Positions 1 to 64,000 of a stretch of DNA of 64,000 bases are shown piece after piece. Position 1 is the stretch's first letter. Every line of letters starts with the position of its first letter. The notes under the pieces are model-generated. The model ran no database searches. It saw only the letters and a program-made list of their open reading frames with translations, and was not told where the DNA came from. Source of the DNA: Hemiscyllium ocellatum (taxonomy: Eukaryota); contig NC_083424.1 of assembly GCF_020745735.1 (NCBI RefSeq), positions 29,064,999 to 29,128,998 on the forward strand, written 5' to 3'. Position numbers and translations under genes: made by a program.

Positions 1-1114
1 AATAAAAACATCCACAGTTGCTTCAGAAGGATATTATAGAATACAATTTTACTGAAACCATTGAAGGACATTGATGTAATTGGAGAGTGATTTGGGAGAT
101 TGCCATAATGTAGTTTATTAATTTGTCATTAATTTAAACTGAATTCTGTTTCCTTCCAGATTTCTTCCCCTCAAGATTTTACTTGAGCTACTCAGCATTA
201 ATTTGTAATTATTCTTGTGAAACAGAAGTGTGTTAATAGGCTGATCATAGATGAAAGGAGTCATTGCCAAGCTTGATCCTATCCCGCGTAACATCTTTAC
301 ATCCTGCTTTCAACATTGCTGATTGTTATTTAGCAATCCAATGGGAACATTTTTCGTCCTGTCTGGGTTGGGGCAGGGGAACCAGGAATGTGCTTTCTGC
401 TGCTGTCGTGATTTGTGGAATCGATGTTGGTCAGTGTTTTAAACGTTACATTGATTCACTAAGTGAGGATCAATGCAAGGTTAAGGAATGCAAAAATATT
501 GTACTTTAGGTTTGGTGATTACATTTAACGTCACAGAAGAGTCATGCTCTTGTGTAGAAAGAATGACTGACTGAAGTAAGCCTTTTCGTAAATTGTGATG
601 TGTCTAGTTCAATAGTTAGTTGTTTAGTAAACCTTAAGGCACTGATGAAATTTGACTTGGAGAATAACGAGGCAAATATTTTTAGAAAGTCAGTTGAACT
701 GCTATTTTTCTCTTAACTGCTGTTTCTTATGTTAGGCACTATTAATGGTATCATGATTGTGTAGACACTTTTCTGTTCCTACTTAAATTTCAAAAACAAA
801 ATGCTGGAGAAGGAGTTAACGTTTTGAGTCCAGTGACATTTTCTTCTGACAAAGTCACTGGACTTGGTGTTAATGAGCTTGCAGTAAACAGATATGCAAT
901 CACGGAGAAATGAATGGGAATCACTTAGTGCTGCAGTGACATTTCTGCCTGATAAAGGAACTTGTAAATGTTAAGTTCATGTTCGAAAACATGAATATCA
1001 TGGTTATGATTTCCTAATTGAAAATCCTTTCAAGAATTGTCTCTGAAAAGAAACTAGAGTAACTTATAAAATGTAGGCTTATCAAACAAAAAAGTTGGCA
1101 ACTGCCTTGGTATG

Positions 1115-1207
1115 TATCCTGATGAAGGGCTCTGGCCCGAAACGTCGAATTTCCTGTTCCTTGGATGCTGCTTAACCTGCTGTGCTTTAACCAGCAACAC
1201 ATTTTCA
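1115..1207 (+). mobile_element. Minimal Penelope pseudo-LTR insertion with 17-bp target-site duplication
   Basis: TSD GCAACTGCCTTG(G/A)TATG at 1098-1114 and 1208-1224. Confidence 0.85.
1116..1150 (+). ncRNA. Minimal type I hammerhead ribozyme motif (intact core)
   Basis: CTGATGA 1119-1125, one extra A, stem II GGGC-TCTG-GCCC, then GAAAC-GTC with palindromic ACGT helix III. Predicted cleavage after 1146. Stem I is very short. Confidence 0.72.
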
Positions 1208-1371
1208 GCAACTGCCTTGATATGGACAATTCATGTCAAGGTGCACTCTGAGCAGTTAGGGGCTATAGTTGCTATCATTAGTCAGGTTGAAGTTCTAAAT
1301 TGCTTCCTGTACTATGATATTCTGCTTTTGAAGACAAGCTTTTTTGTGTACTTGAATGCTTTAAAGTCAAC

Positions 1372-1566
1372 GAGAGGAAAGTGAGAACTACAGATGCTGA
1401 AGAGTCAGTTAAAGGGTGGCACTGGAAAAGGACAGTAGGTCAGGCAGCATCCATGGAGCAGGAGAGTCAACATTTCAAGCACAAGCCCTACAGTCTTGAT
1501 GAAGGGCTTATGCCAGAACTGGATGCTGCCTGACCTGTGCTTTTCCAGCACTGTACTTTTCAAATC
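1372..1566. mobile_element. Fold-back Penelope-derived element (inverted pseudo-LTR pair)
   Basis: ctggaaaag..ggtcaggcagcatcc versus ggatgctgcctgacc..cttttccag; degenerate hammerhead at ~1496. Confidence 0.78.
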
Positions 1567-2769
1567 TGTTTTAGTGGCATATGGTTTTTAAAGCTGTGGT
1601 GTCAAAAGTTGGGGACAAAATGAGCTCATCCAAGAAAATTAGGAGATTTGGTGTATCATAGACAGTAGAGAATGGAATGATATTAATGTGGTCTGGTATT
1701 AAATGTAGCCAACAGTTAAAATTCATTCCTTATTAGTTGGGACTAATTATAAAGTATTAAAATGCTTGTGTTCTGTGGCTAAGATCCTGAGGAACAGAAT
1801 ATGGTAGGAATTGGCTGTTAATCAAATGTGAATGATGATGGCACACAGCTATCGCATTCCACAGAGCATTTGCTGAGTGTGGGTGAATAGTTGACACAGG
1901 TTCTAGTAAATAAAGGGTAAGTTCAAATATTAATTGAAGGTTCAGCACAGTTATCAAGAACCATGGTTATCCATGGACTGGCAGAATGGGATGCAAAAAT
2001 GGATAGCAAATGCAGTTGCTGGTGTCTAGAAGTGAGCTGTGTCAGCAAACACATACTGTATCGATGAAAGAACCTTCATATCTGATCTTGCATTAGTTTT
2101 TTGAAAGGACATATTATAATTGAAGACTGTTGTTTAAATAAATTTCAGTGAAATAAAGCTATGGATCAATGTTGGAGTGAGATAGGATACTCACCACTTA
2201 TTTGGATAAGTACAACTGCAACAATACTCAAGACTATCAACACCATTCAGGATAAACCAGTCTACTTGATCAGCATTCCATCTGCCTTAAACATTCATTC
2301 CCTTTGCTATTGAGACCTAGTGCATACTATAGTCACTATCTACAAAATGCAGTGCAGTAAATCCATTTTGCCAACATTCCACGTATGGATGGAAAACAAG
2401 AATCTTTATTCAAAGTTTCAATTTTAATCTTAAATTTCAATATGAGACAAATCAATGTGTGAGCTTTTAATGCTGATGCAATTAAATTTAACTCTGTCCT
2501 GAAATTGATTGTGGAATAGAAAACAGTGTGGATTTAAATTGGTCTACTAACTGACACATGTTAGTAGTATGTTAACTGTGAGCTGAGCTGGCTTATGTAA
2601 TCATAAATTTGAATTCTCAAATGTAGGTTATTTGAAATTGTATTGAAATTAATGCTGATTAAGTAGGTGATTATAGCATATCTTTTGACCTTAAGACTTG
2701 CAGGGAAAAATGTCATTGAATGCAGCGAATGGTAGGACCCTTTTTGAAAACCGATTGGAATTGAATCAA

Positions 2770-2950
2770 ACAAAGATAAAAGTTGCTGGAAAAGCTCAAC
2801 AGGTCTGGCAGTATCTGAAGAGAAATCAAGGTTGATGTTCTGGTTCCAGTGACCCTTTACTTTAACTTTGATTTCTCTTCGCAGATACTGAGACCTGAGC
2901 TTTTCAGGCAACTTTTGTTTTTGTTTCTGATTTACAGCATTTGCAGTTCT
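2770..2950. mobile_element. Third-family Penelope-derived fold-back element
   Basis: aaagttgctggaaaagctca..gtatctg..gagaaatca versus tgatttctc..cagatactg..tgagcttttc..gcaactttt. Relatives at ~790-875, 56480-56930, 58800-59010 and 62320-62520. Confidence 0.6.
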
Positions 2951-4197
2951 TAAAATTCAATTCCAAATAAAAATCAAATCTATTTGAAGATCAAATCAAT
3001 CTTGGCTGTTGGAAATAGTGGAAAAAGTCTGACACAAGTGGACTTCCAGTGGCGACACTGGCTTAATTGAGATGAGTGCAGAATCATTGAAAGTAAACTA
3101 GAGGGACTAGAATATTTTCACCATGGAAGGGGAAAATGGCATTTCAAAAGTTGTGTTGGAAATTAGAGCAAATACAAAAGATGGCAAAGCAGAGCAAACT
3201 GGAAACTTGAGAGGCAGTAGTGTCTGCAGCATTATCCTTAGATAATATGACTGTGAATCTGCTTATTCAAATATGATGTAGAAAAGTCTGATAAAGGAAT
3301 GTGTTATGTGCAATGTATTGAAAACTGCATTATACACACTTCCACCTACTATACTTTTATTCCTGTAGAGGGGAAATAAAGTTATCAATGTTTTCACAGC
3401 ATGTGGAGCTATAATTTTGAATGCTGTTTCCAGTATTATACTGTGATGGCGGGGACAAGGCTGTGGAAATTCTGGAAATTTGTGTACTTCCTCCAAACAG
3501 CATAATATCTCAAGTTAGGAACGTACGAACCAAGTTAGGCCATTCAACCTGTCAAGGCTGCTCTGCCATTTAATAAGATTGGGCAGTTGAACATTCAATA
3601 ACTTTTATCCACATTATCCCTTGCGCTAATGGTAATTTAAAAATGTTAACAACCCCTAAACATATTCCAAGACTGAACTTCTCAGCCACTTTGGGATCCT
3701 TCGGAATTGGAATCTTTTCACAAATTTCTGAGTAAACAAAATTCTCATCTTTTTTCTAAAAGACGCACACTCATTTTTAAATTGTGTCCCCAGTTCTGAA
3801 CACTCCAAACAGGAGCAGCATTTTGCTTGTACCTACCCTGTTTATCCCTTTTTAGGTGTTTGTAGACTTCAATGAAATCATCTCTCATTCTTTGAAACTT
3901 GATTATTGAATAGAATCACTATAGTGTGAAAACAAGTCATTTGGCCCATCAAGTTCGCACCAACACTCTAAAGAGCATCCCACCCAGATCCACCACATCC
4001 CTGTAACTCTACTTGCATCAGGAAATGAAAAGATCTTGTAAATTACAATGTAAGAGAAAAGTTGAATGACATTTTTGAGACTTGTGGCACCTGTATGATT
4101 TATTTTGTAACCCCCAAAAAAAGCTGCCACCTTTTGACACACGGAGAAGAAAATGACATAACTGGTCAATATTGTACATGAATGAAGCAACTAACAA

Positions 4198-4493
4198 TTA
4201 GATTAGATTCCCTACAGTGTGGAAACAGGCCCTTCGGCCAAACCAGTCCACATCGACCCTCCAAAGAGTAACCCGCCCAGACCCATTTCCCTCTGACTGA
4301 TGCACCTAACATTACGGGCAATTTAGCATGGCCAATTCACCTGACATCACATCTTTGGACTGTGGGAGGAAATCGGAGCACCCGGAGGAAACCCACGCAG
4401 ACACAGAATGTGCAAACTCCACGCAGACAGTTGCCCAAGGCTGGAATCGAACCTGGGACCCTGGTGCTGAGGCACTGAACCATCATGCTGCCC
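4198..4493 (-). mobile_element. HE1-type tRNA-derived V-SINE
   Basis: Reverse-complement A/B boxes, V-core (ggaggaaacccacgcagacac) and LINE-shared tail with (AATCT)n. Confidence 0.9.
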
Positions 4494-5044
4494 ACTGTGA
4501 CTTTAATCAAATGGAATATGTTGAATGAGGAATCAAAACACAATTGAACATGTTCTAAAGTGGGATACATAACACATTTGAGAAAGACAAAGCTGTAAAA
4601 GCTTGTGAAGGTAACAAGATCACCATTATGGAGTTAGGAGTTATTAAAGTTGGCACTGTCCACAATAACCAGCTTAAATTCAACACCTGTGGATACTTTG
4701 ACACCCTCCATTAGGAGAGTCTATGAAATGTTCTCAGACAGGTGTTACTTAGAGATTTCTGTTGCTCTCTACTCTTGGATTTGTCTTTCAGTGAAGATTG
4801 TCTACTATCTATTTTAATAGATTGTGTTGTGATCTCTCAAGGAGTTCTTTGGCTGCTGGGAGAAGAACTGAGGAGGATTTTGTAATGACCTTATTCCTAT
4901 GCAAACAGCAGAGATGTTGCTGAGGTCACCAAGGATTAATGGAGAAGTCGAGCTTTATGCATTATCTAGAAAAAGGTGCAATGTATCCGACAGCTAAGAG
5001 CAAATCTTGGAAGCAAGAGTTGTATTTCTTTCACTGCGATTATC

Positions 5045-5212
5045 ATAGAATCCTACAGTATGGAAACAGGCCATTTGGCCCAACAAAACCACTCTGATCC
5101 TCTAAGGACTCATCCATCCAGACCCATTCCTCTATGTTTACGCCTGATTAATGCACCTAACTTGCACATCCCTGAACACTATAGGCAATTTAGCATAGCC
5201 AATTCACCTAAC
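5045..5212 (-). mobile_element. HE1-type SINE 3' fragment
   Basis: Tail sequence only. Confidence 0.75.
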
Positions 5213-6148
5213 AGTAATTCAGTAATTTGCTTTTCTAAATGATTGCATATAACTGAAATTTAAAATACTAGGCAATGACTCATTTGGTTTTCTTGCCAGG
5301 CTCTATCTCATTGTTCCTTTTTCAAATTACTGACTTCAACTCAATTAACCTGATGTTTGCATTGTTGAGTTGTATTGATTTATGTGGAGAATGCTTTGAT
5401 CATAATAGTAAAATAGAAAATACTGGAAGTGCTATGTTTCTTCATAGATGCTACCTACTCGATCAGCATGTGTTATTCAGGCAGAACTGGGAAATGTAAG
5501 GGACCTACCAGGTTTTAAGAGTACAGCGACAGAGGAAAGGAAGAAAGAACAAACAAAATTAAGATGAGGGCGAAGTTGGGAAAGATTTTGATAGAAAGCA
5601 GTCATTACGACAGAAATTCATGAAAATGATGTGTTAAGTGTGAAGACTAGTGGGATAAAATCTTACAACAAAGAGAACTCTTGTTAGTGGGGGGGAAGGA
5701 AAGAACTGTGAAAAATTCAACGGACACTGACAAGCCCTCCCAGCCATGATAGGCGGCTGTTCATGGATAAGGAAGTGTACAGACCTTTCTAAACAAAGAT
5801 GGCACTGTCATAACAAATGACTAAGAAACTAGGAAAATCCTTTTTACATGCGATGGTGTGGGGACGAGCAGTCAGTTTAGAATTGATGAGCTTGAGTTGA
5901 TTGCTTGAATCAGTGACTACTCATTTTTGATCCATTGGTGAAAGATCTTTTCATTAGTGCAATGTCCCAGCAGAAAGTTGATGAAAATGATCTCTAAAGC
6001 AGGTACATCTATTTATTTTTAGTTGGTATTGATGTGATGTCACATCTACAGAGTGAGCCCAAATCTAAAGAAAGGGCAAGTTTCATACTTGCCAGTGCTA
6101 ACTTGTTTTGAAATCAGGTTGGTTTGTGTAGTTACATGATGACCAATG

Positions 6149-6508
6149 AGGGTGACAATGACCTAGTGGTATTATCTCTGGGCTGTTAACCCAGAGATGC
6201 AGATAATGTTCTGGGAATCGGGTTTCAAATCCTGCTATGGAAAATGGTGGAATTTCAACTCAATAAAAGTCTGGAATTAAGAGACTAATGATTACCATGA
6301 ATCCATAGTCGATTGAGGAGGAAAAACCCATCTGATTCACTAATATCTTTTAGGGAAGGAAACTGCCGTCCTTACCTGGTCTGGTCTACATGTGACTCCA
6401 GGCCCATAGCAATGTGGTTGACTCTTTACTGTCCCCTCAGCATTTAGGGATGTGCGATAAATGCTGCCTGTCCAGCAATGCCTTCATTACGTGAATGAAT
6501 AAGAAAAC
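6149..6508 (+). mobile_element. tRNA-derived SINE of a second family
   Basis: A-box-like tgacctagtgg, B-box-like gtttcaaatcc, and a 3' tail (tgaatgaataa) resembling the LINE end at ~55470-55510. Confidence 0.7.
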
Positions 6509-7049
6509 TTGATGTGCAGCAATCATTTTTGCGCTAATCCTAAAGAAGTAACTGAAGTACCTTTGCTCTGGTAATAATGAACAAGTTCAATGTTGCCAAT
6601 TCCTAGTTTAACTTGAATTTCTTAATTTGAAAAGAGAATGTTTGTTTATTGTAAAGCAAGAAAGAAATTTTGTTTGGAAGCATGAGCTCTAAAGTAGAGG
6701 TAAATGTGTTTCTTGGCTTTTGACTGTGGAGTCAATTTGAGGTCTTTTCAAATCGATTAATGTGAACTTTTGCAGAAATGAGAGCCTGGATTTTCTCTGT
6801 TCTAATAACCTGCAGATTCCTAATTTCAAACTTTCTGGATTTGGAAGCTTTAAAATGTAGACTTTTCTGCTGGAATAACTAGTTCCTGAACTGCCCTAAA
6901 CTTTTTAAGGACAAAATCGAAAGTTTGTTCTAAACCCAACATTGGTATATTCTGAATACAACTGAAAAACTTGCTCCTGAAGTTAATTTAAAAAAAACCT
7001 TGCTCAGTGTGGACGCTTCTGAACTGGAAATAAAGCTAATGCCCTTGTT

Positions 7050-9050
7050 TACCCATCTGTCATAAGGCCATGGAATATAAGGCGTAGGAGCAAAAGTTGG
7101 TGATGTTGCTCATTAGTTGCTCTGTCATTCAGTGAGATCATAGTTGATCTGGTAATCTCCATTCCACTTACCTGCCATTATCCCCCATAACCTTTTTTGT
7201 GTAAATATATTTATTAGCAAATTTTTTTTAACTGTACAAACATATAAAATTATTGAAAAATACAGTCATTAACAAATATCTCTATAATAAAAAGAAAAAA
7301 CACATTACAATACTGTCTCCTAACTATTAACCCACTCTCTAATACAAAAACACTCGAACACTGTGCAAAGCAATACACAAAAAAGAAAGAAAAGCAAAAA
7401 AAAACCCCACAAAATACAGAATAGCTATGCTTGGCACAAAGCTCCCAAATAAAGGAATGTCAGCATTGTGTATATATATCTGCATTAACTCAGGAGACCC
7501 TCTCCAGGGCCCAGGGCTTGACAAATTTAACCATCCTGGTTAAATAAATCTTCTAGTTAAGACAACTGACAAATCTGTTTCCAAATAACGTAAGGCTGCC
7601 ATGTCTTATAAAAATGGTCTGTTGTGTGGTGCACCATGTTTGTAAACAAAAAAGTCAAAGGGAATGTGCTCCAAAATTAATTTCTATCATCCCAGCAAGC
7701 CTGGTGGGTTCTCAGACACCCAATTCATCACACAGATGCAAGAATATTAAATAGTTTCTTCCCATGCCTGTCTAAATATCCCCCATAAATATAGTTAATG
7801 ACTCAACATCTAAAGCTCTTTGCTGTAAGGAATTCAGATTTATTCCCCTCAGAAGAACTTCCTCATCCTTTTTACCCTAAATGCGTGAGACCTTACTATG
7901 AAATTATAGCTTGGCCCAGGGCATACACCAAGAGAACCTCTTAGCATCCATCCAAAATCCTTCTCTGCTACAGGTTTCTGCACTTTCTTGAATTTAAATA
8001 ATATTCAACTCTTCTTCCTGTCAAAGTGCATATCCTCCCATTTTCCCACATTACATTCCATCTGCTACATTGTTGCTGTATCACTTAGACATTATTTTTA
8101 CCACCTGTTTTGCTTGTGGTGCTATTACTTCCATCTTTTAAGTCATTAATATATATTGTAAATGATCGATTGTAGCCCTGGTACTGATTCCTGTGGCACT
8201 CACTTTTTACAGGTTTCCATCCTGAAAAAGAATCCCTTTATAACTGTTTTCTATTAATAAGCCATTTCCCTAACCATGCAAATATAATACTCCCTACACT
8301 GTGGGCAGTTATCTTAAGTAGCCTTCAATTATTATTGTCTTCTGGAAATCTAAATTTATTACATTTGCTCGATCCCCTTTATCCTGCTTGATATCTCTTC
8401 AACAACTTCTGGTAAACTTATCAGGCATGATTTCCCTTCATGAGGCCAAACTGAATCTGCTTAAATACATTAGGGATTGCTAAATGCGCTGCTATTGCAT
8501 TCTTCACGATAGACTACTAACATTTGTTTTTGGAAAAATGTTAATCAGCTGGTCTGTTGTAACTCTTTTTTTTGTCTTTTCCTCTTTTTGAATAAATGTG
8601 TTTTCCAATCCTTTTCTAGAATCTAAGGAATCTTGGAAGATTACTACCAGTGCATCCGCTATCTCTGCAGCTCTATCCTCTAATATCCTAGGGTGTAGTG
8701 CTTAAGGTCCAAGGGACCTATCAGCCATTAGCCCATTTTCTTCTCCTGATTGTATTTATTTCCTCTCTCCTTTCTCGGCACTTGATTAATTCATATTTTT
8801 GGAATGCTATAAAAGAATGCTCCTATGAAGATTGGTGAAAAGTATTTAATCAACATCCCTGCCATTTTCTGGTTTCCCATCATTGCTTTCCTGGCCTCAT
8901 TGTTTAAGGGGCCTATCTATACTTTGGCCTTTTTCCCCTTTTATACATTTAAACAAGTTAAAGAAGTGCTTAATGTCTGCTTTGATACTATTTCTTAGTT
9001 TAGCCCAAAAGATTTTTTTGCCCCTTCAGTTACTTTTTGGTAGTTTAGTT
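7050..9050 (-). mobile_element. Decayed older CR1 LINE fragments
   Basis: Reverse-complement RT-like sequence (ctgattcctgtggcact; catgatttcccttcatgaggcc) and a CR1-like tail at ~7080. Confidence 0.5.
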
Positions 9051-9358
9051 TTCAGAACTTTCGATAATATCATAAACCACTGTCTGAACATCCCTCCAAT
9101 AACACCACAAGTGTCTGCGTTCACCTGCTCACTGACAAACGGCTATATTTTAATCTCCATTCTGGAAGGTGTATTCTCGAATATAGCTTTACATTTTTTT
9201 TTGTCGTAAACTTACATTCTTCCTTTAAAAGTACATTGGCAGTCTTGAGTGAATATGTTCAGTGACTGTTTGTCAGTCTCCAGTCTTTTCCCATAGTCTT
9301 ATAATTATGCAGAAAGGTAAAAATTATACAATTAAATTTTGAAGGCCTCACTTGAATA

Positions 9359-9572
9359 TACAGTTAGTTCTTTTATAACGTGATGGTTGTGTTCTTGTGC
9401 AACCCCATATTATAGAAAAATCGTGCTTTAGAAACAGTGCTTAATGTGTTGGTGTTGTAATCACATTACAACCGACACAGTTTTAAGTTTGTGCTTTAGA
9501 AACAGTGTCCCCAATTTGTCAATTGTGTTACAGTAAATTAATGTTAATAAAACACTGACTATAGCAGAACAA
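9359..9572 (+). mobile_element. Probable Tc1/mariner-pogo-type MITE; reverse copy at ~26470-26672
   Basis: TA|CAGTTAGTTCTTTTATAA terminus; the matching terminus ttatagaagaactgactg|TA occurs at ~26653-26672. Confidence 0.45.
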
Positions 9573-9864
9573 GTTTCTCCTTGTTTACTTTGTCCAGATC
9601 CATTGTCCTTTTGATTAATTATGTCAAATCTCCCCTTTAATTTTTTATTTTCCAAATAACATCTTATCCCAACTATGCATTCCATCTATTCATTACTGTG
9701 AATCCTTTCTGCACTTTATCTTAAGACATTAAAGTCTCCAAATGCCCATTAGAACAGATGAGTTTTGGTCTGCCAACAAATTAGTTGTTTGAATCTGACC
9801 AACCAGTGGTAGGTGGTGGTTGACCAGTTGAACATAATGGCCCCTTCTTTGAAAAAGTCAGTCG

Positions 9865-10750
9865 GGCAGCATCCGAGGAGCAGGAGAGTCAACGCTTCAA
9901 ATGTAAGGCCTTTGTCAGGAATGAAGGTGTGGCTCAAGGGACTGAGATAAATGGGAGGGGTGTGGGACTGGGGGAAAGGTAGCTGGGAATATGCTATGTA
10001 GATGAAGGTGGGGGTGAAGATGATAGGCTGGAGCAGATAGGTGGGAAGGAAGGAAGACGGACAAGTAGAACAGTTCAAGAGGACAGTGCTGAGTTGGAAG
10101 GTTGGATCTGGAATAAGGTGTGGGGAGGGGAAATGAGAAAATTAGTGAAATCGACGTTGATCCTGTGTGATTGGAGGGTCCCAAGGTGGAAGATGAGGTG
10201 TTCTTCCTGAAGGTACCTGGTGGCTAGAGTTTGGTGGTGATCGTGGAGGTCCAGAACTTGCAAGTCCTTGGAGTAGCGGGGGGAGTTGAAGTGGTTGGCT
10301 ACAGGGCAGTGGGGTTGCTTAGTGCATGTGTCCTGACAATTTTCTCTGAAACATTCCACAAGTTGGCATCCTATCTCCCCAATGTAGGGGAGACCACATC
10401 AAGAGCAATTGACACAGCAGATAATGCATGTAGGAGTACAGGTAAATCTCTGTGGTAGGATCCTTTTGAGGCTTTGGCGGTGAGGGGGTGGGGAGTTGTG
10501 GGTGCAGGTTCTGTGCTTTTTGCGGTGGTAGAGGAAGATGCTGGGAGTGGAAGGTGCTGGTGTAGCTGCAGAAGCTGGACTGTTTCATGTACCCAAAGAA
10601 GAGGTAGGCATAGCTGGTGCTCATGCTCAGTGCCCGCACTGAGGTTGCAGGCTGTTGGTGGGCGATCCCCTGAGTTGATAGGCTGTGGATGGTCTGAGAG
10701 ATAATGGCTTGGTGTTGGGAGGAGAGGTCATGTTTGAGGGGGCAGTACTA
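9865..10750 (-). mobile_element. Penelope-like element remnant (RT piece, GIY-YIG endonuclease C-terminus, pseudo-LTR)
   Basis: PVANHFNS...EEHLIFHLGTLQSHRINVDF; frameshifted C..CGLPYIGE; RT-like SMSTSYAYLFFGYMKQS. The pseudo-LTR end matches the short hammerhead-bearing repeats. Confidence 0.85.
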
Positions 10751-11872
10751 TTCTTAATGCTATAGTGATAGTATTTTTGAGTGTAGTTGTGAGAGAACAG
10801 TGATGCTATTCTTGATCCAGTCCTCCCATGTCCTAATTGGTTCTCAATTTATCTGGAGGGATTATTTTCACATGTCTCATTTGTTGAAAGGACTCAGCAT
10901 ACATGTATTGCATTTGCTATGTTAATACATACAGTATCAGTCCAGAATGTCCTTCAGCAACTGAAATATATTTGGGGTTCAGTACCAGGAAGGGTATTTG
11001 TGAGCATCCTATCTTGATTCTGAAAATGCTGTATTGCTCGTGTTAAACTCAACTCTCAACTTCAGTTTTACTGCAGCTCCTTTGCAGCCACAGTTTGGCA
11101 AATAGTGTTGCTAGTAATGGCAACCCAACCCTCAAACCTTTTAAGCATTTAAGCTCTAGTCTGCAGCTTACTGAAACCCATACTGAGCATCTGTGAGTGG
11201 GTTATTGCTGAGTAAATGCAGCTTGATAATGCTATTGGTTCCATGTTTTTTGGTTTGAGAATGGGCTGGAGCTATAGTCAATTAGATTGAATTTGCCTTG
11301 CTTTTGGTGAATGGGCACTTTTTCTTTTCTCTGTCAGGTGGATGTCAGGTTATAGCTAGATTTAGCTAGGAGCACAGCTGTTTCTGGGACTCCAGTCTTG
11401 ATCATTACAGATGGGATGTAATCAGGGCTCATAACCTTTCCTTTGTCCACTGTCTACTATTTCTTTTCCTGGATTGAATCGATTGTGCTGCAGACTTGCC
11501 CCTCTCGAGTTGGGGACTTTGGGAGGAGGCCTAGAAGAGTCTCCATTTCATGCTTCTGGCTGAAAATAGCTTAGAATACAGTGTCGTTTGCATTGACATT
11601 TTGGACTTGATGATCCAGGTCCTGAATAATTGGGAGTCTGAGCTTTTTCCTTGTTCTGCTACTTGCTTTAGTTATCCTTTATCATGACTGGATGTGGCAG
11701 AACTACAGAACTCTTATCTGATCATTGGTGTATGGGTAGCTTGTGAACAGGTTTTTAGTTCTGTTATAGTTTCACTAGGTTTGCACCTCGTCTTTGTGGA
11801 GGTGCCAGTATTAGACTGGGGTGGACAAAGTTAACAATCTCACAACACCAGGTTATAGTCCAACAGGTTTAT

Positions 11873-12177
11873 AAAGTTGTAGAAATGTACAGCACAGAAG
11901 CCGACCCTTTGGTCTAACTCGCCCAGACTGACCAGATCTCCCAACCCAATCTAGTCCCACCTGCCGGCACCTGGTCCATATCCCTGCAAACCCTCCCTAT
12001 TCATATACCCGTTCAAATGCCTTTTAAATGTTGCAATTATACTAGCCTCCACCACTTCCTCTGGCAGCACATTCCACACCTGTACCACCCTCTGTGAAAA
12101 AGTTGCCCTTTGAGTGTCTCTTATATTTTCCCCCCTCACCCTAAACCTATGCCCATTAGTTATGGACTCTCCCACCT
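11873..12177 (-). mobile_element. CR1/HER1-type LINE 3' fragment
   Basis: Reverse complement of the LINE tail (FSQRVVQVWNVLPEEVV...GRWD*). Confidence 0.9.
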
Positions 12178-13740
12178 TGCTTGAAATGCATAAAAGTGGA
12201 TAAATCCCCAGGACCTGATCAGGGGTACCCTAGAACTCTGCGGGAAGCTAGAGAAGTGATTGCAGGGCCTCTTGCTGAGATATTTGTATCATTGATAGTC
12301 ACAGGTGAGGTGCTGGAAGACTGGAGGTTAGCTAATGTGCTGCCACTATTTAAGAAGGGTGGTAAAGACAAGCCATGGAACTATAGACGTCGGTGGTGGG
12401 CAAGTTGTTGGAGGGAATCCTGAGGGTCAGGATGTACATGTATTTGGAAAGGCAAGGACTGATTAGGGATAGTCAACATGGCTTTGTGCGTGGGAAATCA
12501 TGTCTCTCAAACTTGATTGAGTTTTTTGAAAAAGTAACAGAGGAATGATGAGGACAGAGCAGTAGATGTGATCTATATGAACTTCAGTAAGGTGTTCGAC
12601 TGGGTTCCCCATGGGAGACTGGTGAGCAAGGTTAGATCTCATGGAATACAGGGAGAACCAGCCATTTGGATACAGAACTGGCTGAAAAGTAGAAGACAGA
12701 GGGTGGTGTTGGAGGGTTGTTTTTTCAGACTAGAGGCCTGTGACCAGTGGTGTGCCACAAGGATTGGTGCTGGATCCTCTACTTTTTGTCATTTACATAA
12801 ATGATTCTTATGCAAGCATAAGAAGCACAGTTAGTAAGTTTGCAGGTGACCCCAAAATTGGAGGTGTAGTGGACAGCAAAGAGGGTTACTTCAGGTTACA
12901 ATGGGATCTTGACCAGGTGGGCCAATGGGCTGAGAATTGGCAGGTGGAGTTTAATTCAGATAAATGCAAGGTCTGCATTTTGGGAAAGCAAATCTTAGCA
13001 GGACTTGTACACTTAATGGTAAGGTCCTAGGGAGTGGTGTTGAACAAAGAGACCTTGGAGTGCAGGTTCATAGCTCCTTGAAAGTGGAGTCGCAGGTAGA
13101 TAGGATAGTGACGAAGGTGTTTGGTATGCTTTCCTTTTATTGGTCAGAGTATTGAGTACAGGTCATGTTGCAACTGTACAGGACATTGGTTAGGCCACTG
13201 TTGGAATATTGCATGCAATTCTGGTCTCCTTCCTATCGGAAAGATGTTGTGAAACTTGAAAGGGTTCAGAAAAGATTTACAAGGATATTGCCAGGGTTGG
13301 AGGATTTGAGCTATAGGGAGAGGCTGAACAGGCTGGGGTTGTTTTCCCTAGAGTGTCAGAGACTGAGGGGTGACCTTATAGAGCTTTACAAAATTGAGGG
13401 GCATGGAGAGGGTAAATAGGCAAAGTATTTTCCCTGGGGTCGGGGAGTCCAGAACTAGACTGCTGAGGGGGAAAGATATAAAAGAGACCTACGGAGCAAC
13501 TTTTTCATACAGAGGGTGGTATGTGTATGAAATGAGCTGCTAGAGGAAGTGGTGGGGGCTAGTACAATTGTAACATTTTAAGAGGCATTTTGGATGAGTA
13601 TTTGAATAGGAAGGGTTTGAAGGGATATGGGCTGGGTGCTGGCAGGTGGGACTAGATTGGGTTGGCATGTCTGGCCGGCATGGACGGGTTGGAACGAAGG
13701 GTCTGTTTCCATGCTGTACGTTTCTAGACTCTGACTGCCA
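12178..13740 (+). mobile_element. 5'-truncated CR1/HER1-type LINE (RT and 3' end)
   Basis: ORF fragments KSPGPD, DWRLANV, GVPQG and LVRPLLEYC; highly similar to 31220-33080. Confidence 0.93.
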
Positions 13741-13748
13741 TCCATCGA

Positions 13749-14039
13749 TTTAGATTAGATTACTTCGGCCCAACAAGTCCACACCGACCCGCCGAAGCGC
13801 AACCCACCCACACCCCTACATTACCCCTTACCTAACACTACGGGCAATTTAGCACGGCCAATTCACCTGGCCCACACATCTTTGGACTGTGGGAGGAAAC
13901 CAGAGCACCCGGAGGAAACCCACGCAGACACGGGGAGAACGTGCAAACTCCGCACAGTCAGTCGCCTGAGTTGGGAATTGAACCCGGGTCTCAGGCGCTG
14001 TGAGGCAGCAGTGCTAACCACTCTGCCACCATGCCGCCC
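13749..14039 (-). mobile_element. HE1-type V-SINE, full length and young-looking
   Basis: Intact A box and B box (gggttcaattccc), retained CpGs, (AATCT)n tail. Confidence 0.92.
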
Positions 14040-14041
14040 AC

Positions 14042-14495
14042 TTGGAAGTACAAGCTTTCAGAGCACTACTCCATCAGGTAATTAGTGGGGCAGGATCATA
14101 AGCCAGGAATATATAGCAAAACGTCAGTGCCATGAAATTAAAACTATATATATTGAACAACTATAAATTATTGTTAAGTGTTTCATCTTTTAGAATGGGT
14201 TGCAGGTTTTGGTACACTAATATGCAAATCCCAGAACTACTTTTAAGTCACAAATTAGTTCTGGGGTTTATGTATTAATGAACAGAAACCTACAACCTAT
14301 TCTAAAGATGAAAGACTTAACCTCTATCTCGGTTTGTTCAATACATTGTTTTAATTGCATGACACTGAACATTTGCTATAAATTCTGTCTTCTGATCCTA
14401 CCCCACTAGTTACCTGATGAAGGAGTAGTGCTCTCAAAGCTAGTACTTCCAAATAAACCTGTTGGACTATCACCTTATGTTGTGATTTTTAATTT
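14042..14495. mobile_element. Second-family Penelope-derived fold-back element; its left arm continues at 11796-11872
   Basis: cctgatgaaggagtagtgctc..aaagctagtacttccaaataaacctgttggact and its reverse complement, split between 11872 and 14042. Related copies at 18175-18335, 56930-57060 and 60363-60495. Confidence 0.78.
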
Positions 14496-16099
14496 TTTTT
14501 GGGGTTGGCCTAATGGTGTTCTAAGCATGCTATTCGACGTTTTTTGAATCATGATTGTAGCCTTAGGTTAATGGTAAAGTGAAAGATATGCTTGACATTA
14601 GGTTACCGGTTGTTGTTGCCTGTGGTACTACATGTGACTTAGTGCCATGATGCTTAGTTTTAAGATGTTTTGAATCTGCTCCATTAACTTGAGCGAACAC
14701 AATGTGTCTTCATTGGCAAGACACAAATTAGGCTTGGCCAGGACTGATTAGTGGCCACTGCAGCCTCTGACAAGGAGAATAGTTAGATAAGTAGCTATTT
14801 TCCTTGTGTTGGTTCTGTTACCACCAACCATAAGCCAACTCTGGCAGAAATGTCCTTCAGAGCTTGGTCAGCAGTGGTGCTACTGAATCCTCATCACACT
14901 GAGTAATGAAGTACATTCATGACCTTGGTAACGTCAGTGAGTGCCTCTTCCAAGTGGTGTCCAATATGCAGACAAATGCATCAGGCTTGGGAATGATAGA
15001 TCCTAATCAGGGCATTTACTTGCATAAAGTTTGAGGTGACAAAATTGAATATAAAAATGGACTGAGAATTTGCCTTGGCAAGGTCAAAGTTTCTTTAGTT
15101 GTGAGGGCAGGCTATAAAAGTGTTTTGAAAAATTGTCCTGAATCTGACACTGTGACAAATAGCTAATTTTCTTTTAAAAATGTATAATTTTGGTGTTTAT
15201 ATTGCTGGGAGCGTAGAAATGGCATTATTAGGAGGTGGACTTGTTGTGGTGCAAGAAGTTTGATATTCTGATCTCTTGGGTTATCCAGGGACATATGTAC
15301 ATGATGTGTAAAGAAATTGTGTTGTTTGTGCAGAGTTCTGACTTTGAGGGTGAGCTTGCCATACTCTTTATCAGGTGCACAGAAGAATTATTTCTAACCA
15401 CAGGAGATAAAAACAATTTAAGGCCAGATCTTTGTAATGGAGATGGTTTTATAACTGATGGTATGAGCAAGTGAAGAAATAGACTCTTGATGTATAAAAA
15501 GTTGGTTGTAGAAAATTTGTAAATTTTGAGATGAACATATTTTAAACCATCATAGATGTCCTGACTTGTATTGCCTTCCTACTATCAGGATAAAGAACTT
15601 GACAGAATGGCCGTGATGTAGGATGGATGTACTGCAGAAGGAATGAGTGAGACTTGGCACCAAGACAGGCAGACCGCATTACCTGGAAGAACAGGCAAGA
15701 AAAGGACCACGAAAGACAACTTGATTTATTGGAGCTGATTTAAATAATTACTTTTTGCTTTCTCAACTCTAGTTTAAAGTAAACTTTTTAAAAGTAGGCT
15801 TAAAGAGTAGGTCAGCTTGGCTGCATGGGGTGGGGATGTTGTGGCTAAGACAATTGTGTTTAGGAAATGTCTCTAACCGAAAAATATTAATTTCTGCGTT
15901 TTGGAAATTGAGTTGTAAAGTGGTTGTGTCCCTACCTCTGGACCCAGAGACTTGTGAAAGGCATAGTAGTGTTCTTGTTTTTGGACCAGAAGACTTGGGT
16001 TCAAGTCCCACCTGTTTCCACGTAGGTCATAATATCTGAACGGGTTGATCAGAAAATATCTGGAATTAGAGTTACAGCTAGTATCTTGGTGTATTCACG

Positions 16100-19030
16100 A
16101 AGTTAAGAACTATGGATAGCACATTTAATGAAGTGTTCACAATGTAGATCAAGTCCAGGCAGGTGGAGAAGGCATGGGTGATTTGCAGTGCAGTCTAGAA
16201 AGGCGGGGAGCTTGTGCAGAGTGCCTTGAGTGTCTCATACACTAATTGGTTTTGCATTTTGGATTCTGTTGAGGGCAGTGGTTTTTCAGAAGAAAGCGAT
16301 AGATAACCTTTATGGCAACGGAAGTGACTCAGCTGAAGTTTTTTTTGGGGCAAGGTGGAATAGGGTTGTGATGATGGGGAAAGGATGTTAGAAGGGCAGT
16401 AGTGGTAGATTATTTGTAATGGAAACGGGCATTTCTGACATAGACGTTAATCCAGGATGGTACATTGCCTTTCCAGTACCATCTCAAGGATGTTACAGTA
16501 AAGTTGTAGGACCATATTTTGGGAAGGACTGAAGAGCCAGAGATTATGATCCACGTTGGCACCAATGACATTGGTAGAATGAAATCCTGAAAGTAGAGTT
16601 TAGGGTGCTTGGCAAGTGACTGAAAAGCAGGACCTGTAAAGCAGTAATTTGAGTTACAAATCAGTATGGAAAAGAGATTGATGTAATTAATGTGTCTGAA
16701 AATAATGGTGTCAAAGGGAGGGCTTTGGATTAACATTGATTATGTAAGAATCTCAAGAAAAATAATTCAATGTAACTGCAATACGCCAACTTCTGTAAAC
16801 AGACAAAATTTATTAAGCTGCGGAGGATCCATTAACACTCTTCATGATGCTTGCGAAGCCATTGTTAAGGGATCTCTGAACAAAGGGACATCCTTCCTTT
16901 TGTATGAGTTTCACATTACAGTCAGTCACACCCACAGGACAATCCCCTGCCATTTCCCCACAGTCACATGTCACTCAAGACACAATGTAGTGATCACATC
17001 ATTTCCAGAAACAGTGTATTGTAAATCATCACTTAACGGCCAGATCTGTTGTGAATCGTTTTATTAACTGCAGGGAGTAGTCAGAATTTTAATTGTAATG
17101 TTCTTATTGATTTCTGAATACAGGATGATAGTTCTTTTACTTGAAATAACTAGGAAATGACCATGCAAATGGCTCTGAATGGCAAGGGATGGGAATGTAA
17201 ATTCCTTAAATTCTACCTGTAAGATCGAGACATATCACCTTAAGACAGGGGCATACCACTCTAGCCTTGGGACATCCAGTTTCCTGCAGGTCAACAGAGC
17301 AAAGTAATCCTTTAATATCTCAATTAATAGGGCACTGGGGTTGGTTCAGGGACAAGTGTGGCCTGTACGAGGAAAAGTGGGTTATACTTTGGCATGACTC
17401 AAACTAATGTTTTTATAGTATGATTTGTGTATACTGTTGGGAATGGTTTAAACTGGCTTGTCAGGACATTGTAAATAAGAAGAAATTTGAAATAAACCCA
17501 AACTGGTTATAGGAAGCAGAAAAGATGTAAATAAGTGGAAAGCAGCAGAAACACATTTTAGAATCAACAAGGGTCAAATTACAGAATAGTATTAAAAAGG
17601 GAAACTTGTAAGAATTCTGAGTGCTTTTGCCATTTGCAATAAGACAGGTGAAATTGATGACACTACTAAGAAGTAACTTGATATAATTTAGTTGCCATTA
17701 TGGAGGCATGGGTGAATATTAAAGGATGTTTTGGCATTTTGGAGGGACAAACAGAAAGGGAAAGTTTGTTGTATAGCGCTGACAGTTAGGGACAAGAAAC
17801 ATCAGTGTATTTGAGATAGAGAGGGGCTATTCATTCATAGAATGTAAGAGTGGCTAGCTGGACCAGTCTTTGTTGCTATCTGTCTAGTTGCTTATGAGAA
17901 TATGAGCTCCCTTCTGGAACCATTGCCGTCCATTTGGTGTAGGTGACCCACAACGTTGTTGGGGAGTTTCAGGATTCTCCAGCGACACTGATGAAACTAA
18001 TTTATTAGCGAATGAGGATTTTGAGTGGCTTGGAGGGGAGCCTAGTGCTCCAGGGTATCTATTGCCCTTGTTCTTCTAGATGGTAGTGGTCATAGGTTTG
18101 GGAAATGTTGTGGTGGTGGTTTAGACAAAGACATTAAAATGTTTGGTTGATAGACAGTTGATAATATTTTTAAGTTTAAAAACCACACAGCAACAGGTTA
18201 CACTCCACAACCACCTGAAGGAGCGGTGCTCCGAAAGCTAGTGCTTCCAATTAAACCTGTTGGACTATAACCTGGTGATGTGATGTTTTAACTTTGCAGA
18301 CCCCAGTCCAACTCCAGCATCTTCAAATCATGGCTAATATTTAAAGAATTGATGTTTGGTTTTCAAAACAAAAAATCATTTAAGAGAAAAAGATCCAAAA
18401 GGAAAGCACGACAGCCGTGGCTAACATAGAAAGTTAAAGATATGTTCCATTACATAAGGAGGCTTATCAAGATGCCAAAAATATTTGTAGCCTGAAAATG
18501 AGCAAAGGAGGACTAAGCAATTGAGAGAATGTAATGTTAATGTAAAGTGACAAGAAATAGAAAAACAGCTTCCATAGCTTTAAAGCTTCTATTGGTATTC
18601 CAAAGAGACTAGCAAAGAGCAAATAAGAGTCCATTGTAGGCAGGGCAATGTTTTGTTTTCATAGAAAATGGAGAAATGGCAATGAAGCAAAAAAGCTGTT
18701 TCCCTAGAGAAAGACACAAATCTTCTGAAATAATTAAGATTCAAAAGTTTAATGAGTATGTGGAATTGAAAGCAAGTAATACTTGTAAAATTGTTTTTGG
18801 TCCCTTTTAATTTCTCCAATAAAATTTAGGGAAATTTTGGACCTGATGACCTTAACCTTTAGTGCTGAAAGAGATGGCCACAAACATATAGTGGATATAT
18901 TGATGAAAATCTAAAGAAATTCTATCAATTTTGCAATGGTGCCTGCAGATTGGAAGTCTGAAAATCTTAACTCCATTGTTTGAGAGGGGAGAGGAGAATA
19001 TGGGAAAACTACAGACCTGTTAGCTCGACA
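16100..19030 (+). mobile_element. Highly decayed older CR1 LINE remnants (ORF1 esterase and ORF2 pieces), interrupted
   Basis: IHVGTNDI-encoding sequence at ~16547-16572; DW...GNYRPVS-like sequence at ~18945-19025. Confidence 0.55.
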
Positions 19031-19079
19031 TCAATAATATTTACTTATGTTTCAAGAAAGACCTGGAGGCCAAAATGTT

Positions 19080-21750
19080 TAACAGCAGAAGCTTTGTAAA
19101 GAATTGTTCTGCAGGCAAGTCCTCCTTTTCAGTTTCTCACCTCGCACCCTAAACTCTGCTTTCAGGACCTCATTCTGCCAAAGACATTGATGCCAATATC
19201 GACAACAGCCTCTGACTCTGCAACCTTTTGTCTCCAGAATGACTGGTGACAATGATTGGAGTTTTAAAGTGACAGTATGCCATATTTAGCAAATACGCAA
19301 CGTCCCTCTCTCTACTCGAGGTTCCTGCAATTAAACCATTTACAATATTTGCAATCGTATATGCAATAGTCAGTAAGAAAGATGTTCTGGGGTATGTGGC
19401 TGTCATTGCAGCTTGGGTGTCAGTTTATTTTTCTTATTTGCTTTAACCTCTTGTGTTTTAGGTGCAATAGTGCTAATGGAGGTAGGTTGTGAAACTTGTG
19501 CAAGTACGTCTTCTCAATTTCAGAGTTGAGCCCTGGCCACAAAAAATAGCATATGGCTATCTTGTTCATTCTGGCAATGCCACAGTGCCTGTCATGTAGT
19601 TGATTAACGAAGGGTTCCTTTGATGTGGTGTTATGAAGACCCTCATTCTCCATAGAAGACATCCTGCTTGTACAGTTATTGCTAGCTTCCATGTGACACA
19701 CTACTTCAGTTCTGGTGTTCTTTCTGTGATCTTGACACAAAAGTACAACATCCATCACTTTTGATAGTAGCGGATCATTTCTAGTGTGCTGCTTGATGTG
19801 CTGTAACTGAGTGTTGTCTGCTGCTTCAAAGTGGAAAATGTCTACATAAGTTGACCAGAAACAATCCTTATTTGGCAAAAGTTATCTAGAGAGTCCGTCA
19901 GCATTCCCATGTAAGTTGGATTGCTGATACTTAATTGCATAAGTATGAGTTGATAGTAACAACGTCCATTTCTGCATATGGTTTACTAAAAGAGAAGGTA
20001 TCCCTGCAGGAGACTTAAAAATTGAGATTGGTGCTCTGTTAGTATCGTAAATTCCTGCCATGTACATGTATTGGTTAAATAGTGTAATGCCAAAAAATGA
20101 TTGAGTGTTTCTTTCTCTATCTGTGCAGGGTTCATTTCTACTTTAATGATTTTGATGCCAAGACTATTGGTTACTCTTCAGTACTGGGTAAAATGTGAGA
20201 AATGATACCTCCTACTTCATGTGGTGATGCTTGATGTTTGCTTCAACAGTAGCTAGGTCAAAATGGGTCAGGACCTCTGACCCAATCCTCCTTTGACTTG
20301 TGTAAATTTTCTTTCATGTTGATCTTCTCACTTTTTAAAAATTCTTTTCAGAATAAAAAATTGTGCAACGGCTTGATAATTCTTTTAGGTGCTGATGCCT
20401 CAGGTATGGCTTTTACTTTTGAAGGTGATTATTGTAGCCCTTGGTATCAGTGGCATGACCTAAATATTCGAAGAGTTTTAAAAATCATTTATCTCTCTTC
20501 CCTCTCTGGCCATAATCTTCACGCCTCTGCAGAGTAACTCTAAATTGTGGAAATGCTCCTCATTTCTCCATGACCTCCAATATCTTTTAGCTAATACTAG
20601 ACTCCTTTGAATCCGCTTAAAAGTTGGTCAGTGGCAAGTTGGAAAGACAGGTGCAGACATGATTCCAAATGGAGGTGTCTTGTATATGAATAGTCCTTTT
20701 GTGTTACAATTAGCAAGTATTTTGTGACACATTCAAGCCTATTTCCAGATGAGTGTAGATCCTAACGTCAATTTTACTGAAAAGCTGACCTCCACCTTAT
20801 CCAGCAAAAACGTCAAAGAGCATTGCTCATCACATAGATTAATAGTCACCTGAAAATTCAGCAGATGCATACTGATCCATTTTTTTTCATCACTGATTAG
20901 TGCGGCCTAGACCCTCACTCAAAGATTCCTATCTTGACAAACCTCACTAATTCTGTCTCTTGACTTTTAGTCTGATTTGAATAAAGCGCTGATTAGCTTT
21001 GTAGTATTTAAATTTAATATCTCCTGCTTAATAATCAGTGTGACTGAGAGATTTTCCATGCATCCCAGATCCCCATTGAAAACAGTGGCATGTTTCTTTA
21101 GAATTTGAGAGAGATCAATCTCAGAATCTGACAAGCAATTTACTTCAGCTCAATTGTTTGTTTTTCTCCATGTTCTTCTGAATAAAGTTGGAACATTTCA
21201 TTTTGGTTAAGTGTAAGAGCAAATCTTCAGACTGACCATATAACTCAACTCAGCATTCATATTAATACAATGCTTGTGTATGTCCTGTTAGTACAGTTTT
21301 AAATGTTCCAGTGCTGTGTGTCTGCAGCTTCTGATACCAGCTTTCAGGTAACAATAAACTGTTGCCTGGTGTCTGTCTCCATTCTCACCCAGGATAACCT
21401 AGTATCAGTTGGTGTTGCCAGCATTAGCCAATGTGTTTAATAACAGTTCCTCTTCAAACTGAAAGTCTGGCTTTCCTTCTATTTCTGCACCATGTAGATT
21501 TTTTTCCAATTCTTTGATTTTCTGCACTTTTACTGTATTTTCATGTTTCTTCCTCAACGCACCCATTCAGTATGTTCTTTTGCCCCACTGTTTCTGTGTG
21601 CAGTTTTTTAATACCAACAGTTTGCAACTGTGCCATCTGTTGATCTACACCGGCCAGTTTTGGATGTTTGTCGTCCCTGTGTCTCAGCTGCCATTTTGGA
21701 ATTGGACAAATATAGGTTACTAAGGCTAAGATTGGTATGGGTGACTTGGG
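19080..21750 (-). mobile_element. Decayed Gypsy-type LTR retrotransposon internal region (gag-pol remnant)
   Basis: RNase H end MQKWTLLLS..Y.I.Y...HGNADGLSR; integrase Zn-domain LHDRHCGIARM...LWPGLNSEIE; AQIEKE- and FSKID-like motifs upstream. LTRs were not identified. Confidence 0.8.
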
Positions 21751-21819
21751 TCTAGCTTATTTGTAGTTTGACCTTAAATTTATGCATGGTGATGACTGGG
21801 TCATTAGTAAAGAGAGCAT

Positions 21820-22450
21820 TAGTATCATGTAGCATGGAAACCAGCCCTTCGGTCCAACTAATCCATTCCGACCATGTTCCCAAACTATACTAGTCCCACC
21901 TGCCTGCATTTGGCTCATATCCCTCCAAACATTTCCTATACATGTACATATCCAATTGTGTTTTAACATTGTAATTGTACCTCCATCCACCACTTGTGGC
22001 AGTTCATTCCACATATTAGGGCAGCAGGGTGGCTCAGTGATTAGCACTATGCCTCACAGCACCAGGGTCCCATGTATGATTCCAGCTTTGGGTGACTGTC
22101 TGTCTGTGTGGAGTTTGCGCATTCTCCTTGTGTCTGCGTGGGTTTCCTCCCACAGCCCAAAGTAATGCAGGTCAGATGAATTGGCCATGCTAAATTGCCC
22201 AGAGTGTTAGCTGCACTAGTCAGAGGGCCATGGGCCTGGGTGGGTTACTCTTCAGAGGGTCGGTGTGGACTTGTTGGGCTGAAGGGCCTGTTTCCACACT
22301 GTAGGTAATCTAATCCAATCTCATACTAACACTTTTTTTTTAATAAACAAGTTGCCTTCATCTCCCTTTTTAAATGTTTGACCTCTCACCTTAAAAAAAA
22401 AATGCCCCTAGTTTTGAGCACTCTCTCCTTTTAGGAAAAGACCTTGGCTA
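21820..22450 (-). mobile_element. CR1-type LINE 3' fragment interrupted by an HE1 SINE
   Basis: WNELP tail on the minus strand, resuming after 22322. Confidence 0.75.
22018..22320 (+). mobile_element. HE1-type V-SINE
   Basis: gggcagcagggtggctcagtgattagcact...gtggagtttgc...ctgcgtgggtttcctcc...aatctaatc. Confidence 0.9.
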
Positions 22451-22589
22451 TTCTTGGGAGATCTTTGGAATGAGGACAATCCCTGAGACCTCTGTTTATA
22501 TCTGTCAGCCAGGATTCCCTTATTAGCCCAGGCCAACAGCCCCAATCCGGCAGCTCTTACTCAAGATCTACTAGGTTAACCTCATTCCA

Positions 22590-22940
22590 ATCTCTACATG
22601 CCCTTGTTTAGTTTACCAAAATGTAATACTCCACATTTGTCCAAATTAAGCTCCATCTGCATTCCTTAGCTCATTGACCAAATTGATCAAGATCTCTTTG
22701 TATTTCACTGCTCAGTATACCACCAATTTTGGTGTAATCTGCAAATTTACTAACAGTGCCTTCTCTATTCTTATCCAAATTCATTATATGAATGACAGAC
22801 AAAAGTGGACCCAGTACTAATCCCTGTGGAGCACTGCTGGTCACAGGCCTCCAGTCCACAAAAAAAAACAGGTCTCCATCACTGTCCTGTAAAGCCAGTT
22901 TTGCATCCCAATTGGCACCCTGAATCCCATATGATTTAAC
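22590..22940 (-). mobile_element. CR1 RT fragment
   Basis: ORF DWRPVTSSAPQGLVLGPLL...SKFADYTKIGG. Confidence 0.8.
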
Positions 22941-23619
22941 TTTGGAATCTCACAATCTGGTTGTGATAAAGGCACACAATTTCAGTAAAAGATGATTGCT
23001 GCTATGGAGGATGAAGACAATGTGGAGTCAGTGCTCTGCTCAGGTTTGAATCGATGCAAAGATTGCATACTTTCAACCTGAGAGGTGTTCTGAAAGTAAC
23101 GGGTAATAAAAACATTTTTTGATAGAATCTGGAGAAAATGTGGTTTATTTAAAACTGGATGACAAACAGTGACTGTTGAGCAGTTGATAGAGAGTTGGAG
23201 CTAAGTGCTATTAGTGGAGATGTGGAAGTTGAACACATGATCATGTGATATTTATGAATACTATAGGTACATAAGTGTCTGGGTCCTCTTTTATTTTTAG
23301 TTTTCCCCCCTCCAATCCTTCTGTCCATAAGTAACTTGCCTCTGAAACATCTTTTTTTTGGTAAGGTTCCTTATATTTCATCATTCAATTTAGGTAAATA
23401 TACTTGTGTGTCTATATGTTTTCAATAATCTAGTAAAAAGCGCTAATGGGCATTTTATCAATGAATCTGCATAGCGATCTAAATATGCTGTTAAATGCAT
23501 TCCTCTGAGTGAGCCAAGTTTGATTTTTCCCAATTGCAGGCAAGGCAGTGATTGCAAATCAATAAGTGAGAAGCGTATGATATTTTAATGCATATCCTTA
23601 ATAGGAGCAAAGGAACAAA

Positions 23620-23892
23620 AACTATTTTTATAAAGGACCTTGCACATCTCTGAGCACTTCAGAGTTAATACACTTTGTTGCTGGAGAGATGTGAAAGCCA
23701 CATTGTAGACAGCATAGTTCCACATACAGCACTTAGATAACTGACATTACTAGAAACAGATTTGATCATGTTGAAAATTGTTGAACTGGGCATTAGAAGC
23801 TCCCTGATGCTGTTTTCGTAGAGTTATTTTTAACTTTTACTTCCACCTGACAGGAAATTGGGATCTTGGTTTATTAACTTCTCCAAAGGACT
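23620..23892 (-). mobile_element. Old Deu-domain SINE (AmnSINE1/SacSINE1-like), degenerate
   Basis: Resembles the reverse complement of the Deu-SINE body (cagca.agttccaca.acagca...ttttacttccacctga...ggttt). Recognised from memory only. Confidence 0.45.
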
Positions 23893-24016
23893 TTGTATGT
23901 TTGTCATCTTCTGAATTTCCTTGAACTCCATTTCATGTTCTTTGTCAGCACTTGTATACGATATCTCCACAATGCCATCTTAGATTTTAATTAATAGCAA
24001 AAATGGTAAATTGTAA

Positions 24017-24214
<198 letters not shown>

Positions 24215-24539
24215 TAAGGGGAGCATAAATTAGCTACTACTGAAGTGAATTGCCCAGGGAGTATTGGATGTTTGTTTTCAAATTTGCAGCCTATGTATGG
24301 ATCTAATAGTAGAATAGTTTTGGTAATGATAAGTTGCTCATTCAGGTTTGGAGAAATGATGGATGACTAAGAGCCAGCCATTCTGTATTGATCTTGTTCC
24401 TGCTCTCCACTCACTTGGAAGAAGCTGATGCTTCTAAGTATAAACTTTCAACCAAGACATTAAAAAATAATAGTTCAAGGTAATTGCGTTACTGTCAAAT
24501 ATATTTTTAATTTTGTTTAGACTTGAGATTTCAAGTATT

Positions 24540-24775
24540 GAAGGAGAAGAGACCTGAGGGGCAACTTTTCATGCTGAGGGTGGTATGTGTATGGAATGAG
24601 CTGCCAGAGGAAGTGGTGGAGGCTGGTACAATTGCAACATTTAAAAGGCGTTTGGGTATATGAATAGGAAAGGTTTGGAGGGATATGGGCTGGATGAAAC
24701 TAGATTGGGTTGGGGAGATATCTGGTCGGGTTGGACCGAAGGGTCTGTTTCCATGCTATACATATCAATGACTGT
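24540..24775 (+). mobile_element. CR1/HER1-type LINE 3' fragment in BCL7A intron 2
   Basis: Matches the LINE tail at 32830-33075. Confidence 0.85.
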
Positions 24776-25621
24776 CATAAGTGAGGTAAGAATAATTCAG
24801 CATATGTTTTGAGCAATTTGTGGGAATGCAACAAGCGTAGTATGCCATTAGCCACGATGAAAGGTTATGTGGAGGAAAAGCTACCAAAGAGTAGGAGAAA
24901 TAGAAGTAACTTTTTTTAGTTAGGGTGGTGGCTGTTTGGGTTAGTGGTTACTCTGAGGAATTTGAGACCAGCCACTGGATTAGTGTCAACAGACAGGAAA
25001 GGCAGTGTATAAATTTTGGTCTCAAGTGGGTAGATGTGGAAAACATGATTTGTCTTCTGGAACTGGGATCACTGTTCATTTAAGCTGGAGATAAGATCAG
25101 TTTTTTTTGAGAGTTGTCTCTTTTTGGAACTACTTTCCTTCAATATATTGATACATTTTTGTTGAGCAAGGAGGTGAAAGTTATTGGGCATAAGTGCAAA
25201 TGTGCAGTAGTTTGATCAGCCCTGATACTATTGACTGGCAGAGCAAGCTTAATTGGTGGTGGTCTCCTTCCTATTCTCTTTATTCATGTGTTTGGTTGCT
25301 TGTAGGTGAGACCTGCAAATGCCAGATCCTCTTTTGAATAAATGTAACAATGTTTTCATCCATAAAAGTTTTAAAACTGAATTATCTGGATAATGTGCTC
25401 CATGATATCTTCAGTGAAGTGAGGCCTCCAGTTGTAGCATGTCAAACAAGTAAAGTTTGTGTATTAAATTAATGCCATATCTTTCTTAGCTTTTTAACAT
25501 TATAAATATTTATGGATGGAATTGTAATCATAAATGTTGATGTATTACACAAAAATCTTGATAGTATTAAGATCAGAAGTGTACACCCTAAAACCAGATT
25601 TAACTTACGGAAGTTATATGA

Positions 25622-25861
<240 letters not shown>

Positions 25862-26935
25862 TAGCTATTGTGACCCATTGGGGTGTTAAATATAGAACTG
25901 AATTACTCAAGTAAAGTTTGGTAATCATATAGTTAAAGTAATCTCTTCCCTTTTTAAATTTCAAGCTAAATAATATAGTGCTCACTACTCTTTTTAAAAA
26001 TAAAACTTAAAAAAAATTTCTAGCTTTATATTTAAGAAAATGTTTGCTTCCCGGTTTGACATTGGCTAAAACTTTTTTTATTATAAATAGTGCAGTATAA
26101 GTGGTTTGCTATGAAAACGTTGAGCTTTTTAAAGATCCAAAGGAAAAGCTTCATGTAAAAACAGAAAACCTGGTGCAGGATTAATGAGTATTTTTGTGCA
26201 TCTGCCTTCGTAAAATAAATAATGTGAAGGTTAAATTGAAAAAGGAAAGTTTTATGTACAGGATAAAAAGTAGTAATATAAGACTTTCTGGTAAATCCAT
26301 CAATAACTTGAGGTCATGCATTCAAAATTATTGGCCAAAGATTTAGAGGGGAGTTGAAGCTAATTTTTATTGAAGTTGTTGGCATTTGGAACACTTTTTA
26401 TTTGAAATGGTAGCAGTGTATCAAAAATTTTAATATGATTATAGCATTGGTACTGGAGAATGAGAATGCACGTTGTTTTGTTATGATGCATTGTTCGTCA
26501 ATGTGAATTCGCTGCAGCATGATTGATGAATTGGGGGCGTGTGAATTTTGAAACTTGTTAGCTGTAACACGGTTATAACACCTTTTTAAGTGTTGTTTCT
26601 AAAGTGATTTTTTTTTACTGTAACACAGTTGCTTAAAAATGTAACCATTGCATTATAGAAGAACTGACTGTATGACAAAAATGTGAATGTGTTCTGTTCC
26701 TTCAGAGAGCCAGCATAAACTTGAGTGATTTAAACATCCTCTTTTTAATGTTGTATGTTTCTGTAACTTCATGGGTGGCATCTAGTGCAGCTTGTCCCTG
26801 CTGATAAAGATTCTACCTTACTGGGCAAAAAAGTGCGATAAATAAATTTGAAATCCCCAAAATTTACAATTATATTTAGTGAGAGAACTCATCATCTATA
26901 AGAATTTAAGCATGTCACAAAAATCTTTTTCATTT

Positions 26936-27280
26936 AGAATCATAGAATCCCCTACAGTGTGGAAACAGGCCATTTTGCCCCAACAAGTCCACACTGAGAC
27001 TGTGAGGAGTAACCCACCCAGACCCATTCCCCTACCCTATTACTCTACATTTACCCCTGACTAACACACTTAACCTACATGTCCCTGAATGCTATGGACA
27101 ATTTAGCATGGCCAATTCACCTAACTTGAACATATTTGGATTATGGGAGGAAACTGGACCACCTAGAGGAATCCCACGCAGACACAGGGAGAATGTGCAA
27201 ACTCTACACAGACAATTACCCGAGGCTGGAAGCAAACCCATATACCTGGTGCTGTGAGGCAGCAGTGCTAACCAGTGTGA
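26936..27280 (-). mobile_element. HE1-type V-SINE
   Basis: Same core and tail in reverse orientation. Confidence 0.87.
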
Positions 27281-29973
27281 TTGCTTGGCAGAGATGGATA
27301 TGTTTTATTTCTCTTGCATGTGTTCCTGAACTTTTTCACTCGTAATTATTCTCTTGCTTATTGTTTCTTGTCACTCTTACAGCGCTCATGCTATGTATTA
27401 GTCTGTCCGCTACTCTCACTTGGCCATGTTTTCCTCTGTTCTGTTGCATTAGTCCAAAAGTAGCAAGATACAGTTATTTAAATGGAGAATTTTGAGTGTA
27501 GGCCATAGATGACTGAGTGTGGTGCTGGAAAAGCACAGCAGGTCAGGCAGCATCCGAGGTGCAGGAAAATTCATGTTTTGGGCATAGTCTTCATCAGACA
27601 AGTGTTCTCTGATATCCAGCATCTGCAGTCTTCATTTTCTCGTAGATGGCTGAGACTCTGGTATAGAAGATGGTGCAGGGAAGGACGTAATTTTAACATG
27701 GGTGATGTTCAGAGTTTTTAAAACAAAGTTTGAGAATTTTTAAATTCAGTGGTTTGGGGAAAGGGAAGCAGTTGACAAGAAAAATGATGCTGGGGAAGCA
27801 TAACTTGATACTGAACACTGTTTAAGGTTGAGAGATTTATGGAAGGTTAATCTCTGGAGAAGTGAATTTACTAATTGTGGTATTTTGGGCTTTGAGACTG
27901 CAGAGTGAGGCATTATTGTAAAAGGTAATGTTATGGACCGGATCAGACCCCTTCAAAATACATTAAGAGGATAGCTATTATGCTGCCTTATTTTAAAGGC
28001 AAGTGCCCAGCATTTCACTCCGGATACAATTAGATTGTTCAAACTATTGCACTTAAAGCAAAACACGCTTTATTCATACACAATAGTTAGAAGGCAACAA
28101 CCGAAAGAAGTTGTTGGAGTAACTTTATTATTCTATTAGGTTTTTCAGTAGATTATTTAACTACTGAACATCAACTGTTCCAATTTAGTAGCATCCCATA
28201 AACACGCCCTTGGCAAAATCAATAAAATAGATTGTCTCATGTGCAATTCTAGGAGCCTGGGAGGAAAAACATTGAGAAAACTCAGAGGATGTAGCAGGGA
28301 GAGATGCACGGTGGCTTCTAAACCTGCTGAGACTCCAGCAACTGCTAGTAAAAAAAAACCTAAAAATTTTGGTTCTGTGGGAGCTGGCCCTATCTATTAA
28401 GGCTGCTTCTATTGTTCCAACTTTTTAAAACAAAACCCCAAGGCCTCACTCTGTTTACTTTGAGTTTTTAGTAGACAGCTGATGCTGCCTGGCCTGCTGT
28501 GCTTTGACCAGCAACACATTTGCAGCTCAATGCCTCTCTTTATCTAAAAAACAAGCAGGACTAAATACACGTCTTAAAGCCATAGTTTCATTACAGTACA
28601 AATATCTGACCTGAGTTATAGGTGCAGCATTGTGCAGGATCAAATAAGTTATGCGAGATTGGCTCAGCTGAAGAAATTTCTCAGAAGTTGACCTTGCATG
28701 TGGATATACCCATTTAGATAACTTGGCTCATAAGGAGTATCTGAACTTGAGAGTTCAGATTAAAATTCAAATTATCAAGTACGTGCTGGGTTCTAGCTTG
28801 GCAATTAAATGTTGCAACTGTTTCAGATCCCTGAATGACTGTCAGCAATGTTGATGGAGATTGTCTGTTAAAGTTTATTAAGTCTTGCATATAGAGCTTT
28901 TTGTCATTATATTAAGCATGAGAAGAAAAATGTTTTTTCCATTGGTTAAAGTTTTTCAAGAACCACTCAATTTATGTTTTATCCAAACTTCTACCATATT
29001 CTCTAGCTTCGTACTGAGGAAAGGTATAGTAAATGTACATGACAGAAATATTTAAATGTAACAGCTTCTTATATTTCCCTTCTGATTTTGCCCATTTTGT
29101 TGCCACAATCAAAAGCTTCCTGTTTTTGATCCAAGTACAGGTAGTTCTGGGGTAATGTGCATTTTGGCAGCCTGATTTGGCTATAATGTCACTGAAAAAT
29201 TAGGGAATGGTATTTTTAAAAATGCTTACCTCTGTTTGGAGTAGTGCGATTCCAGCAGGGATCGGTTCGTGCATTTTGTTCTGTGCGTGCGCTGATGTTT
29301 GTCAAAACATTTGTCAGTCTGCACACACAAGCTAGTGAGGACAGGAATAGGAGGATAGAGCAGATGAATACATGGCTGAGGAGCTGGTGTATGGGAGAAG
29401 TATTCACATTTTTGGATCATTGGAATCTCTCTTGGGGTAGAAGTGAGCTGAAAAAGAAGGATGGATTGCACCTAAATTGGAAGGGGACTAATGTACTGGC
29501 AGGGAAATTTGCTAGAACTGCTTGGGAGAATTTAAACTAGTAATGTGGGGGGGAGGGGGGGGGGGAGGGGGGTTGGACCCAGGGAGATAGTGAGGAAAGA
29601 GATCGATCTGAGACAGGTACAGCTGAGAACAGAAGTGAGTCGAACAGTCAGGGACAAGGTAAGACTAATAAATTAAACAGCATTTATTTCAATGCAAGGG
29701 TTTTAACAGGGAAGGCAGATGAACTCAGGGCATGGTAAGGAATATGGGACTGGGATATTATAGCAATTACTGAAACATGGCTCAGAGATGGGTAGGATTG
29801 GCAGCTTAATGTTCCAGGATATAAATGCTACAGGAAGGATAGAAAGGGAGGCAAGAGAGGAGGGGGAGTGGCCTTTTTGATGAGGGATAGCATTACAGCT
29901 GTGCTGAGGGAGGATATTCCCGGAAATACATCCAGGGAAGTTATTTGGGTGGAATGGAGAAATAAGAAAGGGA

Positions 29974-30225
29974 TTAGATTAGATTACTTAGTGTGGAAAT
30001 AGGCCCTTCAGCCCAACAAGTCCACACCAACCCGTATACCACCCAGACCCATACTCCTACATTTACCGCTTCACCAAACACTACAGGCAATTTAGCATGG
30101 CCAATTCACCTAGCCTGCACATTTTTGGATTGTGGGAGGAAACCGGAGCACCCGGAGGAAACCCACGCGGACATGGGGAGAATGTGCAAACTCCACACAG
30201 AGTTGATTCGGGCAGGAATTGAACC
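29974..30225 (-). mobile_element. HE1-type V-SINE (5'-truncated at the B box) inserted in the LINE endonuclease region
   Basis: Interrupts LINE sequence aagaaagggat|gatcaccttattggg. Confidence 0.88.
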
Positions 30226-31614
30226 TGATCACCTTATTGGGATTGTATAACAAGACCCCCCAATAGTCAGAGGGAAATTGAGAAACAAACTTATAAGGAG
30301 GTCTCTGCTAACTGTAAGAATAATAGGGTAGTTATGGTAGGGGATTTTAACTCTCCAAACATTTGACTGGGACTGCCATAGTGTTAAAGGTTTAGATAGT
30401 GTGGAATTTAAGTGTGTACAAGACAATTTTCTGATTCCGTATGCGGATGTACCTGCTAGAGAAGGTGCAAAACTTGACCTACTCTTGGGAAATAAGGCAG
30501 GGCAAGTGACTGAGGTGTCAGTGGGGGAGCACTTTGGGGCCAGCAACCATAATTCTATTAGTTTTAAAATAGTGATGGAAAAGGATAGACCAGATCTAAA
30601 AGTTGGAGTTCTAAATTGGAGAAAGGCCAATTTTGGCGGTATTAGGTAAGGACTTTCAAAAGCTGATTGGGGGCAGATGTTTGCAGGTAAATGAATGACT
30701 AACTGGTAAAGGAACAGCTGGAAAATGGGAAACCTTCAGAAATGAGATAACAAGAATCCAGAGAGAGTATGTTCTTGTCAGGGTGAAAGGGAAGGCGGGT
30801 AGGTTTGGGAATGCTGGATGACTAAAGAAATTGAGGTTTGGTTAAGAAAAAGAAGGAAGCATATGTCAAGTATACACAGGATAGATCGAGTGAATTCTTA
30901 GAGTATAAAGGAAGTAGGAGTATACTTGAGGGAAATCAGAAGGACAAAACAGGGACATGAGATAGCTTTGGCAAATAGAATTAAGGAGAATCCAAAGGGT
31001 TTTTACAAATATATTAAGGACAGAAGGGTAACTAGGGAGAGAATAGGGCCCCCTCAAAGACCAGCAAGGTGGCCTTTGTGGAGCCGCAGAAAATGGGGGA
31101 GAATGAATATTTTGCATTAGAATTTATTGTGGAAAAGGATATGGAAGATATAGCCTGTAGGGAAATAGATGGTGACATCTTGCAAAATGTCCAGATTACA
31201 GAGGAGGAAGTGCTGGATGTCTTGAAACGGTTAAAAGTGGATAACCCCAGGACCTGATCAGGTGTACCCGAGAACCCTGTGGGAAGCTAGAGAAGTGATT
31301 GCTGGGCCTCTTGCTGAGATATTTGTATCATCGATAGTCGCAGGTGAGGTGCTGGAAGACTTGAGGTTGGCAAACATGGTGCCACTGTTGAAGAAGGGAC
31401 TGTGGACCGGTGAGCCTGACCTTAGACAAGTTGTTGGAGGGAATCCTGAGGGACAAGACGTAAATGTATTTGGAAAGGCAAGGACGGATTAGGGATAGTC
31501 AACATGGCTTTGTGCGTGGGAAAGCATGTCTCGCAAACTTGATTGAGTTTTTTAAGAAGTAACAAAGAAGATTGATGAGGGCAGAGCAGTAGATGTGATC
31601 TGTATGGACTTCAG

Positions 31615-31908
31615 AGGAGAAAGTGAGGACTGCAGATGCTGGAGATCAGAGCTTAAAAATGTGTTGCTGGAAAGGCGCAGCAGGTCAGGCAGCATCAAAG
31701 GAACAGGAGAATCGACGTTTCGGGCATAAGCCCTTCAGGAATGAGGAGGGTGTGCCAAGCAGGCTAAGATAAAAGGTCGCCTTTTATCTTAGCCTGCTTG
31801 GCACACCCTCCTCATTCCTGAAGAAGGGCTTATGCCCAAAATGTCGATTTTCCTGTTCCTTTGATGCTGCCTGACCTGCGCTTTTCCAGCACCACATTTT
31901 TGAGCTCT
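31615..31908. mobile_element. Fold-back Penelope-derived element inside LINE RT (129-bp inverted arms, 33-nt tail)
   Basis: Arms 31648-31776 and 31780-31908 with loop TCG; 16-bp TSD at 31599-31614 and 31906-31921. Confidence 0.9.
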
Positions 31909-33949
31909 ATATAGACTTCAGTAAGGCGTTTGACAAGGTTCCCCATGGGAGATTGATTAGCAAGGTTAGATCTCATGGAATACAGGGTGAACTAGCCATT
32001 TGGATACAGAACTGGCTCAATGGTAGAAGACAGAGGGTGGTGGTGGAGTGTTGTTTTTCAGACTGGAGGCCTGTGACCAGTGAAGTGCCACAAGGATCAG
32101 TGCTGGGTCCTCTATTTTTTTGTCATTTACATAAATGATTTGGATGCAAGCATAAGAGATACAGTTAGTAAGTTTGCAGATGACCCCAGAATTGGAGGTG
32201 TAGTGGACAGTGAAGAAGGTTACCTCCGATTGATCTTGACCAGATGGGCCAATGGGCTGAGAAGTGGCAGAAGGAGTTTAATTCCGATAAATGCGAGGTG
32301 CTGCGTTTTGGGAAAGCAAATCTTAGCAGGACTTGTACACTTAATGGTAAGGTCCTAGGGAGTGTTGCTGAACAAAGAGACCTTGGAGTGCAGGTTCATA
32401 GCTCCTTGAAAGTGGAGTCACAGGTAGATAGGATAGTGAAGGCAGCATTTGGTATACTTTCCCTTATTGGTCAGAATACGGAGTACAAGAGTTGGGAAGT
32501 CATGTTGTGGCTGTACAAGACATTGGTTAGGCCACTGTTGGAATATTGCGTGCAATTCTGGTCTCCTTTCTGTCGGAAAGGTGTTGTGAAACTTGAAAGG
32601 GTTCAGAAAAGATTTACAAGGATGTTGCCAGGGTTGGAGGATCTGAGCTACAGGGAGAGCTGAACAGGCTGGGGCTGTTTTCCCTGGAGCGTCGGAGGCT
32701 GAGGGGTGACCTTGTAGAGGTTTACAAAATTGAGGGACATGGATAGGATAAATAGGCAAAGTACTTTCCCTGGGGTTGGGGAGTCCAGAACTAGAGGGCA
32801 TAGGTTTAGGGTGAGAGGGGAAAGATATAAAGGAGACCCAAGGGGCAGTTTTTTCACGCAGAGGGTGGTACGTGTAAGGAAAGAGCTGCCAGAGGAAGTG
32901 GTGGCGGCTGGTACAATTGCAACATTTAAGAGGCATTTGGATGGGTATATGAATAGGAAGGGTTTGGTGGGATGTGGGCCGAGTGCTGGTAGGTGGGACT
33001 AGATTGGGTTGGGATATCTGGTCAACATGGACAGATTGGACCGAAGGGTCTGTTTCCATGCTGTACATCTGTGATTCTATGCACCAATGTCTGTACTGTT
33101 CTGCATATGTGCTGGTGTCTGTGCCATGTAAGGCATCAGTTCTGATCTTTGTGTCATTCTGCGCACTCACTGATGTCTGCGCCTGAAGTCTCCCTACAGT
33201 TCTGTACATGCACGATATCAGCGCTGGTCTTCGTGGTGTTCTATGCATGTATGGATCTCAGCTGCTGACAGCAGCTTTCTTTGAGAGATACGTTCTGAAA
33301 CTTTGGACCAAATAGAAGCTTCATGTGCTAACTATTTTGAAATTCTGTGCAGCTAAGATTCTGGAATGAGTTTCATATCTTACCAGGATATGTACGGAGA
33401 GCAGCTTTCTTACATTTTTAAATGTATTGTTAAATGTACTTTTTTAATTTCATTAATAAATATGATTTCAACCTTCATTCCAGCTGTGCTGTACCTTTGG
33501 GTGATTTTTGAGTGATTGTGAGCAATTTCTTTTTTGCTGGTCTGCCCTGAACCCCACTTTTCCTGTAATCCCCTTATTTATATCAAGCAATTTTCTATTG
33601 AGCGAGGTTTTGCTGGAACACAATAGTGTTATAGGAGAACTACCTATAAGTATTTTATTCAACTTTTTTCATCCTGTCTGTATTTTTAAATTTATGTTGG
33701 GAATCATATTCCTTTGCACATTCTTTTCTTGCTCAAATATAACTGTCTTTTTATTTAATTTTTTTTTAAAGCAATTCTTTTTTGGTTAGTGAGCGTGGTT
33801 CTTCATGCCCTTCAGTTTTTTTTTGAGAAGCAGTTGTTGGAAGAGGATGCTAATCAGCAAAAATATGGTAGATTCCATGAATGGAATTCCTATGCTTGAA
33901 CTGTAATGGTGAAAGGATAATTTTAAACTAGAGGAAGATTTGTAGTGGA

Positions 33950-34870
33950 CTACCCCAGAACCTTTGTTTTATTACACCCCTGTTTCTCTTGATTTACAAT
34001 TATGATTCAGATTTTGATGTGCAGGGGCTAATTTAAAAGTTTAGGTACGATACAAAACTTGATAGCTTTGTAAACCATAATGATGACTGTAGAACTTCAA
34101 AAGAACACTACAAGTTGGTCAAGTGGGCAGATTGGTAACAGATGAAGTTCAATATGGAAAAGTGAAGTGATGCATTTTAGAACATGGAGAGATGTTATAA
34201 AATAAAGGGTACAATTGAAGGATGTGAGGTGCGGAGACCAGGGTTTAAGTGTGGATAAAGCATTAAAGATGGAAGGACAGGTAGATAAAGCATATAGTAT
34301 TCCAGGTATTAGGAGCATAAATTATAAGTGGGAGGTTACAGTTCTCCTGTATAAGACACTAGGTTAGACCTCCGCTGGGGTGTTCTGAGTGCCATACAAC
34401 AGGAAGGATATGAACACATTGAAGAAATTGGAGATGATGTTTTCAATAATGATTCTATTGATGAGAAGCCTCAATTATAGAGGTAAATTGGAGAAGCTGG
34501 GACTGTTTATTTTGGATAAGAGAAGGCTAAGAGGAGATTTGATAGAGGTTTGCAAACTTCTAGACATATGAAAAAAGTAGACGGTTAGATGTTCTCATTC
34601 ATGAAAGATTGAGAATGAAAGGGCACAGCTTTGAAGTGATTTGCAGAAGCAGTAAATGTGATGAGAAAAAGACACACTTGGAAAGTATTTTATGTATAGA
34701 AAACACTTCAGAATTGTGGTCAAGCCATTAAAGAGGGCATTGTTTATTTAAATAATCATAATATACAGGGTTCTGACGAAATGACAGAAGAATGCCACAG
34801 TGATGATGCTCATTCAGAGATTTTGGACCAAATAGATGTTTCATGTGCTAATGATTCTGAAATGAGTTTC
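33950..34870 (+). mobile_element. Decayed CR1 LINE 3' region
   Basis: ORF LEKLGLFILDKRRLRGDLIEV, with WQM.FN..K.EV.HF-like sequence upstream. Confidence 0.7.
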
Positions 34871-36221
34871 GTACCTTATCAGGATATGTTTCATATATCT
34901 TTTTTAAACCAACTATTGGAAATGCATTCTGAATATGATATTGCACGGTTCCTTATTTGCTCCTCAACTTGCTGCTACCGTGTATAATTTCTTTTAATGG
35001 CATTGGGGAAAATAGCTATTGTATCACAATAATATAGTGCTAATAATATTTAGTTAACAATATGCTCACAGATAAAGATTGGTAAAGGATTATTGAACTT
35101 TGAAACAGACAATATAATTGAAGAGTGTTTAATGACAAAGGACCCCTAGGTGTGGTGGAAGAAAATAATTGACACAATCATCTTATTCATTTCGTTACAA
35201 CCTACATCATTGCTACAAATATACTAACTTGGAGCCTTATACCAGGTTGCCAATTGTGGGAGAGCTTTTAATGAATGAATTTATAGTGGGATGAATTTGT
35301 TTGCACTATTCGCTTAAATGCTTGGCTTGGCCAAAGAAACTGTAAATTGGAATACCAAGCAATGTTTACTACTGTCACAGAAATAGGCTAAAATTTTAAG
35401 TCCATTATGACACCACCCTAGTTTTCCTGAGGGAGGCCCCCGTGCAAATTATGGTACTGAAAAATGTGAAGTTCCTAATTCTTGCATTTTTTTAAAAAAA
35501 AAAGCAATATCAGCATTACATTCATTTCATTGATCATTTGACCTCCGTTCAGCCTGTTGATGAGCCTGGTTTATGACACAAAATTGGACATGTAGCTTGG
35601 AGTTCTTACAAGAACCTATTCACTTCATCAATTCTATACCAGCTCTTTGGAAAATAGATATCTATCTCCCACTTTTTTCCTCCTCCTCATTCATTTTTAG
35701 ATGATTTAATAATTTCCTTTTGAGTGCTTTGAATGAACTTGCCTCACTGTGACAGTTCAGCATCTTATTGTTGTGCAGTATTCAAAACTAACTTAAGAGG
35801 AGAGATGCTATGTCCTTGGAAGACTGACTTTAAAGCTGACTTTCTGCAAAGTGGGAAATATGAAACTATAAATGTCGGAGCACATCAAAATTTTTCATGT
35901 TGACCTTGCACTACAAAACTCAATGTAAAACTTCCTATGCGTTCAAATGTAGCTGTATTAATATAAGATGATATTGGGAATAAATCCTGTCTGTGTATTC
36001 AAAAATTGTATATTTGATGAACTTGAAGAATTCACATTCCAACGGCGTTCTGAAAAACTATGTTCCTTTGTGAAGGCGAAGAAGAGCAAAATCCAAAGTT
36101 GTGCTTGTCTGCAAGTGTTCCTTTCTCTGTGCTTTCACCTTTCACTTTCCATTTTATTGCTGCAGCATTTTGTCAAATGTGTAAAATTTTATCTAATTCA
36201 ATTTTTTTGATTGTAAATTAG

Positions 36222-36389
36222 ATGAGAACAGTAATCAGAGTTCCATAGCAGATGCTTCTCCAATGAAGCAGGAGAACAGCAGCAATCCAAGTCCTGCGCC
36301 AGAGCAGAATTTAATAATCCAACCAGAGGGTGCTGAAACTGGGACTGAGGAGGTTCAGCCCCCTATCAAAGAACGGCCCAGCTCTGACG
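36222..36389 (+). CDS. BCL7A: BCL7A coding exon 4 (168 bp): (D)[28 protein letters not shown]...RPSSD
   Basis: Matches BCL7A [19 protein letters not shown]. Acceptor ttag|, donor G|gtaagg; phase 1 to phase 1. Confidence 0.96.
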
Positions 36390-39300
36390 GTAAGGCTTAA
36401 AACAGATTGAGGAATAGAAATCAGGACTTTGGTCAGGAGTCCTCGGGTCAAAATCCAATTCATGGTAGTATTTTCTGAGTGGAGAAACTCTCACCTAACT
36501 TTGCTGAATACATTTATTGATCCTTGAATGAAAATCAAAACCTTATTCATGAAAATGTAAACATTGGGTGTGATTGTTTCTTAAATTGTAAATAAAGAAT
36601 GAATTGCATTATAATTGAGATTTTGAAGATTTTATCATCATGGAAGGATCACAGTACATTTAACAGAAAGTTGGTCTATTTGCGAGGTTATGCCAAATTA
36701 AGATAAGGGAGTACTCTTGGGTAAATAAAACAATTTGGATAATCCTCAGAGCAAATACTCATAAACAATGTCTGTGTATGAATACAGGAGGTAAATAAGA
36801 AATTGTGAAACAAATGCTCAGTGGAGTACCTATTAGAATTTTAGGTGCTTTTTACCAGAATTGGGGGCATCTCTGATAGTTACTTTGGTTTTACTTTAAG
36901 TTTTGTTGTTTTGGGATCCATGTTAGATGGTTAACAGTATTCAATCTTCCAAATGCAGAATTTTAGTAAAAAATGTCCATGCTGAACAATTTTAAGATCA
37001 TATTTCAAAAATCATACATCCAGAGTATTCCAGTCATTAATTGTTTGACTCAGTGTGATGCTATTATTGATACCTATAACATACAATGCTCATACATAAA
37101 TACAGTATTTTAAAGTTTGATTTGAAAAAAAAATTAGAATTATAATTTTTTAAACTTGTGCTCTTGCAGTTCTGACTGTTTCCTTTCTTCACTGAAAACG
37201 CTGACAGTTATTTCTGTAGTTCATGATTATACTGGAATCAGGAACTCTTCAGTACCTGTTTAAGTGATTATTGGGGAAATCTGGGTAGTGAACAGAATAT
37301 AGATGTTACCACCAGGTAAACCTTTAGATGCCTGCATTCGCAAGCAGGAGTTACCACATAGGAAGAGGAGATAACCTGCCTGATATTTCTTTTTACATTT
37401 TCTTGCTCCCTATGACATGGAGTCTGTAGCCAGTGGTTCGTTGTTACCCAGGCTGAGATGAGTTAACTTAGAATGAATGGGGCATTGAATTCTTATAGTC
37501 TGACTTATTAGAAAATATACAATATGTGACACCCATGACCAAGTGAATAAAAAATGATTTGAAAGAACTTCTGCCTTGATTTCAAATTGTCAAAAGTATA
37601 TAGAGAATATTGGATTTCTGAGAAATTGCCAGTTAATTGTTTCATCTGCGATACAGATCTGAGATCTGTAAGATTGCTGGATATTGATTATTTTCTGTTA
37701 TGTTCTAATAGAATTCACAGATGTATTTTTTTTAAGCACAGGTAGTGTTAGGGCATGTGCTTGTTGCTGATGTGTGGTTTCCATATTGGAAGATTGATGA
37801 TTTTGAAGCAAGTTCTTCAAGTCACAATTCAGCATCTTACAGGGAACTTAACTAGCAATAAGTAAAATGCAGAAACTGTTGAGATCAAAGGCCTTGGTAA
37901 AGAAAACCTTTCCTCTGTTTATCCTCTTCAGAAGCTTTTATTATTGTTGCTGCTGGAGATCTTTTTATGTCCCTTATGTACAGTTCATTTCCTGTCTTGT
38001 CAGTGGAGTGATCTCTAGGAGACGATCAGGATGGATTTTGAATTGATAATGCACAAAGGAATCCATGTGTCCTGTTCTCTGGGGAGGTCAACAGTCTACT
38101 CTCTAATTGGCAGTACATGGAGTTTGCAAAGTGACCTCTCTGGAAAGGTCCAAACCTCACTCTCAGAATATCACGTGGCCTTGCAGGTGATCATTCTTCT
38201 TTTCAACTATTCAACCTTGCATTAGACTTTTATGCTGCTCTCTGATATAGTAGTTGGAGTCCCACTGTTTAATTGTAAAAATAAGTAAAATGGGGCCCTT
38301 TATGCCCTTTCATGACTGCTCATTGGCTACCACGGAATTTGGCATTTTGATATCTAACACTTGAGCTACACTGCTACCTGGTCACGTGGAAGGGAATAAA
38401 AGGGCAATGATTCCATTTATACCTTTTTATGCAATCGTGAGCTTATGTACTACATAAATACTTTGGGCTTAAATTTGGCAATTTCTGTCTAATCCAGAAT
38501 ATGCTACGCTTAATTTTCTGTCTTGATGAATTGAGAATACCTCTTGGAAGTATGGAAATGAGACCAGAAGATAAAAATTTTGCTTGCCAAATGAAATTTG
38601 TGCTATCTGAGCTTGTTTACTTAAAATCAGTAGAAACACTGAAGTAGACTTGGCCAGTTACTGCAATTTTTTTTTTGAAAAGCAGTTGGAAAGCCCCTCT
38701 GGTCATGGGTCATGAACAGTTTGACTGCTTTTGCCTCTTCATTGGCATAATATTTGTGACGTGAGGGAGGAGGTGGTGAAAGCTGCATAGCTTTTTAAAA
38801 GACTTCTGTTTTCATTTTTCTAAATGAGATTTTGAATTGAATTTTTCAAGCCAAGTAACCGAAAAACACGTATTAATTTAAACTAGATAGCTAGACAAAT
38901 AACTTTTCCTGTAATTGTTTTAATTTGAAATCTCCTTTTCTATGCCTTCCTGCCTCCAAGCTGTCCTTCATCTGGGAGGACGGGACCGTCTGGGTAGCAG
39001 ACTTCTTCAGAGGCACCATGGAAGCTCCTCCATGTCTACCAATAAGAGGTGTGCTTTGTGGGACGGGATAGGTTTCTGTGTATGTGTATACATGTATGTG
39101 TACTTGTGTTTTTTTTTTCTTTACCACAAGGCTATTAAACTGCTCAGCTGAGAATTGGAAAAACTCAATTTTAGCAGTGACAAATAATTAATTTGAATTT
39201 GATTTTAAACTTGCTCCCTTTCAACGTGAGTCCCACATTAAAGCTACAAGCCTCCTTATTATAAGGTTAGCATAAAAAGCTTAAAGATTGATAGTGTTTC

Positions 39301-42300
39301 AAGAGTTATTTATGGGAATAATCACTATATTTTGTTTGTCTTTCCAACAATTTTGTGATGTGTTCAATTTCAATCTACCCGTAAATGATTATTTCTTAAT
39401 AAATGTCAAAATTCACTCCTCTAAGATCAGGTGATAGTAATTTGATTTCTTTTTCACGTTCTTTTGAATGTTCCAACATTTAAGGTTTATTTTTCCATGG
39501 CAGTTTTATTCCTTTCATGCCTTGAGGCATTGTCTTTCATGTGTTACAGTTAGTGATAAAATTCACTTTGCTATTTCATGCAAGTGTTCATTATTCATAT
39601 GAATATGGTCAATAAGTGTATGTAGGCTATGTGTCTTTGCAGCTTCAGTCCATCCTGTTCTTATCTGTTGTTGGCATGATTATTTTTAACCATGGCTAAG
39701 CGGTAATGATCAAAAGTGGAAAATAAGAGTGAATGTACCTCTTTACCTCTGGATGAGGCAGTGATTGTGTGGTTTGGGTGGGTGGGGGGAGTTTGGTGGA
39801 ACTCAACTGCAGCTCTTTTGAAGCTTGCTAATACAGTATTGTTCAGTGATCAGACCATGCCCATCCATCCATCTGGTTCAACTATTTGCTCAGTAAATTA
39901 ATTGACTTTCAAGGGAACAGCTTAGGTTTAAATAACTTTTCCCAACAAGTGCCTTGTTAACCCATCTGATTTTCCTAAATTGATGTATTAACTATTTGGC
40001 CCATTAATGTTGTAATTCACATTTTATACTTGGATCAATACTCATTTTTGGGTTTGACTTTTACATAAGTTTGGTTTTTCTTTGTGTTTAGTGTCTGGGA
40101 TATTATAAGCAGATCCATGAATCAAGTTCAAATAGTGCACCATTTTATAAGTATTTTAAAGCATCTCCCCATTTTGTCTAAGACTATTTTCACTTCACCC
40201 TGTATATTACGTGTTGCGCTTTTATAACTGTGTCATGTTGGCTAAATTTATTCATGCAGTATTCCCCTCCCAACAAATGCTCTATGGTGGCAACTGTGGC
40301 AAGAATTCTATTTCTGATTAAACATTTATATAAAAGTCCCATTCAATTGCTGCAAAAATGAGACTGACCAACTCCGTAGCCTTCTAAAATCTAATAAATT
40401 CAAGTAGTACCAACTTTTATTATGCAATAAAATTTATTTTCCAATATTAAGTATTAATTGCATTAGGAACCAAGTAGGGAAATAGCATTTTGAGCAAACC
40501 CTTATACATCTTTAAACATTGTATACTTGAAGCATATCCACATGATCCTTCATAATGCTGGTCATTCAGAATACAGTAATCCTACAAGTGGTACTTATTT
40601 CTAAAGTATTAAATGCATTGTTGACTGACTTAGAATGTAGAAAAGCAGCCATGTGTACTTAACAGCAATACAATAACACATTCTCAATTAATTGGACTTT
40701 AAAATTTGAAATGGCACTTTGAAGCTATATTTAATTTTGATTCATAGTTAATAATGGATCTTAAAATTTAATTTTCTCTGAATTTAAAAGGGCATGGCTA
40801 GATCTCGAGATTTCACATTTCCATTTCTCTAGCAGTGCTTATGTTGTGGGTTTGAGAGAAATGTTCAGTGAATTTGTGTATAGATGAATTTTTGGTTTAA
40901 AACACTTTTTGGTTGTTTTTGGGGTGGTATGGCCAATTCTCTACTTACTCCTCCCCAGTTGCATATTTTTGTCAAATGCTTAGCTAATTATTAAAGAAGC
41001 ATCTGAAAAATGCTTCACCTTTTGAAGTGTTTTAACTTCGGTGGACAAACTCTCATCTGAGATATTTGGCTGACTAACGCATTTGTTTTGCAGCCTTTTA
41101 ATCAATAATGACATTACCTATAAAAACTGCTTGAAGCTTTCTAGTTTATGCAGAAAGTCTTGACCATGCATTAAATGCTTCCTCTAAAGAATTACATTTC
41201 TATTCATGATTTTTAATTTAAACTATGGTGCCTAAGGTGGTTATTTAATATTTATCTAAAAATAATAGTGCACACAGGCCATTTGACCCACACCCCTGCG
41301 CCAACACTTTTAGTATGATCCAACTTGTCATAATTGATATTTGAAATGCTGTTTCATTAATGATTAATACTATACCTGTGATGAAGATATATTTCGAAGG
41401 TACTGAACTACAAGGTGCTCAGTGTCAGAAGATGTTTGTTTATAAAGTGATTTTAAAATATTTCCCTCATGCTAACTGTTGTGGATTTATGTTTTAGCAT
41501 AGTCAATCTGGAATATTAATTTGTGACTGGCTTAATTTTAGAATTATCACAAACTTGGACTGAGGTTCCTTTCAGCAGCATATGGGTTTGGGGTCATTTT
41601 TTTTTGAGGGGAAAAAAAATACTGGCTTAACTCTAAAACTTTAAAAGTTGTGCAGTCACAATATTTCTTGATGTATTAAACTTAATTTTCAATACTATCA
41701 AAATGATATCAGTATTATATCTATTTGATATTGTCCCTCTAATTGTCAGGCCATTGAAATGGTTATGCTGCAAAAGCAAAATGTAAATTTTTGTGCATTC
41801 GTTCATATATTCCACTTTTCTATTGGATGTGATGGTGGAGAAAGAAAGAGCATACTTAGATATTGAAAGTACAATTATTGAATTTCTATACTGAATTTTA
41901 AAAAATATGCTTTAAAGGTATTCACTTTGTTCTCACAGTTATGCCTCAGATTTTCTTTCTCTGCCTTCCATAGGGGAAAAGTGACTTTCTTTATCAAATC
42001 TGATTCTGAATTATATTGAAAATTACCATGATAGAAACCATTATTGTATTCAGAAATACTGTCTCTTTGGAAATAAGTAGGAATGGTTTGATCGTTTTTG
42101 ATGAGGTGTTCCTGTTACAACTTCTATTATATACGAATGGATACATGTTGAATTGGAAGGCTTTTTAAATTAAATGGTGTTAGCTTTTATTGATTGATGG
42201 GAGAGAATGTGCATCCATTTCTCAGTTTTATTCAGTATGAAAATTTAGGAATTTTGATTTTTACACTGCGTTTAAGAATGAATCTGCAATAGTTTTCCAT

Positions 42301-43022
42301 GCTGAAACAGCTTTGCAAAAATATTCCACACGTGTAGAGAATTTTTTCAGGTTTTATAAATCTCATTTTCCTTTTTAGGTCATCTATTTACCACTTAACT
42401 TCTGAGGGACAGTCAGTCAACTTGTTAGCTCCCATCTTTCTTGCTCGTATTGCTTTGTAACTCCTTGCTAAACAGTGCACGAATGAGGCCTTCATAATAT
42501 GCATTGATGTGCTTTAAATGGCTAGGAATGAAAACTTCAGTGAAATCCTGGATATGACCATGTAACTTTCAAACTCAGTCAGTGCACTGATTTTGGAGGT
42601 CTTGTGTGGCAATAATCTGTTTGCAGAATGATAGAATTAAAATTTGGAATGTATTTTGAAAAGCTTTTAAACTGTTTCTATATAAAATTATCAACCTGAA
42701 AATCTCCAACATTTGTGCCCATTATTGTAATCCATGCTGCATAATCCACGATCGTTTTGGTATTGTTGAAAGTTTGGCTGAAAGACAAAGATTCCTTGGT
42801 CATATTGAGGTTTTTTCAATGGAGCATTCTTTTCTATTATATTTCTCGCAAACTTAAGACCTAGCAGCTTGCCTTTTGTCAGATTGGTTACCACTTTTTT
42901 CAGAATATCTGTCTATAACTAGTTTGTCGTAATGAGGGACACCAATCTTTGTGAAACTGTGATAAGTTTAAAAAGGTGAAAAATGAAATCTAATATATAT
43001 ACACTTGCTGTTTTTGTTATAG

Positions 43023-43147
43023 ACACATCACCACCAGCAGAGCCAAATTCCCAAACTCCCCCAGAATTATCTCCAACTGATTTAGAGAAATCAGATATGC
43101 AGCCATTGGGAGTGAAAGAGAACACAGAGACTACCAAAGATACTCAG
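43023..43147 (+). CDS. BCL7A: BCL7A coding exon 5 (125 bp): (D)TSPPAEPNSQTPPELSPTDLEKSDMQPLGVKENTETTKDTQ
   Basis: Open frame between acceptor gtttttgttatag| and donor CAG|gtataa. Phase 1 in, phase 0 out, which joins exons 4 and 6. Weak similarity to the human exon (NSQ..., EK.D.QP.G). Confidence 0.87.
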
Positions 43148-43902
43148 GTATAAGTGATAGAGTTTTTACAATACTGCAAATGCTAGTCCTATTTGGAGCA
43201 ATAAATTATCTGAAACATTGAATGATAAGAGCGTACTTTTTAAAAATATACATTTGATCTATTATTTGGATATGAGTTTAAGAATACTCTTCTAATATAA
43301 CGAATCCAAAAAATCAACAGCATTTCCGAACAATTGACTAATTCAAATGCACATTAATTCTCATGTTCTTTGAAGTAAACTGATTTTGATACATAAAATA
43401 AAGCACCTTTGTGTTCATGGGCAAGCAATCTTATTAAAATGTCAAGTATATGTCCAATGAAGTCTGTTCTGGTTAGAATCATTAAATAATGCTTGCCCAG
43501 AATCATTTCATACTTAGGCTAAAGTTTATTATCAGTGACAATGTTGTAAATATAGTTTAATGTTCTTTGTAATCTCTCTCTCTGGTCAAATTAAACACAG
43601 AATAGCATTGACTGGAATATGTGCTGCTTTGCCTGAACTTCACTGCACATTTGCATTTTCTCTTACAGTTGAAGCATTGGATAGATAAATCATTCCATTT
43701 AAACTCACATGCACAAAAACAGTGTTGTATTAGTACTACTTTAGAATTAAAATGTGTCCTTGTCTATTGTGCAAAATTGTTTGGTTTGTTTGTGATTGAA
43801 CTTTGTACAATTTTTGCTAAAACTTTTATTGTGATCTTTTAAAAGTAACATCTGAGGGAGATTAATGCTGGTTTGGTAGTCAAACTTGATCTTTTTTCCT
43901 AG

Positions 43903-43977
43903 GAATCTGAAGATGGGGAACCACTTCCAAAAAAGATCAGAACAGAAACCTCTCAGCAGAGTGCTGAGGAGAGTTAG
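43903..43977 (+). CDS. BCL7A: BCL7A terminal coding exon 6: ESEDGEPLPKKIRTETSQQSAEES*
   Basis: Acceptor cttttttcctag|. Resembles the BCL7A C-terminus (P.KK....SQQ..EE). TAG stop at 43975-43977. Confidence 0.92.
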   Translation, partial: ESEDGEPLPKKIRTETSQQSAEES

Positions 43978-46900
43978 GCTGTCCAGAAACTCTGGGGTCA
44001 CTTTCCATGAAAAGGTACATCAACAGGCCTCAATTCAGACCGACCTTCTAGAAACTTTCACACATTATTGAACATGGAGGAACCACTGACCACAAACGAT
44101 TGTTGGGTCATAATCCAAGAAAATTTGGGAAGACTGGACAGACATGATGCTGACTAATTTCTCCTGTGAATACACATTCTAGTGATTTATATATTTAAAT
44201 TACTTTCACTGTTAAAGTTGGGTGGGGTGGGTAGAAGAAATGGACTCAGGAGGGTTTACGCACTGGTAGTTTATAAAACTTGTCAAGATCACATGTTTTT
44301 TGCTGCTGTATTTCATTTCTTTTATTTATGTTGTAAAATATTTAATGATGGTACAGGTCAGAATTAGTATACATGTGAAATCCATTATTCATGCCATTTT
44401 AATTCCATTTTTTGTGCCTGTTTTTTTAAAAAAAAACAATGACCACTATCTTACAGAAAGTGCCCTTTGTTTGTCTAGAAAGTAGTAAGATTCTGTTGTG
44501 ATCATGTTTAATCAGTGTAACGAAGTCTGAGCTATTGGTCCTTTTCGTGTTTGGCTTTGTAACTAAAACACTCTACAAGTATCTGAAATAGAAATCTGTT
44601 TCCTTGAATACAGCCATGTACAATAGGTTATTCCATTCATTTACTAATGGGAGAAAATATGGATTTCTGGATATGTTAGACTTGTTTAGTTGAAAATAAG
44701 TTTCTACACAAATGGTATCTATAGTGGATGTGTGATTGTATTCAACTTATAGGCTAACCAGGAATCTGGATGTAAAATGAAACTTTCAAATAGTGAATAG
44801 GATACATCCAGGATACTGTTCAGAATTTTAAAATAATTGATGAGCTGTCCTAATGCTTTGGTGAACTAATCTGATGAGTTGTTTCCTGGAGGTCCAAGAT
44901 TGTATGTCTCTTCCAAAAGTGTCTAACTGAATCTGTGCTGCTGTGAAGGACAATTGAGATTGTTCTTAGTCTACAGCAGATTTTAATGGTGCTTATGCAA
45001 GCCTGAGAGTAAAAGTGTCTTTGGATGATGCATGTTGTGGGATGTAAAGAAAGTATTAGTACTCTACCTTAGTTTGCATCTTCTGGAAAAAAAAAGTATT
45101 GAAATTCTTCTGTAGGCCATGCTTTGTTTGATCAGCTAATGCAAACAAACCTACTGAGTTTCTTCAGTAGTGAAAAAACTTGAATGAAGGTGATGAGGGT
45201 ATTAAATTTATTTTGTCGATTGTTACATTTTGAAGTAAAAAATAATTTGCAAGTGGGTCAGTTTCTCATATCACTTTGTGTAGTAAAGTGCAAATGAAAC
45301 CCCAAAGTTTAATTTGATTAAATCCTTGAAACATCTAAAAGCTGAGGCACTAAAGATGTGGAGGCAGATATGAACTTTGGGAACTCTATCTGAGATTGCT
45401 TACAAAATTCAACAAGCTCAATGTTTTAAATTTCCAATCTGAAAAGTTGATAGACTTCATACTGCATTCATTCTCATTTGAATGATAAGAGTAGTATTAG
45501 TAATTTAAAATGTTGATGATTGCATTTCCCTGTGGCAAGATATGTGTTACATCTTTGCATTAAATACTGTAACTGTTAAAACTACTTAAAGCCATTAGTG
45601 TTTATATTTATTTGAGGCTTTATTGATTTATTTTTGAAACGCAGGGTTCCAACATTAATATATGGAACTGAGCTCAAAGTTATGGTTGTATTCAAGGAAA
45701 TAAAATTAATGTGTAAACCTCCACTTCATTGCAGTTACCTTTTGCATAGTTGTTAGGTGCTTATGTGCTGAGAATGAGAACACATATATGGTTTTAACAA
45801 ATTGATTTGCTCAAGATTATCACTCACTCGCACTGACATGCCTGAGTTTTTCCATCTAAAATATTTCAAATAAAATTTTTGTTTAAAGTGATTTGAATAC
45901 TTGGTAATAAAATCAAACTCCGACAATATATATTCCCATTATAAGTGTTTGAAATTCTGTAACCTAGGCCACTTAGAAAATTCAAATTCTGGATCTGAAG
46001 TAATTTAGTTGGATAGGTTCAATTCATAGTAAATTGTTTATAATGTCAATTTGAAAATCTCAATTTTGCATCATTTTCTCCGGTGCCAGAGCAGCCCTGA
46101 GTGTCAACATTTGGTTCAGGCAGTGCAGCTACCCATATGGGCTTTGGGTTTAAATTTGCAAATCCAAGTTCAGTGCTGGTTGAGGCCCCAAGTGTAGAAT
46201 TAAAGTATAAATGAGTAGAGACTGTAAACTGCATGATCTGTCCAGTTGTATTAGTTTTGAGCAGCCTATCTTTAAGGGGACAGCTAAGATTGCACTGAAC
46301 AATGACCCAAGAAGTAGAGTTTTTTTCCATTGGAAAAGCAAGAATGGACCTCATTGCTCTGAAAACTACAGCTTGCTGGTACGTTTCAGGATCTATTTTC
46401 CTTCCCCACTCTTCCAGGCTCAGTCTATGAGCAGGGGAGCTCTAATTTCCTAAACTTCCCAAAGAGATAAACCACAGAGTACCCATTTGCTGCTTTGAGC
46501 TCATGGCAGCATTTAAACAAAGCCTGAAGCTGAATTTAGTTTAGGTTTTGGATCAGGACAGTGTAGCATTGCTTGACTGACTTTGCTGCAATTTTGGGTG
46601 CACATTTAATTGCTTCATTTTTGTTCTTTACCAGTTGGTTAGCAGATGTCTGGTGTTCTGATTTGTATTTTTAATTTCTGTATTTTGGGTGGGGAATGAG
46701 TGAAAGTTGGTGTTGAATTTATTACTTGGTTGTTTTCATGTTACAGAAACTGTGGAGGTGAAATGTCAGCATTGTTGCACATGAAGAGTATTTCTCATGG
46801 TTGTGGGACTACTTTGTGCATTACACTAGATTGGAGTAACTCAGGAACTGATTAGTACGTCTGGTTGTTTCATTTATGATCTCGTGCTCCAATTCAAATG

Positions 46901-48715
46901 AATAAAAGTTGAAAATGGTGCTTGCAAAATGTACCTAGTGAGTCTAGAGACCCAATTCACTGTATAAAGTGGCCCCAAAACCTGCCCAAATGTATAATTT
47001 GCATTTTTCATCAAAGTTTTAGTAAAATGCACAATGTGCCAATACTCGGCCATATTTTTAACTTGCATAGTTTTTCTTAAGATTATAATACTTTATGATG
47101 GGGACCTACTGCAGCTGAGTTGTCTCCTCAATTGAACCTGTTCTACTTTTGCATATAGAAATAAAGCTGTAATTTGGAAACAAGCTGAGTAGAATTGGAT
47201 CAATTTGCTGTTGTCCAACTGAACCAAATATCAAATGATATACAAATTCCTAAACAGAATTATATTGAATAATGACAGGAGAAATAGAATGGGTTTTTAG
47301 TATTGAAGGTGTATACTGTTTGAAAATTTCTATATAATACTTTGTCACGTGTGCATTAATTCAGTGCTTTTTGGACCTTTTGACAGTACTACTTTATATG
47401 GTAGGTCCATGGGGAAGATTTATTGGAAAATGCAAAGAAACATTTTTTAATTTACTCTTGCAGGACTTTCAAAAGTAATCCAAAAAAGAATGTTAACATC
47501 CCATTTTCCTTCAGGTAACTAGTTTAAAGAATTCTGGTTTAGTTATGATTTACTTTGGAACCTTGTTATAAACTACTGGGGACCGGCAACACACTTTTAA
47601 CTAGGTTTCAAAGTACTGGTCCTGTTTAACTTTACATGTTTTAGTTCTGTTTGCTATGAATGCATAAACCAAAAGCAGCTCAAGTTTTAGTGGCAAATTT
47701 ACTAAAAGTGGTGAGGTGTGTAGCAATCCCCAATGTTGAGTGTGATCTTTATGTAGGTATTTCTTAGTTTCAAGCCGGCTGCAGTGAAAGTTAGTTGTAT
47801 ACCTCGCGTCATGAAGGGGCTCAACGGTGTAATTTTTTTAAGCTATGAGCAACACTAATGAACTTTGTACATGTGGTATGAATTTTTATACAATTGGGTG
47901 TAGTCTTGCCTTCCATAACTAAGTTTGGGTTTTGCTATTAGAATTTCTGTACAGTGTAGATTGGGTATTGTCTTATTCCGTTTGAAACTAGTGCAGTTTA
48001 ATGTTCAAGAAAGCTTCTGGCTGTGTTTAAAAAAAAGATAAAATAGTTTTCATTCATTTAAAAATGAAATGCAGTGCCACAGTTAAAGCAGGAGAAGTTT
48101 ACCTTTATTGAAAACAAAAACTTGGGGGTCGTGCGAGTTTTTCTCTTACGCTTAAAAAAGTTGGAGCTTCTGTTACATTTTAGTTACCCCCGCAGCTTCT
48201 TCTATCTGAGGAATACTTTAAAACAAATCCCATCTTGTATCTGTGAAGTTGTTGTTTTGCAAGACTGAGATATTGCCAGGGCCAGAATGAGTGTTTTAAC
48301 TTTATCTAGAATTTTGATTTTCAATTTTCGCCTTTCAAGCTTGTACGTTAATAGAAATTGAAGCACCACATTCCAAATGTTTGTAGAAGTGCAGGCACTT
48401 ACTAATATATCAAAATAGCAGCAAACACTCTTGTTGTGATTTTAGGTCTTGAAATCCATGCCACTACTACATTCTAACTACAGCAAACTATATGAATACT
48501 GTCCGATTGTCAAAATAAAATAAATTTGTGATCAGATTGCCCATCTTTTAACAACAAGATTTTTAGAGACCGAAGCTATCATGAAAATACTTAACAATTT
48601 CCAACTGAAATGCAATGTGTTGTACAGCAGTATGTTTTCTTTATTTATTCTTGAGTATGGTTTGTACCATGTACAATGGCTTTGTTTTCATGAATAAAAA
48701 AAATTGTATAACACA
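43978..48715 (+). other. BCL7A: Probable long BCL7A 3' UTR (~4.7 kb)
   Basis: AT-rich stretch after the stop with no recognisable transposons, ending at a strong poly(A) context. The end point is inferred. Confidence 0.6.
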
Positions 48716-48750
48716 TTGTGTTTTTATTCAGTTATGTATTGTATTTTTAT
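48621..48750 (+). terminator. Probable distal polyadenylation site (AATAAA 48693-48698)
   Basis: AATAAA preceded by three TGTA (CFIm-type) motifs at ~48621, 48663 and 48670, and followed by a GT/T-rich downstream element (ttgtgtttttattc...tgtattgtattttt). Confidence 0.62.
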
Positions 48751-51039
48751 TTCCTATAAAATGACAAAAGGTTACAGATGATATGGAACCTGACCAAAAT
48801 TAAACTCTTTACAGGAACATATTGTGCTCATGTTGAAATTTTTTAATGATTACTAATGGGTTTTGAAGTAATAAAATCCTATGTATTTTTATCTGCCAAC
48901 ATTTTTCTTCCAGTGCATCTGAAGTTAGTTCAGAAGTAGTTGCAAATTTTCAGTCAGATCCTTCTGTCAGAAGTGACACTTGATTGTCAAAAAACATCTT
49001 AAAATTTGGAGAGAACTTAATAATATTGTGAAGCAAGTTAGATTACTAGAGTCTTAGTTAAGGCAAAGTGCACTTTAATGTTGCTACATCTCTTGACTTT
49101 GCTTCCAGGTTTTCTTTTTCATGGTTTTGATGAGGGAGGAGGGTGGTGGTGGTGTTGGATATTGCTGGGGTAAGCATTGTGTTAGGAACTTATTACCAAT
49201 TCATTTTTTTATTCTTGAATATTCATGATAGTTTTCAGCATTCATATGCAGAGTAATAAAAATTGGAAGAAAATGAAGGCTGGTTTAGTTTTTGCCTTTT
49301 GGATGTACTAGCCCTCATCAAGTAGGTGTTTTCGTTTACATAGTATTTTTTGCTATTATCTTGTATTTTTTTCCTCCAACCCATTATAGTTTGATTTTTA
49401 ACTTTTTTTATATTTAATATATTTTAATTGTATACTTTTCTGTTTTTAAGTGAAACTTGCCATTTAAGTATCAGTCAACTGTAGATGTTTTCATATAACT
49501 CTTTTTGGAAATATTTCATGTACTTATGATGTGTCAACCTATTTCAGTCCCAATGTATATATTTTCATTTGAGAAGCTTGAATCTTATTTTTTTCTGAAT
49601 GATTAATTGCTTTGTTGGATTTTCCTTTGATTTCCTTAAAATATACTAGACCCAGTTAGGACATCAGGTAGGATTTCTATTCACCTTGTATCAATGTACT
49701 TTAATTGCATGTTTTGTTGGGATAATCTCAATGTAACAGTATTCAATCTATTTCTAAAATTTCAGTGCAAGCTGAAGAGGCTGGTATGATTTCCCACTTC
49801 TGTTCCAACTTTGTTCTATTGTTCAATGAAGTAGGTGTATACTTCTAATTATTTAATTCATGGAGAGCATACTTGATGCCAGGAGTACATAAACCCATTT
49901 CCAGCAAGGTTTACTTAATGCAAAACAGCAAACTCTGGATAATCGGCTTGCTCACATTGATATCAATTAACTTTGCATAGTCCAGTAATCGAGCCTAGAA
50001 CCTAAATTTGTATAGCTTGGATCTGTTCTTGGTACTGTGTATTTACAAATTGAGCTAAGAGGGGCGAGGCAGGAAATGCAAAACCTAATGGCCTCTGCTT
50101 GATGAAGAACATAGCATTGGATTAAGCCGTTTAGCTCTTTGTGTCTATTCTGCCACGAGTTAAAGGTTTATGGCCTATCTGGACCCTAATTATATTTAAC
50201 TCATTTTTCCCATTTCTCTTGCCTCCTTTGGGTAATGAGCAATTTCAGATTTAAATTTAACAATTGATCTAGAATCAATTGCTCTTCACAGAAGACCATT
50301 TTAATTTTGTTGAATTTATTGTAGAAATACTTCTGTATTTCACTTCTGAAGCGCTTCGCTGTAACTGTTAAACATGCCCCTTGTCATAGTTCCTCACATG
50401 CACACACAGCAGAAAGTTTCACTCACTGTAGCTAGTTTGTTCCCTGATCTTAAACTATCAAATATTTCGTTAATTTCCAATTCCAACAGATGCAAATTTA
50501 GAGTATTTGTTCTTTAACCGTTGAACTCCAGTTATAATTCTGGTACATCTGCATTGCGATCCTTCAAGGGCAATACATCCATCCTAAGGTGAGTTCTGCA
50601 AAATGGTACCTAGGTGTGTTGAACCAGAGCTTTCTTTAATTGAATATTCTAGTCTTTTAAAGCACAGCAGCCCATTTGCTGTTCTGATTATTTTCCAATT
50701 ACCATAATCTGAACCTGGACCAATATTCTGTCTTAAGCTACATGGCCTTGAAACCTATCGGAAGGACCATGCAGTGGCTGGAGAAATGAGAGAGAACACA
50801 GACCTGGACCCATATCTTGCACATCTTTGCCCCCTCCTGTTTCACAATTTAGCACGTACTCCAGGCTCAAATTGGATCATCCCCCAATTGCCTGTTTTGC
50901 AATCTAGGATGAATATGTACAATGCAATATAAAAATGTGCTAACCAGTTTGTGGATGAAGCAGGATGAAATTGGGCAGACTGTTTTGATCAATTTTACAT
51001 TTACAATATAATTCGATCATATCCCACATTCTCATCTCT

Positions 51040-52640
51040 ATCTCAGAGTCACAGATGTACAGCACGGAGATAGACCCTTCGGTCCAACCAGATATCCCAA
51101 CCCAATCTAGTCCCACCTGCCAGCACCCGGCCCATATCCCTGCAACCCTTCCTATTCATATACCCATCCAGACGTCTTTTATATGTTGCAATTGTACTAG
51201 CCTCCACCACTTCCTCTGGCAGCTCATTCCATACACGTACCACCCTCTGTGTGAAAAAGTTGCCCCTTAGGTCCCTTGATATCTTGTCCCTCTCACCCTA
51301 AACCTATGCCCTCTAGTTCTGGACTCCCCGACCCTAGGGAAAGGACTTTGTCTATTTATCCTATTCATGCCCCTCATGATTTTATAAACTTCTAAGATCA
51401 TCCCTCAGCCTCTGATGCTCCAGGGAAAACAGCCCCAGCCTATTCAACCTCTCCCTATAGGTCAAACCCTCCAATCCCGGCAACATCCTTGTAAATTGTT
51501 TTTGAACCCTTTCAAGTCTCTCAGCATCCTTCTGATTGGAAGGAGACCAGAATTGCACACAATATTCCAAAAGTAGCCTAACCAATGTGCTGTACGGCTG
51601 CAACATGACTTCCCAACTCCTGACCAATAAAGGAAAGCATACCAAACGCCGCCTTCACTATTCTATCTATCTGCGACTCTACTTTCAAGGACCTGTGAAC
51701 CTGCACTTCCAGGTCTCTGTTCAGCAACACTCCCTAGGATCTTACCATTAAGTGTATAAGTCCTGCTAAGATTTGCTTTCCCAAAATGTAGCACCTCACA
51801 TTTATCTAAATTAAACTCCATCTGCCACTCCTCAGCCCATTGGCCCATCTGATCGAGATCCCATTTTAATTTGAGATAACCACCTTTGTTGTCTGCTAGA
51901 CCTCCAACTTTAGTGTCATCTGCAACCTTAACGATACCATTTGCGCTCACGTCCAAATCATTAATGTAAATGATAAAGTAGTGAACCCTGCACTGATCCT
52001 TGTGGCACTCCACTGATCACAGGCCTCCAGTCTGAAAAGCAACACCACCCTCTGTCTTCTACCTTCGAGCTAGTTCTGTATCCAAATGGCTAGTTCTCCC
52101 TGTTTTCCATGAGATCTCACCTTGCTAACCAGCCTCCCATGGGGAATCTTGTTTGAATGCCTTATAGAAGTCCATATAGATCACCCTGGGAGGCTCCCTG
52201 CCTCCAATCCTGATGAAGGACTTTTGCCTGAAACATTGATTTTCCTGCTCCTCGAATGCTGCCTGACCTGTTGTGCTTTTCCAGCACCACTCTAATCTAA
52301 ACTCAATATAGATGATGTCTACTGCTCTGCCCTCATCAATCCTCTTTGTTACTTCAAAAAAACTCAAGTTTGTGAGACATGATTTCCTACGCACAAAGCC
52401 ATGTTGACTATCCCTAATCAGTCCTTGCCTTTCCATATACATCCTGTCCCTCAGGATTCCCTCCAACAACTTGCCCATCACTGACGGCAGGATCACCGGT
52501 CCATAGTTCCCTGGCCTGTCCTTAACACCTTTCTTAAATAGTGTTACCACGTTTGCCAACCTCCAGTCTTCTGGCACCTCACCTGTGACTATTAATGATA
52601 CAAATATCTCAGTAAGAGGCCCTAGCTTCCCACAGAATTC
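51040..52640 (-). mobile_element. 5'-truncated CR1/HER1-type LINE with a nested Penelope-derived insert
   Basis: Minus-strand ORFs DWRLANV, SQHGF, VADDTK, LLEYCVQFWSP and WNELPEEVV. Confidence 0.92.
52185..52304 (+). mobile_element. Penelope pseudo-LTR insertion inside LINE RT
   Basis: cctgatgaagga...gaaac...gctgcctgacctg..ttccagcaccactctaatc; duplicated TC(C/A)ATATAGAT at 52171-52181 and 52303-52313. Confidence 0.85.
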
Positions 52641-53096
52641 TTATTAAAACTCACCAGGAGAGTGCTGCTCCTCATGTATATTGCATATTCATTATGATAC
52701 TGGGGCTGAAGGAGTTAAATTGGGGACCAATGTATAATTCTTCTTAGGATTAAAAAGATTAAGGAGTGATACAGTTGAGGTGTTTATGAAGATTAAAGGA
52801 TTTGATAGGATAAGTGGGAGTTTTCTTTAGGTGGAAGTACCAGAAACAGTACTTGTCATTTAAAATTGGATATTCGTCACAAAAAAAATGGATGTTTGCT
52901 TAGAAATCTGTTGTGGTTAGGTCAGTGATGAAATTCAAAACTAGTTCATTTTCTTTTTTGTTAACAAAGAATGTTGAGGATTCTGAATTAAGGCAGGTAG
53001 ACAGAGAGCCAAGCTATAGCTTAAACATGATCTAATTGGACAGCAGAATTGACCTGTTTCTGTAGTTTGATACTCAAGGTAGACAGTAGTGAAGAA

Positions 53097-53520
53097 CTAG
53101 GAGAAAGTGAGAACTGCAGATGCTGGAGATCAGATCAAAAAGTGTGATGCTCAAAAAGCACAGCTGGTCAGGCAGCATCCGAGGACCAGGAGAGTCGACA
53201 TTTCCACTTTTCCCCCCTCCCCATATTAGCCCAGATCCAACCTTCCAACTCAGCACCGCCCCCTTGAGCGGTCCTACCTGTTCATCTTCCTTTGTACCTA
53301 TCTGCTCCACCCTCTTATCACCTTCACCCCCTACCTTCATCTACCTATTGTATTCCCAACTATCTTCCCCCAACTCCACCCCCATTTAGCTCTCAGGTGC
53401 CTTGGGCCCCACCCCCTGCTCATTCCTGATGAAGAGCTCATGCTTGAAACATGACTTTCCTGCTTGGGTGCTGCCTGCCTGGCTGGCTGTACTTTTCCAG
53501 CACCACTTTTTGACCCTGAA
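53097..53520 (+). mobile_element. Penelope pseudo-LTR with inverted tail-bearing copy and 10-bp TSD
   Basis: TAGTGAAGAA at 53087-53096 and 53521-53530. The body is the reverse complement of 9865-10135; degenerate hammerhead at ~53426. Confidence 0.85.
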
Positions 53521-53539
53521 TAGTGAAGAATTGCATCTG

Positions 53540-55510
53540 TTCATAAGCACTTTGTGCACTTTTTGAATATACATATTGCATAATTTCTGTTCTTACAGAA
53601 TCCAATCTAAGCTGTGCAGTCCTGCCACATTCAGTCGAGTGGCGATGGGCAATTGCCCAATCATATTTAGAGGAGGAAGCTGCACAAATCTTCCCATCCT
53701 CAGTGATGGGGGAACCTAGCATTTTGGTGGAAGAGAGATTTCTGAAGCGTTTGCAATAATCTTCAGCCTGAAGTGTCAAGAGGATGATCACCTTGGTCAA
53801 CTCCTGAGATCCCCAGCATACCAGATGCTAGTCTTCAGCCACTTAATTCATTTCAACTGATATCAAGATACCACTGAAGATGCAGAATACCTCAGAAGAC
53901 ATGGCCTTTACCTATATGTTGGCAATTGTGTGAAGACATACTGTAGATCTTTTGAACCCTGAGCCAAATAGTGTAACTGTAAAATTGCTCCCTACCTAGC
54001 AGTGTGGAAAATTGCTCCAGTATATCCACTCAAAAAGCTGTTCAAATCTAACACAGCCAATTACCACTCCATCAGTCTACTCTTAATCAAGGAAAGTGCT
54101 TGAAGATGTCATCAACAGTGATATCAGGCAGCACTTATCATTAACATTTGGGTCTCTTGGCTTGGTTTTTACTGCCTCGGTTCAAGCATGGTCAACTTGT
54201 TCAGCCATTTTATGAAACACTTCAGGTATAAGTGAGATTTGATCACATGGTTTCTAGACCAGAGGTGAGGATTTTCCCACTGACCCATAAGAGCACTTTT
54301 TTTTATTTTTAATCAACTTGTTGGACATGTTATGACCCATCTAGGGCAGTTGTGACTTGAACCATGTCTTCTGGTTTAGATGTATGGACACTAGCATTGC
54401 AACAGAAGAATTCCCAAAATGTTTTCAGCGAATTCCTCAGGAGATACTTTCTAATCAACTTGTTCAGAGATGTTGTTATATACCCCTGGAGAAGGCGTGA
54501 CTTGAACCAAGACCTTGTTCAGAAGTAGGGAGACTATACTGTGTTCTCAAAACCATACCAAAAGAATCTCACATTACAGAAGAGACCCTTTGGTTTATCC
54601 AAGTCTCCACAAATAGCTACTTTAAATCCAACAAGTCCCATTTTCCAGCTATCTCCAGCTGCTTTATCAATTGACCTTCATTGTAAAGTCGAAAGTGGGG
54701 ATGTTCACTGTACCATGCTCAATGCTGTTTGCAACTCAGACACTGATACAATCTATGTCTGAATACAGTGATCTATGGATAATATCCTAGCTTGGGCTAA
54801 CGAATAGCAAGTAACATTTGTGCCACACAAATGCCAGGCAGTAACCATCTCCAATAAGAGTTCATCTAACCACTGCTCCTTGATATTCAATAGTGTTATC
54901 AGTAAATCCCCCACTAACAATATCCTAAAAGTTACTATTGACCAGAACCTCAATTGGACTCAGCATGCAACTGCAGTGGGTATAAGAGCAGGTCAGAGTT
55001 TAGGGATACTATGTCGAGTAACTTGCCCCAGACTCTCCAAAGCCTGTCCACCATCTATAAGGTATAATTTTCGAGTGTGGTAGAATACACTCCACTTGCC
55101 TGCTCTGTGCAGTTCCAACAACATTCAAGAAGCTTGATGCCATCCAGAACAAATCAGCCCACTTGAATGGTGTTCAAACACCCTGCAAACATTCAATCCC
55201 TCCATGACCAGCATCACCAACGAACTGCACTGTGGCAATTCATCAATCCTTGCCACAGCTACCAACTAGAAGGATAGCAGCTCCATAGGCACGCCATGAT
55301 ATGCAGACAGTACACAAAGCTAGTCTCTATTCTGACTTGAAAATAGCTGTATTCTTCAGTATTGCTGGAACCCTGAACAGTGTGTTTTGGATGTCTATAC
55401 ACCAGATGGATTGCAATGGTGCAAGAAAGCAACTCACTTCCATTTGCTCAAGAGCAATATATGATGGCCTAACTAGTAAGCCCACATCCATGAATAAATG
55501 GAATAAAAAT
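53540..55510 (+). mobile_element. Second CR1-group LINE family, decayed RT and 3' end
   Basis: ORF PHKCQAVTISNK...VTIDQNLNW...AGQSLGIL; NY.SISLL-like sequence at ~54060; tail cccacatccatgaataaatg. Confidence 0.7.
54190..54560 (-). repeat. Three degenerate tandem copies of a ~105-bp tRNA-like SINE
   Basis: Repeated tcaacttgtt...gacttgaacc units (reverse B box GGTTCAAGTC); a plus-strand relative lies at ~15920-16060. Confidence 0.55.
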
Positions 55511-57400
55511 GATAGTTAATGACCTAACTTATCGCAATAAAAGCGGACTGTCACCTGGTGAGCCATTACAGTGATACCCTGTGCAATTTGTGATGTGCTT
55601 ATAATGTTAATCACTATCTGTTTCAACACTACCGCCATAAAACAGTTAACATTTAAATGTAACAGCTTTTAAGACAATTTTACAATCTAGCTAGTTACTT
55701 GCTTGATGTGTTATAATTGCTGGGACATTCGTCTTGTAATCTAAAGGTATAAAGGGATTTATGGATTTTAGAAAAAAAAGCAAAGTATTGCAGCTTGCAG
55801 AAATATGAAATAAAACTAGTGCGGGAAATAAAGGTCCGTCAGCATCTATGGAAAGAGAAATCCTGTTAAAGTTTCCGGTTATAGTTTTTAAATAGTGGTA
55901 TCCGGTATTCATACTCTCATTAGTCATCACATCATCAATGAATTAAAGGATTAAATGTCATCCTTTCACTCCATTTGTACATTTTAAATAAATTTATAGT
56001 ATGAATACTTTTATACTAAATAGCTTTATCAACTATTTGGGTTAGTAACTTGTGGAGAAGGCATACATTTATGCATATATTGTATTGATGTCCTTGATGT
56101 GAAGTTCAAACAAGTGAATTATTATTAGCTAAGTACTTTGAGTAGTAATGACTGGTACAGATGTACAGTTTGACGTGTTTTTTTTGCATGCTGTTGAAAA
56201 ATAAATCTGGACGTCCTGCTACATAAACTAAAGGTCAAGCTTCAAACCAACAAAGCCTAGTTGATTAATAGACTGTTTAAGTAAGTGCTACTGTTAATTC
56301 CTTATGATCTGTTAAGTCTACACAAATATTTTTAATTCCCAGTTTTTAAAAAAACTATTCCTTTCAATCCTGTTCATTGAGGATTATCTAAAGATGTTGC
56401 ATTTACAATATCTTTGCTCTCTGGTTTTATTTGCTGTCTTCTCAAGGATGTTGGGAAAGATAGTATGATTTACCATCAGAATCACTGGAGAAACTCAGCA
56501 GGTCTGGCAGCATCCACAGAGAGAAAGCAGAATTAACCTTTCAAGTCCAGTGACTCCGGTTTAATACTGATAATAGTAGCTAGGAAAAGATTATTTAGCT
56601 TGATGATTGGGAAGGTGTGGTGAAGAAGTGAGTGGATAGGTGGAGATGCAGCCAAGAGAGGAGGAAAGAAAGCCAGGTAGACAAATGTAAGCTGGTGACA
56701 AGCTAATAATGGATAAAGTGCACAGGTGAAATAGGTTGGGCTGATTTCAGCACAGCCATGTCATGATACAACTGGGGTGTAGGGTTGTGTAAAGGACACG
56801 GAAAGAGGGGATCGGGCTCTTTACCTCCTCCCACACCCACACCCTGAGATGACATGGGCTGCTTTCAACATAGCAACTGAAAATGGGTTGGCTACTAATC
56901 CTTGTTACCAGTTTTTGTTTTTCCATGATTTTGAGATGCTGGTGTTGGTTTGGGGTGTACAGAGTTAAAATTCACAACACCAGGTTATAGTCAAGCTGGT
57001 TTAATTGGAAGCACTAACTTTTGGAGCGCTGTTCCTTCATCAGGTGGTTGTCCTTCATCAAAACATTTATTTTGCAAGATAGTTATGGGAGCATAGAAAT
57101 GGCGGAGGAGCTGAACAGGCATTTTGTATCAGTCTTTATGGTGGAAGATTAGTTTGAACATTAATAGTAAAGAATAAGAGTGGTGGAATTAAGTACCATC
57201 ATAGCTGTATTAGAAAAACTAATGAGGCTGAAGGAAGATTGGTCCGTTGGCCCTGATTCCTTGCATCCTAGGATCCTAAAAGAGGTGGTTACAGAGAGTG
57301 GATGCAATGTTTGTAATTTTCCAAAAATTTTTGGATAAAATAGAAAATGGGAAAAGTGAGCTATGTCACCAATGCTTCATCCAGAGGCACCCTGATGTTA

Positions 57401-57588
57401 GGTTAAAACAAGGACTGCAGATGCTGGAAACCAGAGTCTAGATTAGAGTGGTGCCGGAAAAACACAGCAGGTCAGGCAGAATAGCTCTATTCCTGATGAA
57501 GGGCTTTTGCCCAAAGCGTCGATTTTTTTCCTGCTCCTTGGACGCTGCCTGACCTGCTGTGCTTTTCCAGCGCCACTCTAATCTAATC
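57401..57588. mobile_element. Fold-back Penelope-derived element
   Basis: gattagagtggtgc..cagcaggtcaggcag versus ctgcctgacctgctg..ccactctaatc; degenerate hammerhead at 57493. Confidence 0.82.
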
Positions 57589-57625
57589 ACTGATGATGTT
57601 ACCTTGTATGGTGACGAAATGTCTG
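57588..57625 (+). ncRNA. Minimal hammerhead motif of a different Penelope family (near-intact)
   Basis: CTGATGA-T-GTTACC-ttgtat-GGTGAC-GAAA-TGTC, with a 6-bp stem II that includes one G-U pair. Confidence 0.55.
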
Positions 57626-59169
57626 AAAATGAACCTTCTAGCTCAGTGAGCAAAGGTTCATCTTGGATTCTGGAGTAGTACTGAAAGATTGGAAAACTGC
57701 CAATATGATGTCCCTGTTCAAAAAAGAGGCAGGCAAAAAGTAGGTAACTGTAGGCCAATTAACCTAATCTATTATTGGAAAATTGTTGGAATCAAGTATT
57801 AAGTAAAAATAGCAGCACATTTGGAAAACTGTAATCTAATCATGGAGTCAGCATGGCTTCATGAAAGAGAAATTGTGTCTAACTAAGTAAGAGATTTTCA
57901 AGAAAGTCTTAACCAGAGTGGAGAGAAGGTGTTATATTTAGACTTAGAAGGCGTTCAAGATACTTCAGAGAAGGTTAAGTTACAAGATAAGACCCTGTGG
58001 TGTTGGAGGTAGTGTTAGCATGGCTGGAGAATTGACTAATGGGCAGGAAACCCATTTTTTTTAAGCTGGCAACCTGTAACTGGATGAGGTTTGACAGTGA
58101 TCTGTGCTAGGACCGTAACTATACAATATACATTAATGATTTGGAGGAAGGAAACAAATTTATTGTAGCCAAGTTTGCAGATGACTCAAAAATAGGTGGA
58201 AAGGCAAGTTTGTAAAAGGGATATACACTTCAGAGATACAGAAAGGATTAAATCAGTGGCAAACTGTCAGTAAATAGTATATAATGTGGGAAAATGTGAA
58301 GGTGAGTGTGGAAGGGAGAACAAAACGTTTTTAAATGGACAATAAAATGCAGAAAGCTGCAACACAAAATAATTTGGGATACTTGCGCACAAAACAGGAG
58401 GCTAGCACACAGATGCAGCAGGTAATCAGGAATGCTAATTAAATGTTGGCCCCTATACCCCAAATCCCTTGAAATAAGAATAGTAAAGCCTCACTGCAGC
58501 TTTACAAACTGCTGGTGAGACCACATCTAGAGTTTAGAAGGTTTGCTAAGATGATATGGATGACTCTTAAGGGGCTTGACTGGGTCAATGCTGAGAGGAC
58601 GTTTCCTCTAATACCAAAGGGTGCCACTTTAACAGAGCTGTCGGTTCTTGTGTATATTTAAGAATCTCTCTATGTCAGCCTTAATCAGGGACATTGAGCG
58701 TTACACGGAAAATGCAGGTTGGGAGGAATATCAAAGCAGATCTTATTAACGGTGGAACGGGCCCCAGGGCCTGTATGACTTAGTCTTGTTTCTACTTCTG
58801 ATTCTTTGCCTGATTTCCTATCTATCTTTTCTCTGCCTATCCAGTCACTCCTTTCCCTCCTTGATTCCTATTATCAGCACAAATATCACTTTTTCCGAGC
58901 TACTCCTAGTTCTAAAGACGGGTCGTGGATACGAAAGGTTAACTGTGCTGTCTCTGCACAGATACTGCCAGACCTGCTGAGTTTCTATAGCAATTTCTGT
59001 TTTTAGTTTGAGAAGGCTCAGGGCCAAATTGGATTATAGCAATTGCGTGATTGTTGTTGACCTGCGCAGCCTAGATGGGGTGAAGGGCCCTTTGTAGACC
59101 TTTCTGACTATCTGTAGCAACTGCAGTTCTTTGTTTTATGATCAATTTGCTTGTTGTGCTTCTCGCTGC

Positions 59170-59310
59170 TGTGGCCGCCGCGAGTGGGCGTTGTCACTGA
59201 ACCGACCAATTGGAAGCGGCCGCTCGCCAGTTGCCATGCGCCTTTAAGAGACGGCAAGCTGTGATTGGCGAGTTGTTCCCACACCCTCCTCCCCCCCTCG
59301 TCAGGGGCGA
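59170..59310 (+). promoter_or_regulatory. MLXIP proximal promoter motifs: GC box, CCAAT boxes, CACCC box
   Basis: GGGCG 59186-59190, palindromic CCAATTGG 59206-59213, X-box-like half site GTTGCCATG 59230-59238, ATTGG 59264-59268, CACCC 59282-59286. No canonical TATA box. Confidence 0.6.
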
Positions 59311-59405
59311 AGCTGCCGAATGAAGGGAAGGCAGGGGAATGAGGCTCTGGAGAGAAAGTGGCTGATGTTTGCTTGCTTCACCTTACAGCTGCTCGATCGT
59401 TTAAG

Positions 59406-59710
59406 ATGGCCAAGGACGTGTTCTTGCTGCGCTCGTCCCGGACCCCGGTGATCATCAAGCAGGAGCCCGACGACGACTCGGACGCCGACGAGCCCAATTT
59501 GAAGAAGTCGGACGACCCGCAGATCATCCACAGCGGGCATTTCATGGTGTCGTCCCCGCACCGCGAGCACCCTCCCAAGAAAGGCTACGATTTCGACACC
59601 GTCAATAAACAGACATGTCAGACCTACTGCTTCGGAAAGTACAGCACGTCCCATCTCTCCATCGACGCCTCCCTGACCAAGCTGTTCGAGTGCATGACTC
59701 TGGCGTACAG
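59406..59710 (+). CDS. MLXIP: MLXIP (MondoA) first coding exon: MAKDVF...QIIHSGHFMVSSPHREHPPKKGYDFDTVNKQTCQTY...SIDASLTKLFECMTLAY(S)
   Basis: Contains Mondo conserved regions (IHSGHFMVS, SIDASLTKLFECMTLAY) and the MondoA-type HREHPPKKGYDFDTVNKQTCQTY. Good Kozak context aagATGG, donor AG|gtgaga, and syntenic with BCL7A. Exon 2 is not in the window. Confidence 0.96.
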
Positions 59711-62700
59711 GTGAGAGAGCCAGGAGGAGGCCGCAAGGTGCAAGTGCCGCCTGTAATCTTAGAGCCTGGCTTTGTTTTTCTCAGCGGCTTGTTCGGGGCA
59801 GAGTGGGGGAAGGGGCAGCCAGAAACTCGACACTCATCTTTGTTTTTCCTTTTCAGCACCCACAGAGATTTGGGCGTCATAAGCTATTTTTAGACGCTTT
59901 GGCAAGATCCTGTTCCTTGCTGCCCTAGGCCCCAAACAAGTTGAATTTAAAAGAAACAAAATCGGCGGCGTGGCCTTTCGCTGCCCAGCCTCCCTCCCCT
60001 CGACGCTTGAAATCGCATTTATTTCAAATTTGATGAGTGGGTACGAGAGAGAAAGCATATTTTGAAACGATCGTTATAGTAATGTGGTTGAACTTGTAGT
60101 TGTGTAGCTGTTGTCACATGAACTCTACCTCTATGTTCACGCAGGGGCCACAGAAGCTGCTGGACTTGCCCATGAGTTCATTTCCCCTAAATTTAGAACA
60201 TTAGACGGAAGTTGTAATCTGTCACTTGAAGTTGCAGTGCAAACTTCTCCCTGCGATATAATTTTTTTTATATATAGACTTATAAAAATGTTTGAATGGA
60301 GTTTATTTGTTTTATCCGTTATGCCCCAGTCCCCTCCCCATACTCCGACATTTTTTTCTGCTCCACAACCACTTGGTGAAGAAGCAGCGCTTCGAAAGCT
60401 AGTGCCTCCAAATAAACCTGTTTGTCTATAGCCTGGCTTTGTGATTTTTTTAAACTTTGTCCACCCAAGTCGAACACCAGCGTCTCCTAATCATGCATAC
60501 ATTTTTTTTCTATTTCTCACTTTATAGAATTCTTTATGAATAATTATAATTACATCTTAACCCAATTTATTCAGGCAATGCATGCCAGGTCATCATAACT
60601 GCTCTGTTTTTGAAAAACGTATGTTTTTGTTCTTTTACACAAAACATTTTAATTTTGAATCGGCTAGTGAATCTGCAGGACTTCTATTTTTAAAAAAAAC
60701 GAAGACTGATATCTTATGCTAGAAAGTTATCACAATTTTTGGACTACAAAATATTTAAATTTGTAAGTACCCCATTTTCAAAGATTGAAGGAGTGAAGCT
60801 ATTTTGATTAATATATAAGGAGCAGATTGATGCAAAGTATATATAGGGAAAAGTTAAGGAAATAATTGAAAATGATCATGTTAACATGCAGTAGTGAGGA
60901 TGTTAAGTTTCTTTGAGTTTGTCTGATTTAAGACATTTTTTTGTACTCTGCCTTGAACTAAAAACCTGAGCAAAAGGAGTTTGTTGACCTTGAATACCTA
61001 AATTACGTGGTTTTGAAACTGACCATTGCTATATTGGTCTGTAGAAAATATTCTAGCAATGAACATAAATAAATGCTACTTTTTAAAATTAACTGCTTTA
61101 CATTTTAAAGGGATTTACAAACGTTGGACACATTAAGGGTGAATGTTTGCTGGGAGTAGTTAGAATCAATTTGGGCAAGTGTTAGATCAGCTAACTTGCA
61201 TTGGTGGGAAGGAAAGAACTAGGAGAGTAAAGAGACATAAAAGTTCATGTTTGCAAATCAAATAGAAAAAAATAAGCAAATTGTAGTGGAATCTCAAAGT
61301 TGACTGAACAAAAAAAAATGAGAAAGTTATGTTTTTGTTGCACGGAATTCCTTCAGTTGTATCCACCTATGGCTTCAAGAAAGACACAATTAGTTTTGGA
61401 GTGGTACAATGCAGGTTCGCTAGTATATCGCCAGGTCTGAAAAGGTCAAATTTGAGGGTAAGTGCTGAAAGGTAGTGGAAGAACAGAGAACAGCATAAAG
61501 TTAGAGCAAGATTAGAAGTGAAAATTAGGGAGCATTATTTTAAAACAGGTTGGTGGAAATCTGGAATTCTGTCCTCCAAAAGGCTACCAATCCTGGATGA
61601 ACTGGAAATTTTCAAAAGATAGTATAAATTGTGGCATACAAGTCAGTCTTTTTAACTTGAAAATCTACCCAAGAACAGAGTTCTTTTAGGATGTTTTTAA
61701 TAAACCCATTCAGACACATTATGACACCGCTGTACATGTTGCCTGTTTGATCCCACACACCGATTTCTAAGATAGGCAAAACATGTGTTTTTGCGAGAGA
61801 AAATTGATGTTGACTCCTAACGAGTATAGCATCTCTTGGCAGAAAATAGTTTGTTTGATACTACCAAGTATGAGCCAAAGCATGATTTGTTTTATTTTTG
61901 AAGCCAAAAAAAGGGCAATCTTAAACACCAAGTTGATTTACTTGCCTAGTAATATGATATCTGTAAAGTTGGGTAGATGGAGATGAGGTGTAGATCAATC
62001 ATGATGTGTGGAGTTAAACAGGCTTTAGGAGTAGAATGCCTTTATTCTGTTTCAGCTATTTCTATATAATCTGGGTTTTGCATCATATTGTTAACGTTTA
62101 AGATTTTTTTCTGGCTTATGACTTTGTATGAAAGTATGCTGCAAATGTTTGTGCATTGCTGTGTGGAAGAACAGTCCTGACTGTATCTCCCTTTTGCACT
62201 GTTCCTACAGTTCTCACTTTAGTTTGTGGTATTTTCAATTTCCTGTTTGTTTTGTTTGCTACTATGTAACTTGAATGAACGAACCTGCATTTATGAAGCT
62301 CCTAATCATGAAAGTATTTCCAGCAATTTCTGTTTTTGTTTCTAATTTCCAGCATCCACAGTTCTTTGGGCTTTTTGTTTAACATTGAGAGTGTGCTGTA
62401 CTATTTCTCAGGCAGCTGCTATGTGATCTATAAGATTTATCCTTCTACAAGAGCAAAGTATTGTTGTTGCTGGAAACATGAAATAAAGTCAAGAAATGCC
62501 GAAGATGTTCAGCAAGTTGTGCGGCGCTCATGGAGTCCGAAAACCTGTTCCCAGTCCACGTCTACAAATTTCTCCAGGCAAGAGTATGGGTCTAGAACTG
62601 ATCATGAACTCATGAATGCTCCTTCCCAATATTTTCAAATGACTTTAGGAAGCTTTTATTCGGTTGCCTTTCATCCATACTTTGAGAATTTTACTGTATA

Positions 62701-64000
62701 TGTTTGCAACTTGAATTTAAATTTTATTTCAGATATGTTGTTGAAGCATTATACTAAATAATCTCTGAATTTCTATTTTCTACTTTTCATTTGAGAAGCC
62801 AAAGATTCAAAATGCCTGACACTTTTCTAAAATCTAAGAATTAAAAAATTGGGCAAATTGGACAAAGTGATAACTAAGCAGTCCTAACCTTTGCTTTAAA
62901 AGCCTGAGGAGATTTTAGGAGGAGTAAAATGGGGATGATAAGGAATGCCATAGATTTTTCAACTGTACAAATATCAGTAAGTTAGATATAAAGGTTGTAT
63001 CTGAGGAAGATATCTGTATTGGCACATCTCCAACTGATCTTTGGAATATTGCAAGGACGTTTGAAGGAGCATTTTCAACTCTCTCAGGAAATAAAAGTTA
63101 CCCATTTTAATGTAGTGATAGCAATTGAAAACTGAGTTTCTTTTTATTGAGCCCAATTCAGATTTCAGTTCAAGCTGTCATCCAACTTTAAATAAATTTC
63201 ACCTGAGATACCCTTATTCTTCAAAGGCTCTGCGAGACTGTGAACAGACTAATGTCGTAACTTCACTTACTCATGAATGTTGTATTGAATGCCAATCTAA
63301 CACTTCTTAAAAATTCTAAGTACAGATTATGATAAAATGAAAAAAAGAAAGAAACCAGAATAGATCATTCCAGCCTTTGAGTTTGCTCCATTATTCAATA
63401 AGATCATAGCTAATCTGCATATACCACCTTCCCACACTATCTCTTGCTCACTTGATTTCTTTGGTATCTTCCACGGTCTTGAGGTTGATTCAGCAGTCTC
63501 AGCCTTTTGGAGTAGTGAATTGCAAAGATTAACTATCTTTTGAATGTAATCTTTTTGTGTTAGCTTGATCCCTTATTCTGACACTGACAGCAGGCTACAG
63601 ACTCACTTGTTAAAGAGCATATTCTCTTAGAGGGTTTAGTAATGCAGATACTCGAACTTCGTTTAAATGCAATCACGTATTGCAGAGAATATAGATCCAG
63701 TCTACTCAAACTCTCCTTGTTTGGCAGTCCCCATTTCTCAGGAATCATTTCAGTGAACCTCATCAATATTTTCTTCAAGCCAAGTTGATTTTTCCTTGGG
63801 TGATAGAACTAAAACTGTATGCAGTATTCTATTCTGTAACAAAAAGTTTGTTATCAATAGTGAGTGGGATATATTTAGTATTCTTGGAATAAAAATAACT
63901 TCTCATCTCTGCATGTTAAGTAATTCACTCCTGGATGATTTAAAAATGCACTTTTTATGCAAAGAAAAATTCAAAAGACCTTTAGTCAAATAGTTCACTG

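Follow-up and report, generated by a model that had tools for sequence, protein, structure and literature searches.

Two copies of a CR1-like LINE are interrupted at the same site, in reverse transcriptase (RT) motif A, within the window, by which we mean the 64,000-nt stretch of Hemiscyllium ocellatum contig NC_083424.1 (29,064,999 to 29,128,998, forward strand) that was analysed. Both inserts read as textbook 5'-truncated stubs of Penelope-like elements (PLEs), the outcome of ordinary PLE insertion biology, and a third LINE copy is empty at this site. To judge from their sequences, the inserts in copies B and C are separate, old insertion events. We consider it probable that they share the site by coincidence, with an AT-rich or TA-like preference and the abundance of the LINE raising the odds, and that no dedicated anti-LINE mechanism was at work. 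The features are listed in Table 1.

Table 1. Positions in the window of the LINE copies, the target site, the inserts and their duplications
Feature	Position	Strand	Description
CR1-like LINE copy A	12180..13734	+	5'-truncated, RT motif A unbroken; self-BLAST, RVT_1 match, tblastn with full-length relatives
Empty target site	12572..12581	.	TCTATATGAA; in LINE copy A; 10-bp near-palindrome
CR1-like LINE copy B	29595..33078	+	Near-full-length ORF2 (endonuclease and RT, many stops); tblastn with P0044 and P0035, aa 13-977
Left target-site duplication of B	31599..31614	+	TCTGTATGGACTTCAG
Insert B, left arm	31615..31776	-	Antisense PLE stub; outer 3' end is the long form with 32-nt tail
Insert B, right arm	31780..31905	+	Sense PLE stub; short-form terminus ...GAGCTC
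Right target-site duplication of B	31906..31921	+	TCTATATAGACTTCAG
LINE copy C, 3' part	51043..52184	-	CR1-like
First target-site duplication of C	52171..52184	+	TCCATATAGATCAC; certain core ATATAGAT
Insert C	52185..52302	+	Single 5'-truncated PLE arm, antisense to LINE; short-form 3' end ...CTAAACTC
Second target-site duplication of C	52303..52316	+	TCAATATAGATGAT; 11 of 14 positions match first copy
LINE copy C, 5' part	52317..52626	-	

The LINE has the layout of the CR1 clade, an ORF2 with an apurinic-type endonuclease followed by RT. RVT_1 matches pieces of copies A and B. In two relatives of full length, P0044 and P0035, Exo_endo_phos is present as well as RVT_1, and both could be aligned along copy B from aa 13 to aa 977. 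This copy, first taken for a short fragment, is thus corrected to one with a near-full-length ORF2; it includes stop-free pieces, has an ORF1-like tail from about 29220 and is broken at 31615-31905. Ahead of copy A lies a fragment of that copy's 3' end in inverted orientation (11885-12176), and the 5' truncation of copy C falls at about aa 456-513 in an ORF2 whose length is roughly 914-977 aa. The 3' end point is identical in the three copies, and the sequence there is similar to the CATTCTRT/GATTCTRT octamers of chicken CR1. K2P distances are 0.126 between A and B, 0.152 between B and C and 0.160 between A and C. Public reads from a related shark indicate that the family has tens of thousands of copies.

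In copy A the target site is uninterrupted and reads over 12565-12592 as originally quoted. The family consensus here, TCTATATGGA, codes for the residues I-Y-M-D in RT motif A; position 12580 is G in 92% of the public reads from the related shark, and the relative P0035 has AVDVIYMDFQKAFD at the same place. No other TATAT occurs in copy A.

The sequences flanking inserts B and C are true target-site duplications, because the two halves of each broken LINE overlap on copy A in self-BLAST, by 16 bp in B (12572-12587, the length of its duplication) and by 11 bp in C (12568-12578), and the two duplications have TCTATAT in common. Written as 11-mers, the duplication of C is TCCATATAGAT (52171-52181) and TCAATATAGAT (52303-52313); its edges are ambiguous by about 3 nt per side, and its length accordingly ranges from 8 to 14 bp and its mismatches from 0 to 3. 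Template switching of the LINE RT onto PLE RNA was rejected as an origin, since duplicated LINE sequence flanks both inserts.

A fold-back with duplications had been described in copy B, and both are present, but the insert measures 291 bp (31615-31905) and not 294 bp. Its arms, which are about 90-95% alike, face each other head to head over a 3-nt loop and form a palindromic junction; their alignment gives one short-form and one long-form 3' end. The divergence between them is 4.9%, or about 2.5% per arm, compared with a terminal branch of 5.9% for LINE B. Because insert B is by this measure about half the age of its host, LINE copy B had probably decayed before the insert arrived. The filled B site was found in sequencing runs under three organism labels, which marks the insertion as old and fixed. 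The insert of about 120 bp with a duplication, reported in minus-strand copy C, was also recovered, with a length of 121 bp and boundaries uncertain by 3 nt on either side.

Penelope identity is consistent with all the structural hallmarks that could be checked: two alternative 3' termini, head-to-head arms with severe 5' truncation, and duplications of variable length. The window has at least 10 such stubs, in which a hammerhead-type core is followed either by a short 3' end or by one 32 nt longer. In an alignment of 14 arms, the short ends stop at ...CAGC(TC), and the long ends, at ...CTTTCTCC(T), extend 32-34 nt beyond them. Other fold-backs lie at 1377-1551, 27516-27641, 53099-53523 and 57411-57586, and the duplications of other stubs are 15 bp (stub at 1117), 12-13 bp (27516) and 12 bp (53099) long. 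A PLE-like ORF with telomerase-like RT and GIY-YIG was absent among the three ORFs of at least 150 aa in the window, as expected for stubs of 120-290 bp.

The anatomy agrees closely with that of insertions by PAc, a PLE protein of the green anole that has been examined in vitro (Frangieh et al. 2024, PMC11167929), and of the Penelope elements of Adineta vaga (Arkhipova et al. 2013, PMC3846280). For PAc, two RT start sites 30-40 nt apart define the 'tail', both target strands are cleaved and extended, AT-rich DNA is preferred and a dimer is predicted; in A. vaga, inverted pLTRs have a palindromic junction, a 31-bp tail and duplications of 8-10 bp. An optional 'tail' has also been defined in other PLEs (PMC8557442). 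Our stubs share with these systems the hammerhead motif upstream of the RT start sites, the two 3' ends (here 32 nt apart), the severe 5' truncation, the inverted, head-to-head arms joined by a palindrome and with the tail on one end only, the variable duplications (8-16 bp), the use of either strand as primer and the AT-rich target. However, the stubs here are very short (120-290 bp), and since the window has no PLE ORF the link to GIY-YIG elements is made through structure.

Both inserts had been described as hammerhead-bearing. In insert C the CUGAUGA...GAAAC core is exact (52210-52234), but it is mutated in both arms of B, by a 3-nt deletion in the left arm and a change of GAAA to AAAA in the right. 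The pattern CTGANGA-N8-20-GAAAC turns up four times in the window, where chance alone predicts 0.5, and three of the four are in stubs, including that of insert C at 52210; it is absent from both arms of B. Among the stubs, helix II pairing is kept through changes from GGGC/GCCC to GAGC/GCUU. Minimal type I PLE hammerheads (Cervera and de la Pena 2014, as reviewed in PMC6155905) have the same CUGAUGA box, 4-bp helix II and GAAA box, lack a helix III loop as these do, and have a palindromic ACGU compatible with action as a dimer; by comparison, helix I here is only about 4 bp and there is no score with the Rfam models. No Rfam hammerhead model matched the whole window at gathering score, or inserts B and C and the best-preserved stub at E up to 10, as expected for minimal hammerheads without helix III; the Rfam matches in insert B were to generic hairpin/miRNA models only and come from the fold-back. 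Given the mutations in each arm of B and in the helix III palindrome of insert C (ACGU to ACAU), these copies are probably inactive.

The independence of the two events, as first proposed, is well borne out. The inserts belong to different subfamilies, with both of the 3' ends originally quoted for them present and the arms of B 91% like each other but only 65-68% like insert C; with respect to the LINE they face opposite ways, and their duplications differ in length. The filled copies are not each other's nearest relatives, B being nearer to the empty copy A. Both the distances and the differences between the inserts contradict a single clade of filled copies with one ancestral insert. Their first-strand nicks would lie on the bottom strand in B and on the top strand in C, at mirror positions in the near-palindrome, and the left boundaries of the two duplications are 1-4 nt apart. 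The original observation that each 3' end is followed by ATATAGA is true of the present sequence; however, it is partly accidental, because the consensus and the left copy of B have ATATGGA, so that the right copy of B gained a G>A change after insertion.

Why did two PLEs enter one site? A preferred target TCY|ATATRGA did not emerge from the data. Five other resolvable stubs lie in unrelated, non-TATAT targets, in agreement with the initial observation that other inserts in the window use different targets, and the six (TA)n tracts present there are all free of stubs. In reads of the related shark mapped to a 181-bp stretch, no peak of loose ends at the site was seen among the six strongest rows. 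As the profile rests on the six strongest loose-end rows per run, it gives an upper bound and is not a junction profile; any single junction at the site accounts for less than about 4% of the roughly 18,000-fold depth (fewer than 795 of about 18,000 reads), and the contigs limit it to fewer than 120 of 29,988. With reads placed along the whole 1540 bp of LINE A, the loose ends were dominated by indels that copy A alone carries, and these masked the site. A 57-aa peptide across the B junction (LINE plus antisense tail) gave no other filled copy in public assemblies among the listed proteins (at least 21 representatives at E up to 1e-30), a result that weighs neither way. R2, in 28S rDNA, and Tx1, in a host transposon, are alike in inserting repeatedly at a defined sequence inside another repeated unit. 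However, nearly all of their copies are at one target, whereas here most stubs (at least five in unrelated targets) are elsewhere, filled LINE copies amount to at most a few per cent, and the reads have no junction peak of that kind.

We therefore favour coincidence as the probable explanation. It is made likelier because PLE endonucleases generally favour AT-rich or TA-like DNA and because the LINE offers the exact sequence of the site tens of thousands of times. By a rough estimate, about one such coincidence would arise by chance over the windows scanned. However, under uniform insertion into a 1.5-kb LINE, two hits in one 10-bp palindrome, on opposite strands and at mirror positions, have a probability of about 1% for a given pair. 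AT-richness also fails to single out the site and was rejected as its full explanation, since the LINE has about 20 further 10-mers that equal or exceed it in AT content. Moreover, the read test could exclude only an occupancy above a few per cent, and a moderate enrichment is below its reach.

We regard a sequence-specific hot spot as unlikely. Here a dimeric PLE ribonucleoprotein would recognise short ATAT-core palindromes (TCYATATRGA) and nick them symmetrically. The strongly conserved IYMD codons of CR1, which offer that sequence in tens of thousands of copies, would then be hit genome-wide in either orientation and far more often than the rest of the LINE, with an occupancy under the few per cent that the reads could reveal. 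The mirror placement of the nicks of B and C and the close left edges of their duplications would fit such a complex, as would the predicted PAc dimer that cuts both strands (PMC11167929). About 2 of 16 resolvable junctions, furthermore, are within 2 nt of TATAT or ATATA, which covers 2% of window positions. A (TA)n bias of the endonuclease is known in some PLE clades, Naiad, Neptune and, for (CA)n, Chlamys among the microsatellite-biased ones (Craig et al. 2021, PMC8557442), and could favour a TATAT core. However, the (TA)n tracts here are unoccupied and clear duplications in non-repetitive targets are the rule, while the published preference of anole PAc is 5'-ATT-3' and not TATAT. The five stubs at unrelated targets, the position of the site outside the top six loose-end rows and the late origin of part of the ATATAGA of B argue in the same direction, and the hypothesis was framed after both hits had been seen.

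That Penelope derivatives have become adapted to hit the dominant LINE and inactivate its RT, as also suggested at first, is very improbable. Only two points speak for it: both hits lie within catalytic motif A, and copy B is long and includes endonuclease as well as RT. However, copies A and C were dead on arrival because they are 5'-truncated, so they were never functional; insert B is only about half as old as LINE B; across the genome, no more than a few per cent of the tens of thousands of LINE copies are occupied; PLE stubs are mostly outside LINEs at unrelated targets; and a selective benefit to the PLE is not apparent. Scattered genomic insertions cannot silence a LINE family of this size. 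Equally hard to credit is one ancestral insertion, spread with a LINE subfamily or by gene conversion or duplication and later remodelled: it would account for the identical LINE position, but not for inserts that differ in subfamily, orientation, length and duplication, for the closeness of B to the empty A, or for the family reads, most of which run through the site unbroken.

With coincidence as the preferred reading, we suggest that a PLE of one subfamily entered the AT-cored near-palindrome of one CR1-type copy and a PLE of another subfamily that of a second, diverged copy, with a short 5'-truncated stub as the outcome each time. The PLE ribonucleoprotein would have nicked both DNA strands 8-16 nt apart, and reverse transcription may have been primed at one of two internal start sites, giving the short form or the form with the 32-nt 'tail'. 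Only about 120-160 nt would have been copied, and in B a fold-back of the cDNA, or priming on both strands, may have produced the head-to-head arms.

If the hot spot were true, the LINE family would be a very large natural data set on the target specificity of the PLE GIY-YIG endonuclease, and would show how this enzyme cuts both strands of a palindromic site, a poorly understood step. As matters stand, the locus is of modest value. It offers two clean examples, from a shark genome, of features published for PLEs (the tail on one end, the use of either strand for priming, the folded-back arms), and it shows that nested insertions at the same site call for genome-wide counts before targeting is inferred.

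Two Penelope-like element (PLE) stubs, short 5'-truncated pieces, were found at the same site in reverse transcriptase (RT) motif A of two copies (B and C) of one abundant CR1-like LINE family; the third copy in the window, copy A, is unbroken across GATCTATATGAACTTCAG. The three copies were compared over their common RT region by self-BLAST. On copy A, the halves of copy B overlap by 16 bp (12572-12587) and those of copy C by 11 bp (12568-12578), and thus both inserts have true target-site duplications, with TCTATAT common to the two. At insert C, the certain duplicated stretch is ATATAGAT, and the longest possible duplication is TCCATATAGATCAC vs TCAATATAGATGAT (11/14 matching). Insert C is roughly 121 bp long. 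The insert between the B duplications measures 291 bp instead of the 294 bp of the original prediction, in which the coordinates and sequence strings for the three copies were otherwise correct.

Coordinates of the LINE copies and of the parts of insert B
Feature	Position	Strand	Sequence or remark
LINE copy A, RT-region fragment	12180-13734	plus	
LINE copy B, RT-region fragment	31221-31614 + 31906-33078	plus	
LINE copy C, RT-region fragment	52626-52296 + 52184-51043	minus	
Target-site duplication of insert B, left	31599-31614		TCTGTATGGACTTCAG
Target-site duplication of insert B, right	31906-31921		TCTATATAGACTTCAG
Insert B antisense arm	31615-31776		with tail
Insert B loop			3 nt between arms
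Insert B sense arm	31780-31905		short terminus

Pieces of copies A and B matched Pfam RVT_1, and the 3' half of copy B enters this profile at position 73, the YxDFxKAFD block. Searching the whole library gave full-length relatives (900-980 aa) with Exo_endo_phos and RVT_1; the closest named protein is from the whale shark (68% identity). Because the relative P0035 has AVDVIYMDFQKAFD at the place of the site, the 10-mer TCTATATGGA encodes I-Y-M-D of motif A. By tblastn, copy B (29595-33078) covers aa 13-977 of ORF2, and copies A and C start at about aa 433-484 and aa 456-513, respectively. Copy B has an ORF1-like tail from about 29220, where a stop-free 106-aa piece (29220-29537, plus strand) just upstream of its ORF2 start looks like the C-terminal part of CR1 ORF1, so LINE B may be nearly full-length. 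In front of copy A lies a 290-bp stretch of the same LINE's 3' end in inverted orientation (11885-12176, minus strand). This stretch matches copy B at 32774-33068 and copy C at 51055-51333 and represents a twin-priming-type 5' inversion. The shared 3' end of the copies presumably resembles the CR1 octamer repeats of chicken CR1. In roughly 1.9 Gb of public reads from a related organism, the family had a depth of ~14,000-49,000-fold, which infers tens of thousands of copies. The A at 12580 is private to copy A, and 92% of these reads have G.

Short fragments of other-family CR1-like RTs lie at 22597-22856 (minus), 24397-24657, 33935-34562 and 8109-8321 (minus). A fourth, more diverged CR1-like RT fragment (57663-58209, plus strand) adjoins a stub at 57411-57586; its motif A region is degenerate and uninterrupted, and the PLE fold-back stub lies ~70 bp ahead of the point where the fragment first becomes detectable. 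There is also a second repeat family of ~220 bp (30006-30225, 13763-13984 and about 27100-27340), of which one copy breaks into the LINE B endonuclease region and a second lies shortly after LINE A; a pair of the copies is 82% alike.

At least 10 copies of one 100-300-bp stub unit occur within the window. Their alignment gives the sense-oriented layout ...CATTC-CTGATGA-AGGGC-TTAT-GCCC-GAAACGTC-GA..., with a short 3' end, ...CAGC(TC), about 85-95 nt past this stretch, and an alternative long end, ...CTTTCTCC(T), 32-34 nt further on. This layout is the published Penelope signature. Reverse transcription by PLEs can begin at two internal sites separated by 30-40 nt, which gives an optional 'tail', and the PLE protein, a predicted dimer preferring AT-rich DNA, cleaves and extends both DNA strands (PMC11167929). 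Rotifer Penelope elements have inverted pLTRs that meet in a palindrome, with a tail of 31 bp on one side and duplications of 8-10 bp (PMC3846280), and insert B is exactly such an inverted-arm unit with the tail at one end. Insert C consists of one arm, which lies antisense to the LINE and ends in the short terminus of another subfamily than B; within the window it is closest to the copy at 57485-57586. No PLE ORF was found within the window. The stubs at 9856-10142 (minus strand) and 53205-53420 (plus strand) reach ~200 bp upstream of the hammerhead, and this extension, C-rich, non-coding-looking and 74% alike, is probably more of the pLTR. In copy C (52128-52640, minus strand), reading through the antisense stub in frame gives 171 aa free of stops, made up of LINE RT, 40 insert-derived residues and LINE RT again, probably by coincidence.

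The inserts had been described as hammerhead-bearing, which at the motif level is true of the stub family. CTGANGA-N8-20-GAAAC gave 4 matches against 0.5 expected, 3 of them in stubs including insert C; compensatory changes in the stub alignment keep helix II paired, and of helix III just the ACGU palindrome is left. Minimal PLE hammerheads without helix III are known (PMC6155905), and the stub motif agrees with them in this loss. Rfam models matched none of the stub copies tested, even at E up to 10. As for the two inserts themselves, core residues are lost in both arms of B, and C has ACAU where the family has ACGU. Judged by sequence, they are probably not active ribozymes.

The arms of B are 91% identical to each other and only 65-68% to C, the two inserts are oppositely oriented relative to the LINE, and their duplications differ in length. 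The K2P distances of the LINEs were 0.126 (A-B), 0.152 (B-C) and 0.160 (A-C), so that the filled copies are not the closest pair. Subfamily identity, orientation, duplication length and LINE distances all agree with the proposed independence of the insertions and exclude a single ancestral insert.

The junctions can be read with maximal duplications or with a canonical ...CTC terminus. In the former reading, the bottom-strand nick that primed the right arm of B lies left of 12572 and the top-strand nick that primed C lies right of 12581, at mirror positions of the near-palindrome; in the latter, the nicks are on either side of TATAT (12574-12578). Under both readings, 1-4 nt separate the left edges of the two duplications. 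ATATAGA is present after both junctions as predicted, but partly by accident, as the target of B was ATATGGA when hit.

Two hits at the site are compatible with chance. Our rough estimate assumes that the 1.5-kb LINE region makes up ~2% of the genome and that stubs occur about once per 6 kb, giving ~0.25 stub-in-LINE events per 64-kb window; with ~1.3% for a pair within the same 10 bp and ~1,500 windows of this genome scanned, about one coincidence is expected, and a generic AT preference would lift this several-fold. A moderate PLE hot spot at the LINE site may also exist. In copy A, TATAT occurs at this site only, and ~20 other LINE 10-mers equal or exceed it in AT-richness. The preferred target TCY|ATATRGA is unproven, because 5 other resolvable stubs in the window have targets unrelated to the site (including AACTGCCTTGRTATG, TAGATGRCTGAG and TAGTGAAGAAYT), none of the 6 (TA)n tracts of at least 4 units contains a stub, and the best read positions include no such junction. 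For the last point, raw reads of the related organism and contigs of the source organism were aligned to copy A at 80% likeness. Among the best six loose-end positions per run in a 181-bp stretch (12491, 12530, 12539 in both directions, 12603 and 12668), a junction at the site was absent, and the loose part was always LINE sequence. The weakest had 795 reads at ~18,000 depth and 120/29,988 contigs; any one site junction is thus below roughly 4% of reads and ~1% of contigs. The 2/3 filled copies in the window are far above the genome-wide rate.

The idea of a Penelope system disabling the RT of the dominant LINE was not borne out: copies A and C were truncated at birth, B had probably decayed before it was hit, and nothing points to a function. 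The arms of B differ at 6/123 positions, or ~2.5% for each arm, provided that both started out identical. Compared with the 5.9% terminal branch of LINE B, and assuming a star phylogeny, LINE B would have been ~3% changed, about 100 substitutions, before the hit. The filled B site had similar word shares (0.57-0.79) in runs under three organism labels, and so insertion B is old and shared. The observation is real, and a neat example, of elements of a known kind.
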